A stretch of 64,000 bases of DNA from Deltaproteobacteria bacterium (GCA_029262375.1 JAJCZM010000008.1:129291-193290), one strand, 5' to 3'; positions 1 through 64,000 are shown, counted from the first letter of the stretch. A program made the numbers and translations. Notes: a model not told the origin generated them from the letters alone.

Positions 1-847
1 CTTGTAAGGAGAGAAGGTACACAAAGGATAGTTCTCGAAGGCCCAATCCCGAGATCGAGATGGGGATCGCGGCAACCACCCAGACGATGGAGCACGCAGC
101 CGATAGGGCCAGAAAAGAGATTCGGATCTCGCCACTAACGGCGAACGCATACAAGATCGCAAACGTTATTAGATGGATCGGTAGGCATAGGGCGAACGCA
201 CCGGCCACGCGCCCTTTCTCATGGCGGTAGAAGTCCATGACGCTTAGTAGCCGGTTGCGCAGATTGACGATGAACCGTTGGGCCCGGCCTTCGTCTGCCA
301 GCGCTCGCCGCATGAGCTTCGGCAGGAATTCGCTCGTCACAATCCATCCGCCGCAGACAACCACTGCGAGGACGGCCAGGATAATCGTGACATATTCGGC
401 CCGCCCTGAGTCCGCGGGAAGAAAGAGAATCGCAACGAGACCTACCGCCAGGATGGATACCAATCCAACGTACCGATCCGCCGCGATCGATAGGATGTGG
501 GTGACACGGGCGGGGCTATCCGTGCGGTAGAGCATGAACGAACGTGCGATATCTCCACCTAGGGCGCCGGGAAGAAACAAATTGAACGTGGCTGAGATCA
601 TCATGTAGCGAAAATAGCCCCACGAGGAGATCTCCGCGCCCGGATCGGGATTCAACAGTCGCCAGCGAACGCCGCTGATCCACACTCGAACCAGCGCGAG
701 CAGAACACATACGGCAAGCAGCGAGATCGGCACGCTGAACACCTGATCGAGGACTAGTTCCCAGTCGACAAGTTGGTCGACTGCTATCAGCATTATCGCG
801 AGGCCGACCAGCCGCCCGACGAACACAAGGAACGACTTACGGCTCAT
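1..847 (-). CDS. Flippase-like polytopic membrane protein (lysyl-phosphatidylglycerol-synthase TM-region / UPF0104 type); 3' end outside window
   Basis: The minus-strand frame is open from ATG 847-845 to the window edge. It is absent from the ORF track because no stop lies in the window. My own translation reads MSRKSFLVFVGRLVGLAIMLIAV...ATFNLFLPGALGGDIARSFMLY...: multiple hydrophobic helices plus the PGxxGGDxxR-type loop I associate with this family. Confidence 0.6.
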   Translation of the reverse strand, partial: MSRKSFLVFVGRLVGLAIMLIAVDQLVDWELVLDQVFSVPISLLAVCVLLALVRVWISGVRWRLLNPDPGAEISSWGYFRYMMISATFNLFLPGALGGDIARSFMLYRTDSPARVTHILSIAADRYVGLVSILAVGLVAILFLPADSGRAEYVTIILAVLAVVVCGGWIVTSEFLPKLMRRALADEGRAQRFIVNLRNRLLSVMDFYRHEKGRVAGAFALCLPIHLITFAILYAFAVSGEIRISFLALSAACSIVWVVAAIPISISGLGLRELSFVYLLSLQ

Positions 848-1080
848 CCGCGTATGCTGTCGGCTGGCTCGTCACCCGTCTCGTTCATGCTCTCGACTAC
901 ACACCAAAATGACCGGCGAGATCTCTGAAGCACCATAGATATTGCAGTTCGTGGGCTCGAACTTGAGCTTCATCAGCGTACATTTATGCAGCTACGGTAC
1001 TGGGTTACAACCGATCACAAGTGCGAGCTGCTGGACAATGACCGGGGGGCCGAAGCATACTTACCATGTGATTTTGCGGT

Positions 1081-3084
1081 GTGGGAGCAACCCGCGCGCG
1101 TAAAATTGTCGAGCAGCGTGCCGACGCAGCCGGCCAGCGATCCATGAAACGGAACTTCAATCCCGCGCGTCTCTATTTCGTCCTCGTAACGGTGCTGGTC
1201 TATTCGGCTATCTTCATAGTCGGGCTCCGGTACTCGTTCTACAAAATTTTCTCGCAGTTCCGCTTCTACGATGACGAAGGCACGATGATGCTACGGGTGC
1301 AGGCGTTCATCGAAGATCCTGCAACCTACGATTCCCTATCGGGCATGTACGGGCCGTTTTACTACCTACATAAGTACGCGATCTACAGCGCGCTCCAGAC
1401 CAATGTCTCCCACGATATCAATCGATTCACGACGATCGTCCTCTGGGGACTGATTGCCGCAGCTTGTGCCTTTCTCGTTCATCGGGTTTCCCGGTCGATC
1501 GTTTTGGCGGCGATCGTACAGATGCAGCTCATCGTGTATCTCGCGGCGTTCGCCAACGAACCCGGACACCCGCATGAGGTGGGTCTTGTCTTGATCGGCG
1601 CGGCTCTGGTGTTGTCGACGTTCGTTACTACATCGCGGAGCAGCTTTGTGAGCATGGCGGGACTCGGTGCCGTGACTGCGGCTCTGCTACTCGTCAAAGT
1701 GAATCTGGGGATATTTCTCGTTGCGCCGCTCAGCCTAGCCGTGCTTCGCTTTTTGCCCCGGAGCAAGCTGGTTCTGGGCCTCAGCTGGCTAGCCGCCGCG
1801 GTCGCCCTCGTTCTGCCGACAGCGCTCATGTGGCGACATCTCGATATGCGATGGGGGCAGAACTACTGTGCGCTGGTCACGTTAGTTATTGCCTCTAGCT
1901 TGGTCGCTTCGTCACGCAGGAGCGAGAGAGGCGAATTACGGTGGGCTGATGTCGGCGTTGCATTGGGCGCGGCGGCCATCACGGTCGGCGCTGTCTGCGC
2001 GCTGATCGTGGGTTGGGGGAGTTCACTTTCGGCAGTCGCCAACTCCGTCTTCTTGCGCGCGGCTACCCTTCCCTCGTCTTTTGTCATCTCAGCTCCGATA
2101 ACTCAGAACGTCGTCAAGGCTAGCGCCGCGTCGTTCTTGCTTGCCGTCGGCTACACGCTCGCGGCCCGAACGATCCGAGGGCGCAAACTTTCCATAGCAA
2201 CCCTGTCCATCGTGAAATTGGCGTACGCTGGTTTCGCACTCTACAGCGTTAACTACTATGCGGACTCTGTCTTGCTCCGCAGCATCCCGATTCCGTTCAT
2301 ATGGCTCGTACTCGCTGAGCCTAATGCTGTTGAGAAGACGTCGATCCGTGAGCTCTTCCCTAGAATTTTCCTCTGCCTGCTAGCCGCTTTTCAAACACTA
2401 CAAGCGTACCCGGTTCACGGATCGCAAGCGCGATGGGCCGCGTTCTTGATTGTTCCGTTAGCCGCCATTTGTATCGGTGATGCGGTCCGCGGCCTTTGGG
2501 ACGTCGTCGACCCCGGTTTGCGACGCACTTCCAGCTGGGGCCGACTGACCTGGCTTCAACCGACGCTCTCATTGCTGCTCGTGTGTGGCATTGGTACCGC
2601 CTACTACGGAAAGGCAAATCTCACAGGAGTAGCCACTGCCTATGCGCAGCGTAGCCCTCTGGGCATGCCTGGTTCCAGCAGAATCCGGCTTCTGCCGTCC
2701 GAGGTCGGCCAGATTCGCTGGACGGTTGAGCGGATAAAGTCCCACTGCGATGGGTTCATCGGTTTGCCGGGATTCGCGAGCATGTACTTCTGGACCGAAA
2801 TCCCCCCGCCAGGCACCATTAACAACGGCTGGATTTTCAATCTTGGCAATGCTCGCCAGCTAGAGGTCATTGAGACGATGCGGACGTATGAGCGGCCCTG
2901 CGTGCTCCGCAATATGAAAGCCGTAAGATTTTGGACAGGCGGTCGCCCGTTGGATTCCCAAAAGCCACTCATCCGATACATCCAGACCAACTACAAGTCC
3001 GTTGTTGAAGAGTACGGAGCGTACTCGCTACTCGTGACTGGAGATCGTTCGATCGGTGTCGGACCGAGGGAGGAAGGCACGTGA
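1081..3084 (+). CDS. Large polytopic membrane protein, putative GT-C-fold glycosyltransferase (paralog group with 11462 and 15652 genes)
   Basis: 667-aa ORF starting at GTG 1081; ATG 1144 (MKRNFN...) is an alternative start. It has more than 10 hydrophobic segments followed by a soluble C-terminal domain. The first loop, FYDDEGTMM...GPFYY (DEG at 1273-1281), resembles the acidic loop-1 motif of PMT/ArnT-type enzymes. GTGA overlap with the next gene. Confidence 0.55.
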   Translation: MGATRARKIVEQRADAAGQRSMKRNFNPARLYFVLVTVLVYSAIFIVGLRYSFYKIFSQFRFYDDEGTMMLRVQAFIEDPATYDSLSGMYGPFYYLHKYAIYSALQTNVSHDINRFTTIVLWGLIAAACAFLVHRVSRSIVLAAIVQMQLIVYLAAFANEPGHPHEVGLVLIGAALVLSTFVTTSRSSFVSMAGLGAVTAALLLVKVNLGIFLVAPLSLAVLRFLPRSKLVLGLSWLAAAVALVLPTALMWRHLDMRWGQNYCALVTLVIASSLVASSRRSERGELRWADVGVALGAAAITVGAVCALIVGWGSSLSAVANSVFLRAATLPSSFVISAPITQNVVKASAASFLLAVGYTLAARTIRGRKLSIATLSIVKLAYAGFALYSVNYYADSVLLRSIPIPFIWLVLAEPNAVEKTSIRELFPRIFLCLLAAFQTLQAYPVHGSQARWAAFLIVPLAAICIGDAVRGLWDVVDPGLRRTSSWGRLTWLQPTLSLLLVCGIGTAYYGKANLTGVATAYAQRSPLGMPGSSRIRLLPSEVGQIRWTVERIKSHCDGFIGLPGFASMYFWTEIPPPGTINNGWIFNLGNARQLEVIETMRTYERPCVLRNMKAVRFWTGGRPLDSQKPLIRYIQTNYKSVVEEYGAYSLLVTGDRSIGVGPREEGT

Positions 3085-3953
3085 CGAGTCCGATTTTCGT
3101 CCTTGGAAACCCCCGCTCCGGCACGACGATGCTGAGACTCATGCTGACTTGCCATCGGAACATCATGATTCCTCCGGAGGCTGGTTTCGCAGTCTGGCTC
3201 TACCAACGATACAATGGGCGGCTCGGGGATAGTCGGCACCAACTCGATGCTTTCGTAGATGATCTTCTCGAGACTCGAAAGATCGAGACGTGGGAAATCG
3301 ATGGACCCGAATTGAAACGCTACTTGCATGAGGCAGGCCCGTCATCCTACCCGGAAGCGGTCTCCCTCGTGTATCAGTGGTACGGTCACTGTACGGGACG
3401 ACGCTTCAATCGATGGGGAGACAAGAACAATTTCTACATCGATCATATCGATGTTTTAGATCGCATGTTTCCCGACGCGCAGTTCGTGCATATCGTTCGC
3501 GATGGCCGCAACGTCGCATGCTCGTATCGAAACCTCGCGAAACAAACGATGCACTCGACCTATGCACCGAAGCTGCCCGTTGAGATCGAGAGCATTGCCG
3601 ATGAGTGGCAACGAAATACGGATACGGTTCATCGTGCTTTCCAGAATATCGGCGGCAACCGATGCTACGAGATGCGACTCGAGGATTTGCTAATCGATCC
3701 GGCGAAACAGTTGGTAATGCTCACCGAATTCCTCGGCGAGGAGTTCGATCCAATGATGCTTGAATACCATCGCTTAAATGGGGACCGGCAGCTGGAACCG
3801 CAAGAGTTCCTGCAATGGAAGGAGAAAACTTTGCAGCCACCGATTGCCACGCTGAACGAAATCTACAAACGCCAGCTCGAACCCGAGGCCATCGCGACGT
3901 TCGAAGCGGTGGCCGGCGACGCGCTCCGACGCTATCGCTACCTACCGCAATGA
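3081..3953 (+). CDS. PAPS-dependent sulfotransferase family protein
   Basis: 290 aa. The N-terminal IFVLGNPRSGTTMLRLML matches the 5'-phosphosulfate-binding loop (PRSGTT) of sulfotransferases. Soluble, with no TM segment. Coupled to both neighbours by 4-nt overlaps. Confidence 0.8.
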   Translation: MTSPIFVLGNPRSGTTMLRLMLTCHRNIMIPPEAGFAVWLYQRYNGRLGDSRHQLDAFVDDLLETRKIETWEIDGPELKRYLHEAGPSSYPEAVSLVYQWYGHCTGRRFNRWGDKNNFYIDHIDVLDRMFPDAQFVHIVRDGRNVACSYRNLAKQTMHSTYAPKLPVEIESIADEWQRNTDTVHRAFQNIGGNRCYEMRLEDLLIDPAKQLVMLTEFLGEEFDPMMLEYHRLNGDRQLEPQEFLQWKEKTLQPPIATLNEIYKRQLEPEAIATFEAVAGDALRRYRYLPQ

Positions 3954-4924
3954 GCGCGCAAGCGCCCGTAGTTCCGGGCGTACAAGATGGGGAGTGCGAC
4001 TACTCAATCGTTATTCCGGTCTATTTCAATGAAGGGTCATTGCACTCCACCATGGAGGCGATACACGCAGAAGTCGTTGCGAAGAACCCGGACCTGACCC
4101 ACGAAGTAATATTCGTCGATGATGGCTCAGGCGACAATTCCTTTTCCGAATTGATCGAGATCCACAAGAAGTATCCGGGCGAGGTTCGCGTCATCAAACT
4201 TACGCGCAACTTCGGTCAACCAAGCGCACGCTTGGCCGGGCTCGCCCATGCGCGGGGACGCTGTCTGATCTCGACTGCCGCGGATGAACAGAATCCAACT
4301 GCGCTGATGAACAGCATGCTCAGTGCGCATTTCGATGAGCACTACGAAGTCGTGATCTGTGTGCGCACGCACCGTGACGAGTCGTGGTATCGAACTCTAA
4401 CGTCGAGATTTTTCTTCTCCCTGATGAGGCGGTTGAGTTTCCCGAACATGCCGGTCGAGGGATTCGACTACGTCCTACTAGGACGTAAGGCGATCGATGC
4501 GATTCTGAGGAACCAGGAAGCGCACGCGTACTTTCAAGGACAGATTCTGTGGTCTGGATTCGAACCTAAGTTCCTTGAGTATCGTCGGCTCGAACGCAGG
4601 GTCGGCCGTTCTCGCTGGACGTTCGGAAAGAAGATCACCTTGCTGGTAGATGGAACGCTCGGCTATTCGTTCTTGCCGATCCGTTTGATGTCCCTAGTGG
4701 GTATTGGCATCTCCTTTCTGGCCTTCGCCTACGCCGCTTTCGTGATCTTCCGAAAATTGTATTGGGGCACTAAGGTACTGGGCTGGGCCACGCTAACGAT
4801 CGCGATCTTGGGCATAGGCGGGGTCCAGATTCTCATGCTGGGAATCATCGGCGAGTATCTTTGGAGATCGTTGGCTCAGAGCCGAAATCGCGACGCATAC
4901 GTGGTCGAACAAATCCTCGACTAA
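3950..4924 (+). CDS. GT2 polyprenyl-phosphate glycosyltransferase (ArnC/GtrB/DPM1-like) with C-terminal TM helices
   Basis: ATG 3950 overlaps the upstream stop (ATGA). Motifs: YSIVIPVYFNEGSL, VIFVDDGSGDNS and a C-terminal pair of TM helices (LMSLVGIGISFLAFAY..., ILGIGGVQILMLGIIGEYL), typical of Und-P-sugar synthases. The ORF-track start at 3815 is an upstream extension. Confidence 0.8.
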   Translation: MSAQAPVVPGVQDGECDYSIVIPVYFNEGSLHSTMEAIHAEVVAKNPDLTHEVIFVDDGSGDNSFSELIEIHKKYPGEVRVIKLTRNFGQPSARLAGLAHARGRCLISTAADEQNPTALMNSMLSAHFDEHYEVVICVRTHRDESWYRTLTSRFFFSLMRRLSFPNMPVEGFDYVLLGRKAIDAILRNQEAHAYFQGQILWSGFEPKFLEYRRLERRVGRSRWTFGKKITLLVDGTLGYSFLPIRLMSLVGIGISFLAFAYAAFVIFRKLYWGTKVLGWATLTIAILGIGGVQILMLGIIGEYLWRSLAQSRNRDAYVVEQILD

Positions 4925-5308
4925 CGCCGTACAAAGCTGACCGAAGTCGCTGGTTGGTTCGACCATAGCTGCGACAACGAAAGAGGCGGCGCCCCGGTAT
5001 TGTGCGCGCAAGGCCGGGGGCGCGGCGATGTGAGTTGCTGTTCCAGCCTTTCAGAGCGCGTCGGATAGACGTTGGGCATAATCTACAGGTCTTCGCTCTT
5101 ACCATCCTGATGAGCGTTCTCGGCGCCCCACTTCTGTGGTTCTCGCGCGGACTGATGATATCTCCCAGTATCGACCGTGGCTCCACCGCCCCCTCGCACC
5201 CCTCGTGAGGCAGGCTTAGCCGCGCCGATCGATCCAGAATCCGGCGCGCTAAACCCCCGAAATGCGCTATACTTATCCGTGCAACTCATCTCGAGTTGAG
5301 GTCTTATC

Positions 5309-6457
5309 GTGAACAAACGCGTTCTCATCACAGGCGGCGCCGGATTTATCGGCTCCTTCCTCGCGGATCACTTCCTTGCGGCAGGGACGCCGGTTCGAGT
5401 GCTCGATTGCCTGGACCCACAGGTTCATCCGCAGGGCCGCCCGTCCTATCTGTCCGAAGACGTCGAGCTGCAGGTTGCCGATGTCAGAGATCGCGCGGCT
5501 GTAGACGCCGCCCTCGAAGACGTCGATGTGATCGTGCATTGCGCGGCGGCGGTCGGTGTCGCCCAATCGCTGTATCGCGTGCAGCACTATTTGGATGCGA
5601 ATGTTGGCGGTACGGGCGCACTGCTGGATGCGATCGCAGCCCGCAAGACGAGGCCGTCAAGACTCGTCGTACTTACCTCGATGACCGGCTACGGCGAAGG
5701 TCTCTACCGCCGACCGAGCGACGGCGTACTGTTGCGCGTACCGATTCGCAGTCGTGACGACATAGATCGTTTCGGTTGGGATCTTGTAGATCCCGAGTCG
5801 AAAGAAGTGTTGGAGTACGCTCCGACGCCCGAAACCGCCGAGTTGCTAGCGCGCAATGTCTACGCGCTGACGAAGCGATACCAAGAAGAACTCTCATTGT
5901 CGTTGGGAGAGCTCTACGGTTTTCCTGTGACTTGTTTGAGAATGTTCAACGTCTACGGACCACGACAATCGCTCAGCAATCCGTACACGGGAGTGCTTGC
6001 CATTTTCTTGAGTCGTCTTCTTGCCGGTCAAGCGCCGGTGGTTTACGAAGACGGTGGGCAGACGCGCGACTTCATTTCGGTACACGATGTCGTGCGCGCA
6101 GTAGATTTGGTTGTCTCGCATCCCGCAGCGGCAGGGCAGATTTTCAATCTCGGAACGGGAATCGCGCGTTCCATCGGTGACATCGGTCGCGACCTGGCCG
6201 TACTCGTTGGTCGAGAAGATCTCGCCCCCAGCGCCAGTGGTGAGTTTCGCACCGGAGACATACGGCACTGTGTTGCCGACTCGTCGAAGATTCGCGAAAC
6301 GCTTGGCTACACGCCAACGGCCGATTGGGAAGAGAGCTTGGACGAACTGCTCGAATGGTCACGCGCCGCGCCGACCAGCGACGATTTCTCTCAGGCAGAG
6401 AAAGAATTGCGTGAGCACGGACTCGTGAGTTCGGCAGGTGGAGAATCGAAGTCGTGA
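5309..6457 (+). CDS. NAD-dependent sugar epimerase/dehydratase (extended SDR)
   Basis: GTG start. Motifs: [18 protein letters not shown] Rossmann GxxGxx[10 protein letters not shown] (YxxxK) and NVYGPRQ. Confidence 0.85.
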
Positions 6458-7497
6458 CCAAGACCCATACGGTTCTCATTACGGGCAGCAGCGGCCTGAT
6501 CGGCTCGGAAGCCGTCACCTATTTCGACCAGCGAGGCTGGGACGTACACGGAATCGACAACAACATGCGCCTCGATTTCTTCGGTCCCGATGGCGACACG
6601 ACCTGGAATCTGCAGCGCCTTCGCGAGTCCACCCGCGGGTTCACCCATCACGACATCGACATTCGCGATCGTGAGGCAGTGCTCGCGTTCGTAGCCGACC
6701 AGCGTCCCGACCTGATCATTCATTGCGCGTCTCAACCGTCACACGATCTTGCCAAGGATCGACCTTTCGACGACTTTGACGTGAACGCCGTCGGAACTCT
6801 GAACTTTCTCGAAGCCGTACGCCGGACATGTCCGACGTCGCCATTCATTTTCATGAGCACCAACAAGGTGTACGGCGACGTTCCCAATGAGATTGCGCGC
6901 GTGGAACTCGAAACGCGATACGACTACGCGAACCCCGAAGACTACGACGGCATAAAGGAAACGTGCCGCATCGATTCGTGCACGCATAGCCTGTTCGGTG
7001 CGTCCAAGGCGGCCGCTGACCTGATGGTCCAGGAGTACGGTCGCTACTTCGACATGCCGACCGTTTGTCTGCGCGGCGGATGTCTTACGGGACCGAATCA
7101 TTCCGGCGCCGAGTTGCATGGATTTCTCGCTTACCTCGCACTGGCAACTAAAGAGGGGCGGCCCTATCGTATCTACGGATACAAAGGGAAGCAGGTCCGC
7201 GACAACATTCACTCCTACGACGTATGTACTTTCTTCGAAGCGTTCTGGAAGCGACCGCGCGCGGCGGCGGTGTACAACCTCGGTGGCGGCCGAGACAACA
7301 GCGTGTCGATGCTCGAGGCGATCGATCGATTCCAAGAAGCCATCGGCAAGAAGCTCGACGTCGAGTACGTGGACGAGAATCGTGTGGGCGACCACATCTG
7401 TTACATCAGCGATCTCTCGCTCATCCGCAACGACTACCCGGAGTGGGATCTCGAGTATGATCTCGACCGAATTTTCGACGAAGTGAGTTCGTCATGA
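6454..7497 (+). CDS. Extended-SDR epimerase, CDP-paratose 2-epimerase-like; catalytic Tyr position reads Phe
   Basis: Motifs: [24 protein letters not shown] and GKQVRDNIH, which resemble tyvelose/paratose epimerase as I recall it. The expected YxxxK reads [11 protein letters not shown] (F at 6994-6996). GTGA overlap upstream and ATGA overlap downstream. Confidence 0.75.
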
Positions 7498-8291
7498 CCC
7501 GCCCGATGCTGTTGTCGGTGGTAATTCCTGCTCGCAACGAGGAGGCAAACATCGGCGCAACGTTAGACGCACTCGTCGCTGCGCTGAACGCCGACAATAT
7601 TCCGTTCGAACTGCTGGTAATCGATGATGGCAGTACCGACGATACGTTCGCGGTCGTAGAGGCCCGCGGCGCGAACACGCCGGGCATACGAGTGGAGCGC
7701 AATCCCGGGCGTAACGGCTTCGGGCGCGCTATACGCTACGGACTCGAGAACTTCACGGGAGACGCGGTGGTCATCGTCATGGCCGATGCGTCGGACGACC
7801 CGGCCGATGTCGTGCGGTACTACTATGTACTCAGAGACGAAGCCGAGTGCGCCTTCGGTTCGCGCTTCATCAAGGGGGGCGGGACGGTCGACTACCCGCG
7901 CTTCAAATACGTCATCAATCGTTTGGCCAATCTCTTCATTCGCATCCTGTTCAGAATGTCGTTCAACGATGCGACCAATGCGTTTAAAGGCTACAGGGCC
8001 GGTGTGGTTCGCGGCTGCGCACCGATCATCTCCCCACACTTCAATCTGACCGTTGAGCTGCCGCTCAAGGCGATCGTGCGCGGGTATAGCTATCGCGTGC
8101 TTCCTATCACCTGGCGGAATCGTACAAGTGGTACGAGCAGTCTTCACCTCGAAGAGCAGGGATCGCGATATCTATTCATCGTGCTCCACGTCTGGCTCGA
8201 ACAGCTTCTGACCAAGGGAGATTACCGGCGTCCCGTGGAAGATGAGGGCTTCAAGCCGTGGGACAGCGAGGCGTCCGACGGCGCCCACTGA
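7494..8291 (+). CDS. GT2 glycosyltransferase, dolichyl/polyprenyl-phosphate mannose synthase-like (no TM)
   Basis: Motifs: [26 protein letters not shown] and [12 protein letters not shown] (the DxD region). Confidence 0.8.
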
Positions 8292-8993
8292 GTGGACATG
8301 GCAGATTCAGAGTTCGAACCATCGAAACTAGATAAGGGGCTGCAGCAGCTTTACGCTGCCCGATTTCCGGAAGCCGAAAGGCGTGCTCGTGTCGTACTTT
8401 GGAAGACGCTGTGCGATTCGTTCTTCGCGCGGTACGTGACTCCTCAATCCACAGTTTTGGATATGGGAGCCGGCTACTGCGATTTCATCAATCAGATTCG
8501 GGCGTCTCGCCGGATCGCGATCGATCTGAATCCCGAGACGGCTGACGCAGCTCAACCGGACGTGGAAGTACACTCCGTAGCCTTGCCGGAACTAGACAGC
8601 GTTGTGGAAGCCGAGTCCGTTGACCTTGCGTTCGCGAGCAACGTATTCGAGCACCTTCGCAATCCCGACGATCTATTACGTGTTCTTGCCGCGGTTCGCA
8701 CGGTGCTGCGTCCCGGTGGAAAGCTGATCATCATGCAGCCCAATGTGCGATTGGTCGGCGGCCGCTTCTGGGATTTCTTCGACCATACGCTTCCATTGAC
8801 GGAGAAAGGGATGGAGGAAGCACTAGAACTCTCCGGGCTGTGCGTGACCGAGTCGCGCGCCCGCTTCCTGCCGTACACGACGAAAAGCAGGCTGCCTCAG
8901 GCCGCATTCCTGATCCGTTTGTATCTCGCCTTTCCACCGGCGCAGTGGATTCTTGGCAAGCAGTTCTTGGTCGTGGCTGAACGACCGGCGTAG
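8292..8993 (+). CDS. Class I SAM-dependent methyltransferase
   Basis: Motif I VLDMGAGYCDF, plus LAFASNVFEHL and LRPGGKLII. GTG 8292 directly abuts the upstream stop; ATG 8298 is an alternative start. Confidence 0.75.
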   Translation: MDMADSEFEPSKLDKGLQQLYAARFPEAERRARVVLWKTLCDSFFARYVTPQSTVLDMGAGYCDFINQIRASRRIAIDLNPETADAAQPDVEVHSVALPELDSVVEAESVDLAFASNVFEHLRNPDDLLRVLAAVRTVLRPGGKLIIMQPNVRLVGGRFWDFFDHTLPLTEKGMEEALELSGLCVTESRARFLPYTTKSRLPQAAFLIRLYLAFPPAQWILGKQFLVVAERPA

Positions 8994-9053
8994 GGCGATC
9001 ATTCAGCGAACTGACCACTGCGCCTACCAAAAGCGCAACACCAATACCTGTCT

Positions 9054-11324
9054 CTAGCGAGTGCCCGTGGCGCCTGTGGCAGGCTTGGCAGGTTTAGCTG
9101 GACTGGCCGGCTTGCCTCCCATGGCCCCCACGGGTCGTGCGCTCATACTCAGCGTGACCGTGTGCACGTCCATCGGAACGATCTCGTCTTCAATGACCTG
9201 GACGAGGTCGAAATCGACTTGGTGCGGGCCTCGGCGCGCCGGCCCGACGAGGTACGCTTGGCTGGCAACGCGCTCACCGGGCGGCACATCGACGTACAGT
9301 GGTGAGAGCTGCGTGAGCGTTTCACGACCGGTAGCCGCATCGCGGAATGTTGCCCGAAGCTGGACCAGCCCTGAAGTGTCTGGGTCTAGTCCGGGCCAAC
9401 CAACTGCGCTGTTGTTTGTTACGGTCAGGCTGGCGCGAAACGGCAAGCCGAAGTCGCCCCAGAATAGGTAGCTACCAAGCGTTCCGACTCGCAGAGTGCC
9501 CGCGCTATTGGCGCCCAGTGATTCACGACTCAGTCCGGTAATCGTACGAGGCGCTGAAGTCTCGTCGCGAAGATCGGCCAGCCACATTCCCGCCGAATCG
9601 CGGTTGGCGACTTCATAGATCGTCGTGTTGGTTGCTTCGTTGACGACGCGCAACGTTCCGTCTTCGACTCGCGATGCCCAGCGTGACGCGTCTGGGTCAA
9701 AAGGTCTGCTATGGCGTACGATCCACCTCAAGTCTGCAAATCGGACCAAGTGTTCTATGCGCTCCGGATGCGGCACTCCCTGAGCCAACTCTTGTAAGAA
9801 GCGATAGGCGCGCGGGCGGTACGCTGTGAACCCATTGAGTGTTCGTTTCCAATGGAGCGTGCTCAAAAGCGCGTAACGACTCTCCCAGCCGCTGATGTCG
9901 GCGTGCGGTGCATTCCAAGGCAAACTCAGAACGCTGCCCGCTGGAAGCTGCGCGATCCGCTCGTACGGCTCACGCTCGTTCTCGGTCCACGCTTCGGCGG
10001 CAGGAATCTTCACAGGTACTCCGTTCGGAACGGCGTAGATCACCAGCGCGGTGATCGTCGGTGCAAGCAAGCTCATGCGTTGCCCTACGGCTCTCGCAAG
10101 AACATCGGTCAGGCCTGCAAGTGCGATTCCTGCGAGAGGGGGTAGCGCAACGCCGATCACGATTGCCCAGCGAATGGGGAAACGGAGGTTCTCGTAGCCC
10201 GGCACCCAGCGTGCCGCCCACCCACCCGGCATCGTGACGAGTGTGCCGCCAATCATGGCCTTCCATCCGAAACACAGAAGTGCGCAGCCTACAGCGATCG
10301 CCAGCAATGCGACCGCGAACGAAAGAATCTCGCGTCGATCGACCGTGGGGTTCGAGCTCCGGGAAAGAAGTGGGGCGATGGGCGCCAAGAGAAACACGAC
10401 GATCGGAATGCTGTAGTTGACGACTGTCCTCGGTGTGCCCGTCAGCGAAAGCAGCGATTCCGGGAGCAGCGCAGGCCAAAGTGCGTCCCAGGGAGTAGAT
10501 TGGAGTACGGCTGCCGTCTGCGCCAATCCGTCGTTCGATTCGCGCAATAGATACGGAACTGCACTGAGGACGAACACGCCGTAAGGGATTCCGCAGCCTA
10601 GTGTTACCGAGCGTACGCCCCTCCATGTCGTCCGTCGCATGGCGATGAACGTGATCGCCAGTACCGCTAGGCTGAACGTGAGAAAGTACGCCAGGTAAAA
10701 CGACGTGAGAACTTGCAGCCCAACGACGAGCGCCAACAGCGCGACGCCGCGGCCCGAAAGCGCGCCACTCAGCGCGCGACCGAATAGCAGCCAGATCAGT
10801 GGGAACCAATGCGCGCTCAAGAGCTGGATGTGCGAGAACTCCATCCATCGCCAGGGCATGAGTATTGCTGCGAGCGCAGCGACGAAGGCCGGAAGCGGTA
10901 CCCGGACCAGCGCAAACGTCAGAACGAAAGTGGTCCACCCCATGAGCACGGTCGAGAGCATGAGGCCGATCTGATGAACGTCGACCGCGCTACGCGCCAA
11001 TGGCGCGAACGGCCAAGTCTGCAAAGCCATCCCTATCAAATGCTCGGAACCGGCAAGCGCGTTGCGCGCCGGATAGAATGTGTTGCCGTCGAAAAGCGCT
11101 CGCGGTTCATGCACGAGTGCGCGCTGAACCCATGCGATGATCCAACTGTTGAGGCGGGCATCCTGGGTCTCGATCGAGCCGAGCCTTGCGCCGTGATAGG
11201 CGCCGTAGTCCACGAAGCAATCGCCGGGGCAGGCGAGTATGTTCTGGAAAAGCCAGGCTGTAACGATCAGGCTGAACACGCCGCCAAGCGCGATCCATAG
11301 TAGTTGCCGTCGCATCCTGGGCAC
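9054..11324 (-). CDS. Large polytopic membrane protein with soluble C-terminal domain (GT-C-like; family not recognised with certainty)
   Basis: 756-aa ORF. The N-terminal ~480 aa has many TM helices and the loop LFDGNTFYPARNALAGSEHL. The C-terminal ~270 aa is soluble and ends in a KPA-rich tail (PAKPAKPATGATG). Confidence 0.55.
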   Translation of the reverse strand: MPRMRRQLLWIALGGVFSLIVTAWLFQNILACPGDCFVDYGAYHGARLGSIETQDARLNSWIIAWVQRALVHEPRALFDGNTFYPARNALAGSEHLIGMALQTWPFAPLARSAVDVHQIGLMLSTVLMGWTTFVLTFALVRVPLPAFVAALAAILMPWRWMEFSHIQLLSAHWFPLIWLLFGRALSGALSGRGVALLALVVGLQVLTSFYLAYFLTFSLAVLAITFIAMRRTTWRGVRSVTLGCGIPYGVFVLSAVPYLLRESNDGLAQTAAVLQSTPWDALWPALLPESLLSLTGTPRTVVNYSIPIVVFLLAPIAPLLSRSSNPTVDRREILSFAVALLAIAVGCALLCFGWKAMIGGTLVTMPGGWAARWVPGYENLRFPIRWAIVIGVALPPLAGIALAGLTDVLARAVGQRMSLLAPTITALVIYAVPNGVPVKIPAAEAWTENEREPYERIAQLPAGSVLSLPWNAPHADISGWESRYALLSTLHWKRTLNGFTAYRPRAYRFLQELAQGVPHPERIEHLVRFADLRWIVRHSRPFDPDASRWASRVEDGTLRVVNEATNTTIYEVANRDSAGMWLADLRDETSAPRTITGLSRESLGANSAGTLRVGTLGSYLFWGDFGLPFRASLTVTNNSAVGWPGLDPDTSGLVQLRATFRDAATGRETLTQLSPLYVDVPPGERVASQAYLVGPARRGPHQVDFDLVQVIEDEIVPMDVHTVTLSMSARPVGAMGGKPASPAKPAKPATGATGTR

Positions 11325-11461
11325 GATTACGAGTACTATCTTGGAAGTCTAGTGCAGAGCTAAGCAGCCGATCCCGTTCCGACTTGCCGTACAGGCGCGC
11401 ATGACTCGCCCTGATTCCAACCGAATCCCGGCTGCAGTACGGCCTCCCAACAGGCATAATC

Positions 11462-13159
11462 ATGCGAAGACGTAGGCCGCCCTCGCAGCCCCTACGGCGA
11501 CTCGGCACCAAAATGATAGAGCGTTCTACGACATGGCCGGGTCTGATCCTGGCTGCCCTCGCGGCCGCCGTAAGTGCGCTCCTGTACGACCGCACCTTCA
11601 TCCTGATCGACGAAGGCCACATCGCCACCATCGCCGCACGCATACTAGACGGTCAGGTCCTGTACCGAGACGTACAGACTGGTATCTTCCCCGGCGTTTA
11701 CTATCTGACTGCCGCTCTGTTCGGCCTGTTCGGCGAAGACATCGTCGTTACGAGAATCGCTCAGGTCGGCGTCAACATCGCCACCGTACTCGTGTTGTGG
11801 CGATTGGGGCTGCGCGCGGTTTCAGCGCGGTGGGCGCTCGTGGCTCCGCTCATCTACATCGCGATGATCCCGTTGGGATTTCCGGTCTATGTCATGTTCG
11901 CGTACTCGGGCATCGCACTCCTGTTCGGACTCGCGGCGTTGCTCGCGACGTTTCGCTACCTCGAAGACGGCGACCGACGCAACTGCTTCGTTGCCGGCGT
12001 GTTGCTCGCGCTGTGTGCGCTCACGAAACAGAACTACGGCGCGTTGTTCGGGGTTGGCATCGCGTTCGCACTACTTTGGGCCAGACCCGTTTCTGCGGTT
12101 GCCCAAGCATCGCTCGTGCGAATCTTCGCCCCGATCGTAGTTGGCGGTGCGTTGACGACCGTGGCCGGCCTGCTGCCATTGATTGTCGCCGGTGCGGGTC
12201 CGCGGCTCATTCAGTATTCGCTGCTCACGATCTTCGACTCGCAGCTCACCGCCTTCGACCAACCGCTGCCCACTATCTTCGGCAGTCTGCCGATGTCCGA
12301 CGGTCGCTGGGCGTTTCTTTACGCTCCCGGGATCCTCTTCAACTACTTGATTCGCGGCGAGCCTTTTCTATCGATTCCCGTCACCCAAGGACTTCGCGAG
12401 TTGGCACTACGCCTCGGGTACGGATTCGCCATGGCGCCGCTGTTCCTCGCACCGCTCATGCGTGCGGGTTCGCGCTACGAACAGCGCGTCCTCGACCAAC
12501 GACTCACCGACGCCGTCGTCGTAACCGGCGTTGTCTCGTTCCTGGGAATTTTCCCGTCGGCAATATGGTCGCACCTCGTCGCCGTGCTGCCGCCGCTGCT
12601 ACTGCTAGGCGCCGTCGTTGGACAAACACTGTGCGCACGCACGACCTCCAATGTTCTGCGTGTAGCGGTCGGTGCGAGCGTGGCCGTGACTACCGCTGCG
12701 TTGTTAGTCGGCGCCGCTGCGGCCGCCGGTGACTTGCGTAAATGGAATTCCGAGCCAATCGGCAATCCTCACGCCTCGCTCAAAATGAACGCGGACTACG
12801 CAAGCGTCCTGCGACAATCGGTAAAGTTCCTCGAAGACTGCGCCGCACCGGGCGAGCCGATCTATGTCGCGCCCGATATCTCGGGACTCTTCTTTCTCGT
12901 CGATCGCCCGAACCCAACGCAGTACGACGTGCTCATTCCAGGCGATATCGACGAACGCGTACTAATCGACCGCCTCAACGAAACGGGAGTACGCTGCATG
13001 GTGTACAACCCGCGTCTCTACATTCACTTCCGAGAGCTCAGCATCCATTTCCCGATGTTCACGTACTTCGCCGAAACCCAGTTCGAGCAGGTCGCGGAAC
13101 TCCGTTCGGGGAACGTTCGCTGGCAAGGCCTACGGCGAATCGAAGAGTCGTCACGCTAG
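11462..13159 (+). CDS. Polytopic membrane protein, putative GT-C glycosyltransferase (paralog of 15652 gene)
   Basis: 565 aa; ATG 11513 (MIERSTTW) is an alternative start. LIDEGHIATIAARILDGQVLYRDVQTGIFPGVYY and TKQNYG are mirrored in the 15652 gene (ILSDEGYLLTQALDMLDGKVLYRDLDAFVVPGIWF, FKQNYG). It has about 10 TM segments and a soluble C-terminal domain. Confidence 0.6.
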   Translation: MRRRRPPSQPLRRLGTKMIERSTTWPGLILAALAAAVSALLYDRTFILIDEGHIATIAARILDGQVLYRDVQTGIFPGVYYLTAALFGLFGEDIVVTRIAQVGVNIATVLVLWRLGLRAVSARWALVAPLIYIAMIPLGFPVYVMFAYSGIALLFGLAALLATFRYLEDGDRRNCFVAGVLLALCALTKQNYGALFGVGIAFALLWARPVSAVAQASLVRIFAPIVVGGALTTVAGLLPLIVAGAGPRLIQYSLLTIFDSQLTAFDQPLPTIFGSLPMSDGRWAFLYAPGILFNYLIRGEPFLSIPVTQGLRELALRLGYGFAMAPLFLAPLMRAGSRYEQRVLDQRLTDAVVVTGVVSFLGIFPSAIWSHLVAVLPPLLLLGAVVGQTLCARTTSNVLRVAVGASVAVTTAALLVGAAAAAGDLRKWNSEPIGNPHASLKMNADYASVLRQSVKFLEDCAAPGEPIYVAPDISGLFFLVDRPNPTQYDVLIPGDIDERVLIDRLNETGVRCMVYNPRLYIHFRELSIHFPMFTYFAETQFEQVAELRSGNVRWQGLRRIEESSR

Positions 13160-13181
13160 GCCGATCGCGATAAGATAAAGT

Positions 13182-14519
13182 ATGACTCTCGTGATGCGCT
13201 CACTCGCCAAACTGTCGATCGGCCTACTCATCGCGGCATCGCTGGCGGGCTGCTTCTCCGAGCACCGCCCTCGGATCTTGCTTCTCGGCATCGACGGCGC
13301 GAATTGGAAGGCGATTACCCCCCTTTTGGAACAGGGGCGACTCCCGAACATCGCACGCCTGACGATCGAGGGCAGCTGGGGGCCGCTTCAGGTACTCCCG
13401 CCGTATCTCTCGCCGCGCGTGTGGACCAGCATCGCGACGGGCAAGGAGCCCAATAGTCACGGAATCCTTGGATGGGTAAAGCCGGAAGGCGAAGGCGGCG
13501 CAAAGCTCTACTACAGCAACGACCGGCAGGGACACGCGCTCTGGAACATCTTCAGCGACGATAAGAAAAGCATCGGCCTGGTCAATTGGCTCGTTACGTA
13601 CCCGCCCGAAGTCGTTCGTGGCGTCGTGGTGTCGGATCACGCGCTATCGGGAGAGTCGAAAGCACGTGCCTGGCTCGGCGCGCTCTTCGCGAACGCGCAA
13701 GGGCGAGAGTTCGATGCAGAAGCCGCCATCGCATCGCCTGCGCAAGCGATCTTTCCTAAAGCCTGGAACGAACGCGTCCTGCATCCACGTCACGCAAAAG
13801 CCAAACTGGCCCGTTACGAGAACTCCTTCGAAGACGAGCGACCGCTACCGGACCGATTCGATCGCGAACGTCTGTCGAGTTTTTTCGAGCGCGATCAAGA
13901 GTTGGTCTCAATCGCACTAGAGATCGACCGCACCGTCGAGCCCGATCTCATGATGCTCCTACTGCAAGGCATCGATCGCGTCTCTCATTCCTTGTGGGCC
14001 TGCATCGACGATCCCGCCGGCTATCCGGACAATTTCAATCCTACGCCGGAAGAGCGCAAGAACTGCCGCGACATGTTGTTGGGCTACTACGAATACACCG
14101 ATGAGCTCATCGGCCGGGTTCTCGATCGCTTTACCGACGAAGACCTCGTCATGGTGATGTCCGATCACGGATTCGAATCGATATTCCGTGGCGCTCTGAC
14201 CGGTGGGCACGACACACCCGATGCATCGCAGGGTGTGATCCTCGCGCGCGGCCCCCGTATCGAAGTCGGACGCCTTCTCTCGCCCAATGAAGTCAGTGTT
14301 TACGACATCGCGCCGACCGTACTCGCATGGGCCGGTAAGCCGGTCGCCCGCGACATGGACGGGAAGGTCGCGCCGTTCCTGATGGTGGATGAAGACAATC
14401 CGCTACTGGAACCGATCGATACCTACGCGATCAATCCGATCACGCGTGTCGGAGACAACACGTCGGGCGGCGAAGCGGTCCTCATGGATCAACTTCAGGC
14501 GTTGGGCTACGTCGACTGA
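13182..14519 (+). CDS. Alkaline-phosphatase-superfamily lipoprotein (type I phosphodiesterase/nucleotide pyrophosphatase-like)
   Basis: Signal peptide with lipobox LIAASLAGC. Motifs: ILLLGIDGANW, PRVWTSIATGKEPNSHGI (the nucleophile/metal region typical of NPP-type enzymes) and VMSDHGF. Confidence 0.75.
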   Translation: MTLVMRSLAKLSIGLLIAASLAGCFSEHRPRILLLGIDGANWKAITPLLEQGRLPNIARLTIEGSWGPLQVLPPYLSPRVWTSIATGKEPNSHGILGWVKPEGEGGAKLYYSNDRQGHALWNIFSDDKKSIGLVNWLVTYPPEVVRGVVVSDHALSGESKARAWLGALFANAQGREFDAEAAIASPAQAIFPKAWNERVLHPRHAKAKLARYENSFEDERPLPDRFDRERLSSFFERDQELVSIALEIDRTVEPDLMMLLLQGIDRVSHSLWACIDDPAGYPDNFNPTPEERKNCRDMLLGYYEYTDELIGRVLDRFTDEDLVMVMSDHGFESIFRGALTGGHDTPDASQGVILARGPRIEVGRLLSPNEVSVYDIAPTVLAWAGKPVARDMDGKVAPFLMVDEDNPLLEPIDTYAINPITRVGDNTSGGEAVLMDQLQALGYVD

Positions 14520-15339
14520 GCATCGCGTAGCGACTGAGTCGGTACGATCTGTAGATGTGGAAAAGATCGACGAGTGCCAGCAGCATGTGATGCGGCCGCA
14601 GTTTCGATCCCTCGACGTCGTGCCATTCGGGCAGGGGCAGTTCGAGTAGCGGCGCCGCTTTCTCTGGATCGTTTCCGTCGCTCCGACCGGATATCAGGCG
14701 CGCGATCAGCTCGACATCGAACACCCACTTGCTCAGAAACGGAGCGCCGAATATTTCACGGATCTCACGACCGGCGCGAAATAGTTTCGCCCCACACTGC
14801 GTGTCGTAAACACCGATCCCCAACATCATCGAAACGATCGTCGCGAAGACGCGGCCGAGGTAGTGACGTTTGGGTTGCCGATCAACGTCGGCCCCCAGAC
14901 GGCGAATGCGACATCCCATCACGCCCAATAGCTCTGGGCGTTCGTCGAGCGCGGCGACGAAATTTGGAACTTCATCGAGGCGCGTGGACAGATCGGCGTC
15001 CCAGTAGCCCACGTATTGCGGCTCGCGCTTCAGAGCATCGACTATGCCCACCCGCACGGCTTCCGCCTTCCCTCGATTGCGATCGAGACTCAGATACGAA
15101 AATGAATCCGGCCGTTCTTCGCAGATTGCGGCGATCATCGTACGGGTCCCGTCGCTACTGCCATCGTCAACGAAAAGAATGCCGACGTCGCGATGCGCAT
15201 CGACATGCGCAAGAAACGCGGCCTTATCCAGGCGTTTCTCTTCGTTGAAGCAGGGGACGACAACGATGGTTTTGAGCTGTTTCATCTGCGAATGCCGACG
15301 GAGAACGTCCGGACGGAGAAGGTCTCGGAGCGCAGTCAT
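14482..15339 (-). CDS. GT2 glycosyltransferase (dolichyl-phosphate glucosyltransferase-like)
   Basis: Motifs: TIVVVPCFNEEKRL, ILFVDDGSSDGT, NRGKAEAVRVG and YWDADLS. The start is uncertain (15339 or ATG 15285). The 3' end overlaps the convergent 13182 gene by 38 nt. Confidence 0.8.
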   Translation of the reverse strand: MTALRDLLRPDVLRRHSQMKQLKTIVVVPCFNEEKRLDKAAFLAHVDAHRDVGILFVDDGSSDGTRTMIAAICEERPDSFSYLSLDRNRGKAEAVRVGIVDALKREPQYVGYWDADLSTRLDEVPNFVAALDERPELLGVMGCRIRRLGADVDRQPKRHYLGRVFATIVSMMLGIGVYDTQCGAKLFRAGREIREIFGAPFLSKWVFDVELIARLISGRSDGNDPEKAAPLLELPLPEWHDVEGSKLRPHHMLLALVDLFHIYRSYRLSRYAMLSRRSPTPEVDP

Positions 15340-15651
15340 AATGCGCCCACAGTCGGGGATCTAGCAACTGCCGGACTGCCGAATAGCCGACCCAATGGGG
15401 AGCGCACCATGCGGGCCCGCGCTGCAACCGCGACGTTCGCCGTTGTACGCCCTAACACCACTACGGTTCTTCCCTCGCTCGGTTTTCCGCCGCCCGGAAA
15501 CCGGCCATACGTGTGCTAGAATTGCGTGTTGGAGCGGCCGCGTGTGTGGTCGCCCCAGGGGGACGACGGCCGACGACGGCGGGCGAAGGCAATCGCACTT
15601 GCCATGTAGCTGCGCAAGGCCGCAGCTTCTTCGCGACCGCCCGCTCGATCC

Positions 15652-17880
15652 ATGACGAACTGGCTTACAACGTTACGCATCGATCGAAAGCGGCTCGCCG
15701 CCTTGTCGATCCTCGCCGTCGTGGTGCTCGCGTATCCGCTTTGCAAACGCGGAATCATTCTTTCGGACGAAGGTTACTTGCTGACACAGGCCTTGGACAT
15801 GCTCGACGGCAAGGTCCTGTATCGCGACCTCGACGCGTTTGTCGTACCGGGAATTTGGTTCCTGCTCGCCGGTTTGTTCTCGGTCGTCGAGCCGACGGTA
15901 TACGCGACACGCCTACTCGCACTCGCCGGCTTCGGTTGTATCGTAGCCACGGTGTACCGCTCGACCGCTCGCACCACTTCACCGGTATACGCAGTCTGCA
16001 CGAGCGTCGCACTTCTCGCCGGTGTCGTTTGGTCGTTCCCGGCGTGGACGTTCGCGTTCTACTCACCGTTCGCGACGTTGTTCGGACTGCTTGGGTTCGA
16101 ACGACTGCTGGCGTGGAACGAGTCGAACAAGCGTCGCGACTTGATTCTCGCCGGCATTTGTTTCGGGCTTTCGATGCTCTTCAAACAAAACTACGGTGTA
16201 TTCGCGACGGTCGGCGGGCTAGCCGCGTATCTTTCTCTCGCACTCGCACGCACTGACCGCGACGCGATCCGGGAACTCCCACGCGATGCTCTCAGTGTAC
16301 TGATCGGTGGATTGCTTCCCGCCGCTGCGTTGCTCGGCTACCTGCTGCACCACGGCGTATTCGACAACGCGTACCATGCGCTCATAGAGCAACCGTTCTC
16401 CGACTTCGCGCAACACCACACGATTCGCTATCTCGGTCCGTCCGACATGCTGGGCAACACGGCGCTCGTTGGTCCTTGGAGACTGACCTACGGGTCGTAT
16501 CCTTTGTCGAATGCGCCTTCGATGAAGCAGCACCCGGCTGAGACGATCCTGTTCGTGAAACGACTTCACGTGCTGCTATACCTCTGGCCGCCATTCGTGT
16601 TCGCGGTTGCCTCGCTACTCGTCGCGACGTCTCGTCGCTGGTACGGCTCGTTGGACCGCACGCTGCTTGCCGCACTGGCGTTCGCCGCAGCTTTCTTTCT
16701 TGGCGTGTTCCCTCGCGCCGATTCGAATCACCTGATGCATGTCTATCAGCCGGTCATCTTGCTGTCCGCGATCGTATTCCATCGTCTCGTCTCAGTGCAG
16801 CCGGTGACCGGACTACGAACCGTCGGAAGGCTGACCGGGATCGCACTGCTGACCAGCTTCTCGCTCGTGGCGCTCCTCTGGTACCGAGACATTCTCGTAG
16901 GACATCGAACACCACTGACAGGACGTGGCGGCGGTGTGACGGTCGACATGTTCTCCGGCGCCATGATCAACCGCGAACTCGAATTGATCGAAGAACAAAC
17001 CAATCCAGGTGAACCTCTGCTCACCGGGCCGGGATTGGCCATGCTCAACTTCTTAGCGGATCGCCCGGTGCCGGGTCGCTACTACAACCTGTACGCCGTC
17101 CACATCGGTCATGACCAAGGACGCGCGGTCGTAGCGGCGGCACGTGAGGCGAACGTACGCACGGCCGTTATCGAGTACAACAACTTCTATTCCGACCCTG
17201 CCGGACTGCGTGACTTTGCTCCGGTGTTGTCGACGTACTTGCGTGATGAGTTCGATATCATTGCGTCGGTCGGCCAGAACCAACACGCGCTGCTACGCCG
17301 TAGCGAGACGCCAAGGTCGGAACTTATGCGGAAGGATTTCCTCGCCGACTGCAACGAAAGCGCGATCCTCGCGGACAACCGCATGATTCGCGAACACACC
17401 ATGTTCCGCAGTGTCTATCTAGGAGTACCTATCGATCCCGCACCGGGCTTCGAGAATCGACTCCGCTGCGGGGTCGACGTGCCGAAAGACGCTCGGTTGC
17501 GATTCCTACTCGACTACACCCGCCCGGCCGAGATCGGGGACGACGCATTGCTGCACGTCCAGATCGTTGCGCAACCCTTAGACGGGGATACCGAGTACGA
17601 CATCGACGGAGATGGGTTCGAGGAATGCACCTTCGCCCGTGGAAATCTGCTGCTCGATAAGGTGATCGTCCCACACCCGGCCGGAGGATGGTCCCTCCCG
17701 CCACCGACCCCGATTGAGGTCGATCTATCGGCACTGGCCGGACAGCGCATAGACATCGACTTGCAGACGTGGGCGGAAGGCAGCATCCGCCGACGCCCGT
17801 TTGTCATGTCCGGACTGGCGGCTATCTGGATGGACCCCGCAATTTACTGGCCGGATCCTGTCGCAACCAACGCGCGATAG
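15652..17880 (+). CDS. Polytopic membrane protein, putative GT-C glycosyltransferase with large C-terminal domain (paralog of 11462 gene)
   Basis: 742 aa. DEG loop at 15766-15774 and the FKQNYG motif. About 12 TM segments followed by a ~300-aa soluble domain. Confidence 0.6.
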   Translation: MTNWLTTLRIDRKRLAALSILAVVVLAYPLCKRGIILSDEGYLLTQALDMLDGKVLYRDLDAFVVPGIWFLLAGLFSVVEPTVYATRLLALAGFGCIVATVYRSTARTTSPVYAVCTSVALLAGVVWSFPAWTFAFYSPFATLFGLLGFERLLAWNESNKRRDLILAGICFGLSMLFKQNYGVFATVGGLAAYLSLALARTDRDAIRELPRDALSVLIGGLLPAAALLGYLLHHGVFDNAYHALIEQPFSDFAQHHTIRYLGPSDMLGNTALVGPWRLTYGSYPLSNAPSMKQHPAETILFVKRLHVLLYLWPPFVFAVASLLVATSRRWYGSLDRTLLAALAFAAAFFLGVFPRADSNHLMHVYQPVILLSAIVFHRLVSVQPVTGLRTVGRLTGIALLTSFSLVALLWYRDILVGHRTPLTGRGGGVTVDMFSGAMINRELELIEEQTNPGEPLLTGPGLAMLNFLADRPVPGRYYNLYAVHIGHDQGRAVVAAAREANVRTAVIEYNNFYSDPAGLRDFAPVLSTYLRDEFDIIASVGQNQHALLRRSETPRSELMRKDFLADCNESAILADNRMIREHTMFRSVYLGVPIDPAPGFENRLRCGVDVPKDARLRFLLDYTRPAEIGDDALLHVQIVAQPLDGDTEYDIDGDGFEECTFARGNLLLDKVIVPHPAGGWSLPPPTPIEVDLSALAGQRIDIDLQTWAEGSIRRRPFVMSGLAAIWMDPAIYWPDPVATNAR

Positions 17881-17946
17881 ACGCTATGGCCCGCATGCGC
17901 GATACGCTACTAAGAGAACATCGCCACTAGGCGATCGACCGGAAGA

Positions 17947-18690
17947 ATGCAGTACAAAGAACTCGCAGAAATGCACGCCGTCGAAGTGGACCACTGGTGG
18001 TTCGCCGGCAAACGCACGCTTTTCAAACGACTGCTACGCGAGCGTTTGGCGAAACCGGGGCTTCGCATTCTCGACGTCGGTTCCGGAACCGGCGCAGTAC
18101 CGCAAGATTTCTCACAGTTCGGTTGGATCTGCGCGACCGACCGTAGCGTCGATGCGATGCGCTTCGCTCAACAGAAAAATGTCACGCGCACAGCCGTCTG
18201 CGACGCGACGGCGTTACCGTTCGCGGACGGGTCGATGGATCTCATCCTCGCGTTCGACATCATCGAGCATGTCGAGGACGACCGCGGCATGGTCGAAGAA
18301 CTGGCACGCGTCCTCAAGCCCGGCGGTGCCGCCGCGATCCATGTTCCGGCGTGGCCGTCGATGTGGAGCCGTCACGACGAAGTGCTCGAGCACAAACGCC
18401 GTTACACGCGACGTGGTCTGCGCGCGCTCCTCGAAGCGAGCACACTGGATATCGAATACCTCGGCTGGGCCAGCGCAGCGATCCTGCCTCCGGCTTTCGC
18501 GTTGCGAAGCGTGCGACGCTCGGACGACTCCGGCGGCCCGAACGACAACGCCGGCAGCGCCGACATCTTCTCGCTGCCCGAGCCACTCAATACGATCGCT
18601 CGCGGCGTCTACCGGGTAGAGGCAGAGATCGCCGCCACCACCGGACTTCCTTTCGGAATGTCGCTGGCAGCCATCGCCCGAAAACCCTGA
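17947..18690 (+). CDS. Class I SAM-dependent methyltransferase
   Basis: Motifs: ILDVGSGTGAVPQDF, DLILAFDIIEHVEDD and LKPGGAAAI. Confidence 0.8.
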   Translation: MQYKELAEMHAVEVDHWWFAGKRTLFKRLLRERLAKPGLRILDVGSGTGAVPQDFSQFGWICATDRSVDAMRFAQQKNVTRTAVCDATALPFADGSMDLILAFDIIEHVEDDRGMVEELARVLKPGGAAAIHVPAWPSMWSRHDEVLEHKRRYTRRGLRALLEASTLDIEYLGWASAAILPPAFALRSVRRSDDSGGPNDNAGSADIFSLPEPLNTIARGVYRVEAEIAATTGLPFGMSLAAIARKP

Positions 18691-18840
18691 CTTCCGCCCC
18701 CTGGCCGATATCGAAGTTACATACGACTGTAAGTTTGCATCTAAGTGTAAGTCGCGATAAAAATCTCCGGGCGGGCCACGCAGGAATCCGCCGAGGTTCC
18801 GCCACGGTCCTCTACAAAGACTTCCGCCAAGAGGTTCTCT

Positions 18841-20076
18841 ATGGATCGCTATCTCGTCATTTCATCCGACTGCCACGCCGGCCTACCGCCCGAACGCTAT
18901 CGAGAGTATCTCGACCCGCAGTATCGCGAGACCTTCGATCTCGCGCTGCCGGTGCAGGAAGAGATGACCAAGCTGATGGAGAAGCAGTTCTTGGTCGGCG
19001 ACATCAATGAGGAGTGGCGCCAAGGTCGCGAGCACATGCTTGAAGGCGCGTGGGATCACAGCCGACGCAACGAAGTGCTCGACGGCGACGGCGTCGCCGC
19101 TGAGGTCATCTTCCCCGACGGAATTACGGAACGAAATATGCCGCCGTTCGGTGCGGGCATTTCGCTGCCGACCGAAGGAATCGTCCCGGAACTCCAATGG
19201 GCCGGCGCGCGCGCCCACAACAGGTGGCTCGCGGAGTTCGTCGCGCTGGAACCGACGCGGCGTTTCGGTGTCGCCGTAGTACCCGCGCTCTGGGACATCG
19301 GCGAAGCCGTCAAGGAAGTGCATTGGGCCAAGGAGAACGGGCTCGGCGGCATCATGATCCCCGTCATGTGGGGCCGGCAATCGCCGTACCATCATCCGAA
19401 ATACTACCCCCTGTGGGAAACCTGCCAAGAACTGGGAATGGTCGTTCACTTTCACAGCGGCCCGGCGCCGACGGAAGATTACTTCGGCCCTGCACCCGAG
19501 ATCGGCAAAGAACGCGATCACCCGGCAATGCCCGGCGCGATGGGCATTTACATATCGGAAGTCGCGTGGTGGAACGTTCGCCCGCTGACGTTCCTGATCT
19601 GGGGCGGTATCTTCGAGCGCTACCCCGCACTCAAGGTTTCGATCACGGAAGGCACGACCATCTGGGTCCCCGAGTACTTGCAGCTACTCGACCAGCGCTA
19701 CGCCGAGACGCACTATTCGGCCAAGCTGGGCGACTACCGCAGCCATCTTTCGATGAAGCCCAGTGAATACTTCGCTCGCAACATCGCGTTGGGCGCTTCC
19801 TGCATGCCGCGTCGCGAGACCGAGATGCGTCACGATATCGGCATGAACAACATCATGTGGGGAAGCGACTACCCGCACCCCGAAGGATCGTGGCCGTTTA
19901 CGCGCGAGCAGGTGACGGAATCGTTCATCGGCCTTCCGGAAGACGAGATCACCGCCATGCTCGGCGGCAACGCAATCAGGTTCTACGGCTTCGACGAAGC
20001 GAAACTGCGGCCGATCGCCGATCGCGTGGGACCAACGAAGCAGTCGCTGCGCGGCCCCAACGCGGCGTCGGAATAG
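18841..20076 (+). CDS. Amidohydrolase-2 (ACMSD-like metal-dependent hydrolase) family protein
   Basis: Motifs: VISSDCHAG near the N-terminus, VHFHSG and NIMWGSDYPHPEGSWP, typical of PF04909-type amidohydrolases. Confidence 0.8.
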   Translation: MDRYLVISSDCHAGLPPERYREYLDPQYRETFDLALPVQEEMTKLMEKQFLVGDINEEWRQGREHMLEGAWDHSRRNEVLDGDGVAAEVIFPDGITERNMPPFGAGISLPTEGIVPELQWAGARAHNRWLAEFVALEPTRRFGVAVVPALWDIGEAVKEVHWAKENGLGGIMIPVMWGRQSPYHHPKYYPLWETCQELGMVVHFHSGPAPTEDYFGPAPEIGKERDHPAMPGAMGIYISEVAWWNVRPLTFLIWGGIFERYPALKVSITEGTTIWVPEYLQLLDQRYAETHYSAKLGDYRSHLSMKPSEYFARNIALGASCMPRRETEMRHDIGMNNIMWGSDYPHPEGSWPFTREQVTESFIGLPEDEITAMLGGNAIRFYGFDEAKLRPIADRVGPTKQSLRGPNAASE

Positions 20077-20083
20077 ACGTCGC

Positions 20084-20779
20084 TCAATCGTTACTACTGA
20101 AGTGAAAGACGACCGATCCCGCGGTGTAGATCACGGGATAAAATAGCGATGCCCACGCCAGCGCCGCCGACGGCTCGGGAAGCTGCGCGATCAGCACCAT
20201 TCCCATGACTGCCCAGACCAAGCCAAGCAGCACGATCGCCATGCGACCTCGCTCCATGCGCGACGGGTAGAGCCATCGCATCGGAACGAAAACCAGGACC
20301 ACGGCCGTCAGCATCGCGATCAGGTTGGTCATAGGAGTCGTTCCCAGCATCACCATATAAAAGGCAACGACGTTCCAGTACGACGGAAAGCCTTGGAAGT
20401 AATGGTCGATCATTCCCTTGGCGTCGGTACGGCTGAAGCCGTATGCGCTCGCGATCAAGACACCCAACGCAGTCCATTCCAGGCCTGCGGGCAGGATCCC
20501 CGGCCGCATGAACACGGCAACCGGTACCACCACGTAGGTCAGGTAGTCGATGATGTTGTCCAGCAGCGTGCCGTCGATCCAAGGAATGACTTGCTTGACG
20601 CGCGCTAGCCGCGCCAGTGCGCCGTCGCTCGCATCGATCGCTAAGGCTAGCGAAAGCAAAATGAAAGTACGTTGATCGTCGCCGGCGAACGCGGCTTGCA
20701 AAGCAAGAAATCCTACCGCCGCGCCCGACGCCGTATAAGCATGAACGGCCCAAGCCATTGCCGTTCTTCCCAGCGACAT
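20084..20779 (-). CDS. pcs: CDP-alcohol phosphatidyltransferase, phosphatidylcholine synthase-like
   Basis: DASDGALARLARVKQVIPWIDGTLLDNIIDYLTYVVVP gives DxxDGxxAR-x12-GxxxDxxxD, the same spacing as rhizobial Pcs as I recall it (DGIDGPIARK...GDTLDNVIDYVTYVLLP). HYFQGFPSYWNVVAF parallels Pcs YFFSGFPVVWNMVVF. The protein is about 230 aa with multiple TM helices. Confidence 0.65.
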   Translation of the reverse strand: MSLGRTAMAWAVHAYTASGAAVGFLALQAAFAGDDQRTFILLSLALAIDASDGALARLARVKQVIPWIDGTLLDNIIDYLTYVVVPVAVFMRPGILPAGLEWTALGVLIASAYGFSRTDAKGMIDHYFQGFPSYWNVVAFYMVMLGTTPMTNLIAMLTAVVLVFVPMRWLYPSRMERGRMAIVLLGLVWAVMGMVLIAQLPEPSAALAWASLFYPVIYTAGSVVFHFSSND

Positions 20780-20794
20780 GCTGCCCCTATAGCC

Positions 20795-21658
20795 CTATGC
20801 CTTGCACTCGGCAACAAGGAGATCGGCGATGTCGTCCGGCCTTTCCATCGGCAGAAAGTGTGTCGCGTTTTCGAACTCGAGATAGCGGCCGAAAGACAAC
20901 GCGTCGAACGTCATTTTCTTCACCGCATCCCGAAACACATCGGTGCCGTCCGGGATCGCGAGCAGAACGGGTATCTGCAAGCGATCGAACTCCGCCACAG
21001 GATCGATACCGGTCGCAGCCTCGTACAGCTTCGCCTCGATGCGCCCTGGGCACAGAAGCTCGATCGCGCCATCGGGGCGTTCAAACGTGCCGAAGTCGGC
21101 ATAGACCTGCAGCGCCTCGTCCGTCCAGCTGTCGTAGGGACGACGTGTCCGGTAGGCGTCGAACAGTTGCTCGCGTGAGTCGTACACCAACCGACGCGTG
21201 CGCGTGCGCTTGGCCATCGATGAGTTGTTTTTCGCCCGCTCGCGAGAACCCGGAAGCGAACCGATCAAAATAGGATCTATCAGGATGAGGCGCCGGAAAC
21301 GCCCCGGTCGACGCGCCGCTGCGAGCGCAACAAAGGTCGCGCCGGCCGAATGGCCGACGCCAACTGCGTCGTGCAGATCGAGTTCGTCTAGCAGTGCTAC
21401 CGCGTCGTTGGCGATCTCGTCCCAGTCGTAGCCTTCGTCATGCTTGGAGCTCATCCCCTGTCCGCGCTGGTCGAAGGTGATGATCCGACCCGAATATCCG
21501 CGCGCGCGCAGTCGGTCGATCGTCGGCTTCCAGATCTTGCCGAAGAAGCCCGTCGGATGGCCGAAGAAGATGGTGTCGCCCTCGCCGCCCCAGTCGGTTA
21601 CGGCGATATCGACACCATTTAGCTTGGTACGACTGTCGATCGGTTCGAATTTCACCAC
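20795..21658 (-). CDS. Alpha/beta hydrolase
   Basis: HPTGFFG oxyanion region, nucleophile elbow VGVGHSAGA and a C-terminal ATHFLPMERPD. Lies immediately upstream of pcs on the same strand. Confidence 0.75.
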   Translation of the reverse strand: MVKFEPIDSRTKLNGVDIAVTDWGGEGDTIFFGHPTGFFGKIWKPTIDRLRARGYSGRIITFDQRGQGMSSKHDEGYDWDEIANDAVALLDELDLHDAVGVGHSAGATFVALAAARRPGRFRRLILIDPILIGSLPGSRERAKNNSSMAKRTRTRRLVYDSREQLFDAYRTRRPYDSWTDEALQVYADFGTFERPDGAIELLCPGRIEAKLYEAATGIDPVAEFDRLQIPVLLAIPDGTDVFRDAVKKMTFDALSFGRYLEFENATHFLPMERPDDIADLLVAECKA

Positions 21659-21795
21659 AACACGGTTGATTCCTCGCGCACGTGTGACAACAGTAAAATC
21701 AACGTGCGTCGTGAGAGCGCGTTCGCGGGGACGAACGCGACCGCTTTCTTCCTCGAATCGTTAGCGGGTTCAAACGACGCGACGGCGGCAGCGCC

Positions 21796-22350
21796 ATGCA
21801 CAGTGCCAGTTCTTCGAGACCATTGATCTCGGTCTACGGAAGCTCGATGAGCACTCCGGACGACCCCGACTACGCGGCAGCGCTGCGTATTGGTGAACTC
21901 ATTGCTCGCGGCGGTGGTAACGTCGCGACCGGGGGATACGGCGGCGTCATGGAAGCCGCCTCACGTGGCGCAGTCGAGAACGGCGGACGTGCCATCGGCA
22001 TCACCGTCCAGGGCTGGACGATGCGCGAACCCAACCCGTACTTGAGCGAGAATCGGCCGAGCGCCGATCTCTACGATCGGCTGCGCAGCCTCATTGAAGG
22101 CAGCAACGCGTTCGTCACACTCGGTGGCGGTATCGGCACCCTCGCCGAACTCGCGCTGGCCTGGAATCACCTCTACATGAAACTGATCCTCGCCCGGCCG
22201 CTGATCGTCGTCGGCAAGGGCTGGAAGCAAGCGATCGACGACATGAGCAATCTGCTCGAGATCTCGAGCGCCCATCTCGCTCTGGTCGAGTTCTGCGACG
22301 ATGTAGACGCGGCTGTGGACAGCCTACGAGAGAAAGGAATCCTCAGTTGA
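21796..22350 (+). CDS. LOG / TIGR00730 family protein (nucleotide 5'-monophosphate nucleosidase-like)
   Basis: Motifs: ATGGYGGVMEAASRGA and LGGGIGTLAELALAW (the PGGxGTxxE-type motif). Confidence 0.75.
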   Translation: MHSASSSRPLISVYGSSMSTPDDPDYAAALRIGELIARGGGNVATGGYGGVMEAASRGAVENGGRAIGITVQGWTMREPNPYLSENRPSADLYDRLRSLIEGSNAFVTLGGGIGTLAELALAWNHLYMKLILARPLIVVGKGWKQAIDDMSNLLEISSAHLALVEFCDDVDAAVDSLREKGILS

Positions 22351-23129
22351 GCAAGGCCGACGAGCTGTTCGGGCTCGGCGGTAAAGTCGCCGTGGTCACC
22401 GGTGCCTCGTCCGGTCTCGGTATCGAATTCGCGCGCGTGTTCGCCGCGGCGGGAGCCAACGTGGCCTTGATGGCAAGACGCGAGGATCGCCTGCGTGAGA
22501 CCGCCGCGGCCATCGAGAAAGACTTCGGGGTCACGGCGCTTCCGGTCGCCGTAGACATTTGCGACCGCGCGGCATGCAAACAGGCGTTTGAGCAAGCCGA
22601 CAAATCGCTGGGCCGAATCGATATCCTCATGAACAACGCCGGCATCTCGCCGACCGGCCGAGCGGAGAAGCAATGGGAAGAAGGCTGGGACGCCACCCTG
22701 GAGCTCAACCTCACCGCGCTGTTTCAATGCTCGTTGCTGGCCGCCGAAGCGATGGATCGCGGTGGCCACGGCGGACGCATCATCAACATCGCATCGATCT
22801 TCGGCCATCAAGGAAGCTCTCTGTTTCGCGTGTCCTCGTACGCGGCAAGTAAAGGCGGCGTCGAGAACCTCACACGTCAACTCGCCGTCGAATGGGCTCC
22901 GCGCAATATTACCGTCAACGCCATCGCGCCGGCGTGGTTTCCCAGCGAGATGACCGGTGGCAGCCTGGACAAGGGCGATATCGTGCAGAAGATGGGAAGC
23001 GCGACGCCGCTCGGGCGTATGGGGCGTGCGGGCGAACTGGAGACAGCAGCGCTGTTTCTTGCCAGTCCTGCCTCGAGCTACGTGACGGGCGCCGTTATTC
23101 CTGTCGACGGCGGATACTCGGTCTGGTAG
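22347..23129 (+). CDS. SDR family oxidoreductase (classical short-chain dehydrogenase)
   Basis: TTG start overlapping the upstream stop. Motifs: GKVAVVTGASSGLG, NNAG, YAASKGG (YxxxK) and PVDGGY. Confidence 0.85.
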   Translation: MSKADELFGLGGKVAVVTGASSGLGIEFARVFAAAGANVALMARREDRLRETAAAIEKDFGVTALPVAVDICDRAACKQAFEQADKSLGRIDILMNNAGISPTGRAEKQWEEGWDATLELNLTALFQCSLLAAEAMDRGGHGGRIINIASIFGHQGSSLFRVSSYAASKGGVENLTRQLAVEWAPRNITVNAIAPAWFPSEMTGGSLDKGDIVQKMGSATPLGRMGRAGELETAALFLASPASSYVTGAVIPVDGGYSVW

Positions 23130-23156
23130 GCGGCCCGCTGCGAGCAGCGGACCGCC
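23129..23156. terminator. GC-rich hairpin between convergent genes (possible bidirectional terminator)
   Basis: GGCGGCCCGCTGC-GA-GCAGCGGACCGCC forms a ~13-bp stem with one mismatch. There is no clear U-tract. Confidence 0.3.
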
Positions 23157-23192
23157 CAGAATCCATCAACGATCCATCAAATATTCCGCACC

Positions 23193-24572
23193 TCAGAATA
23201 CGAAACCCGCGCCGACACGGATCTCGTCGGGCTGGTCGCCTGAGCGTGCATCCTGGTTGCGATAGTCGAGCTTGAGCACGACGTTCGGGATCGGCTTGTA
23301 GCTGATGCCCATCTCGTAAGCGTTGCGGTCCTTAGTTTGATCGGGCGCGAAACCGCTCGGCACATCGAACTGCGTATCGTACTTCGAGTACCGCACCCAC
23401 GGCGCGAGATACTGCTCGCTGTTGGGCAAAAGGAACGGCGCAACGTCGTAGGCCAACTCGACGTACCAACCCATCATGTTCTCGGCAATGGTCTCACCAG
23501 CGCCAACGCTCAACACGTCGGCGTCGTCGAGATCCGTATACACACCGAGCGCGCGCGCCTCGAAGCCGCGGTACTTCCACTGCGCGTGCGCTTCGTACAT
23601 CTGCATGAACGCATCCACGGTCGTCGTCGCTGTCGGGTTGCCGTCGATGTCGAATGCCGTTGGGATGTCTTGGTTCTGACCTTGATTGCCGACATAGACG
23701 GAACCGCCGAGATCGAGTCCGGCGATAGGTTCCCAATCCAGACGACCAACCCACGACCAATCGTTGGCCTTTTCTTGCGAGCCCTTCTGACGCCCACCGC
23801 GGATGTTGCCCGACGAGAAGTCGCCGGCGAGCAGGCTCGTGACGACGTATGTCTTGTAGCTCAGTGTCTCGGTGAGATTGCCGTAGATACCGGCGCCGTT
23901 CGCGCGCCAAGTCGATGGAATGATTTGCCGCTCGACGGCGGGGCGATCGTTGCCGTGGAAGAACGGGGGCTCGTGCAACTCGTTGATGAAACCGACCGGC
24001 ATCAACAGTAGGCCGGCTCTCAGGTTCACGAAATCGTTGATCAGGAAATCGAGATAGAGCTGCTCGAGCGAGACCTCGCCGTTGCCACCCGTCGAAGCGT
24101 GCTCGAACTCGATCTCGCTGTTGAGAACGATGCGGTCGTTGAACTTGTAGCCGAGGTACAAAACGAACCGCAGCAGGTCGAAGACGTCGTCCTGCCCCGC
24201 GTCGTCGTCAACGGTACTCTTGAGGTTGAACTCGCCATACCCGCCTATCGAAACCTGTTGCTGAGCGGCGCCGTAGACTTTCGATGCACCCGGTGCACCG
24301 TGTCCGCTCCCCCCGGTCGGCTCACCGCTCACGATGGGATCGGCGACGGCCGGCGCGGAGCGCGACTCTTTCAGCCGTCGCAGTTCCTCGGTCAGAATTT
24401 CGAGTTTGCGCTCGAGTTCATCGACACGCGCGTCTACTGCGGTCCCGATAGCCCCCGTGTCGGCAGCACATGCCGCGGGATTCGACATTTCCACGAGCGC
24501 CAGGAGCGCCAGGAACATTGCACCGGCGCCGGCAGACGCGGTGACTGCGAGTAAGTGTTTGAGTGGTTGCAT
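23193..24572 (-). CDS. Porin-like outer-membrane beta-barrel protein with N-terminal coiled coil (OprO/P-like architecture)
   Basis: ATG 24572 is preceded by GGAGG. Signal peptide MQPLKHLLAVTASAGAGAMFLALLAL...AACA. Coiled coil DELERKLEILTEELRRLKE. Alternating beta-strand pattern and a C-terminal ...VGAGFVF (terminal Phe). The ORF-track start at 24617 is an upstream extension. Confidence 0.6.
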   Translation of the reverse strand: MQPLKHLLAVTASAGAGAMFLALLALVEMSNPAACAADTGAIGTAVDARVDELERKLEILTEELRRLKESRSAPAVADPIVSGEPTGGSGHGAPGASKVYGAAQQQVSIGGYGEFNLKSTVDDDAGQDDVFDLLRFVLYLGYKFNDRIVLNSEIEFEHASTGGNGEVSLEQLYLDFLINDFVNLRAGLLLMPVGFINELHEPPFFHGNDRPAVERQIIPSTWRANGAGIYGNLTETLSYKTYVVTSLLAGDFSSGNIRGGRQKGSQEKANDWSWVGRLDWEPIAGLDLGGSVYVGNQGQNQDIPTAFDIDGNPTATTTVDAFMQMYEAHAQWKYRGFEARALGVYTDLDDADVLSVGAGETIAENMMGWYVELAYDVAPFLLPNSEQYLAPWVRYSKYDTQFDVPSGFAPDQTKDRNAYEMGISYKPIPNVVLKLDYRNQDARSGDQPDEIRVGAGFVF

Positions 24573-24580
24573 GACCAATC

Positions 24581-24625
24581 CTCCGTAATTGATTTTGAAA
24601 TTCATTATCAAAATCAATTACGGAG
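24581..24625. promoter_or_regulatory. Perfect 18-bp inverted repeat (9-nt spacer), AT-rich, overlapping the porin Shine-Dalgarno; contains a Fur-box-like core
   Basis: CTCCGTAATTGATTTTGA (24581-24598) and TCAAAATCAATTACGGAG (24608-24625) are exact reverse complements. GAAATTCATTATCAAAATC (24597-24615) matches GATAATGATAATCATTATC at 13/19. Confidence 0.5.
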
Positions 24626-24640
24626 TCAAACCGACTGGCC

Positions 24641-24670
24641 AAAAAAAACGCCCACCGATTTCGGTGAGCG
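24641..24670 (-). terminator. Rho-independent terminator downstream of mltA
   Basis: The minus strand reads GCTCACCGAAATCGGTGGGCG followed by TTTTTTTT (a 7-bp stem including one G-U pair, loop AAAT). It lies 29 nt after the mltA stop. Confidence 0.55.
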
Positions 24671-24698
24671 CTACTGAATGTTCTGTGCGGCAAGAGTT

Positions 24699-26012
24699 CT
24701 ACATGCCGGCTCCGGCCGAAGTGCCATGGCCGTCGACCACGTCGGCCCATGCCACGCGGGTGAAGGCTCGCCCTGCCTGATCGGCTCGCCGCGTTCGGTT
24801 TCGTGCCGGATTCACGCCGCACATCAGCACGACCATCTTGCCGCCCTGACTCATATAGCCGGCCTGAGCGCCGGCCTCTTCGCCCTCCCCCCAGTAGATG
24901 TCGGCACGCGCCGGTCCTTTGATCGCCGCTCCCGAATCGTGGCTGAAGGCGAAGCGAGAAAAATTCTCCCAACCGGTGAGCTGCCCGTTCTCGTCGGTTA
25001 CCGGCCGCTGCGAACGAATGTACATCAACGCGCCCGGCGGAATGTAGCGCGAGTCCGTGGCGATAGAACGACCGGCCACGAGAGGAACCCCAAGAGAACC
25101 GATCGGCCCTTCGTTCGCTGCGAGATCAACCTCGCGGAAGAAGATATAGCGCTTGTTCTTGAACATGATGTCGTCGCGCGAGGTCGGATTGCCCGCGAGG
25201 TAGTTGCGAATCGCACCCGAGGAACCGGATCGCAAGATGCCGTTGTCGAGCATGTAGCGACCGATGCTCGTGTAAGGAAGGCCGTTGCTTGCGGCATAGT
25301 TGACGCGCATCACGCCCTCATTCGTACTGAGGCGGCCCGACCCTTGGATATGTAGAAAGAACAGCGCGACCGGGTCGTCCACCCACGCAAGTTCGAGTCC
25401 GCGACCGTCAAGTCGACCGTTGCCATCGATTTGCTCGCGCGTGAGATAGGGCAGCAGCTTCCCGGAATCGACGGCACCATGAAGATGCCGCGAGTCTTCA
25501 GGGAAGAAATCGGCGAGGCGGACCAACGTCAGCTCATCAGGTTTCGCGTAAACGGGATATCGAAATCGTTCGGTCTTGCGCGTGCTCGCCGTGAGTACCG
25601 GCTCGTAGTACGCCGTGAAGCGCGGCGTACTCATTGGCGTGTAGGCGCGACACTCACGCGCGATACGGCGGCCTACCTGCTCGGCCGGCGTTTCTTCCAT
25701 GATGCGCATGAAGGCATCAATCGATGCCTGGATCTGTTGCCGGGAGAAGTGGTCGCGTCCGAGCGCGAACTCCCGTCCGTCGCCGGCGCGGCGGAAATAG
25801 TCGCGGCTCATGTCGGCTGCCTGCTTCAGACCGCCGAAATCGAGGTCGTCCGCGTACATGATTCGCGGCGTCGCAATCGGGCGCAGCCGCGCGCGCTCGG
25901 GCACGTCGACTCGAATACGGACGCCGTAACATCCAGGTACCAACAAGAGCAGCGCCATGGCGGCGACGCCCCTAATCCACAACCTCGTCATCCCCACAAC
26001 ATCAAAGCCCAC
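24699..26012 (-). CDS. mltA: Membrane-bound lytic murein transglycosylase A
   Basis: Lipobox LLLVPGC. Motifs: FTAYYEPVL...RYPVYAKPDEL, LHIQGSGRL and a C-terminal 3D-domain-like IKGPARADIYWGEG. Confidence 0.8.
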   Translation of the reverse strand: MGFDVVGMTRLWIRGVAAMALLLLVPGCYGVRIRVDVPERARLRPIATPRIMYADDLDFGGLKQAADMSRDYFRRAGDGREFALGRDHFSRQQIQASIDAFMRIMEETPAEQVGRRIARECRAYTPMSTPRFTAYYEPVLTASTRKTERFRYPVYAKPDELTLVRLADFFPEDSRHLHGAVDSGKLLPYLTREQIDGNGRLDGRGLELAWVDDPVALFFLHIQGSGRLSTNEGVMRVNYAASNGLPYTSIGRYMLDNGILRSGSSGAIRNYLAGNPTSRDDIMFKNKRYIFFREVDLAANEGPIGSLGVPLVAGRSIATDSRYIPPGALMYIRSQRPVTDENGQLTGWENFSRFAFSHDSGAAIKGPARADIYWGEGEEAGAQAGYMSQGGKMVVLMCGVNPARNRTRRADQAGRAFTRVAWADVVDGHGTSAGAGM

Positions 26013-26157
26013 ACCACCAGAACGGGATTAGTAAGAGTGCCTAAGCGAGATCACAATTCGCCCAGCATGTTCATTCTGGGACACGCGACGAAGATGTCAA
26101 CGCACCTGACGAAGGTTTCGAAACTTTCCAGCCCGCCTTGCCCGACCACCGTTGCGT

Positions 26158-27321
26158 TCACGACCCTGCCCTTGACAGTTGGGCGTCTGCTTCGCGAACG
26201 GCAGCAACTCCATCGCCACCGAGTTCACACGCGAGTGCCAGCAGCAGCCGCCTAATGTTCTCCGGACGACTCGATTCGCCCATCAAACCGATCCGCCACA
26301 CATCGCCCGCTAGCGGACCGAGTCCCGCACCGATCTCGATACCGTGATCGAGCAGCAAACGTCGACGGATACCGGCTTCATCAACTCCGTCGGGCACGCT
26401 GACGCTGTTTAGCATCCAAAGGCGGTAGCCCGCGGCGGCGGCCGGCTCGATGCCGAGCACTGAAAGGCCGGCGATCAGCGCAAGGTGATGTCGCTCGTGA
26501 CGCGCAAATCGCTTCTCGAGACCTTCTTCGTGGACGAGCGCCAGCGCTTCAGCCAACGCGTAAATCATCGAGATGGGCGCAGTGTGGTGATAGACGCGCT
26601 CGCCACCGAAGTAGCTGCCTATCAACGACAGATCGAGATACCAGCTTCTCGGCTTGCTCTCGCGCGCACGGATCTTCTCGGCCGCACGCTCGCTCAGCGA
26701 AATCGGCGAGAGCCCGGGCGGACAGCTCAGACATTTCTGGGTACCGCTGTAACAGGCATCAATGCCCCAGGCATCGACCTCGACCGGACAACCGCCGAGC
26801 GAGGTCACCATGTCGACCATGAAAAGGGCATCGTGGCTACGAGCGAGCTCGCCGATGTCTTCGAGCGGCTGCCATGCACCGGTGGACGTCTCGGCATGCA
26901 CGACCGCCACCAATGACGGGTTGCGGCAAGACGCCAACGCTTCACTCACGGCTTCCGGGTGGATGATATCGCCCCAGTCCGCCATGACCTTCACAACCTG
27001 GGCACCGAGGCGCGTGGCGACGTCCGCCATGCGGGTCCCGAAGACGCCGTTAACACCGATAACAACCTCGTCGCCATCCTCAATAAGGTTGGCAAAACAG
27101 GCTTCCATGCCCGCGGAGCCCGTTCCGGAGATCGGCAGCGTCAGTTGGTTCTGGGTCTTGAAGAGTCGCTTGAGATCTTCCTGGACGCGGTCGAGGAGCG
27201 CCAGGAATTCGGGGTCCAGATGCCCGACCAGCGGCTGCCCCAATGCCGCCAAAACACGGGGGTGGACCATCGAAGGCCCGGGGCCGAGGAGAAGTCTTGC
27301 AGGCATGTTGGGGCCACTCAT
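26158..27321 (-). CDS. Class V aminotransferase (serine-pyruvate / alanine-glyoxylate aminotransferase-like)
   Basis: Motifs: LLLGPGPSMVHPRVLAAL, GTGSAGMEA and SGTQKCLSCPPGLSP (PLP lysine region). Start chosen at ATG 27321; ATG 27306 is also possible and the ORF-track start at 27483 is less likely. Confidence 0.8.
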   Translation of the reverse strand: MSGPNMPARLLLGPGPSMVHPRVLAALGQPLVGHLDPEFLALLDRVQEDLKRLFKTQNQLTLPISGTGSAGMEACFANLIEDGDEVVIGVNGVFGTRMADVATRLGAQVVKVMADWGDIIHPEAVSEALASCRNPSLVAVVHAETSTGAWQPLEDIGELARSHDALFMVDMVTSLGGCPVEVDAWGIDACYSGTQKCLSCPPGLSPISLSERAAEKIRARESKPRSWYLDLSLIGSYFGGERVYHHTAPISMIYALAEALALVHEEGLEKRFARHERHHLALIAGLSVLGIEPAAAAGYRLWMLNSVSVPDGVDEAGIRRRLLLDHGIEIGAGLGPLAGDVWRIGLMGESSRPENIRRLLLALACELGGDGVAAVREADAQLSRAGS

Positions 27322-27465
27322 TGCGCCGTCTGCATAGTGGGGCAGGACGCTTAATACAACACGCCGTTCCTGCTCATATGGTCGCACCGTGCCCAGCGCC
27401 TCGCACATTCTCGAACGCCCCGCCCTGCGCGGCTCCAGCGGCGCAGCTTCCCGCGTGATTATCTG

Positions 27466-28893
27466 ATGACGCTTGCAGGCCAACTACGCCGCCGCCTACG
27501 CGACGTCGTCGGAGACGAAGGCTTCGTAGACTCCGCCGCCGGTCTGCGCGTCTACGAGTGCGACGGCTACACGATGGAGAAGGCGTTACCCGAACTCGTG
27601 GTGCTGCCTGCCAACACCGACGAGCTGAGCCGGGTGGTACGCCTGTGTCATCGAGAGGGCGTTCCCTTCGTACCGCGCGGCGCCGGCACCGGCGTGAGCG
27701 GCGGCTGTCTCCCCTACGAAATTCCCGTGATGATCGGGACGAGCCGCATGCGGAAGATCCGCCGCGTCGATATCGCGAATCGCCTGATTGAAGTCGAGGC
27801 CGGCGTCGTCAATCTCGAAGTCAGCCGGCAGGTCGAAGCGGCCGGCTATTACTACGCACCCGATCCCTCGTCGCAAAGCGCCTGTACCATCGGCGGGAAC
27901 GTCGCCGAGAACTCCGGCGGCCCGCATACGCTCAAATACGGCGTGACCGTCAATCACCTTCTGGGAATCGAAATGGTTCTGCCCGACGGCGAAATCGTCC
28001 GCCTCGAGCGAACCAACGACATCACCGGCTACGACCTCGCCGGCGTCTTCACCGGCTCCGAAGGAACACTCGGCATCACGACCGCGGCAACGCTACGGCT
28101 CATGCCCAAGCCACAAGCGGTTACGACACTGCTCGCGATCTTCCCCGGCATCGTCGAGGCCAGCCGCGCCGTCTCGGCAATCATTGCGGCAGGCATCGTT
28201 CCCGCGGCACTCGAAATGATGGATGCTCTTGTCATCGAGGCGGTGGAAGCGGCGTACCGCTTCGGCTTCCCGCCGGACGCGGGTGCGGTGCTCATCATCG
28301 AACTCGACGGGCTCGAGGCAGGCCTCGAAGAGCTGTGTGGGCGGGTCGAAGACGCCTGCCGCCAAGCGGCCGCCAGCGAAGTACGACGTGCCGCCAACGA
28401 AGCCGAGCGGGCACTTTTATGGAAATCCCGCAAGAGGGCCTTCGGAGCGATGGGACGTCTCGCACCGAACTACTGCACGCAAGACGGCGTCGTACCCCGC
28501 AGTAAGCTTCCGCAGATCGTCGAGGCAATCGCCGAGATCTCGTCGCGCTACCACTTACGCATCGCGAACCTGATGCACGCAGGCGATGGCAACATCCACC
28601 CGCTCGTTCTGTACGACGACAGCAATGACAACGAAGCAGAGCGCGTCGTCGCGGCAGGCCACGAGATCCTCACGGCCTGCGTGAAGCTCGGCGGATCGTT
28701 GACGGGCGAGCACGGCATCGGTGTCGAAAAGATAGAACTCATGTCGAAGTCGTTCTCCGACGACGATCTGTCGGCGATGGCCGATCTGCGCGACGCGTTC
28801 AATCCCACGGGACTCTGCAATCCGCACAAGATCTTTCCGACCGATCGCGCCTGCATCGAGATCAAACGACCGAGGCCGCGAGGCGGGGGCTGA
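27466..28893 (+). CDS. glcD: Glycolate oxidase FAD-linked subunit
   Basis: PCMH FAD-binding domain (VPRGAGTGVSGG), GEHGIGVEK and a C-terminal NPHKIFP. Followed by the glcE and glcF homologs. Confidence 0.85.
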   Translation: MTLAGQLRRRLRDVVGDEGFVDSAAGLRVYECDGYTMEKALPELVVLPANTDELSRVVRLCHREGVPFVPRGAGTGVSGGCLPYEIPVMIGTSRMRKIRRVDIANRLIEVEAGVVNLEVSRQVEAAGYYYAPDPSSQSACTIGGNVAENSGGPHTLKYGVTVNHLLGIEMVLPDGEIVRLERTNDITGYDLAGVFTGSEGTLGITTAATLRLMPKPQAVTTLLAIFPGIVEASRAVSAIIAAGIVPAALEMMDALVIEAVEAAYRFGFPPDAGAVLIIELDGLEAGLEELCGRVEDACRQAAASEVRRAANEAERALLWKSRKRAFGAMGRLAPNYCTQDGVVPRSKLPQIVEAIAEISSRYHLRIANLMHAGDGNIHPLVLYDDSNDNEAERVVAAGHEILTACVKLGGSLTGEHGIGVEKIELMSKSFSDDDLSAMADLRDAFNPTGLCNPHKIFPTDRACIEIKRPRPRGGG

Positions 28894-28895
28894 TT

Positions 28896-30218
28896 ATGAG
28901 AACCCCGAGCACGCCGGGCAATTCGGACAATCCGGGTAATGCCGGCAATCCTGGCAATCCAAAGTTGGCGGCTGACATCGCACTACCATCCGGATTGACG
29001 GCGGCGCTACATCCGGGGCAGATGCGTCGCGGACGCGGTGCAGACGCCATCGACGACGTCACCCCCGCTTTCGTTCTGACGGTACGCAGCGATGAGGACG
29101 TCGTGCGGGTCGTAGACGAGGCGCGACGCGCCGAACTCGCCATCGTACCGGCAGGCGGCGCGACCAAGCTCGGCATCGGAAACATTGCGCGCGCGCTCGA
29201 CCTGCGCGTCTCGCTCGGCGGCATGGCTTCGATCATCGAGCATAGCCCGCAGGATATGGTCGTCACGGCACAGGCCGGAGTGAGTCTCGCGCGTCTGAAC
29301 CTGGCGCTGGGCAAGCACGGACAACGCATCTGCATCGATCAGGCTGCCGACGATCGATCGACCATCGGCGGCATCGTTGCATGCAACGCGACCGAGAGTT
29401 TCGCGTACGGCTACGGAACGCCTCGCGACCTCGTGTTGGGTATGTCGGTAGTCGATGGAAAGGCCCGCCTACTCAATCCGGGCGGCAAGGTCGTCAAGAA
29501 CGTTTCGGGCTACGACCTCGTGAGAATGTTTACCGGATCCTATGGAACGCTGGGCATCATCACATCGGTGACGCTGCGAACCCACCCGATCCCGCTGGCG
29601 GAGCGCGCGCTCGCGATAGATTGTAACGACATCGTCGAACTCGAAACTCTCAGAGCGGCGCTGTTCGCATCGCATCTCCCACTGGCCTGCCTCGACTTCG
29701 AACTGGCGAGAGAGTCGGGCGGTTGGAGAGCGATCGTCAAGATCGAAGGTACCGCCGGTGAGGTGGATTACCAGCACGAGTGCATCGAGCAGATTGCACC
29801 GACGCGCTGTCATGTGTTCGAGCGAGCCGTGCCCGTTCGCGTAGCCGGCCGCTCGAACGTAGTGCTACGGGTGTCGTCCAAACCATCGGCGGTCGTTGCG
29901 ACCGCACGGGCGATCGCTGACACAATCGGTGATGCGACCGAAATGCCTGCACTGGCCGGCCGGCTCGGCGACGGCATCATGCGCGTTCGCATCCAGGAAG
30001 AAGACCCCCGCCGTGCGCTCAACTTCGTTCGACGCATGAGCGAAGCAGCCAAGCAGGCCGAGGCTTCAGTCGTCATCGAGCGCGCCCCCAGTGAGATCAA
30101 GCGCATCATCGACGTCTGGGGGGAGCGGCCGGCGGGTTTTGCGCTCATGCGCCGACTGAAGGACGCATTCGATCCGCAAGGCATCTTGTCGCCGGGTCGA
30201 TTCGTGGGAGCGCTATAG
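28896..30218 (+). CDS. glcE: Glycolate oxidase FAD-binding subunit
   Basis: Motifs: VPAGGATKLGIGN, GGKVVKNVSGYDLVRMFTGSYGTLGII and DPQGILSPGRF. The N-terminus carries a (G/D)-N-x tripeptide repeat. Confidence 0.75.
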   Translation: MRTPSTPGNSDNPGNAGNPGNPKLAADIALPSGLTAALHPGQMRRGRGADAIDDVTPAFVLTVRSDEDVVRVVDEARRAELAIVPAGGATKLGIGNIARALDLRVSLGGMASIIEHSPQDMVVTAQAGVSLARLNLALGKHGQRICIDQAADDRSTIGGIVACNATESFAYGYGTPRDLVLGMSVVDGKARLLNPGGKVVKNVSGYDLVRMFTGSYGTLGIITSVTLRTHPIPLAERALAIDCNDIVELETLRAALFASHLPLACLDFELARESGGWRAIVKIEGTAGEVDYQHECIEQIAPTRCHVFERAVPVRVAGRSNVVLRVSSKPSAVVATARAIADTIGDATEMPALAGRLGDGIMRVRIQEEDPRRALNFVRRMSEAAKQAEASVVIERAPSEIKRIIDVWGERPAGFALMRRLKDAFDPQGILSPGRFVGAL

Positions 30219-30220
30219 CG

Positions 30221-31483
30221 ATGCACACGGACGACGATCCCGGTCTGCCTTGCGTGCACTGCGGTCTGTGCCTCGACACCTGCCCGACCTATCGAGTGCT
30301 CGGCACGGAGGCCGACTCACCCCGCGGTCGCATCTACATCATGCAGGGGATCAAGCGCGGCGAGCTGGCGTTGGGCTCCGCGGCGGTGTCGCATCTCGAC
30401 GGTTGCCTCGGATGTTTGGCCTGCGAAACTGCCTGCCCATCCGGCGTCAGCTATGGCGAACGCATCGAGGAATTCCGTCCACGTGTGCGCGCCGCTATTC
30501 GGCGCAAGCCATGGCGTCGGCTCGTCGGCTACGTAGCGTCGAACGATCGAATGTTCACGCTCGGGCTCGGTGTCGCGGCGACTATGGATCGCTTCGGCTT
30601 ACACTCGCTGCGTCGCCGAATACGCGGACTCGATATCTTTCCACGCGCGCCGCGCACACGCCGAGATGGCGCGCTGGCTGAGATGCCTCCGAGAGAGCGC
30701 AGTCGCATCGCCCCACCCGCTGAGTCAAAACTCGACGTCGCACTGCTCACCGGATGCGTTGGCGATCGGCTGAAGCCGGAAATCAATCGCGCGGCCGTCG
30801 AAGTGCTGCATCGAAACGACATTCGCGTTGCCAACGATCAAGGGCTCGGGTGTTGCGGAGCATTGGCGATGCATTCGGGCGACGAGACTGCGGCGCGCGA
30901 AGATGCAAAGCGCAACGTTCGAGCGTTCACGCGATCGGGCTTGGATCGCGTCGTCACCACCGCCGCCGGATGCGGCGCAATGATCAAAGACTATGGTCGT
31001 CTGCTCAGGGATGATCCCGAACTCGCCGAAGAAGCACGCGCGATGTCGGATCGCACGGTCGACGTTACCGAGCTTCTCGTCGAGATGGGATTCGATGCGC
31101 CGGATCTATCGCGAAGCAGTCGGCAAGCGCCCGGCAAGGTCGTCTATCACGATGCTTGCCATCTCCTGCATGCCGCCGGCGTAGAAGCCGAGCCGCGCAG
31201 CGTCATCGAAGCAGCTTCGGGTGCACCTCCGATCGATCTAGGCGAAAACAACGTCTGCTGCGGCAGCGCGGGCAGTTACAATCTCGATCATCCGAAAATG
31301 GGATTGGCACTGGGCGCACGCAAGGCGCAGCTGGTGGCTGAAAAGGATGCGCAGGTAGTGGCGGTCGGCAACGTCGGTTGCATCCTGCAGCTCGAACGCG
31401 CACTCGCGATGGCCGGACATGACGCGCGGGTGCTACACCCGGTAGAACTTCTAGCGGCGGCTTACGAACGAGACACCGATTGA
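30221..31483 (+). CDS. glcF: Glycolate oxidase iron-sulfur subunit
   Basis: Two 4Fe-4S motifs, CVHCGLCLDTCP and CLGCLACETACP, followed by cysteine-rich CCG-type domains (GCCG..., CCGSAG). Confidence 0.85.
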   Translation: MHTDDDPGLPCVHCGLCLDTCPTYRVLGTEADSPRGRIYIMQGIKRGELALGSAAVSHLDGCLGCLACETACPSGVSYGERIEEFRPRVRAAIRRKPWRRLVGYVASNDRMFTLGLGVAATMDRFGLHSLRRRIRGLDIFPRAPRTRRDGALAEMPPRERSRIAPPAESKLDVALLTGCVGDRLKPEINRAAVEVLHRNDIRVANDQGLGCCGALAMHSGDETAAREDAKRNVRAFTRSGLDRVVTTAAGCGAMIKDYGRLLRDDPELAEEARAMSDRTVDVTELLVEMGFDAPDLSRSSRQAPGKVVYHDACHLLHAAGVEAEPRSVIEAASGAPPIDLGENNVCCGSAGSYNLDHPKMGLALGARKAQLVAEKDAQVVAVGNVGCILQLERALAMAGHDARVLHPVELLAAAYERDTD

Positions 31484-31490
31484 TCCGTCG

Positions 31491-32024
31491 TCAGCTCGTT
31501 CCTTCCGACCACGGAATATCGTCGATACGCGATTCGATCTCGTTGAGCCGGCCGATGACGCCACTGAGATCGATGACGGGATCGTAGTCTGCGCCGCGCG
31601 TTCGCACGGCTTGTTCGAGTTCGCCGAGTCGTTGGTGCAGCAGCATGAGCTCTTCGCGCGTACGTATGCGGGCGACGTGATCCATCTTCAGCTCGACGTC
31701 GTCGACACGTTCGTCCAGTTCCACCAAGGCCGACGTCGAGGCAATGCCGAGCAGGGCATAGACGTCGTCGAGCACGGTCGAAACCCGGAGCTGTTCCATG
31801 AGATCGCCACCACGCTCGGCAAGAATGGCACCTAGTCGCGATCCGGCATCGATGAAGCCTCCGAGGCCGCCGCGACTTGCAGTCATGAGCCCGGTAAGTG
31901 CTCTGGCGATATCCGATCCCAGGGCTTCTTCATGCGCTCCGGCTGCTGCCGGCTTTACGCGCATCGAGAAAATAGGCGCGGCCATGCCATCGCCATCCGC
32001 ATCTCGTATGTCTCTACTGTTCAT
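31491..32024 (-). CDS. Hypothetical coiled-coil protein (start uncertain)
   Basis: The C-terminal ~150 codons are GC3-rich and heptad-like (LVELDERVDDVELKMDHV...LHQRLGELEQAV...LNEIESRIDD). ATG 32024 is preceded by GAGGAGG 9 nt upstream. The ORF stays open to 32375, so longer forms are possible. Confidence 0.4.
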   Translation of the reverse strand: MNSRDIRDADGDGMAAPIFSMRVKPAAAGAHEEALGSDIARALTGLMTASRGGLGGFIDAGSRLGAILAERGGDLMEQLRVSTVLDDVYALLGIASTSALVELDERVDDVELKMDHVARIRTREELMLLHQRLGELEQAVRTRGADYDPVIDLSGVIGRLNEIESRIDDIPWSEGTS

Positions 32025-32474
32025 CCGCCCGACCTCCTCGTTCATTGCCTCGGCCGCTGTTGCAGCCTCAGGCACCACCACTCGACCGATGGGCGCAGCA
32101 CCGCCGGCCGCCATCACGCGGGCAAGGGCGCGCATTCTGGCAATACGCGCCGCGTGGACACCGAGATCGATAGTCTCGCAAGTAGAAACGACCGCCGAGG
32201 CCGCTGCGCGGTAACGCGGCGGCAGTCTCGGATCGTTCCTCCTCGACCAGTGTGGATCGGGGAGCGCGCGCAGTTTTCCTGCCAATGCACGCTCTCGCGG
32301 CTTGCTCGGCTGCAAGCGGGCCGTCTTGCGTCGCCCACAAATATGTTGCGAACGGCTTCTCGGCACCAAAATCACCCGGTGTCAGAGCCGATGATACACG
32401 GCGGCAGGTAGGGTGGGCAATGCCGGGACCGGATTCGCCGAGTAGTCCTTAGATCGGTGTTTGACGAGTCTCCC

Positions 32475-33236
32475 CTAGTCGAGGGCGAACCGTACCGGAA
32501 AACGTACGCTGTAGGCCTCACCGGGGATCTCGTCGGGCATCGCCGGGAACGGATCGGAACGACGCACCCAATCCTTCGCAACACGCTCGAGCAGATCATC
32601 GGGGAGTGCGGCGAAGGTCTCGAGAGCGACGACGCGCCCACTGCGGTCGAGTTCGACGCGTAACACCCCCTCGCCTTCGAGCCGTCTGCGGCGAAGCGTC
32701 GCTGGGTAATACTTATGGCGATCGAGCCATGCCGCCAGAGTCTGCTCGTAGCGAACCGATGCTCCCGCGATCTCTGCTGCCAAGGCCGATTCGGCCGGAG
32801 ACTCGCTGTGCGCCAGCTGTGTTGGGGCCGCTTCGACAGGAACTACCGCCGTTTTCGCTATCGGCTGCTTTGTAGTGCGTGAGGCCGGAGTCGGCGGCGG
32901 CGTCGGCTTAGCCGGGGCGCCACGCAGCGCGGGTTCGTGGGTTTGGCGGATTTCGGAATGTCGGCCGGCCAGATTCTGCTCGACCGGCGGCACAACCGGT
33001 GCCGCTTCGGTCGGCTTCTCTGCAGCGACCGACGTCGTAATTGTGCTCGGCGTACTCGGCGCGCTGACGCTACTGGGCGCAACCTCGCCGGTCGGGAGCG
33101 CCGAGAATCGCAGCGTCAATTTCGCGGGCGCCATCTCAGGCGTCACGGGATCCGTGCGCCATCCCACCAAAACGATCGCATGCAAGAGCACGGCAGTCGT
33201 CAGGCTCAATACGAATCGCGGATCGGAACGTGTCAC
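32475..33236 (-). CDS. tonB: TonB family energy transducer
   Basis: N-terminal TM helix, a Pro/Ala-rich spacer (PTPPPTPASR...) and a C-terminal TonB domain (YYPATLRRRRLEGEGVLRVELDRSGRV). Confidence 0.8.
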   Translation of the reverse strand: MTRSDPRFVLSLTTAVLLHAIVLVGWRTDPVTPEMAPAKLTLRFSALPTGEVAPSSVSAPSTPSTITTSVAAEKPTEAAPVVPPVEQNLAGRHSEIRQTHEPALRGAPAKPTPPPTPASRTTKQPIAKTAVVPVEAAPTQLAHSESPAESALAAEIAGASVRYEQTLAAWLDRHKYYPATLRRRRLEGEGVLRVELDRSGRVVALETFAALPDDLLERVAKDWVRRSDPFPAMPDEIPGEAYSVRFPVRFALD

Positions 33237-33700
33237 GGCGCCGCACGCTCGGCAGGACTGACGGCCTTGGCGGCGCTGGCGAGATTGGCAGGCTCCACCG
33301 CGCCCCTGGACTCGGCCATCAACGCAACCGACTCACCTCCGCCTTCGCGAACCGCGTCGAGAACCGAGAGCAGCTGCGCTACGTCGACGTGTTCATCAGC
33401 CTGGACGGCCACTTCCTTCGAAGAGCTTTCAGTGATTCGGGCGGCGATTGCTGAGGATAGTCCGCCCGCCGACACCGCGATGCCGCCGACACGAACACTA
33501 CCGTCGGCCAACAGGGAAACAGTGATCGGGGACTCAGCAACGGCTCGTGCGGTGCTCGAACCCGGCAGATCCAGACCGATCGCGCGCGGAGTGACGAAGC
33601 TACTCGTCAGCAAAAAGAAGATGAGCAGTAAGAACACAACATCGACCAGAGGAGCCATATCGATACGGCTCGATACGCGCGCGCGCCCATCAAACTGCAT
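33233..33700 (-). CDS. exbD: Biopolymer transport protein ExbD/TolR
   Basis: SRIDMAPLVDVVFLLLIFFLLTSSF. ATG 33700 overlaps the exbB 3' end; the 3' end overlaps the tonB start by 4 nt. Confidence 0.85.
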   Translation of the reverse strand: MQFDGRARVSSRIDMAPLVDVVFLLLIFFLLTSSFVTPRAIGLDLPGSSTARAVAESPITVSLLADGSVRVGGIAVSAGGLSSAIAARITESSSKEVAVQADEHVDVAQLLSVLDAVREGGGESVALMAESRGAVEPANLASAAKAVSPAERAAP

Positions 33701-34421
33701 GATCGGCGGCCTCCTCGTGGCGATGCGCGCGATCAGCGCGATCTGAGGTATCGAAATCAGCGTGCGCCAGTTTCTCAAAACTCCCGAGGACGACGATCGA
33801 CGCGTCCTTCATAGAAGCGCGCACGCGATCTACTTCGCCTTCGAGCAGGTGAAAAGCCGCCATCGACGGGATTGCGATCGTGAGACCGTAAGCCGTCGTG
33901 AGGAGCGCCTGCCAGATTCCGCCCGACAGCAAACTCGGATCAACGGTCGAACCGGAGCGCTCGACCTGCATGAAGGCGAGGATCATGCCGATGACGGTGC
34001 CGAGAAGCCCCACCAGCGGACTGAGGTGAGCGATCGACGACAGCGCCCTCAACCACGATTCAAGATCGCGAAGCTCGCGCGTACCGATGCGCGCCACTTC
34101 CGCCTCGGCGGCCGTCGCCGACTTTTCTGGATCGGCGCCCACACGAATGGCCGCTTCCATGACTCTGGCCGTCGGATGGCGGATGACTTCGAGGCGCTCG
34201 CGCGCGGCATCGAGGCGACGATCGACAACGAGTTCAATGATGGGATCGACGAAGGCGGTCCGACGAAGCCCCGACCGACCAAACTGCCAGAGCTTCGCCA
34301 GCAGGATGGCCGAGGCAAAGACGCTCAGGGCCAATAGGACCCCCATCACCGGGCCGCCGCGGGCAATGATGTCGAGCGCGCTCATCGCGGCGATATCCTC
34401 AGGAATATCAGCCATTTGCAA
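33690..34421 (-). CDS. exbB: MotA/TolQ/ExbB proton-channel protein
   Basis: Three TM helices. LSPLVGLLGTVIGMILAF is typical of ExbB/TolQ. Confidence 0.85.
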   Translation of the reverse strand: MQMADIPEDIAAMSALDIIARGGPVMGVLLALSVFASAILLAKLWQFGRSGLRRTAFVDPIIELVVDRRLDAARERLEVIRHPTARVMEAAIRVGADPEKSATAAEAEVARIGTRELRDLESWLRALSSIAHLSPLVGLLGTVIGMILAFMQVERSGSTVDPSLLSGGIWQALLTTAYGLTIAIPSMAAFHLLEGEVDRVRASMKDASIVVLGSFEKLAHADFDTSDRADRAHRHEEAADHAV

Positions 34422-34481
34422 GTTTGGACCTGGAAAAATGCGGGTCTAGAGGCGAATCGGTTTGACTACAAAAACGAAATT

Positions 34482-34500
34482 GACAATCATAATCAAAATC
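34482..34500. promoter_or_regulatory. Fur-box-like site in the divergent exbB / FMN_bind intergenic region
   Basis: GACAATCATAATCAAAATC matches the classical Fur box GATAATGATAATCATTATC at 15/19. TTGACA at 34480-34485 could be a -35 element. It shares 14/15 nt (TCAT[A/T]ATCAAAATCA) with 24602-24616. Confidence 0.4.
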
Positions 34501-34539
34501 ACTTAGCGGAAACGCGGCCGATGGCCGTACGCCGCGCCG

Positions 34540-35115
34540 GTGAAAGATAGCAGAGCCAGCATGCAGAAAACGACACTAACCGGCCTCGCGGTCGCAACAG
34601 TTACCGCGATTTTCCTATCGAGCGTACCCGCCGCCGCTACCGTTTTTCATGCGCGTAGCCAAATGTTCGAAGTCGCCTTCCCACAGGCCGAGAGCGTCGA
34701 CGCCAAAGACTACTTCATTACAAAGGAGCAACGCGCCGCGATTCAACAGCTGGCGGTTTCGGGTCTCGATTCCGATCTGATCACCGTCTACACCGCGAAG
34801 CGCGGCGAAGAAGTACTCGGACACGCCATCCTCGACACGCATGTCGTACGCACGCTGCCCGAGACGTTCCTCGTGGTTCTCGATCCCGACGGTAACGTCG
34901 CAGCCACCCACATTCTCGCGTTCCACGAGCCGCTCGAGTACATGCCGAGCGATCGTTGGCTGGCACTGCTCGAAGACCGATCCCTGACCAACGACTTGAG
35001 ACTCGGTCGCGATATCGCCGGCATCACCGGTTCTACTCTCAGTAGCCGCGCGGTTCTCGGCGGCGTACGCCGCGCGCTGGCTATCTACGAGGTCCTTCTC
35101 TCGGAGAAAAACTGA
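34540..35115 (+). CDS. Exported/signal-anchored FMN-binding (FMN_bind) domain protein
   Basis: N-terminal hydrophobic segment LTGLAVATVTAIFLSSVPAAA. The C-terminal DIAGITGSTLSSRAV (35020-35046) matches the [ST]-G-[AS]-T covalent flavinylation site of NqrC/RnfG-type domains. GTG 34540 or ATG 34561 is the start. Confidence 0.7.
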   Translation: MKDSRASMQKTTLTGLAVATVTAIFLSSVPAAATVFHARSQMFEVAFPQAESVDAKDYFITKEQRAAIQQLAVSGLDSDLITVYTAKRGEEVLGHAILDTHVVRTLPETFLVVLDPDGNVAATHILAFHEPLEYMPSDRWLALLEDRSLTNDLRLGRDIAGITGSTLSSRAVLGGVRRALAIYEVLLSEKN

Positions 35116-35619
35116 GTGCGATTCGTCGTAACCGGCGAGTGGACGCGCAATCGCCTACTCAAGGTGATCGTGTGGTGCTTCCTGCTCTACACATTCTTGC
35201 TCTGGATCACGAATGCGGGCCTTTTCTTCTCGAAGATGAGTCTCAACCCCGCATCGGTCGTCGATTACTACGGCGGGAACGAAGAGAAGTTCATGCAGCC
35301 GAAGTCATTGCTCGGCCTGCTCGAAGTGCTCCACTTTCACGGTTTCGCGATCGGCATCATGCTACTCACGCTGACCCATCTTCTGCTCTTCGTGCCGTTG
35401 TCGATGGAGATCAAGGCGATGGGCATCGGCCTGTCGTTCTTTGCCGGATTCGCCAACGAACTGTCCGGCTGGGGCGTTCGTTTCATCCATCCCGGATTCG
35501 CCTACGCGAAGATCTTTTTCTTCCTTACCCTCGAAGGCGTCATCCTGTTCCTGATGCTGGCCGTCGGACGCGCACTACTGTTCGACCAGCCCAGCAACTA
35601 CACCGCGTCCGAACGCTGA
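35116..35619 (+). CDS. Small 4-TM membrane protein with clustered histidines (unknown family)
   Basis: 167 aa, with GTG directly after the upstream stop. It has four hydrophobic helices and LEVLHFHGFAIGIMLLTLTHLLLF (three His in or near TM2). Confidence 0.55.
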   Translation: MRFVVTGEWTRNRLLKVIVWCFLLYTFLLWITNAGLFFSKMSLNPASVVDYYGGNEEKFMQPKSLLGLLEVLHFHGFAIGIMLLTLTHLLLFVPLSMEIKAMGIGLSFFAGFANELSGWGVRFIHPGFAYAKIFFFLTLEGVILFLMLAVGRALLFDQPSNYTASER

Positions 35620-35645
35620 AGCTTTTGTCCGAAATTCTCACCAGC

Positions 35646-36608
35646 GTGAGTCGATACTATGCGCGCGGGCTAGCCCTCTGCGCGCTGATGCTGGTGTTGA
35701 TAGCCGGCTCGAGCGTGGCTCTGGCCGCTACCGCGCGCGGCGGAAACGTCGTCATGGGAACCGTGCTCGAGATCACGGTGGTTGCGGACGATCAGAACAC
35801 CGCCAACGATCTGATGCGCAGCGCCTTCGATGTCGCCAGGCATTGGGACGATGTGCTAACGACCTGGCGCGAAGACGGCGAACTGGCGCAGCTCAACGCA
35901 ACCGCGGGCGTCGTAAGCCCGGTAAGCGACGACCTTCTCAGGGCGATCGGCCTGATGTTGAAATACTCGCTGATCACCCAGGGCGGCTTCGACCCGGGTG
36001 TGGGCCCCATCGTCGAAGGTTGGCGACGCGGAGACCCGGAGCCGGGTCCGCGCGAAGGCGAGTCCTACGACATCTACAGAATACGCACTGCAGTATCCGT
36101 CGAGGAAGGTGGCGTACGCATGAGACGCGGCGCCGCACTCGACTCCGGCGGCATCGGCAAGGGGATCGCACTCGACGGCATCGTGCGCTCCTTCGGCAAC
36201 AAGGCGAAGGCTTTCTACGTGGACTTCGGCGGCTCGAGTCAGATCGCCGCAGGGAAACCGGAGGACGGAGCGGAGAGCTGGAAGGTCGTTGTCGCCGGCA
36301 ATACCCGAGGTTCAATCCACGGAACTATTGATTTGGTCGACGCTTCGCTCTCGACATCTCGCGCACTGCCGCCGTCGGATCCTGCGGGAAGTATCATTGA
36401 TCCGCGCACGCTTACGGCCGTGCGACCGCCACGTCTTGCGACCGTATGGGCGAAGAACGCGATCGCTGCGGAAGCCTGGTCGACCGCACTGATCGTTCTG
36501 GGCGCCGAGGGAGTCCGTATCGCCGAGCAGGCCGGTGTCGAAGCCTTCGTCGAAATCGACGGGAAGGTCACAAAGACCGGCGGCTTCCCGATTCAGCCGC
36601 TGCGCTAA
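35646..36608 (+). CDS. apbE: FAD:protein FMN transferase (ApbE family)
   Basis: Motifs: VMGTVLEITV and LDSGGIGKGIALD, typical of ApbE. Signal-like N-terminus YARGLALCALMLVLIAGSSVALA. No ATG lies near the start, so GTG 35646 was chosen (TTG 35625 is an alternative). The 489-aa ORF-track model is an artefactual upstream extension. Confidence 0.8.
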   Translation: MSRYYARGLALCALMLVLIAGSSVALAATARGGNVVMGTVLEITVVADDQNTANDLMRSAFDVARHWDDVLTTWREDGELAQLNATAGVVSPVSDDLLRAIGLMLKYSLITQGGFDPGVGPIVEGWRRGDPEPGPREGESYDIYRIRTAVSVEEGGVRMRRGAALDSGGIGKGIALDGIVRSFGNKAKAFYVDFGGSSQIAAGKPEDGAESWKVVVAGNTRGSIHGTIDLVDASLSTSRALPPSDPAGSIIDPRTLTAVRPPRLATVWAKNAIAAEAWSTALIVLGAEGVRIAEQAGVEAFVEIDGKVTKTGGFPIQPLR

Positions 36609-36626
36609 CTGTCACCGACAGATCGA

Positions 36627-37259
36627 CTAACGAAGTCCGAATGCGCGCCGGCGTGCATCGCGCGCCCGTAGGATCGCTTCGAGCGCGGCGAACGCGAAGA
36701 AGAAGTACCCCGGCAGCGCATAGATTCCACGGAAGTGGTCTGTCATCTGTGCGGGACCTGCGATCCCTGCGTACATTGCGATGAAGAACGCACCGAACAT
36801 CATTAGAAAGCCTCCAGGCGATCGAACGAATGATGCCACCTGCGCTGCGACGACCTGCCGCGATCGTACAGTCACGAACAATCCCCAGCCCAACACCGGT
36901 GCTCCGAAGTAGAGATGGGTGCCCTGCCCCAGAGCGAGGGCCAACGGATGATTGAGCGAGTAAATGGCGACGAACAAGAGTGACGCCGCGGCGATCTCAC
37001 TAACTGTCGCAGTGTCGTCGCCTGCTCGCGCCGCGGCCACGAATCCCACGAATCCCAGACCTGCGAGGATGGTCTGCGCGATGTCGATGGGGCCGAACTC
37101 CGCTGAGCCCGCCGTCATAAAATCACGACCGGCACCGAGAATCGCGGCGTGCACGGCCAGCGACGCGAGTAGCGCATACGCCGTCAGCCGGGCAAGCAGA
37201 AACCATCCGTCACGAATATCGTGACTGCTGGCGGAACCGGACTGGATGCCCATACCCAT
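36627..37259 (-). CDS. Hypothetical polytopic membrane protein
   Basis: 210-aa ORF with 5-6 hydrophobic segments and GC3-rich codons. No recognisable motif. Confidence 0.45.
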   Translation of the reverse strand: MGMGIQSGSASSHDIRDGWFLLARLTAYALLASLAVHAAILGAGRDFMTAGSAEFGPIDIAQTILAGLGFVGFVAAARAGDDTATVSEIAAASLLFVAIYSLNHPLALALGQGTHLYFGAPVLGWGLFVTVRSRQVVAAQVASFVRSPGGFLMMFGAFFIAMYAGIAGPAQMTDHFRGIYALPGYFFFAFAALEAILRARDARRRAFGLR

Positions 37260-37420
37260 CGCGAGGACCTACTTTAACCAACGAAACGAAATCAGTCATC
37301 TCGCTTTCGCGGGATACGAACGTGCACACAGTCGGCAGACGTTGTCTAGATCGTTTACAATGGTGGACCTGTCGATGATCCCGAACCGCCGAGCGGCCTT
37401 CATCAATCAGCATCAGCTAT

Positions 37421-38464
37421 ATGGGCAAAACAAAGAACACCGACGAAACGCCTCTCGAGAACGCGCTCGATCAGCTGCTGGAAGTAGCAGGCATCGCCGA
37501 GACCGACACACGTACGGCGCGCCTGATCAGAAGTCTCGTCGAAACGGCGCTGGCACTGGGGACGGACGGCGTCGCGGTGCCCGACCTCAAACTCGTAGAC
37601 GCCGCACTCGCGGAAATTCGCGATGCACTCGAACGCTTCGCCCCCTACACCACGACGCGCAAGGTGACCGTCTTCGGCTCGGCCCGTACCGACCCCGACG
37701 CCGATGAGTACCGCCTCGCACGCGAATTCTCGGCACGGATCGCCGATCACGATTTCATGGTGATCACCGGCGCGGGACCCGGAATCATGCAGGCGGGCAA
37801 CGAAGGTGCGGGCCGCGAGCGCAGCTTCGGCGTCAACATTCGCTTGCCGTTCGAGCAATCCGCGAACCCGATCATCGACGGTGATCCCAAACTCACCAAT
37901 TTCAAATACTTCTTTACGCGCAAGCTTTTCTTTTTGAAGGAGTCCTCCGCTGTCGCGCTGTTCCCGGGTGGATTCGGTACGCACGACGAATGCTTCGAAA
38001 CACTGACTCTCATTCAGACGGGTAAGACGCAGCTCGTACCGGTCGTGTTCCTCGACGTTCCGAAAGGAACCTACTGGAAGACTTGGCATCAGTACGTGCT
38101 CGAGCATCTCTTACGAAAAGAACTCATCGGCGCCGACGACCTCGCTCTGTACAAAGTGACCGACGACATCGATGAGGCCATCGACGAGATCACAAATTTC
38201 TATCGCGTCTACCACTCGTCTCGCACGATCCGCGGCAAGCTCGTGGTGCGCCTCAACCACGCCGTCGACCAATCGGTGCTCGATACACTATCGTCGGAAT
38301 TCGCGGACATTCTTTCCGACGAGCCGATTACTGCGCGAGGCCCATACGACGAGGAAGCCGACGAACCGGAGTTGGCCGAACTTCCTCGATTGTTGCTGCA
38401 CTTCAATCTGCGCCACTACGCACGACTTCGAATGCTGATAGACCGCCTCAACGAACTCGGCTGA
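37421..38464 (+). CDS. LOG-family nucleotide nucleosidase with N- and C-terminal extensions (PpnN/YgdH-like)
   Basis: Motifs: VTVFGSAR, VITGAGPGIMQAGNEGAG and LFPGGFGTHDECFE. Confidence 0.7.
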   Translation: MGKTKNTDETPLENALDQLLEVAGIAETDTRTARLIRSLVETALALGTDGVAVPDLKLVDAALAEIRDALERFAPYTTTRKVTVFGSARTDPDADEYRLAREFSARIADHDFMVITGAGPGIMQAGNEGAGRERSFGVNIRLPFEQSANPIIDGDPKLTNFKYFFTRKLFFLKESSAVALFPGGFGTHDECFETLTLIQTGKTQLVPVVFLDVPKGTYWKTWHQYVLEHLLRKELIGADDLALYKVTDDIDEAIDEITNFYRVYHSSRTIRGKLVVRLNHAVDQSVLDTLSSEFADILSDEPITARGPYDEEADEPELAELPRLLLHFNLRHYARLRMLIDRLNELG

Positions 38465-38542
38465 GCTGCGCTTGGCTCGCGGCGCCCGTCGCGTTACACC
38501 ACGAGGAGCACCCGCGCACAGGCGCATACGGGGAGACTCCCA

Positions 38543-39619
38543 ATGGCAACACCGGCCCTACATTCGGACGACGAATCGTTCGCCTACGAGACATGCGTTA
38601 GTGGTAACAGGCCGCCGCTTTCCGTTCGTGCCGGCGGCGACACCAGCCTCGACCAACTCTGTGAGCGCTTACGGGCGCAGCCGGATTGGGTGCAGAACCA
38701 CCTGACCGAACATGGCGCAATCCTCTTCGAAGGTTTCGATGTTCGCGACGCAAACGATTTCGAAAAGCTGGCGCGCGCGATCGACGACGACCTGAAGAAC
38801 GAGTATCTCGGTACTTCACCGCGCGACGGACTGACCGACTATGTCTTTTCGGCGAGCGAACTGCCGAGCTTCTACCCGATTCCACAACATTGCGAGATGT
38901 CGTTCACGGCCGCGCCGCCGCGCCGCGTTTTCTTCTGCTGTCTGCAAGAACCGGCGAGCGGAATGGGCGAAACACCACTGGTCGACTTTCGCGCCGTCTA
39001 CGATGAACTCGACATCAACGTGCGGGAACGCTTCGAAACCGGTGGGATTCGGATTGTTCGAAACTACAGCGGTCCGAGCAGCAAGAGCAGATTCAATCTC
39101 TTCCAACTCAAACCGTGGACCGACATGTTCCTGACAACGGATCACGCGGTCGTCGATTCAAAGTGTCGCGAAGAAGGCTTTGAGCCGACCTGGAGCGCCG
39201 ACGACGATCTGCGACTGGAAAGCACACAACCGGTCTCCCGCGCTCATCCCGAGACCGGCCGCAGGGTTTGGCACAATCACCTGCAGGTATTTCATCTCTC
39301 GTCGGCGCCCGGCGAGTACAAGCGCATCTTTCGACTCCGGCCGTCGCTGCGTCACTTCGCTTGGTGGCAGGTCGCCCGAGCCCTGGTTGCCGTTCAGAAA
39401 CTGACCAAGGGACCCGACGACCAACCGATGCACTGCACCTACGCCGACGGGCGCGAAATTCCAGACGCGGACATGGAACATCTACGCGACGTCATTTGGT
39501 CGAACATGGTCGTGCGTGCGTGGAGAAAAGGCGATGTTGTCGCAATCGACAACCATTCCGTCTCGCACGGGCGCCTGCCTTACAACGGACCGCGCGAGAT
39601 CGCGGTCTGCTGGGCCTGA
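38543..39619 (+). CDS. TauD/TfdA-family Fe(II)/2-oxoglutarate-dependent oxygenase (SyrP-like)
   Basis: Motifs: HGAILFEGFDVRDANDFEKLARAI, IPQHCEMSF (the His-x-acid facial-triad region) and a C-terminal IDNHSVSHGRLPY. Confidence 0.65.
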   Translation: MATPALHSDDESFAYETCVSGNRPPLSVRAGGDTSLDQLCERLRAQPDWVQNHLTEHGAILFEGFDVRDANDFEKLARAIDDDLKNEYLGTSPRDGLTDYVFSASELPSFYPIPQHCEMSFTAAPPRRVFFCCLQEPASGMGETPLVDFRAVYDELDINVRERFETGGIRIVRNYSGPSSKSRFNLFQLKPWTDMFLTTDHAVVDSKCREEGFEPTWSADDDLRLESTQPVSRAHPETGRRVWHNHLQVFHLSSAPGEYKRIFRLRPSLRHFAWWQVARALVAVQKLTKGPDDQPMHCTYADGREIPDADMEHLRDVIWSNMVVRAWRKGDVVAIDNHSVSHGRLPYNGPREIAVCWA

Positions 39620-39637
39620 GTTTCGGCCGGCGGCACT

Positions 39638-40957
39638 TCAGCTCGTCTGAGTACTGCCGAGAGACGCATCGAAGAAATCGAAACTCGAGTCGTTGAGCGG
39701 GAAGAGCGCAGCGTTTGCGTGACTCTCTATCCCTGCGAGCGTACGCAACGCCTGCTGGATGTCCTTCGGTTCGATTCGTACACCGGACGGCGAGATCTGA
39801 AGCGTCGTCGGGTCCAACGACTGGGCCTCATGGGTCTCGGTAGTCGCGCCGATCACTCGGTTCGTCCAGTCGACGCCACGGCGCATGAAGAGCGTGCTAC
39901 CGATCGGCCAGTGATCTTTCCCATTCTCGTCGTTGTACCAAGGCGTACGGCCGAACTCAGAGTTCACGACCACGACGAGGCGGTCGTCGATGCCCATCGC
40001 TTCAGCAGTATCCCAAAGATATTCGATACCGCGCACGAGCATCGACAGGGGCGCGTGGTGCTCTGCATCATGATCCTCGTGAGTGTCGAAACCCCACATC
40101 TGCAGATGCGCACTGACGCTAACGCCGGCCTGGAAACAAAGTAGAGCGAGCTGGGCCTGTTGCAGCAGGTAATTCGTATTTCCGTCCGTATCGGTCGAGC
40201 TAACGAGTTCATCGGGCAGGATATCGGCAAGCGCAATGAGCTGGTTGTTGGTGGAACGCGCTTGCAGCAGCGCATCCATGTTCGCTTGCGTGCGCGGAAG
40301 TAAGTCGGTGTCGCTACGCAACGCGGCCAGCCGCTCGCTTCGATAACGTGTGATGACATCGAGTTCGTCCGCTTCATGATAGACGTTGTCGCCCCATGGT
40401 ACGGCGTTCGGGCGCGCCAAATTGCGTAGTGCACCTGTGTCCCCCAGCAACGTGTATTGCGTGAGGCCTGCCGTCTCGCGGTAGCCACCGTTCGTAATGA
40501 AACCGAGCGGCATCTCCGTTCCATATGCAGAAGCGACCAATGCCGCCCACGATGGATAGCCCGGCGAAATACGCCCACTCCAATTGTGTCGTACACCGGT
40601 ATCGTGAGACTCGGTAAGCGCATCGACACCATTCACGACCAGCATGTCGTCATGGAAACGATCGAACAGAGCCTGATTGACGGCGTAGGGGGCATATTCG
40701 ATCGGGCTGCCCGCGATCGTCTGCACACCCGAAGTGGTAGCCCACTGATTGATGATAGGGGCACCGCCGGGATTTACTTTCGGATCGCAGAAACTCGTGA
40801 CGTCCCAGCCACCTTCCGCCGCTATCTGCACGTAGAGAGGACCGGTGTAAGGTCCCGTGCTCTGCGCGTACGCTCGCCGTAGCGGTAAAGGCGCAACCGC
40901 CGTCAGGCCGGCCATGCCCATGAGCTTCAAGAATTGTCTTCGATCAAACTTCGCCAT
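39638..40957 (-). CDS. DUF1501 (sulfatase-like) protein with twin-arginine signal
   Basis: Tat signal MAKFDRRQFLKLMGMAGLTAVAP. VVVVNSEFGRTPWYNDENGKDHWPIGS matches the EFGRTP...GxDHW signature of DUF1501. Confidence 0.75.
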   Translation of the reverse strand: MAKFDRRQFLKLMGMAGLTAVAPLPLRRAYAQSTGPYTGPLYVQIAAEGGWDVTSFCDPKVNPGGAPIINQWATTSGVQTIAGSPIEYAPYAVNQALFDRFHDDMLVVNGVDALTESHDTGVRHNWSGRISPGYPSWAALVASAYGTEMPLGFITNGGYRETAGLTQYTLLGDTGALRNLARPNAVPWGDNVYHEADELDVITRYRSERLAALRSDTDLLPRTQANMDALLQARSTNNQLIALADILPDELVSSTDTDGNTNYLLQQAQLALLCFQAGVSVSAHLQMWGFDTHEDHDAEHHAPLSMLVRGIEYLWDTAEAMGIDDRLVVVVNSEFGRTPWYNDENGKDHWPIGSTLFMRRGVDWTNRVIGATTETHEAQSLDPTTLQISPSGVRIEPKDIQQALRTLAGIESHANAALFPLNDSSFDFFDASLGSTQTS

Positions 40958-40962
40958 CTTCT

Positions 40963-43509
40963 TTATTCGTGAAGGAATTTGTAGTCGCCCAACAGATACG
41001 CGAGCACCGCGGTCCAGCCTCGCATGACATGATCGGGGTCACCCGAGACCAGGGTCTCGTCCTGCCAGAACGGCGCGTTGCAGTGGCTGCCGCCCCAACT
41101 CAGGAACTGCCCGCGGTTTTGCGCAATTCGCAGCGCGCGTATCTCTTCGAACAACGCGATCGTACGATCGACCTCCGCATCGTTCGTCGAAAGCGTCTCT
41201 CCAAGAAAGCGGTCGTGCAGCAACACCACGTTGTTGCGGAAAGCCTGCTCGTCGACGGCCGGAGTCGTGTCGGGCTCCACGTAGGGGAACAGCGTGCGAC
41301 TACCGGCAAGGGCCGAGAACTCATAGACCACGATGCGGCACGCCATCTCGTTCGCCAGGCGCTCGACAACCGTACTCATCATCGCGTTCATGCGCTCCGC
41401 GCGCGCGATGTTGCCGTCTGAATCTATGCCGCCGTAGAAATAGCGATACCGCTCGAGCAACTCGTGCCAGGTAGGATCCCAATCGGGCGCCCATACCTGA
41501 CCCGTTACCGACGCGACTTTTCGGTCGAGCTGCTCCGGCGTAAGTAGCCGCTCGCGACCTGCGCCCGCATATACCTGCTCGGTCTCCCCTTGCTCCGAAC
41601 CCGTGAGGCGCGTAGCCGTCATCAAGGGGCTCATCAACATCTCGAGGAGAAGATCTTTGATGTTCAGTGCGCCGTTCGCTGCGGTTCCCGCGGCCCCATC
41701 GGCGAACAGGCCGGCCAGGCGGTCAATCTCATCCTGCTCGGCGCTCCACGCCGCGAACGTTTCGGCGTACGAAGGATCATCCACATCGGTGGGACGCGCG
41801 GTCGGACTACGTCCGAACATGCCGGGCCACCAGAACTCTACCGCCCCACGCGGGAAGCGTTGGTCGTTCACGATCTGGGCGGCAAGCCACTGCAACGAGT
41901 GGTCATTCTCGCTGCTCGGCATCACCAAACCGTTGAATCCCGGGCTGCGCATGTCGCGATACCAGAGGTCGCCCCACTGATACAGATCGCCGCCTTTGTA
42001 TGTCCAGGGAAGCGAGTCGTTGTCCGAGATTCTGAACTGTCCCATGTCGTCCCAGTTTTGAAACGCACCGGCGATCGGATCCATCACCGTGTGACAGACG
42101 GTACAATTCACATTGTTGAGCGTCGGGTTCTCGGTGTTGAGAATCGCCGGATCACTCGTACGCGGCGCAAGAGATTCGATATCGACACCGAGAAAGAAGC
42201 GCCACGTATACCGCGAGCGTCTACGGTTTCGATTGCTCGCCGACGAAGGATAACGATTGAGAAAGATCGGCGACGACAGGATTCCGGCGTGCGGGAAGTT
42301 CGGAAGTCGGTAGCCCTCGTTGGTGACTTCACGCCAGTCGTCGAAATCATCGCGATCGGGGAACACCATATCGGGGACGTAGATCGAGCCCGAGTAGGGA
42401 TTCACCATCATGTAGTCGGCGGTTAAGACCTCCGACCATGGCCTCTCGTTGTTCGCCACGTGCGCGATGAGCCGTAGAGGTTCACGCGCCAACGAACGAT
42501 TCATGCGCTCGTAGGTAAGCCAGTCGTCTTCAGGTTCCGGCGTCTCGCCGGCTTCGTTGACGCGGTCGAGTAGGTGCGGGTAGGAGTACTCGCTTCCTAG
42601 TGCCGCGAAGCCATCCATGTTCCCATACAGTAATCCGTCGGTATGAATCTGATCGTTCGCCGCTTCCATGAGGAATGCGTCGAAATCATCGCCCTGCATG
42701 AGCGAACGTATGGTCTGGCGCAACGTCGATTCGTTCCCGGAGGCGACCGTCGCACGCTCGGAGTCCGTCGGGAGCCTGCCGGCAAACAAGATGGCGGCGC
42801 GGCGCAGCGTCGCCGACCAATCCTGGTTGGACAAGCCCGCATAAAAGTCGGCACTCGACGAAGTTTCGCATGCGACAGGGGTATCGAACCGATCGACCAA
42901 CTCAACGAGGTTCTGGTGAAGTGTGCTCGCCTCGGTCATCCCGAGTCGCTGGCCGCCGTAATGCGATACACCGAGCGGCTTGCTGAGAAATAGCGTACGT
43001 CCCCCCGGGGTCACCGACTCATCGGTAAGCGCACGAATCACTTCGTAGTTGGTCGTGAGGTAGTCGGGCTGAGAAGCGGCGGTCAGAACATATCGCGTAG
43101 ACGCGGCCACGCCGGCGCTTTGATGGCAGGCGATGCAATCGGTCAGGATCGGACTCCAGACCTGCTGAAAGAAAAAATCGTCGTCGTTGACGCAGATCGC
43201 CGCGGATCCTCCAGGGCAATCGAGCGTCACGGGTTGACCGACCGCGCTACCGAGGAGGGTCAATGCGTCGGTCGCACTGACGGTACCGTCATCGTTGACG
43301 TCGCAGACGCTCATCGCACAGCTATTGATACCGACCGCCGCCCCCAGCGCGCCGAGCGCGTCGGTTGCTGTGACGACACCATCGTCGTTGAAATCTCCGC
43401 AGGCGGTTTGCGCGGACGCGGGCGCCGCGATCGCAAACACGAGAGCGATCACGAACAGCGGCATCAGCCACGATCGGTATTCCCGACGTTTGCGGTTGGA
43501 GATCTGCAT
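40963..43509 (-). CDS. Secreted multidomain protein with two dockerin-type repeats and two CxxCH motifs (Planctomycete-type DUF158x/159x-like partner of DUF1501)
   Basis: Signal peptide MQISNRKRREYRSWLMPLFVIALVFAIAAPASA. Dockerin-type repeats DFNDDGVVTATDA and DVNDDGTVSATDA (43240-43395). CIACH at 43123-43137, plus CTVCHTVMDPIAGAFQNWDDMGQF. Confidence 0.65.
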   Translation of the reverse strand: MQISNRKRREYRSWLMPLFVIALVFAIAAPASAQTACGDFNDDGVVTATDALGALGAAVGINSCAMSVCDVNDDGTVSATDALTLLGSAVGQPVTLDCPGGSAAICVNDDDFFFQQVWSPILTDCIACHQSAGVAASTRYVLTAASQPDYLTTNYEVIRALTDESVTPGGRTLFLSKPLGVSHYGGQRLGMTEASTLHQNLVELVDRFDTPVACETSSSADFYAGLSNQDWSATLRRAAILFAGRLPTDSERATVASGNESTLRQTIRSLMQGDDFDAFLMEAANDQIHTDGLLYGNMDGFAALGSEYSYPHLLDRVNEAGETPEPEDDWLTYERMNRSLAREPLRLIAHVANNERPWSEVLTADYMMVNPYSGSIYVPDMVFPDRDDFDDWREVTNEGYRLPNFPHAGILSSPIFLNRYPSSASNRNRRRSRYTWRFFLGVDIESLAPRTSDPAILNTENPTLNNVNCTVCHTVMDPIAGAFQNWDDMGQFRISDNDSLPWTYKGGDLYQWGDLWYRDMRSPGFNGLVMPSSENDHSLQWLAAQIVNDQRFPRGAVEFWWPGMFGRSPTARPTDVDDPSYAETFAAWSAEQDEIDRLAGLFADGAAGTAANGALNIKDLLLEMLMSPLMTATRLTGSEQGETEQVYAGAGRERLLTPEQLDRKVASVTGQVWAPDWDPTWHELLERYRYFYGGIDSDGNIARAERMNAMMSTVVERLANEMACRIVVYEFSALAGSRTLFPYVEPDTTPAVDEQAFRNNVVLLHDRFLGETLSTNDAEVDRTIALFEEIRALRIAQNRGQFLSWGGSHCNAPFWQDETLVSGDPDHVMRGWTAVLAYLLGDYKFLHE

Positions 43510-43744
43510 GAACAGGTGATGCAGCGTTCGCGTATTCGGGCGCAACATCGGCGCTATCGTACGAGCAAACGCTGGGCCGCACGTCCGGCTCCGCTACTGT
43601 GGCAATTTCACCCGCACATCGTGGCAGCGCCACGGTCGTGGCGACGTACTACCGTCAGCGGCGTGCATTCGCCGCACACCCATATGCACAACTACAAACG
43701 GTTGCGCACGTAGAGACTCGCGCTGTCGGTACTGTGAATAGGCG

Positions 43745-44365
43745 TTACCAGGTTGCGATGAGTGGTTCGAGTTCGCTGAGCGCTCCAATGTGATGCTCGG
43801 GATCGGCGATCGCATCCCCGATTGCAACGAAACGAAGCCCGGCACTCTCGGCCGATTGCCGATCGGTTTCCTGATCGCCGACGTATACCGCTTCAGCGGC
43901 CGACACTCCGAAGTGTTCGAGACACTTCAGCAGCATGTCAGGATGCGGCTTCGGACGATCGACGTCGAACACGCCGACCGCGAGCTCGAAGAAATCGGTA
44001 AGCTCGAAGAACGCCAACACTTCATGAACCGTTTTGCCGCGATTGGTAGCCATAGCGACTTTGTAGCTACGACCCAACTCGCCAAGCACGTCGTAGAGTC
44101 GATCGCGTGGCTTCATCAAAGGAAAGAAAGGCGCGTAGTTCGTCGACTGCGCGGCCGCCTTTACCCTTGCCAGCGTTTCGGGCCGATCGCCAAAGTATTT
44201 CTCGAAGAGCTGAGTCGACGCGAGCGCATGACACGCGGCCTCGGCGGCGTTGCCGAGTTGCGGCTCGCCGGCGGCTTCGAACACCGCATTGTAGAATCCG
44301 ATGTTGGCGGCTTCGGAGTGAAACAACACACCGTCGCAGTCGAAGATCACGAGTCGAACGGACAT
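43745..44365 (-). CDS. HAD-superfamily hydrolase (phosphatase)
   Basis: LVIFDCDGVLFHS (the DxDG motif I), TNR... and YVGDQETD. The start overlaps the glpK stop by 1 nt. Confidence 0.8.
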   Translation of the reverse strand: MSVRLVIFDCDGVLFHSEAANIGFYNAVFEAAGEPQLGNAAEAACHALASTQLFEKYFGDRPETLARVKAAAQSTNYAPFFPLMKPRDRLYDVLGELGRSYKVAMATNRGKTVHEVLAFFELTDFFELAVGVFDVDRPKPHPDMLLKCLEHFGVSAAEAVYVGDQETDRQSAESAGLRFVAIGDAIADPEHHIGALSELEPLIATW

Positions 44366-45849
44366 CAGGCGAGATCTTGCGAGACAAGTTCTAGTCGTTT
44401 CTTCCAGGCCGCGCGCAGCATCTGTCGCTCGTCGTCAGACATGTTCGGCTCGAACACGCGGTCAGGGTGCCAGTCACGACCAACATCCGCTTGGTCCGTC
44501 AGTCCTACCGCAACAGCTGCGAGTCGTGCGGCGCCGAGCGCGGAACCATCACTGAACGAGGACCGCTCGACCGGCACACCGAGGATGTCGGCTTGAAACT
44601 GCAGCAAGAAATCATTGCGGCTCGCACCACCGTCGGCGCGGATGACGTCTGCAGGACCGGTCGGCTCCCACACCCCCGCAGCGACGTCGGCAACACGTTG
44701 CGCAATACCCTCGAGCATCGCGCGTACGACATGCGCGCGCTGAGTGCCGCGCGACAACCCACCGACTGCCGCGCGTGCACGGCCTTCATCATACGGTGTA
44801 CCCAAACCTTGAAACGCCGGAACCGCCCAGACACCACCGTTGTCGGCGACACTCAACGCCAGGTCGGACGTCTCTGCCGCATCGGAGACAACCGCCAGGC
44901 CATCGCGTAGCCACTGCACCGCGGCACCGGCCGTCGTCACGTTGCCCTCGATCGCCCAAGTAGGAACGCCATCGCGCGACCAGGCCACGAGCGGATAGGT
45001 GCCGGAACCGCCGAGAGCGAGATTCGCGCCTGTGTTGACGTTCACCATCGCCGCCGTTCCATACGTGCATTTCGTCGCGCCCGGCTGCACGCAACCGAGA
45101 CCGAACATCGCAGCTTGTTGATCGCCGCACATTCCCGCAATAGGCACACGCGCGCCGAACACTTCTTCAGTAGTCGTAGCGATCTCGCCGCAGGAATCCA
45201 CGATCGTCGGCATCCACGCGGGCTCGACACCAGCCAGGCCGAGCAGTGACTCCTCCCACTTGAGATCGAATGGGGCGTAGAAGCCGGTCGTGCTGGCGTT
45301 CGCGTGATCGACCGCATGGACCGCACCACCGCTGAGGCGCGCAACGGTGAACGACTCCGGCCCACCCAGGCACAAGCGTCCGTCGCGCGCGGCCGCCGCA
45401 ACACGTTCGTTCGTACGCACCAACCATTCGGCCTTGGTCACCGACACACTGGCATTCACGAAATAGCCGAGCGCGCTGAGCTCGGCCGCACGATCGGCAG
45501 CGCGCACGTCGTGCCACAACAACATCGGCGACAACGGCTCTAGCGTTTGTGAATCCCAAGCCAAAACAGACGACCGTTGGTTGGCGATGCCGATCGCAGC
45601 CAAGCCACTGGTCTTTACTCCGGCCGCGCGAAGCGCCGCGGCAATCACCGATTGTGTCGCCGACCACACGCTCTCCGGATCCTGCTCGGCATGACCGGGC
45701 GCTGGGAACTGTGTGGGCAACTCTTCGTACGCCGAACCGCACGGCGTCAGCGCCGAGTCGAAAACAATCGCGCGTACGCCGGTCGTTCCGATATCGATCG
45801 CGAGAACATGTGCGAGATCATGCGCAGTAGTCTGGTTGGATGCGTGCAT
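44365..45849 (-). CDS. glpK: Glycerol kinase (FGGY carbohydrate kinase)
   Basis: VLAIDIGTTGVRAIVFD and FPAPGHAEQDPESVW resemble the GlpK N-terminus. The protein is ~494 aa and sits in an operon with glpD. Confidence 0.75.
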   Translation of the reverse strand: MHASNQTTAHDLAHVLAIDIGTTGVRAIVFDSALTPCGSAYEELPTQFPAPGHAEQDPESVWSATQSVIAAALRAAGVKTSGLAAIGIANQRSSVLAWDSQTLEPLSPMLLWHDVRAADRAAELSALGYFVNASVSVTKAEWLVRTNERVAAAARDGRLCLGGPESFTVARLSGGAVHAVDHANASTTGFYAPFDLKWEESLLGLAGVEPAWMPTIVDSCGEIATTTEEVFGARVPIAGMCGDQQAAMFGLGCVQPGATKCTYGTAAMVNVNTGANLALGGSGTYPLVAWSRDGVPTWAIEGNVTTAGAAVQWLRDGLAVVSDAAETSDLALSVADNGGVWAVPAFQGLGTPYDEGRARAAVGGLSRGTQRAHVVRAMLEGIAQRVADVAAGVWEPTGPADVIRADGGASRNDFLLQFQADILGVPVERSSFSDGSALGAARLAAVAVGLTDQADVGRDWHPDRVFEPNMSDDERQMLRAAWKKRLELVSQDLA

Positions 45850-45880
45850 CAGTCGGCTAGCCTTCTTCGACGGAAGAAGT

Positions 45881-47287
45881 TCAATCGTCCACGTCGATCA
45901 ATGCGCCTGGATTCATGATCCCTTTCGGATCAAGCGCACGCTTGAGTGTCGCCAACACATCCTGGGCCTCGCCCAGTTCCTTCGGCAACCATTGCTTGCG
46001 AACACGTCCGATGCCGTGATGATGGGCAATCGTTCCACCGAGATCGTGTGTAACCTGCATCGTGTGATTCCAGGCGCGGTCGTAGAGCGTGATCCCCTCT
46101 TCGGGCGACGCAACCGATCCGGCGAACGTGAAATAGATGTTCGCGCCCTGAGTATAGCAATGCGAGACATGGCCGGAGAACCCGAGCATTCCGTCGATCT
46201 GGATACCGCCTTCACACACTTTGCTGAACAGCTCGGCCAGGCGATCCCAGCCAATCGCGACTTCGATCGTGTCCAGCGAGATGCCTTTCCCGATCAGGTC
46301 TTCGACATCGGGAATGCTGTTGCGATGCCCCATCCAGCTGTCGACCGGATCCTCTCCCTGATCTTGCCCGCCTTCTGCCACGATAATGTCGTGGCATGCC
46401 TGCATCTCGACCTCGACCAGCGCGGCGGGTCCTTCGCTTCGAAGCAGAATCACGGGCTGTCCTTCGCTCGCAATCGTAAACGTACGCCCTGCTTCTTGCG
46501 CATCGTACAAACGCGTGACGGCGGGTGTCCAACCGGCGCGCATGATTTTTCGGAAGGACTCGCAGCCCGCCTCGACCGATGGCAGCGAGTACGCCCTGCC
46601 CTTCGCCAGCTGCGCAGCTGGATGAATACGAAAGACAAGCTCTGTGAAAACACCGAGCGTGCCTTCCGACCCCATGAACAGATGCTTGAGGTCCGGACCC
46701 GTGGCAGCACGCGCCTTTTCGGGAATGCGAATCACCTTGCCGCCGGGAATCACGACCTCGCATCCGAGTAACATGTCTTCGATGTTTCCGTAGCGCGTCG
46801 AGAGCTGTCCCGCTGCGCGCGTCGCACACCAACCACCCACGGTCGATAGATCGATCGATTGAGGGAAGTGCCCCATCGTCATGCCTTTCGCGGCCAATGC
46901 ATCTTCATAGTCCCTACCGCACATTCCCGGCTGCACGGTGGCGGTGAGCGACTTGTCGTTCACGCTAACGAGCTTGTTCATGCGCGACATGTCGATCACG
47001 ACCTGATCCTGGGTCGTTTGCACCGCACCGCAAACCCCGGAACCCAGACCGAAAGGCACGACCGCCGTTGCCGTTTCTTGTGCCCAGGCAAGCAATGCGC
47101 TGACCTCAGCCGTATCGGCCGGCCGAACGACCGCGCCACAACGCGTTAGTTGACCGGCCTTTCGCTGCAGTCGCCCGCGTACCCACCAATCGTGGCTCTT
47201 CTCGGCGAGTGTGTCGCCTTCGGTAATGATCTCCAGCGACGGCACCGAAGATCGTAGCCGATCGAGGTTTTTATCGAGATTGCTCAT
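45881..47287 (-). CDS. FAD-linked oxidase, alkyl-dihydroxyacetonephosphate synthase (AGPS)-like
   Basis: ATG 47287 overlaps the glpD stop (ATGA). PCMH FAD domain (VVPFGLGSGVCG). C-terminal CYTQGANIYFTFAG...HHHGIGRVRKQWL resembles the AGPS C-terminus as I recall it (YFYFAF...HHHGVGK.RKQWL). The glcD in this same window has EHGIG instead. Confidence 0.55.
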   Translation of the reverse strand: MSNLDKNLDRLRSSVPSLEIITEGDTLAEKSHDWWVRGRLQRKAGQLTRCGAVVRPADTAEVSALLAWAQETATAVVPFGLGSGVCGAVQTTQDQVVIDMSRMNKLVSVNDKSLTATVQPGMCGRDYEDALAAKGMTMGHFPQSIDLSTVGGWCATRAAGQLSTRYGNIEDMLLGCEVVIPGGKVIRIPEKARAATGPDLKHLFMGSEGTLGVFTELVFRIHPAAQLAKGRAYSLPSVEAGCESFRKIMRAGWTPAVTRLYDAQEAGRTFTIASEGQPVILLRSEGPAALVEVEMQACHDIIVAEGGQDQGEDPVDSWMGHRNSIPDVEDLIGKGISLDTIEVAIGWDRLAELFSKVCEGGIQIDGMLGFSGHVSHCYTQGANIYFTFAGSVASPEEGITLYDRAWNHTMQVTHDLGGTIAHHHGIGRVRKQWLPKELGEAQDVLATLKRALDPKGIMNPGALIDVDD

Positions 47288-48897
47288 TGGCTTTCCTTGC
47301 AGGTTTTCAGTTCGGCACGACGGGTGTGCGCGAAGGTCGCGGCTTCGTCGCGAGCTCGGCCATCGTCCCATCCAAGTCGTTCGCCGAGCGCGGTCGCGGT
47401 TTGTTGCGCCGCGTCCGCCGCGCGAGCCGTGTCGAACATGGCAATGTGGGAACGACGCCGAAGCACGTCGTCGAGTCGAATAACCATTTCGTTTTCGACC
47501 ATGTGGTCGAGTTCGGCGACCGTCAAACAGTCGAGCGAACCGATCCGATCAGCCGATCCGTTGCGCGCGGCCCCAACGATTGCGGCTGCCGCAACGCCGT
47601 AGGTACGCCAGAGTCGGTCTTCAAGTACCGCGTCACCGCCGTTCGCAAGATCGCGCCGGGCGTCTCTTTGTTGCTGCGCCGAGCCCCCGGATAGCGGCTG
47701 CTCAGCGGAACGCGGATCGCGCGATCGCTTCAAACCAACCGCGCCCTCGACCTTGTCGACGACGCGCTCCGCCATTCGCCTGTAGGTCGTCAGCTTACCA
47801 CCGGCGACGGCCACGACCGGACCTGGTCCGACATGTATTTCGTCTTTGCGAGAGATCTCGGACGGAGATTTTCCTTCCTGACGCAGCAGCGGTCTCACTC
47901 CCGACCACGTACCGATCACGTCTTCGCGTGTAGGCGGATCGACGAAGGTCGCGGACAGCGATTCCAGGAGATAGTCGACATCATCATCGCTGACGCCCGG
48001 TTCGGCGGCATCGCCCTCATAGTGCGTGTCGGTCGTACCGACGTAAACGAACTCGTCGCGCGGCACGACGAACGTCGATCGACCATCGGGCGAGCGAAGT
48101 ACCACCGATGCGTCGACCGGCAGCCGCTGCGCACGAACGACGAGATGAATGCCTCGCGTCAGTTGCACGGCGCCCTCAGCCGACGGGTCACCTAGACGGC
48201 GCACTTCGTCGAACCAAGGTCCCGCTGCATTCACGACGCAACGCGCCCGCACTTCGAACGTTTCACCGGTTTCGTCGTCGCGCCCTGTCACGCGTACGCC
48301 GCCATCAACGAACGAGATCCCGGTCACCGGAGCGTAGTTGGCAACCAGCGCGCCCTCGGCGGCGGCCGCCTTGAGCGTCTCGAGCGTCAAACGGGAATCG
48401 TGGGTCACGTACTCGGTGAAAGCGACGGCCCCTGATAGGCGATCACGGCGCAGATTCGGCACCGCGGTCAACGTGGCATCGCGGTCGAGAACATCGTGGG
48501 TCTCACCCGGATCACCAGCCAGCTTGTCGAAGGTCCACAATCCTGCGGCTAGTTTCATGCGGCCGGCGCGAGAGCCTGCCGGGATCACCATCCGCACTGG
48601 ACGCGCCAAATGCGGCGCTAAGCGACGCAAAACCGCGCGCTCTCGGGCAGCCTCCCGCACGAGGGCGACGTCGCCCTGGGCAAGATAGCGCACGCCGCCG
48701 TGAATGAGTTTCGAGGAGCGAGAACTGGTTCCGGAGGCGAAATCCCCCCGATCGAGGAGGACGACCGAGTGTCCGCGCAAGGCTGCTTCGCGCGCAACTC
48801 CTGCGCCGGTGATGCCGCCGCCCACGATCACGAGATCGACGGTCTGCTCTGCGGCCCGTGTCAGCCAAGTCCTTCTTTCTACGTGTGAAAATCGCAT
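47284..48897 (-). CDS. glpD: FAD-dependent glycerol-3-phosphate dehydrogenase
   Basis: DLVIVGGGITGAGVAREAALRGHSVVLLDRGDFASGTSSRSSKLIHGGVRYL is the canonical GlpD N-terminus. Confidence 0.85.
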   Translation of the reverse strand: MRFSHVERRTWLTRAAEQTVDLVIVGGGITGAGVAREAALRGHSVVLLDRGDFASGTSSRSSKLIHGGVRYLAQGDVALVREAARERAVLRRLAPHLARPVRMVIPAGSRAGRMKLAAGLWTFDKLAGDPGETHDVLDRDATLTAVPNLRRDRLSGAVAFTEYVTHDSRLTLETLKAAAAEGALVANYAPVTGISFVDGGVRVTGRDDETGETFEVRARCVVNAAGPWFDEVRRLGDPSAEGAVQLTRGIHLVVRAQRLPVDASVVLRSPDGRSTFVVPRDEFVYVGTTDTHYEGDAAEPGVSDDDVDYLLESLSATFVDPPTREDVIGTWSGVRPLLRQEGKSPSEISRKDEIHVGPGPVVAVAGGKLTTYRRMAERVVDKVEGAVGLKRSRDPRSAEQPLSGGSAQQQRDARRDLANGGDAVLEDRLWRTYGVAAAAIVGAARNGSADRIGSLDCLTVAELDHMVENEMVIRLDDVLRRRSHIAMFDTARAADAAQQTATALGERLGWDDGRARDEAATFAHTRRAELKTCKESQ

Positions 48898-49041
48898 ATT
48901 CAGCGTCGCGGCCTAGTGTCGCAGCAGTGCCCAGTCAACGCGTCTGGGCGAATACAGGGCGAAAGGAAAGCGAGGCGCAATTTATCAAACAAATACAATG
49001 CTTTGGCAGACCTCAAAAAGTCCTTGACAGCGTGGCTTACG

Positions 49042-49056
49042 ATCCACTAAGTGGAT
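49042..49056. promoter_or_regulatory. Palindromic operator candidate overlapping a putative promoter in the glpD / merR-like divergent region
   Basis: ATCCACT-A-AGTGGAT is a perfect 7-1-7 palindrome. TTGACA lies at 49024-49029 and CTAAGT 17 bp downstream falls inside the palindrome. A third half-site TCCACT lies at 49067-49072. Confidence 0.35.
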
Positions 49057-49122
49057 AGCTGTACTTTCCACTTTGGCGCCTAGGAGGGAACTTGGCGCCG
49101 CGGTGGCGGAACCTACCACGAA

Positions 49123-49917
49123 ATGGCCAGCCCGCAGACAAAAGCAACGGTCGCCGAACACCGCGAGGCCCGGAAGGGACTTTATAAGATCTCCGATCTT
49201 TCGCGAGAGACCGGTGTCTCGATCGGAACCATCAAATACTACCTGCGCGAGGGGCTGCTACCGCCGCCCACTCTGAAGACCGGCCGCAACATGTCGTACT
49301 ATGACCGCGGCTTTGTCGATCGCATCCGCGTCATCAAGGAACTGCGGCAGAAGCGTTTTCTCCCTCTCGACGTCATCAAGACCATCCTCGACCGCGACTC
49401 CGAGGTCATCAGCTCGCACGAGATCGACACGCTGCTGAGCCTCGAAGGTAAGTTTTACGAAGCCATCCACATCTCGCCCGGACAAGAGCCGGTCAAGCGC
49501 TCCGAGGTCATCGAGCACTACGGTCTCGGCGCCGACGAGCTCGACTACTGCCTTGAGAGCGGCGTGCTGACTCCGGTCATGCGCGATGGTGAAGAAGTGT
49601 TCGAAGGCGACGACATTCTCATGCTCGAGACCTTCGCCTCGATGCGTAGCGCGGGTTTCAACGACTCCCTCATTCCAAAGGGCATCGGCATCCCGCTGTA
49701 CGTTGAAACGCTGAACAAGCTAGCGCGCGAAGAGTTGACCATTTTCAGCCGAGCCGTAACCGGCAAGGTGGATGACGCCAAACTCGCCGAGATGGCGATG
49801 GCGGGCGTCAAGATTGTAGAACAATTCATCGTCCTGTTACGGAGAAAGTTGCTGCTTCGGGCAATCCAAGAATTGCGAGAGCAGACGAATGAAGACTCCG
49901 CAGCAACGGGACGATGA
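49123..49917 (+). CDS. MerR-family transcriptional regulator
   Basis: YKISDLSRETGVSIGTIKYYLREGLLPP...RNMSYYDRGFVDRIRVIKELR is a MerR-type HTH plus wing. The C-terminal effector domain is long. Confidence 0.85.
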   Translation: MASPQTKATVAEHREARKGLYKISDLSRETGVSIGTIKYYLREGLLPPPTLKTGRNMSYYDRGFVDRIRVIKELRQKRFLPLDVIKTILDRDSEVISSHEIDTLLSLEGKFYEAIHISPGQEPVKRSEVIEHYGLGADELDYCLESGVLTPVMRDGEEVFEGDDILMLETFASMRSAGFNDSLIPKGIGIPLYVETLNKLAREELTIFSRAVTGKVDDAKLAEMAMAGVKIVEQFIVLLRRKLLLRAIQELREQTNEDSAATGR

Positions 49918-50064
49918 GTGTTCGGGACCGGGGGCCGTTAGCGGTTGGGCGCCGCACTTGATGGGCCGAAGAGAAGCGAGCGCCGAGACGCCAGGCAGTT
50001 TTGGAGAACGCAAATTGTTTCATCACGGGTACGCTACACGCGACCGGATGATGAAGGAGGCACA

Positions 50065-50550
50065 ATGAGCGAAGTCATGAAGGACACGCAAGAACAACGT
50101 AAGTCGAAGACCGTGTGTGTGGAAGATCCCGCAATCACGATGGTCGAGCCGGATACGATGACACCCTCTCAGTTTTTCGACCGTGTGTTCACGGAGTCGA
50201 CACTCGTACCCGAGAAGCGGCTGATGCTTGCCGTTCTGGAAGACGCAATCGCGTCGTTCCAGCGCAACTTCATTCAGGCGCGCGCTGCAAAGCAGGAAGG
50301 CGAGGATGGCGATGTGGAGCACTGGCTGGCGTCTGACGATATGACGTGGCCGTTCTCATTCGCGAGCATATGCCAGGCTCTCGACATGGAACCGGAGTAT
50401 CTGCGTCGCGGTCTACACAGCTGGCGCGATAGAACTGAGCAGGCCGGCACGCGCGGTCAGGTCTATCGCTTCCCGTTCCGTCGCGTGAATGGGCGTCGGC
50501 ACAGCATCAACGCCAAGCGCGAACGCCGCAAAGTACGAAAGGCAGGCTAA
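50065..50550 (+). CDS. Hypothetical protein (161 aa), basic C-terminal tail
   Basis: ATG 50065 is preceded by GAAGGAGG 5 nt upstream. MSEVMKDTQEQRK...EKRLMLAVLEDAIASF...RFPFRRVNGRRHSINAKRERRKVRKAG. No family recognised. Confidence 0.55.
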   Translation: MSEVMKDTQEQRKSKTVCVEDPAITMVEPDTMTPSQFFDRVFTESTLVPEKRLMLAVLEDAIASFQRNFIQARAAKQEGEDGDVEHWLASDDMTWPFSFASICQALDMEPEYLRRGLHSWRDRTEQAGTRGQVYRFPFRRVNGRRHSINAKRERRKVRKAG

Positions 50551-50617
50551 GCAGGTTAGGCGGGCTAGGCGGGTTAAGCAGGCCGAGCCGACCGACAATA
50601 ACAGACCACTACCAATA

Positions 50618-50656
50618 ACGGCCGGTGAGGAAATCCTCACCGGCCGTTTCTGTTTC
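50618..50656 (+). terminator. Rho-independent terminator (possibly bidirectional) between the orphan gene and acyl-CoA dehydrogenase
   Basis: ACGGCCGGTGAGG-AAAT-CCTCACCGGCCGT is a perfect 13-bp stem, followed by TTCTGTTTC. Confidence 0.65.
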
Positions 50657-50667
50657 AGAGGAATTAC

Positions 50668-51861
50668 CTACCGATCTTTCGGGAGGCCCAGAACCCGCTG
50701 AGCGATGATCCCGCGCTGCACTTCCGACGTACCCGCCGCGATCGTTCGACCGCGCGAGTACATGTATAGATGCGGCCACTTCCCCGATGACGGCGCGTGC
50801 GCATCGTCACCGTCAAGCATCGCGTACGCGCCGAGCATCGACATCGGTATCTCGAGCATTCGCTGGTACATTTCGCTCCAGAAGAGTTTCTCCATCGACC
50901 CTTCCGGCCCCGGCGGATCGTTACGTTTTATGCGCTCGGTAAGATGCCGGGTCGCCGTCAACCGCATCGCTTCGCTCTCTATGTGTGCCTGGGCCAAGCG
51001 CTGTCGAAAGATCGGATCTTTCGCGGGTGTACCACCTCGCACGTCGAAGTCGCGCGCGAACTCAATCATTTCGTTCAGAGCCACGCGCGACTGCAGTTGT
51101 CGCTGGAACGTCAACGTTGCGCGTTCGTGCATGAGCAAGGAGACGGCCATCTGCCATCCTTCGCCTTCTTTCCCGACGACGTTCTCTGCCGGAATACGAA
51201 CGTCTTCGAGATAGACCTCGTTGAACTCGCTATCACCGTTCATCTGCTGGAGCGGACGGACATCGATTCCAGCGCTCTTCATGTCGAGGATGATCAGCGT
51301 GAGGCCACGATGCTTCACCGAATCCGGATCGGTTCTGACTAGTAGAATGCAGAACTGTGAATACTGCGCGTAGCTGGTCCACACCTTCTGGCCGTTGACG
51401 ACGAAGTCGTCACCATCGCGAATCGCTTTCGTCTTGATCGCGGCGAGGTCCGAGCCGGCACCGGGCTCGCTATAGCCCTGACACCAGATCTCGCTCGCAT
51501 CTAGAATCGGCTTCAAATAGCGCTGCTTCTGCGCCTCCGTACCCTGCTCGATGATCAACGGGCCGACCATCGACAGGGCCAATAGGTTCACCAACTGTGG
51601 GGAACCCGATCGTCCCAGTTCTTCTTGGAAGATGATCTGCTCGATGATCCCGATGCCGCGCCCGCCGTACTCGGCCGGCCAGTGAAGTCCGCACCATCCA
51701 GCATCGTAGAGGCGGTTCTGCCACTCACGACCATGCGCAACGTAGTCATCGAGCGAGGCGGCTTTGACCGCACCGAGACTTCCAGACTCTTTCTCAGAGT
51801 CGAGCCAAGCTCGTAGCTCGCTGCGAAACGCTTCCTGTTGCGGCGTGTAGTTGAAATCCAT
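50668..51861 (-). CDS. Acyl-CoA dehydrogenase
   Basis: 397 aa. Motifs: CQGYSEPGAGSDLAA, a Trp-rich N-terminus and C-terminal IAAGTSEVQRGIIA, typical of ACADs. Confidence 0.9.
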   Translation of the reverse strand: MDFNYTPQQEAFRSELRAWLDSEKESGSLGAVKAASLDDYVAHGREWQNRLYDAGWCGLHWPAEYGGRGIGIIEQIIFQEELGRSGSPQLVNLLALSMVGPLIIEQGTEAQKQRYLKPILDASEIWCQGYSEPGAGSDLAAIKTKAIRDGDDFVVNGQKVWTSYAQYSQFCILLVRTDPDSVKHRGLTLIILDMKSAGIDVRPLQQMNGDSEFNEVYLEDVRIPAENVVGKEGEGWQMAVSLLMHERATLTFQRQLQSRVALNEMIEFARDFDVRGGTPAKDPIFRQRLAQAHIESEAMRLTATRHLTERIKRNDPPGPEGSMEKLFWSEMYQRMLEIPMSMLGAYAMLDGDDAHAPSSGKWPHLYMYSRGRTIAAGTSEVQRGIIAQRVLGLPKDR

Positions 51862-52817
51862 CAGTCGTTCCTCACGAGCACCTTACGTACACCGCGAGTC
51901 ATCGCATGCGCAAAGCCATCCTCGATAGCGTCTAGAGAATACTCAGCCGCGACAAGCGGTGTGACATTGACGCGCCCCGAGGCGAGGAGGTCCAGAGCCG
52001 GCGCGAAGCGACCGCACCGAGATCCGATAACCGTGATCTCGTTGATCACGATGGGTGCGAGGTCGACTTCGTGTGCACCGGCCACCGTCGTCTTTAATAC
52101 CAACGCACCACGCGGACGCGTCGCGGCAATGGCGGCGGTCAGACCTTCGGGAGATCCTGTCGCTTCCACGACGAGATCGTACGATGCGGTTGCCGGAATC
52201 GTGTCGGCGATCGCCACGCCACTGTCGCGGATCCAGCTCAACGTGTCCGTGTGTCGCCCGACAAGCAATACGCTAAAGTCGTTGGCGGCCAATACTTGCG
52301 CGATCAAGGGCCCCAACTTGCCGTCGCCCAGAACGAGCGCGGGACCGCGGGGGAAATCTACCGGAAGCTGATCGAGGATCTCGCAAGCCGCTGCCACGGG
52401 TTCCGTGAACACAGCAGTCGCGTCGCTGACATCGTCGGGAACTACGAGAAGATTCCTCTCGGGAATCAAAAACTGTTCTGCCAGTACACCATCGGCACCT
52501 AGGATCCCGAGCACAGTCCGCGTGGGGCAATGGCGGGCCATCCCGCTATTGCACGAGACACAGCTGCCGCACCCGAAGTTGATACCGCCGACTACGCGCT
52601 TGCCCGAGAACCTACCGTCCAGGGCCTCGCCCACGAACTCATGGCCGAGTACTCCGTTGAACCCCATGTAGCCGCGCACCAGTTCGAGATCGGTGTTACA
52701 GATTCCCGCACTGCGCGTGCGCACCCTGACGAAGCCGCGGGCCGGATCGGGCTGCGCAGGCTCGGGGTGCTCGCGCGATAACGCGGCCGTTTTTCCGTCC
52801 AGAATGAATGCCAACAT
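51861..52817 (-). CDS. Zinc-type medium-chain alcohol dehydrogenase/reductase
   Basis: Start chosen at ATG 52817 (MLAFILDGK...). Motifs: GICNTDLELVRG, GHEFVGE, CGSCVSCNSG (structural Zn) and VLGDGKLG. The ORF-track start at 53111 is an upstream extension. The stop overlaps the ACAD start by 1 nt. Confidence 0.8.
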   Translation of the reverse strand: MLAFILDGKTAALSREHPEPAQPDPARGFVRVRTRSAGICNTDLELVRGYMGFNGVLGHEFVGEALDGRFSGKRVVGGINFGCGSCVSCNSGMARHCPTRTVLGILGADGVLAEQFLIPERNLLVVPDDVSDATAVFTEPVAAACEILDQLPVDFPRGPALVLGDGKLGPLIAQVLAANDFSVLLVGRHTDTLSWIRDSGVAIADTIPATASYDLVVEATGSPEGLTAAIAATRPRGALVLKTTVAGAHEVDLAPIVINEITVIGSRCGRFAPALDLLASGRVNVTPLVAAEYSLDAIEDGFAHAMTRGVRKVLVRND

Positions 52818-53167
52818 CGCTTGTAAGTCGGTTCCTACTACCAGTTGTCGCCGACGGGTTCTAAATCGCGGCATTGCCGGCTCCCTCCCCCCATCGCCTC
52901 CTGGAAAGAACACTTTCCAGCCATGTCGCCAGCCCGGGCGCCGCCCTGGCTTTAAGCTAGGATGCAATGCGGCAACGGAGCTTGGGCCCCGCGACCTCGC
53001 GATACACGAAAAGACTTGCATCGCAGACAAACTCGGGCCTAAACTCATGTCGATCAGTCGATGAACGACCCCGACCAACCTCCGTTGCCAAGGCCGCAAG
53101 GCCGTACCCAACTCAGTCCAGAACCTACCGCGTGCAAGGTCAGCATCCTGCGCGTACGTGCGTGTAT

Positions 53168-54487
53168 ATGAGCGTCGGCCTCACCGTAGCGCTCATCGCG
53201 TTCCTCATCGGACTCAATGCATGGCTCGTCGCCGCCGAGTACGCAGTCGTAACGGTTTCCCGAGATGCCGTCGTCGCGCGCAAGGACCAGGGGAGTCGTC
53301 GCGCGCGAGTGCTCCTGCGCATTGTCGATGATCTGGAACCCGCCGTTGCCACGATCCGTTTTTTCTCATTCACAATCCTGTTGTTGCTGGGGTGGACCGG
53401 CGTACCGGCGGTTCGCAGCGCGTTGTTGCAACCACTCGCGTCCTTGGGCATCGGCGACACAGGAATCGTCTCACCGCTGTCCGCGGTTGCCGCGTTTCTG
53501 TTGACCGGCTCCTTCGCCGTGACTTTCGGGGAGTCTTTCCCAAAGCGGTTGGGATTGAGAACGCCCGAGCGTGTCGCGTTGTGGTCTGCGTTCGTGCTGC
53601 GTGCGCTCATGAAAGTGTCGCTACCCGTACGCCAACTCCTGTCTTTGATCACACGGACGTTTGGACGCGGTGCCGGCGGCACCGAAGCCGATGACATCAC
53701 CGACAGGCAAGAACTGCGGCTCGTCATCTCTCAGCTCACCGCGTTGGAACGTTTGTCGCCTGCAAAGCGCTCATTCCTGGAGAACCTACTGGAGTTCTCC
53801 AACACCACTGCAAGGCAAATCATGGTTCCGCGCGACGCGGTCGAGTTCCTGTCGCTCGCAAAATCGTTGGAACAGAACTTGACGACCATTCGCCGGAGCG
53901 AACACACGCGCTACCCACTGTGTAGTCGCGACATCGATAGCATCATCGGTATGATTCACATTAAGGATCTCTTCCGTCAGATCGGCGGCCCTACGAAAAT
54001 CACCGATCTTCGACAACTGAAACGCGACTTGCCGGTCGTGCCGGAGACCCTTTCCCTCGACGAGCTGCAGAAGGTATTCGAACAGAGACGCGCGCACATG
54101 GCGCAGGTTCTCGACGAGCACGGATCGATCATCGGCGTCGTCACATTGGAGAACGTGCTCGAGCAACTCGTCGGAGAAATTTACGACGAGTTCGATACCG
54201 AGGAAGCCCCCGCAATATCAATGGATGATACCGGCCTACTCGTCGATGGTATGATGCTCGTAGACGAACTCTGCCGTACACTCGAGCTCGATCTCGAAGA
54301 TGGAGAGGCGGAAACGGTGGGCGGCTACGTAACCGAGTCCCTAGGAAAAATCGGTAGCGTCGGCGACCAATTCAGGTTCGGCGATTTCGACGGCCGTGTC
54401 GAAGAGATGGAAGGCAGGCGCATTTCGCGCGTACACCTCAGTCATCCAGCGCCGACCGAAGCCGCCACCGGCGAGCAAACACTGTAA
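53168..54487 (+). CDS. HlyC/CorC (CNNM) family transporter: DUF21 + CBS pair + CorC_HlyC
   Basis: ATG 53168. N-terminal 4-TM DUF21 (LNAWLVAAEYAVVTV), CBS region (IMVPRDAVEFL...GMIHIKDL) and C-terminal transporter-associated domain. Confidence 0.85.
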   Translation: MSVGLTVALIAFLIGLNAWLVAAEYAVVTVSRDAVVARKDQGSRRARVLLRIVDDLEPAVATIRFFSFTILLLLGWTGVPAVRSALLQPLASLGIGDTGIVSPLSAVAAFLLTGSFAVTFGESFPKRLGLRTPERVALWSAFVLRALMKVSLPVRQLLSLITRTFGRGAGGTEADDITDRQELRLVISQLTALERLSPAKRSFLENLLEFSNTTARQIMVPRDAVEFLSLAKSLEQNLTTIRRSEHTRYPLCSRDIDSIIGMIHIKDLFRQIGGPTKITDLRQLKRDLPVVPETLSLDELQKVFEQRRAHMAQVLDEHGSIIGVVTLENVLEQLVGEIYDEFDTEEAPAISMDDTGLLVDGMMLVDELCRTLELDLEDGEAETVGGYVTESLGKIGSVGDQFRFGDFDGRVEEMEGRRISRVHLSHPAPTEAATGEQTL

Positions 54488-54581
54488 GGGCTCATCTGCC
54501 CAACGGACGTTAAGTGCGAAATACTACTGAAAGCGAAGATCCTCCCAGTACACCTGCCTACGGCTGCTGCGTCGGTGCGAG

Positions 54582-55946
54582 GTGTTAGTGGATCTGCTAC
54601 GTGAGTCCGTCGGCCTCATCGCGGCCGGCTTTCTGGTGCTCCTCAACGGCTTCTTCGTTGCGGCTGAGTTCGCTCTCGTGCGCGTGCGCAAGAGTCAGCT
54701 TGATGAAATGGTCGCGCGCGGGGAGCCGTTCGCCGATTCGGCGAAATGGCTCGTCGAGCATCTAGACGGCGCGCTCTCAGCCTGCCAACTCGGAATCACG
54801 ATCGCATCCCTGGCTCTCGGCTGGATCGGTGAGCCGACGATCGCGCGGCTGCTGCATCATCCTCTCACCTCGCTCGGCATTACGAGTGCGGCCGTTCTGC
54901 ACGCAACGTCATTCGCGGTGGGGTTCACCATCATCACCGTGTTGCACGTCGTCATCGGCGAACTTGCACCGAAGACTCTCGCTATTCGCCAGCCGGAATC
55001 GCTCGCCCGCTGGTGCGCATTGCCGCTTCGCGGATTCTGGATCGCGAGCTACCCAATTCTCGTAGCGCTCAACGCGACGACTGCGGCATTCCTCAAATTG
55101 TTCGGTGTCGAAACGATGTCGGAAGCCGACGAGACGCCGCACAGCGAAACCGAAATCCGTGCTCTACTGAGCATTGCTCGCGATCACGGCGAAGTGACCG
55201 GTGCCGAGCGCGAGCTGATCGAAGGTGTTTTCCAATTCGACGATCTCATCTGTCGCAAGGTGATGGTCCCACGCGTCGATGTCGCGTACTTCGACATCAA
55301 CGATTCCCTCGAGAGTTTCCTGGAACTGATTCGTCGCACCAAGCACACACGCTACCCGATTTGCGACGCATCACTCGACAGCGTGCTCGGGGTGATTCAC
55401 GTGAAGGACATCATGCTCTCAACGGACCCTGGAGCGATCGATCTGCGTGACATCATGCGCCCGCCGCGTTTCGTTCCCGAAACGCTATCGATCAGTAAAC
55501 TGCTCAGACAATTCCAGGCAACCCATCAACTGCTCGCTATCGTCGTGGATGAGTACGGGACCACAAGCGGCGTTGTCACCCTCGAGAACGTTCTCGAGCC
55601 GATCGTCGGGCCGGTCGCCGACGAGTTCGACATCGAGCCTCCCGAGATTGTTCCCGAGAGTCGGGGAAGCTTCCTGATCGACGGTCGCGCTGATATCGAA
55701 TCGGTCATCGAACGATTCAACCTGGAACTAGTCGACGAGCAAGCCGACACACTGTCCGGTTACGTGATGGCAAGACTCGGGCACGTGCCCGAAGAAGGCG
55801 ATATCGTCGAGCTGGGCGGGGTAATCGCCGAGGTGTTGGAGGTACGTAAGTCGCGTGCAGAAAAGATCCGCGTCACCGTTCCGCCTTCGGAGGAAGACGA
55901 TGCAAACGACGAGGCGGCCAGCAGAAAAGAAAAGGCGGCCGACTGA
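54582..55946 (+). CDS. HlyC/CorC (CNNM) family transporter, second paralog
   Basis: GTG start. Motifs: LNGFFVAAEFALVRV, VMVPRVDVAYF, GVIHVKDI and LAIVVDEYGTTSGVVTLENVLE. Confidence 0.85.
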   Translation: MLVDLLRESVGLIAAGFLVLLNGFFVAAEFALVRVRKSQLDEMVARGEPFADSAKWLVEHLDGALSACQLGITIASLALGWIGEPTIARLLHHPLTSLGITSAAVLHATSFAVGFTIITVLHVVIGELAPKTLAIRQPESLARWCALPLRGFWIASYPILVALNATTAAFLKLFGVETMSEADETPHSETEIRALLSIARDHGEVTGAERELIEGVFQFDDLICRKVMVPRVDVAYFDINDSLESFLELIRRTKHTRYPICDASLDSVLGVIHVKDIMLSTDPGAIDLRDIMRPPRFVPETLSISKLLRQFQATHQLLAIVVDEYGTTSGVVTLENVLEPIVGPVADEFDIEPPEIVPESRGSFLIDGRADIESVIERFNLELVDEQADTLSGYVMARLGHVPEEGDIVELGGVIAEVLEVRKSRAEKIRVTVPPSEEDDANDEAASRKEKAAD

Positions 55947-55987
55947 TACAGCCGACCGCCCCTCCCGTGCAAAGATCTGCGTGAGTG

Positions 55988-57271
55988 CTATTTACCGGCG
56001 GTCAACAATCCTGCGATCGTAAACCAATCTTCATCGACCGAGTTCTCGTTGTCGAAACCGATGTCGATGAACCAGCCCGGCTCGTTCGGGAACTGCATAC
56101 CTGGTATCGCCGCGCGTGTTCCGTGCAACAACTGCATATCGAGAACGGTAAATGCGTACACGAACATTCGCTCGCGATCATACTCGAAGTCGAGCCGCGG
56201 GTTCGGCTTGGTCGATGTACGAATGTTCTGAATGACGGTCTTCCAAAGCTCACCCGCGTTGTCGTACATGTCGGCATACGCGATGAAGTAAACTTCCCTA
56301 TCCATGAAGATGGTACGTTTCGAGTAAGCGTAGTTGGGGACGCGCGGAACACCTTCGATGATGAAGACCTTCGGACGCACTTCCCAGTTCTCGCAGTAGG
56401 TCATACCGCCGTCTTTCTCACAGACGACCGGAGGGAGGTTCTCGCCGTGGAATGAGGCGAGCATCGGCTTCTCACCGATGAGCTTCCAGTCAAACCACGG
56501 AATCTGACCGGCGTAGCCACCGAAGCTATCCAGATCGATATCCTGACCGAACAAGGCATCACTACGCTGCGCGCTCGACATACGACGAACACGACGAATC
56601 GTCGGCACATAGAGCCAGGTATCGTCTTGCCTGGTGGGGTCGAGATAGCGGAAGCTGATCGAACCAACCCCCTTGAGATCGAACGGCTCGATCAGGGGAT
56701 AGAAACCTTGCTTGCCGAATACGCCGTCCTTGTTGTCGGCGATCTCCGGAATCGGCTCGTTTTCGAGACGACCTTTGAAGCGAATGCGTCGCGTCCAGTC
56801 GACGATGAAGTGGCGCTCGACATTGTACTGACGATTGCCGTCGGCGGTCACATAGAAGTTCCCCGTGTCGGCATCGGGAACCCGGACATTCAGATCGTCC
56901 GTGAAGTAATGGGTTCGTTCGAAGTTATACATCAACTTCGTGCCCACCATCGGATCGTTCGAATCGACGGTGGGGAACGGGCGACCAGCAACCCAATCCA
57001 CTACGTCCTGGGCATCGTTCAGTTTTACCTGTGCCGAGTACTTCTCGGTTGCGGCAGTGTAGTGCGCCGGCTCATCGATCTTTTTGTAAGGCACGATCTT
57101 GAGATCCATGCCGTTCTCGACCGCCCAAAGAATCCCGGGTGATGCGAGGTTCTTGATTTTCTCGACGTTCTGTCTGGTGATCAGGTCGCCAGGTACGACG
57201 TCCGCCGAGGCTGGCGCGGCCGCAAGAGCGAGAAAGCTCGCGGCCATCAAACAAGTGAACGCGGTAGCCAT
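55988..57271 (-). CDS. Exported DUF1329-like (LolA-fold, lipoprotein-sorting-like) protein
   Basis: ATG 57271 is preceded by GGAGAG. Signal peptide MATAFTCLMAASFLALAAAPASA. GRPFPTVDSNDPMVGTKLMYNFE resembles the G.PFP...K..WN motif I associate with DUF1329. Confidence 0.5.
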   Translation of the reverse strand: MATAFTCLMAASFLALAAAPASADVVPGDLITRQNVEKIKNLASPGILWAVENGMDLKIVPYKKIDEPAHYTAATEKYSAQVKLNDAQDVVDWVAGRPFPTVDSNDPMVGTKLMYNFERTHYFTDDLNVRVPDADTGNFYVTADGNRQYNVERHFIVDWTRRIRFKGRLENEPIPEIADNKDGVFGKQGFYPLIEPFDLKGVGSISFRYLDPTRQDDTWLYVPTIRRVRRMSSAQRSDALFGQDIDLDSFGGYAGQIPWFDWKLIGEKPMLASFHGENLPPVVCEKDGGMTYCENWEVRPKVFIIEGVPRVPNYAYSKRTIFMDREVYFIAYADMYDNAGELWKTVIQNIRTSTKPNPRLDFEYDRERMFVYAFTVLDMQLLHGTRAAIPGMQFPNEPGWFIDIGFDNENSVDEDWFTIAGLLTAGK

Positions 57272-57403
57272 GCGATTCTCTCCGTCTCGCTGTTGGTGCA
57301 GCCATTCTCGAAGCATGTGTTCAGGACCTCCTGCTGCCCACGTCCGTAAACTTCCGCCGCATCAATGTGATTTCAGCGGGAAAAGCTCCCGGGCAAGCAA
57401 AAC

Positions 57404-57417
57404 TAGAACGCGTTCTA
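57404..57417. promoter_or_regulatory. Perfect 14-bp palindrome fitting a TetR/KstR-type operator (TnnAACnnGTTnnA)
   Basis: TAGAACGCGTTCTA lies in the 445-bp divergent region between the DUF1329 gene and the alpha/beta hydrolase gene. Confidence 0.4.
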
Positions 57418-57715
57418 TAGCTGTTCGTAACTCGCATGTCACGCCCTGGTATGGAGACGAACGGGCCGGCAGCGCCATTCGAACGCGTATCGTAGGCGTT
57501 CGCACCTCAAGGTTCTCGACGTCACCTCATGATGGCTTCGAATTCCTTTCGATACCGGGCATTTAGGACCTGTAGACAGGTCCTGAGACCTTCCCTAGGC
57601 AGGTCGGAGACGCGACGCAGGGTGTTTCGTTTGTGGCGGACCCACCGACAGCAACCAACAACGACAAGCGATCACGGGTGGACCCGGCGCGCGTGTCGAG
57701 GCAGGTAGTGAGGCG

Positions 57716-58600
57716 ATGAGCTCGATCTCCGCCGGAACCGGCCCCACCTCACACACCTTCATCTCTCAGAGACTGCGCCTGCACTACGTCGATTACGGCA
57801 ACCCCGGTGCGCCGCTCGTCGTGCTCGTCCACGGAGGACGAGACCACGCACGCAACTGGGACGCCGTCGCGGCGAAACTGCGAGATCGCTACCACGTGAT
57901 TGCTCCGGACCTACGAGGCCACGGCGACTCCGCGTGGGGAATCGGCGCGCAGTATTCCATGCCGGAGTACGTGCTCGATCTCACGCAGCTACTTCGTCAT
58001 CTCTGCGAGCAGCGCGTACGGCTCGTCGGACATTCTCTCGGCGGCGCCGTGTGTCTGCACTACACCGGTCTGTACCCGGACTCGGTCGTGCGCCTGTGCG
58101 CGGTGGAAGGCATGGGCCCACCGCCTGAAATGATCAAGGAACGTCCCGTCGAAGAGCGTTGGCACGAATGGATCGAGTCCGCACAAAGCCTGGCGACGCG
58201 AAAACCGCGCGAGTACACGAGCCTCGATGAAGCGGCGGCGCGTATGCATGACGCGAATCCGCATCTCAGCGAAGAGATGGCACGACATCTGACCGTGCAC
58301 GGCGCGATGCAGTTGGAGAACGGGAACTACGCGTGGAAGTTCGACAACTACGTGCGCAACTGGCCGCCGAACCGCTACGACCGCGAATCGGTGCAGCGCC
58401 TGTGGTCGCTCATCGATTGTCCGGTACTGCTGGTGCGAGGACGAGAGAGTTGGGCGTCCGACCCCGAGAAAGACGGACGTGCGCAGCACATTCGCAATTA
58501 CGATTATGTCGAGATCGCGGACGCCGGGCATTGGGTGCATCACGATCAGTTCGACGAATTCGTTTCACACCTCGTTCCGTTTCTTGAAGGATCCGACTGA
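57716..58600 (+). CDS. Alpha/beta hydrolase
   Basis: Motifs: VVLVHGGRDH, nucleophile elbow LVGHSLGG and C-terminal AGHWVHHDQ. Confidence 0.8.
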   Translation: MSSISAGTGPTSHTFISQRLRLHYVDYGNPGAPLVVLVHGGRDHARNWDAVAAKLRDRYHVIAPDLRGHGDSAWGIGAQYSMPEYVLDLTQLLRHLCEQRVRLVGHSLGGAVCLHYTGLYPDSVVRLCAVEGMGPPPEMIKERPVEERWHEWIESAQSLATRKPREYTSLDEAAARMHDANPHLSEEMARHLTVHGAMQLENGNYAWKFDNYVRNWPPNRYDRESVQRLWSLIDCPVLLVRGRESWASDPEKDGRAQHIRNYDYVEIADAGHWVHHDQFDEFVSHLVPFLEGSD

Positions 58601-58603
58601 GCG

Positions 58604-59158
58604 ATGAGCAGCAATAGAAAAGACCTCGCGGCGCTTCTGGCGCAGCTTTCCTACCGAAGCGGTACGTTCACACTGGCGTCGGGCTTACAGAGCGATTTCT
58701 ACGTGGACGTGAAACAGACGGTGTTCACGGCGCGCGGTAGCAGGCTAGTCGGCGAACTGTTGTGCGACAGACTCCAAGCTTCCGGCATCACGTTGGTCGG
58801 CGGCATGGCTGTCGGAGCAATCCCGCTGGTAACCGCTGCGCTCGACGCAGCAGCAGCACGCGACTACGCACTCGACGGCTTCTTCGTGCGCAAGGACGTC
58901 AAAGCCCACGGCACATCGCAGAAGCTCGATGGCCGCTTCGACGCCGCGGCAAAAATAGCACTGGTTGAAGATGTGGTTACGACCGGCGAATCTACCATCA
59001 AAGCCATCGACAGCGTCGAGAGCGAGGGCGGAAGCGTCTCGCTGGTGATCACGGTAGTCGACCGCGAAGAGAACGACGGGATGTCGAACCTCGCCGCGCG
59101 AGCCGGCGAAGTCGACGCGCTGGCAACGCGTACTGCGATCATTGCCGCGGCGCAGTAG
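58604..59158 (+). CDS. pyrE: Orotate phosphoribosyltransferase
   Basis: FTLASGLQSDFYVDVK plus the PRPP-binding loop IALVEDVVTTGEST. Confidence 0.85.
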   Translation: MSSNRKDLAALLAQLSYRSGTFTLASGLQSDFYVDVKQTVFTARGSRLVGELLCDRLQASGITLVGGMAVGAIPLVTAALDAAAARDYALDGFFVRKDVKAHGTSQKLDGRFDAAAKIALVEDVVTTGESTIKAIDSVESEGGSVSLVITVVDREENDGMSNLAARAGEVDALATRTAIIAAAQ

Positions 59159-59178
59159 CGAGTAGCGCCTCAGGACTT

Positions 59179-59212
59179 CAAAAAAGAAAGGGGAGGCCCG
59201 AAAGCCTCCCCT
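59179..59212 (-). terminator. Rho-independent terminator of atpE (also closes convergent pyrE)
   Basis: The minus strand reads AGGGGAGGC-TTTCGG-GCCTCCCCT followed by TTCTTTTTTG. The stem is a perfect 9 bp. Confidence 0.7.
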
Positions 59213-59263
59213 TCATTCTACAGGCAGGCTCAAGAGCCTACCCGAATCCCGGCAATGTCGTTT

Positions 59264-59593
59264 CTAGATATTGCCCGCGATCGTGAACGCGATGACGAGT
59301 GCGTAAATGGCGAGTGCTTCGATCAGAGCCAGACCGATGATCATCGGAGTCTGGATGCGGTCGGCACAGTTCGGGTTGCGGCCGATGGATTCCATCGCTG
59401 CTGCAACGGCGCGGCCCTGACCCAGCGCGCAACCGAAGGCTGCCAGCGAGATCGCGAGGCCTGCGGCCACTGCGAGAACGCCACTGTTTGCGCCGCCGCC
59501 GGCGGCGTCTTCAGCCAGAGCAACTGAACTCGTTCCGAGCGTCGTGAAAACGGTACCAGCGGTGATCATCAAGAAAGTGCGAATTCGTTTCAT
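59264..59593 (-). CDS. atpE: F0F1 ATP synthase subunit c with N-terminal signal-like extension
   Basis: [19 protein letters not shown]...RNPN...[20 protein letters not shown] is a c-subunit hairpin with the carboxylate in IEAL. ATG 59593 gives [29 protein letters not shown]..., an extra hydrophobic segment. Confidence 0.85.
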
Positions 59594-59703
59594 TGTATTG
59601 CGTAACTCCTGTTGTGTGTTGCGTCGCAGCCGCGTTTTCACCGCACCTCTGCTGCCTCTACCACTGCGCTATGCGACGCTGATATCGTGCGCACCCGCTC
59701 CCC

Positions 59704-60411
59704 TCAGTGATGATCTCCGTGCCCCATGGAGAGAGACACGTAGATGATCGTGAGCAGCGTGAACACGAAAGCCTGAAGCACCGAAACCAAGGTGCCGAAG
59801 AAATAGAATATAACCGGAATGACGAGCTTGGTGAGATCGGTGAAGATCTCGAGCACCAAGTGATCGCCCGTCATGTTACCGAACAGACGTAGGCCGAGAG
59901 AAACGGGCCGTACGAATACGCCGATGAGTTCCAGCGGGAACATCAGAATCGCCAGCCACCAGATCGGACCTGCGAAGTGCGCCAAGTAGCTACCGAGCCC
60001 CTGGTCTCTGATGCCGATGTAGTTGAATGCGAGAAAGCTGGAAACGCCGAGTGCGAACGTAATGTTGAAATTGCTCGTCGGCGGCGCGAACCCGGGCACC
60101 AGGCCCATCGCGTTGCTGATCAAGATGAACGCGAAGAAGGTACCGAACACACCGACGATGGGTTTTGCCCGTGGGCCTATCACGCCGTGGGCCAATCCGG
60201 AGATCCCTCCGACCAAAAGCTCGGCGAGATTGCGCACGCTCAGTCCCTCATCGGGGATCAGCGCGGCGCCGGACGCTTTCGCGGCAACGAGCCTTCGGTT
60301 CGCAACGACTGCGAACGCGATGAGAATCGTCATGACCAACGTTGCGTAGAAGGTCCTCCCGAAAGGCTCGGGGATGTTCAGGACCTCATGCCAAAAGATC
60401 GGATGCGTCAT
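59704..60411 (-). CDS. atpB: F0F1 ATP synthase subunit a
   Basis: RPVSLGLRLFGNMTGDHLVL (conserved Arg in RLFGN) and 5-6 TM helices. Confidence 0.9.
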   Translation of the reverse strand: MTHPIFWHEVLNIPEPFGRTFYATLVMTILIAFAVVANRRLVAAKASGAALIPDEGLSVRNLAELLVGGISGLAHGVIGPRAKPIVGVFGTFFAFILISNAMGLVPGFAPPTSNFNITFALGVSSFLAFNYIGIRDQGLGSYLAHFAGPIWWLAILMFPLELIGVFVRPVSLGLRLFGNMTGDHLVLEIFTDLTKLVIPVIFYFFGTLVSVLQAFVFTLLTIIYVSLSMGHGDHH

Positions 60412-60423
60412 CGTATGCGTAAC

Positions 60424-60822
60424 CTACTCGGTAGTTCGGCTGCTGCCGTCTTCGTTAAGAGGCTCTAGCGGCTCGCCGATGAAAACCGCCTCAACGACGG
60501 TGGCGAGAAGTAGCTGACTGGCCCCGAATGCGAACGACATGGGTTCGATCGGTAGCCGGTAAAAGGCCCCCGCGACCAGAACGAAGAAGAGACCGAACTT
60601 CCCGACGAACAGGATTACCGCCCAAACTTTGCTCAATCGCGGGCTTATTAGTTGGGAAACCAGCATACGAATCAAATGGTAGTTGGCCAACATCAGACCG
60701 CTTCCGGCGACGATGCTCCACGGCTGCCCGACGCCTACGAAGGCCGATATCGCAGCCGCGGCGCCGGTCATCCCCAAGGCGATATTCGAAAGCCGTTGTA
60801 GGTCGACGCTACGAGCTTGCAT
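60424..60822 (-). CDS. atpI: ATP synthase protein I (AtpI-like)
   Basis: Small 4-TM protein directly upstream of atpB. ATG 60822 gives MQARSVDLQRLSNIALGMTGAAA.... Confidence 0.55.
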   Translation of the reverse strand: MQARSVDLQRLSNIALGMTGAAAAISAFVGVGQPWSIVAGSGLMLANYHLIRMLVSQLISPRLSKVWAVILFVGKFGLFFVLVAGAFYRLPIEPMSFAFGASQLLLATVVEAVFIGEPLEPLNEDGSSRTTE

Positions 60823-61057
60823 CGTCGTCCGCGCCGTCTTGCGCGCCTGGGCCGGCCGGCCTTTTCGATATGCGCAGCATGTCGGCAACGGCGCCGACCA
60901 GGGCACCGATGGACAGGACTGTGATGAAGATCGGTGTGGTCCCCTGCCACTCGTCGATCCAGTAGCCGATGATTGCGCCCGCGGCGATTCGCCACCCGAA
61001 GCCCAGAGCCAAGCCCCAGGCCTGGGCCGCTTGCGGTGTCAGTCGCATGGCGGGCAT
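60809..61057 (-). CDS. AtpZ/AtpR-like small membrane protein
   Basis: AWGLALGFGWRIAAGAIIGYWIDEWQGTTPIFITVLSIGALVGA is the two-TM pattern (G..G.W.D...G) seen in AtpZ-type proteins. ATG 61057 lies 10 nt after the hemL stop. Confidence 0.55.
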   Translation of the reverse strand: MPAMRLTPQAAQAWGLALGFGWRIAAGAIIGYWIDEWQGTTPIFITVLSIGALVGAVADMLRISKRPAGPGAQDGADDDASS

Positions 61058-61067
61058 CGCAGCAACC

Positions 61068-62339
61068 CTAATCCGTTGCGGCGATCGCCCGCTCGGCGGC
61101 GGCGATGGTCGCGTCGATGTCTGCATCGGTATGCGCGGTGGACAGGAACCAACATTCGTACTGGGACGGCGGCAGCCAGATCCCCTCGTCGAGCATTGCC
61201 TGGAAAAAACGGGCAAATCGGCCCGTATCGAGCCCGCCCGCATCGTCGTAATTCCGCACTTCACGGCGGCCGAAGAACAGTGTTAACAGCGAGCCCAGCT
61301 GCGCAACGCAGCCCGTTCGCTCGCCGAGCGCCGCACGCAGGCCGTCGGCCAGCCTGGAGCCCTTCGCCGCCAGATCAGCGTACGGATCGCCCTGCTCGAG
61401 CGCGCGCAGGGTGGCCAGTCCCGCAGCGACGGCAAGCGGATTGCCCGACAATGTACCCGCTTGATACACCGGCCCCGCGGGAGAGATCTGCTGCATCAAG
61501 TCAGCCCGACCACCGTAGGCGCCTACCGGCAGACCGCCGCCGATGACCTTCCCGAGGCAGGTGAGATCGGGCAAGACACCGCACACGGTTTGATAACCGC
61601 CGAGCGAAGCGCGGAACCCACTGATGACTTCATCGAAGATGAGCAACGCGCCGGTTTCGTCTGCAATCGTTCGCAGCGCTTCAAGGAAGCCGGGCTCAGG
61701 CAGAACCAAACCCATGTTGCCCGCAACGGGCTCGACGATGATCGCCGCCGTATCGGCCCCCACGACACGCCTGACCGACTCGACGTCGTTGTAGTTGGCC
61801 AGTTTCGTGAGCGCCGCAATTGCCTCAGGTACGCCCGGGCTGTCGGGAACCCCCAGCGTGGTGGCGCCGGAGCCGGCGCGCACGAGCAAGCCATCGGCGT
61901 GCCCGTGATAGCAGCCGGCGAATTTTACGATTTCGCTATGACCGGTCGCGGCACGCGCGAGTCGCAGTGCGCTCATGGTCGCTTCAGTTCCAGAATTCAC
62001 CAGGCGCACACGCTCGATGGACGCCACGAGCTCGGTGATCTTCTCGGCGAGCACTACCTCCGAGCGCGTAGGCGCTCCGAAACTCGTCCCGCTTGGAGCA
62101 GCCGCCGACAGCGCGTCGAGCACGACCTCGGGCGCATGACCAAGGATCATGGGACCCCAAGATCCGATGTAGTCGATGTACTCGTTGCCATCTTCGTCGG
62201 TCAGACGTGCGCCCTTTGCCGAGGCGACGAAACGCGGCGAGCCACCGACGCCGGCCCAAGCGCGAACGGGTGAGTTCACACCGCCGGGGATGACCTGTGT
62301 GGCCTTTGCAAAAAGATCTTCGGATACTGATGCGGACAT
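61068..62339 (-). CDS. hemL: Glutamate-1-semialdehyde 2,1-aminomutase
   Basis: Motifs: LFAKATQVIPGGVNSPVRAW, YIDYIGSWGPMILGH, DEVISGFR and LGKVIGGGLPVGAYGG. Confidence 0.9.
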   Translation of the reverse strand: MSASVSEDLFAKATQVIPGGVNSPVRAWAGVGGSPRFVASAKGARLTDEDGNEYIDYIGSWGPMILGHAPEVVLDALSAAAPSGTSFGAPTRSEVVLAEKITELVASIERVRLVNSGTEATMSALRLARAATGHSEIVKFAGCYHGHADGLLVRAGSGATTLGVPDSPGVPEAIAALTKLANYNDVESVRRVVGADTAAIIVEPVAGNMGLVLPEPGFLEALRTIADETGALLIFDEVISGFRASLGGYQTVCGVLPDLTCLGKVIGGGLPVGAYGGRADLMQQISPAGPVYQAGTLSGNPLAVAAGLATLRALEQGDPYADLAAKGSRLADGLRAALGERTGCVAQLGSLLTLFFGRREVRNYDDAGGLDTGRFARFFQAMLDEGIWLPPSQYECWFLSTAHTDADIDATIAAAERAIAATD

Positions 62340-62599
62340 CGATCGTCTCCACGGTCTGCGACGCGTCGAGTTAACAGCGTTAACACTACTCCTGTCGGCT
62401 AATAACGGCGCGCCTGCCCATCCGTCAGGATGTCTTCTAAGACAAGTAACAGGTGTACCGGAAACCTCGAACCTGTGCTTAACGTGCGTTCACCCCCGAC
62501 TGGTGTTGCAACGCGATAGCGGTGTGATTTATCTCGCCGCAAGCGCTGCGAGGAGCCGGCCGATTGAGCCGAGGTTCTCGTCGAGACGCCCTCCACAGG

Positions 62600-62653
62600 T
62601 TATCAACACCTGTGGACAACACTGTTCATAACTTGGAGTGGTTGGGTGGATAA
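62600..62653. promoter_or_regulatory. DnaA-box-like sites around the dnaA start
   Basis: TTATCAACA (62600-62608, 8/9 to TTATCCACA). TGTGGACAA (62611-62619, 8/9 to the complement TGTGGATAA). GGTGGATAA (62645-62653, complement TTATCCACC, 8/9). The first two lie within the inverted repeat CCACAGGT-N7-ACCTGTGG. Confidence 0.45.
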
Positions 62654-64000
62654 ATCTTCCGGAACGAATCTGAAATCCCTTTGGGAACAAACAGTTGCGC
62701 CGCTACGAGAGCGTCTCGACTCGACCGACTACACAACCTGGATCGAGCCCATGAAACCCCTGGCAGCCGACGATCGTAGCGTAGAGATCGCGGTTCCCAA
62801 TCGCATGTTCGCAGCCTGGGTCGAAGAGAACTTCCTCGACGAATTGTCAGACTCGTGGGTTCGCGCCAGCGGCCGAAACAGTCGATTCCATTTCAGCTGG
62901 GGCGATGTCGCGCCGCAGGGGGAACTGTTCGGACGACCCGCGCCCGCCGCCGATAGCGGTCACGAAACGGCCGAAAAGCTGGCGCAGGAGCTCAAGCAGT
63001 CTCGGCGGCGCACCACCGGTCTGATCGAGCGCTACGATTTCACGAGCTTCGTCGTCGGGCCGAATAACCAGTTCGCACGCGCGGCAGCAATGGCGGTCAG
63101 CGGCCAACCCGGGACCCTCTACAATCCGTTCTTCGTTTTCGGCGGAGTCGGTCTCGGCAAGACCCATCTGGCAAACGCGATCGGCCACTCGGTATTGGCG
63201 GAAAATCCGTCGGCACGGGTGCTGTTCATGAGCGCCGACGCTTTCACGAATCGCCTGATCGACGCCATCAGCCACAACAAGGTCCAGGAATTCAAGAATC
63301 GGATCCGACGCGTCGATGTATTGATCATCGACGACGTTCAGTTTCTGGCGGGCCGGGAACGAACGCAGCAGGAATTCTTCCATATCTTCAACGCGCTGTA
63401 TGAACGCGGCAGCCAGATCATCCTGACTTCGGATAAGTACCCGAACGAGATGCAGGGCGTTGAGGAACGCCTCTGTAATCGCTTCGGGTCGGGCCTGGTG
63501 GCCGATATCCAGCCACCTGATGCAGAGACCCGCGTGGCGATTCTCGAGCGCAAGGCGAAGGAAGAGAGAATCCACCTCCCTCTGGACGTCGCCACGCATA
63601 TAGCGGAGCGTTTCGACTCCAACATCAGGGACTTGGAAGGAGCGCTGACCCGGCTCAGTGCTTGGGCATCTTTGAATCGCTGCGAGATCACCCTGGATCT
63701 GGCAGCAAACCTGCTCGGCGAAACCGCACCGAGCGAGCGTCGCCCGCCTACTTTCGATGAGATAGAGGCCCGCCTGACGACGTATTTCGGACTCAAGCCG
63801 GGTGACCTCAAGGCTCGGAGACGAACACGCAAGATCTCCGACGCTCGCCAGGTTGCCATGTTCCTCATGCGCTCGCTTGCAGGCGCCTCGTTCCCCGCCA
63901 TCGGGGAGCACCTGGGTGGGCGCGATCACTCGACCGTGGTTCACGGCTGCGGAGCCGTGCGCAAACGGTGCGAAAAGGACGCGCGCTTTCGTGCGGTAGT
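62646..64000 (+). CDS. dnaA: Chromosomal replication initiator protein DnaA (3' end outside window)
   Basis: The frame is open from GTG 62646 (GGAG 7 nt upstream) to the window end. It is not in the ORF track because no stop lies in the window. My own translation shows FVVGPNNQFA, Walker A GGVGLGKTHL, IIDDVQFL, sensor SNIRDLEGAL and the C-terminal DNA-binding region ARQVAMFL...GGRDHSTV. Confidence 0.9.
   Translation, partial: MDKSSGTNLKSLWEQTVAPLRERLDSTDYTTWIEPMKPLAADDRSVEIAVPNRMFAAWVEENFLDELSDSWVRASGRNSRFHFSWGDVAPQGELFGRPAPAADSGHETAEKLAQELKQSRRRTTGLIERYDFTSFVVGPNNQFARAAAMAVSGQPGTLYNPFFVFGGVGLGKTHLANAIGHSVLAENPSARVLFMSADAFTNRLIDAISHNKVQEFKNRIRRVDVLIIDDVQFLAGRERTQQEFFHIFNALYERGSQIILTSDKYPNEMQGVEERLCNRFGSGLVADIQPPDAETRVAILERKAKEERIHLPLDVATHIAERFDSNIRDLEGALTRLSAWASLNRCEITLDLAANLLGETAPSERRPPTFDEIEARLTTYFGLKPGDLKARRRTRKISDARQVAMFLMRSLAGASFPAIGEHLGGRDHSTVVHGCGAVRKRCEKDARFRAV

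Follow-up and report, generated by a model that had tools for sequence, protein, structure and literature searches.

The window, by which we mean the whole 64-kb stretch of DNA analysed here, contains two divergent groups of genes separated by an intergenic region, with tonB, exbD and exbB on the minus strand and genes for an FMN_bind protein, a His-rich 4-TM protein and ApbE on the plus strand. Gene calls and Pfam profiles bore out all six genes of the initial annotation, in the same order and on the same strands, and the intergenic region (34422-34539), described as AT-rich and about 120 bp long, measures 118 bp with 50% GC, against 60% in the window as a whole. On the minus strand, tonB (32475-33236) encodes a Pro/Ala-rich linker followed by a C-terminal TonB_C domain (PF03544, 39.6 bits; TIGR01352, 38.7 bits, exceeding the model cut-off); exbD (33233-33700/33778; ExbD, PF02472, 98.6 bits) likely starts at ATG 33700, overlapping the end of exbB; and exbB (33690-34421; MotA_ExbB, PF01618, 96.5 bits) starts either at ATG 34415 or at TTG 34421. 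The three Pfam scores all exceed their cut-offs. On the plus strand, the FMN_bind gene (34540-35115; 191 aa, alternative ATG at 34561) ends with a TGA (35115) that abuts the GTG start (35116) of the gene for the 4-TM protein (35116-35619), and translational coupling of the two genes is strongly indicated; a gap of 26 nt follows before the gene for ApbE (35646-36608; 320 aa from GTG 35646).

The assignment of the FMN_bind domain is marginal, since the match to PF04205 reached 23.7 bits with a gathering cut-off of 22, and in the orthologs the domain is flagged as weak or faint. The closest solved relative found in a PDB search was RnfG (9eri_G, E 0.016), in which AITGSTITS aligns with GITGSTLSS of the window protein. 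Translation of the gene gives the predicted flavinylation motif as DIAGITGSTLSS, at 35011-35046 on the plus strand; the range given for it at first, 35020-35046, covers GITGSTLSS only. The predicted FMN acceptor is Thr166 (codon 35035-35037), in T-G-S-T, and this residue, whose presence in an alignment had been set as a test of the proposal, proved to be conserved as Thr in 71 and Ser in 3 of the 74 aligned members of the family. In these members the motif takes the form G-[AS]-[T, rarely S]-[L/M]-[ST], in most cases with S, T or A just before it. The published flavinylation motif is D-x-x-[S/T]-G-A-[S/T] (PMC12052999), and the gammaproteobacterial orthologs of Methylococcaceae carry the canonical D-G-I-S-G-A-T; the window protein has A-G-I-T-G-S-T, with Ser for Ala and with Ala, not Asp, at -6, an Asp being found two residues further upstream. 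The N-terminus, taken earlier for a signal anchor, instead resembles on inspection a cleavable Sec signal peptide (..PAAA/T; family consensus ..APARA/Q, the slash marking the apparent cleavage point). ApbE matches PF02424 (130.8 bits) and ApbE/Ftp entries of the PDB (E 6e-12 and weaker), and its N-terminus after GTG 35646 is signal-peptide-like by inspection, in agreement with its description as an exported flavin transferase. These features strongly indicate that ApbE is exported and that the FMN_bind protein is secreted as its predicted substrate, with a conserved ApbE-type acceptor motif.

The 4-TM protein was confirmed as a His-rich protein of 167 aa. It is assigned to PF27139 'Aq_1264_TM', an uncharacterised family, indirectly, via the annotation of its homologs, as the family is found in 120 of the 120 homologs among the precomputed matches listed, including P0001 at 95% identity. 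We found in the literature no experimental work on any member. A Pfam scan with a local copy that does not hold the PF27139 model gave no match even at E<=10, nor did a PDB sequence-profile search; the AF2 model (pLDDT 82.8) shows four long helices, and Foldseek searches of the PDB with the monomer and tandem models returned only generic helix bundles (best E 0.49 and 0.34, respectively). This membrane partner thus matches no solved structure, and neither Pfam, PDB-sequence nor Foldseek searches supported its membership in a known haem or electron-transfer membrane family. Both termini are predicted to be cytoplasmic. The invariant residues of the single-domain form include E70, H73, H75 and H88, H125 is at least 90% conserved, and the conserved Glu, His and Thr residues lie along one face of TM2. 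In tandem 8-TM forms H73 is retained in copy 1 alone, and H75 and H88 in copy 2 alone, which speaks for the idea that the single-domain protein works as a dimer. The tandem, as a pseudo-dimer, has three invariant His in total, too few for two b haems on two conserved TM His pairs; one bis-His site across the protomers is possible.

The genes were then compared with 80 related genome loci, of which 77 could be evaluated for the pair of FMN_bind and 4-TM genes and 67 for Fur boxes at the operon start. In 76 of the 80 loci (76 of the 77 evaluable ones; three exceptions are cut by contig ends) the FMN_bind gene immediately precedes the 4-TM gene, and the pair is present also in Methylovulum and Aquificota, which strongly indicates that it is the universal conserved core of the system. 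ApbE follows the pair in most non-gammaproteobacterial loci, being next in line in most loci of Binatia, Myxococcota, Bdellovibrionota and Wallbacteria; moreover, it is fused to the 4-TM domain in P0242, P0245 and P0246, and to two such domains in P0297 (4TMx2-ApbE). Genes for Fur, a cytochrome c-FTR1 iron permease and bacterioferritin recur as neighbours. A fur gene adjoins the module in 8 loci, immediately upstream in those of the L001 type; the cytochrome c-FTR1/EfeU-type permease gene is directly upstream of FMN_bind in 6 (L004-L007, L012 and L024); and of 10 loci with a bacterioferritin gene, most have it right after ApbE. The loci of Aquificota and most of those of Methylococcaceae have neither iron genes nor a clear Fur box.

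The most frequent partner of the module, a porin-like outer-membrane protein, had been missed at first. In 53 of the 80 loci its gene immediately precedes FMN_bind, and tblastn with the relatives' protein located in the window, at 23193-24572 on the minus strand, a beta-barrel of 459 aa that is 38-59% identical to it. The window protein carries a signal peptide, forms a coiled coil in its N-terminal part and ends in ..VGAGFVF; without the signal peptide it is about 420 aa long. The family gives weak matches to OMP_b-brl, Porin_O_P and BBP2; no plug or TonB-dependent receptor domain was found in the barrel with Pfam, and we saw no TonB-box-like N-terminus conserved in the family. In the window, 10 kb separate the barrel gene from FMN_bind, and the one further Fur-like site of the 64 kb stands in front of it; judging from its similarity to the relatives' protein, the barrel gene is the first gene of the flavin module, displaced from its usual place. 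The statement that no receptor gene is adjacent to the six genes therefore holds for adjacency, but 10 kb upstream the window does carry the gene for the usual outer-membrane partner of the module.

The conserved residues and the neighbours described so far also allow another assignment of the 4-TM protein. It could itself be an inner-membrane permease for Fe(II) or another metal, with E70/H73/H75 as a periplasm-facing 2-His-1-carboxylate site and T85/H88 as the exit site, the flavoprotein being a periplasmic reductase with an unlinked donor. The single face of TM2 shared by conserved Glu, His and Thr would suit a permease, as would a pseudo-dimer with three invariant His and not four, and together with the barrel and the periplasmic protein it would complete an uptake route. 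Moreover, the 4-TM domain is joined in P0281 to DtxR-C and FeoA-like domains and in another architecture to PilZ, which would be typical regulators of a transporter; we counted the P0281 fusion against a role as redox partner, as it fits a metal permease at least as well. On the other hand, P0281 is a single metagenomic representative whose fusion may be an artefact of a frameshift, the flavin would have no electron donor within the universal two-gene core, an FTR1 permease is already present in the operon of some relatives, the fusions to ApbE point to a role around the flavoprotein, and no similarity to any known transporter fold was seen. On balance we regard a permease function of the 4-TM protein as unlikely.

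A predicted Fur-type operator lies at 34476-34500, between the divergent exbB and FMN_bind genes. The 15/19 match to the Fur consensus reported initially, GACAATCATAATCAAAATC at 34482, was recovered, and it is overlapped by a second 15/19 match at 34476. The operator reads as a hexamer array, GAAATT GACAAT CATAAT CAAAAT C, and shares bases with the second hexamer of the region's single sigma-70-like promoter match (plus strand, 34462-34490). A second operator is predicted at 24581-24625, where 24591-24615 scores 15/19 and 14/19 and lies inside a perfect inverted repeat with 18-nt arms, 20-45 nt upstream of the start codon of the outer-membrane protein. Scanning both strands of the 64-kb window with the consensus gave matches of at least 14/19 only at 34476/34482 and 24591-24615, and a weight matrix built from the relatives' sites alone exceeded 12 bits only at the same two places; the Fur box at 34476-34500 is therefore far beyond chance. 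Of 67 related loci, 32, spread over several phyla, carry a match of 14/19 or better where the operon begins, with a background of 0.013 per 400 bp (nominal binomial P 7e-42, the loci not being independent). Many Binatia have the box variant TGAAAAT-N-ATTTTCA, which we take to resemble the Zur boxes of actinobacteria, and classical Fur boxes upstream of the operons of Methylococcaceae and Aquificota are weak or absent. It is strongly indicated by these scans that predicted Fur-type operators lie ahead of both transcription units of the window and, in several phyla, of the orthologous operons.

An operator of this type might be bound by PerR, Zur or Mur, and the module might serve a periplasmic redox task other than iron, such as the repair of oxidative damage, detoxification or respiratory extracellular electron transfer. 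Flavinylated FMN_bind proteins do serve many oxidoreductases, the adjacent regulator of the relatives scores with PerR models as well (88 bits, compared with 122 bits for Fur models), and the loci of Aquificota and most Methylococcaceae would be in line with such a task. However, the genes that recur nearby are specific to iron (FTR1/EfeU-type permease, bacterioferritin and exbBD-tonB), the boxes have the TGA-type half-site of Fur and not TTA (PerR) or TCG (Zur), and a terminal oxidoreductase was never seen encoded alongside the module in the 80 loci. We consider a non-iron task very improbable.

The initial annotation had tied the flavin genes functionally to a TonB energiser. ExbB, ExbD and TonB genes occur within 6 kb of the module in 7 of the 80 loci, and these 7 belong to the clade of the window, so that their synteny is largely unconserved among the relatives, and the proposed tie is not supported as a property of the system. 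The module is found without them in other Binatia, Bdellovibrionota, Wallbacteria, Entotheonella, Methylococcaceae and Aquificota; even within the clade of the window, one locus (L011) has lost exbB, exbD and tonB and another (L016) keeps tonB alone, the module being intact in both. By gene order, then, the TonB genes are a lineage-specific neighbour of the flavin module, outside its conserved part. If the module nevertheless depended mechanistically on the adjacent TonB-ExbB-ExbD, it could reduce ferric siderophores that a TonB-dependent receptor encoded elsewhere takes in with energy from this TonB, or TonB could energise the associated barrel. The divergent layout around one Fur operator, which L083 and 6-7 species-level relatives share with the window, speaks for such dependence, as do 231 PepSY-type flavinylation clusters containing a TonB_C (PF03544) gene (Méheust et al., PMC8238504). 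The restriction to one clade and the two losses argue against it, together with the size of the barrel (about 420 aa), the lack of Pfam matches to plug or receptor domains and of a conserved TonB-box-like N-terminus in it, and the finding of no TonB-dependent receptor among the large window ORFs scanned. We therefore judge mechanistic dependence decidedly unlikely. The link between module and TonB genes is probably one of shared regulation, and common control of both operons by one Fur operator is plausible in the window's clade. In gene order, domain content and promoter-region Fur box, the TonB genes of the window resemble other Fur-regulated exbB-exbD-tonB operons and show nothing unusual, and a TonB-dependent receptor is not linked to them.

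Iron reduction and assimilation have been connected with flavinylated systems whose partners are of the PepSY, MsrQ, P19/FTR1 or DUF4405 type (PMC8238504; PMC11334425). The nearest known systems are the PepSY-like/FoxB, MsrQ-like and P19-FTR1 clusters of Méheust et al. 2021 (the last with an FMN-binding protein) and the DUF4405/FezC cytochromes of Huang et al. 2024. Like the module, they pair an ApbE that is exported and its FMN-binding substrate outside the cytoplasm with a small polytopic membrane protein whose TM histidines are conserved, and they share with it Fur control, FTR1, TonB or other iron genes nearby and predicted periplasmic Fe(III) reduction. By contrast, the partner in the module is a PF27139 protein, as a 4-TM dimer or 8-TM tandem, with three invariant His only and no Pfam match to PepSY, Ferric_reduct or DUF4405, and a dedicated coiled-coil porin-like barrel is part of the operon. 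The solved FoxB structure, 7ABW, was absent among the Foldseek matches listed for the monomer and tandem models, and PF27139 is mentioned neither in PMC8238504 nor in PMC11334425. NqrC and RnfG are like the FMN_bind protein in their domain; their FMN is Thr-linked, as predicted for the window protein, with an identical ITGST in 9eri_G, and dependence on ApbE would likewise be shared. They differ in that the window protein has a cleavable-looking signal peptide and an unrelated 4-TM partner, and no NqrB/D/E/F or RnfA/C/D/E genes were found among the recurrent neighbours of the 80 loci or beside the window genes.

Taking these observations together, we favour, at somewhat better than even chances, the interpretation of the plus-strand trio and the barrel gene as a single flavin-based redox module that spans the envelope, is repressed by Fur and serves iron acquisition. 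An iron-repressed, extracytoplasmic flavinylated redox module had been proposed from the start, and the Fur boxes in 32 of 67 loci, the iron-gene neighbours, the acceptor Thr in 71 of 74 proteins and the 4-TM-ApbE fusions agree with it. We counted against it the marginal FMN_bind score, the TGST motif with Ala at -6, the similarity of the 4-TM protein to no known haem or electron-transfer membrane protein in the searches made, the three invariant His of the pseudo-dimer, the weak or absent Fur boxes of Methylococcaceae and Aquificota, the Zur-like box variant of many Binatia, and the fact that genes for an electron donor, an Fe(II) permease or FTR1 were not found within the 64-kb window.

Under iron limitation, Fur would leave the operators, and the Glu/His-rich porin-like barrel would admit iron species to the periplasm. 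The 4-TM dimer would pass electrons from a membrane or cytoplasmic pool to the covalent FMN, by means of a redox cofactor that may be held by H73/H75' near the periplasmic face, with H88 lying near the cytoplasmic face, and the reduced flavoprotein would in turn reduce Fe(III) or its chelates, giving Fe(II). The divergent exbB-exbD-tonB genes would belong to the same iron-starvation regulon, through the Fur operator shared in the clade, and would have no mechanistic part in the module. Reductive iron uptake combines a ferric reductase with an oxidase-permease, as in yeast Fre1 with Fet3/Ftr1, and in bacteria involves FtrABCD and EfeUOB. In place of a transmembrane flavocytochrome or cupredoxin, the module would use FMN bound covalently to a soluble protein of the periplasm. 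Fe(II) would be imported by a separate permease; in the six relatives in which the cytochrome c-FTR1 gene heads the same Fur-boxed operon, the proposed reductase module and an FTR1-type permease are combined, which would parallel the yeast Fre reductase plus Fet3/Ftr1. Most likely, the module serves iron uptake.

The window genes were called from an ORF map together with Pfam and NCBIfam scans, which bore out the gene list of the initial annotation: tonB (32475-33236), exbD (33233 to about 33700) and exbB (33690-34421) on the minus strand and, on the plus strand, genes for an FMN_bind protein (34540-35115), a four-helix membrane protein of 167 aa (35116-35619), and an ApbE flavin transferase, which most likely starts at GTG 35646 and ends at 36608. 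We regard the identities assigned in this six-gene region as practically certain. The plus-strand genes are tightly packed: the membrane-protein gene begins right after the FMN_bind stop codon and is separated from ApbE by 26 nt. The FMN_bind domain is recognised only marginally (23.7 bits, cut-off 22); the nearest solved structure is the flavinylated RnfG subunit 9eri_G, in which AITGSTITS is aligned with GITGSTLSS of the window protein, and the motif DIAGITGSTLSS is located at 35011-35046, with Thr166 as the predicted acceptor. The N-terminus of this protein, previously described as a signal anchor, looks on inspection like a cleavable signal peptide instead, and that of ApbE is also signal-peptide-like. 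These sequence features strongly indicate that ApbE is exported and that its FMN_bind substrate is secreted with a conserved acceptor Thr.

A gene that converges on the end of ApbE (36627-37259, minus strand) encodes a multi-pass membrane protein of 210 aa, for which no family was matched; L009, a related locus, has a weak homolog (E 2e-07), and in L083, the locus of a close relative, this position is taken by a 222-aa gene. Farther away (39638-43548, minus strand), a 439-aa protein is encoded beside an 861-aa protein; the L083 counterparts match DUF1501 and, weakly, Dockerin_1 with a faint PSCyt3 signal, respectively, and the pair is probably unrelated to the module.

The exact sequence of the four-helix (4-TM) protein was not on record in a look-up, and its close relative from L083, P0002, was used in its place. 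More than 1,000 homologs were found in the protein collection, PF27139 (Aq_1264_TM) being precomputed on all the matches listed, and no source gives a functional name for this family. A pattern scan limited to one genome per species provided 80 loci, in which neighbour families were defined by phmmer and all-against-all clustering of ORFs. According to the record titles, from which lineages were read, the loci belong to Candidatus Binatia (the closest relatives of the window), to MAGs labelled Myxococcota or Deltaproteobacteria, and to Bdellovibrionota, Wallbacteria, Entotheonella, Krumholzibacteriia, Cloacimonadota and Methylococcaceae. In 76 of the 80 loci the 4-TM gene directly follows an FMN_bind gene, and three of the four exceptions are cut by contig ends; obligatory pairing of the two is strongly indicated. 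The fourth, in a Methylomagnum MAG (L064), is a true solitary copy and the only evaluable locus lacking the FMN_bind neighbour; here a hemerythrin-like gene (5028-5423, minus strand) adjoins the Aq_1264_TM gene (4409-4918, plus strand). ApbE comes next in most non-gammaproteobacterial loci; in Methylococcaceae and Aquificota there was none within 6 kb. The Aquificota have only the two-gene core, in which the 4-TM domain occurs as a tandem duplicate.

Directly upstream of FMN_bind, 53 of the 80 loci encode a protein of about 450 aa. It bears a signal peptide and one or two segments of coiled coil; its junction, ELKSxYGLGPAASKVYG, is highly conserved, and its beta-barrel has GFxF/Y at the end. 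Across the family this protein gives weak matches to OMP_b-brl, Porin_O_P and BBP2. The window copy (38-59% identity) lies apart, at 23193-24572 on the minus strand, behind a second Fur site. The stretch separating the barrel gene from the TonB genes contains a glycolate-oxidase-like GlcD/GlcE/GlcF set (27466-31483, plus strand), made up of two FAD_binding_4/FAD-oxidase_C proteins and an Fe-S CCG-domain protein, with the same order in L083. Apart from the TonB and iron genes described below, the recurrent neighbours (AMP-binding enzyme, short-chain dehydrogenase, amino-acid transport permease and others) were, in the representatives scanned, unrelated housekeeping enzymes or transporters and were treated as background synteny.

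The intergenic region between exbB and FMN_bind (118 bp, 50% GC against 60% in the window) contains two sites, overlapping each other at 34476 and 34482, that match GATAATGATAATCATTATC in 15/19 positions, and the only other Fur match of at least 14/19 on either strand of the 64-kb window is at 24591-24615, 20-45 nt ahead of the barrel-gene start codon. A weight matrix, built from sites of related genomes only, scored both regions at 23-31 bits and the rest of the window at no more than 12 bits; the Fur box noted earlier beside the module is thus real and specific, and Fur-type operators at both transcription units are strongly indicated. The second box is enclosed in a perfect inverted repeat (24581-24625) with 18-nt arms, CTCCGTAATTGATTTTGA and TCAAAATCAATTACGGAG, placed 9 nt apart; the gene-proximal arm includes the GGAG of a likely Shine-Dalgarno sequence (GGAGGATTGGTCATG), and in RNA form the repeat could mask the ribosome-binding site.

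Among the related loci, 32 of the 67 that could be evaluated have a Fur-consensus match of at least 14/19 within 400 bp around the beginning of the operon's first gene; in L046 and L072, matches of 16-17/19 fall just beyond this range. The background was 23 site clusters in the remaining 693 kb, that is 0.013 per 400 bp, giving a nominal binomial P of about 7e-42, which overstates independence because the loci are phylogenetically related. Most Binatia sites have the form of a 7-1-7 palindrome, TGAAAAT-N-ATTTTCA, and those of the window's clade are nearer to TGATAAT-N-ATTATCA. In the Methylococcaceae and Aquificota operons, classical Fur boxes were weak or absent (11-15/19, mostly not above local background), and therefore Fur control is claimed only for the high-GC lineages, where it is well supported. 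A AATGAnAATGATTTGCATTT-like element recurs in several gammaproteobacterial loci (L048, L049, L053, L058, L075 and L078), some 70 nt before the barrel gene; its match to the classical box is weak, and it could be a divergent Fur site. For the lineage of the window, control by a Fur-family regulator appears highly probable.

The initial annotation had proposed an iron-regulated flavin module functionally tied to a TonB energiser. The first part of this interpretation holds, while a conserved tie to TonB does not, since ExbB/ExbD/TonB genes lie within 6 kb in only 6-7 of the 80 loci, all of one clade (L009, L013, L017, L022, L025, L027 and, with tonB alone, L016), and HMMs made from the clade's own proteins revealed no others near the module. 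All the TonB-linked loci share the wider synteny of the window, as does the 91%-identical relative L083. The ancestral order in this clade is tonB-exbD-exbB, Fur box, barrel-FMN_bind-4TM-ApbE; the barrel gene is out of this position in the window and in L009, where none was found nearby, and in L011 the TonB genes have all been lost. The mature N-terminus of the barrel protein shows no conserved motif that could be a TonB box. The likeliest explanation of the TonB genes is that they are neighbours under shared control within a single clade. Downstream of tonB (31491-32375, minus strand) is the gene of a coiled-coil protein that matched neither Pfam nor NCBIfam; going by the call in L083, this protein is probably about 180 aa long. 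Its homologs go with tonB in the window's clade, and in L011 one is directly beside FMN_bind.

Several neighbours connect the module with iron. A Fur-family regulator is encoded upstream in 8 loci (L001, L002, L005-L008, L012 and L024), and immediately upstream in those of the L001 type; in L001 it lies at 4851-5312 on the plus strand, directly ahead of the Fur-boxed FMN_bind operon. In NCBIfam this regulator scores best on Fur models (122 bits, against 88 for PerR and 48 for Zur). In 6 loci the first gene of the operon encodes a fusion of a di-haem cytochrome c with an FTR1/EfeU-type permease (837 aa), with the fur homolog upstream of this gene in L005-L007, L012 and L024, and in most of 10 loci a bacterioferritin (TIGR00754, 208 bits) is downstream of ApbE. 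Homologs of Fur, bacterioferritin and FTR1 were not found within the 64-kb window by tblastn. On balance, a role of the module in iron acquisition is the answer we moderately favour.

As for the membrane protein, E70, H73, H75, T85, T87, H88, R122 and K132 are invariant across the Binatia and Methylococcaceae members (about 43% identity), and E115, H125 and E140 are kept at 90% or more. The AlphaFold2 monomer is a confident four-helix bundle (pLDDT 82.8, pTM 0.77; helices 8-41, 65-92, 97-123 and 128-155). Positive-inside charge and an extra TM segment before the ApbE domain in fusions place both termini in the cytoplasm, as judged from sequence, which would set E70, H73 and H75 near the periplasmic end of TM2 and H88 near its cytoplasmic end. 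When 1.84 billion representatives were searched exhaustively with HMMER, 639 family members were obtained at E<=1e-3, including fusions of the 4-TM domain to ApbE and tandem 4-TM pairs with or without ApbE. In the tandem proteins (model pLDDT 89.0, pTM 0.84), copy 1 retains only E70/H73, copy 2 retains H75 and H88, and H125 is lost; this splitting of the histidines argues for a dimer as the working unit. In such a dimer, H73 and H75' would form an asymmetric site close to the periplasm, with H88 as a second functional residue towards the cytoplasm. Sequence searches gave no specific match in Pfam (E<=10), NCBIfam or PDB profiles, and Foldseek found no structural likeness in the PDB (best E 0.49 for the monomer model and 0.34 for the tandem model; query TM-scores up to 0.47, generic helix bundles, and up to 0.24, respectively). 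On the result of these searches, membership of the protein in the PepSY, MsrQ, DUF4405, cytochrome b561 or Nqr/Rnf subunit families is rejected. Two single cases, P0281 and P0261, join Aq_1264_TM to Fe_dep_repr_C (DtxR-C) and FeoA-like domains and to PilZ, respectively, and could be real regulatory fusions or metagenome frameshift artefacts.

In the mechanism we propose, the membrane protein would connect the flavin to a membrane or cytoplasmic electron pool, and Fe(III) species entering via the barrel would be reduced by the reduced flavin. The reductive direction is favoured because protein-bound FMN reduces ferric chelates well and oxidises Fe(II) poorly, and because the operon sometimes holds the cytochrome c-FTR1 permease, in parallel with the reductase and oxidase-permease logic of yeast reductive iron uptake. 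The main rival is that Aq_1264_TM itself is a metal permease, as the odd number of invariant histidines and the DtxR/FeoA-like fusion would fit; however, the universal core would then be without an electron donor for the flavin. A function of the 4-TM protein as electron conduit is proposed tentatively, at a little under an even chance.

Five flavinylation-associated transmembrane electron-transfer classes have been described (Méheust et al., PMC8238504), together with iron-linked clusters, some under Fur repression, containing PepSY-like, MsrQ-like or P19/FTR1 and FMN-binding proteins, and 231 PepSY-like clusters with a TonB_C gene (PMC8238504); DUF4405 and FezC cytochromes were added by Huang et al. 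(PMC11334425). The present module works like these and is not a categorically new system, although in the sequence and fold searches it fell outside each of their membrane-protein families, and it adds a dedicated outer-membrane barrel. In the literature searched, no paper describes PF27139, aq_1264 or the combination of FMN-binding, ApbE, Fur and porin genes. It is possible, at somewhat less than an even chance, that FMN_bind, Aq_1264_TM, coiled-coil porin and ApbE form an unrecognised Fur-controlled, envelope-spanning iron-acquisition pathway in at least 8 phylum-level lineages, whose membrane part would be a redox protein of new fold or a redox-coupled Fe(II) permease.

If true, this would be a further flavinylation-linked transmembrane electron-transfer class, in addition to DUF4405/FezC and the five classes of Méheust et al.; extracytoplasmic flavinylation occurs in roughly half of all bacteria, and many ApbE clusters have no recognised transmembrane electron route. 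Aq_1264_TM, with its 639 representative clusters, gains a testable context (obligatory FMN_bind partner, ApbE fusions, Fur-boxed operon, dedicated barrel), and experiments are feasible in culturable carriers, e.g., Methylovulum and Hydrogenivirga. Reductive iron uptake would be extended by a membrane module of a new kind and by a component in the outer membrane, and a capacity for iron acquisition is indicated in poorly known lineages such as Binatia, Entotheonella and Wallbacteria, as well as in methanotrophs, whose methane oxidation is limited by metal supply.
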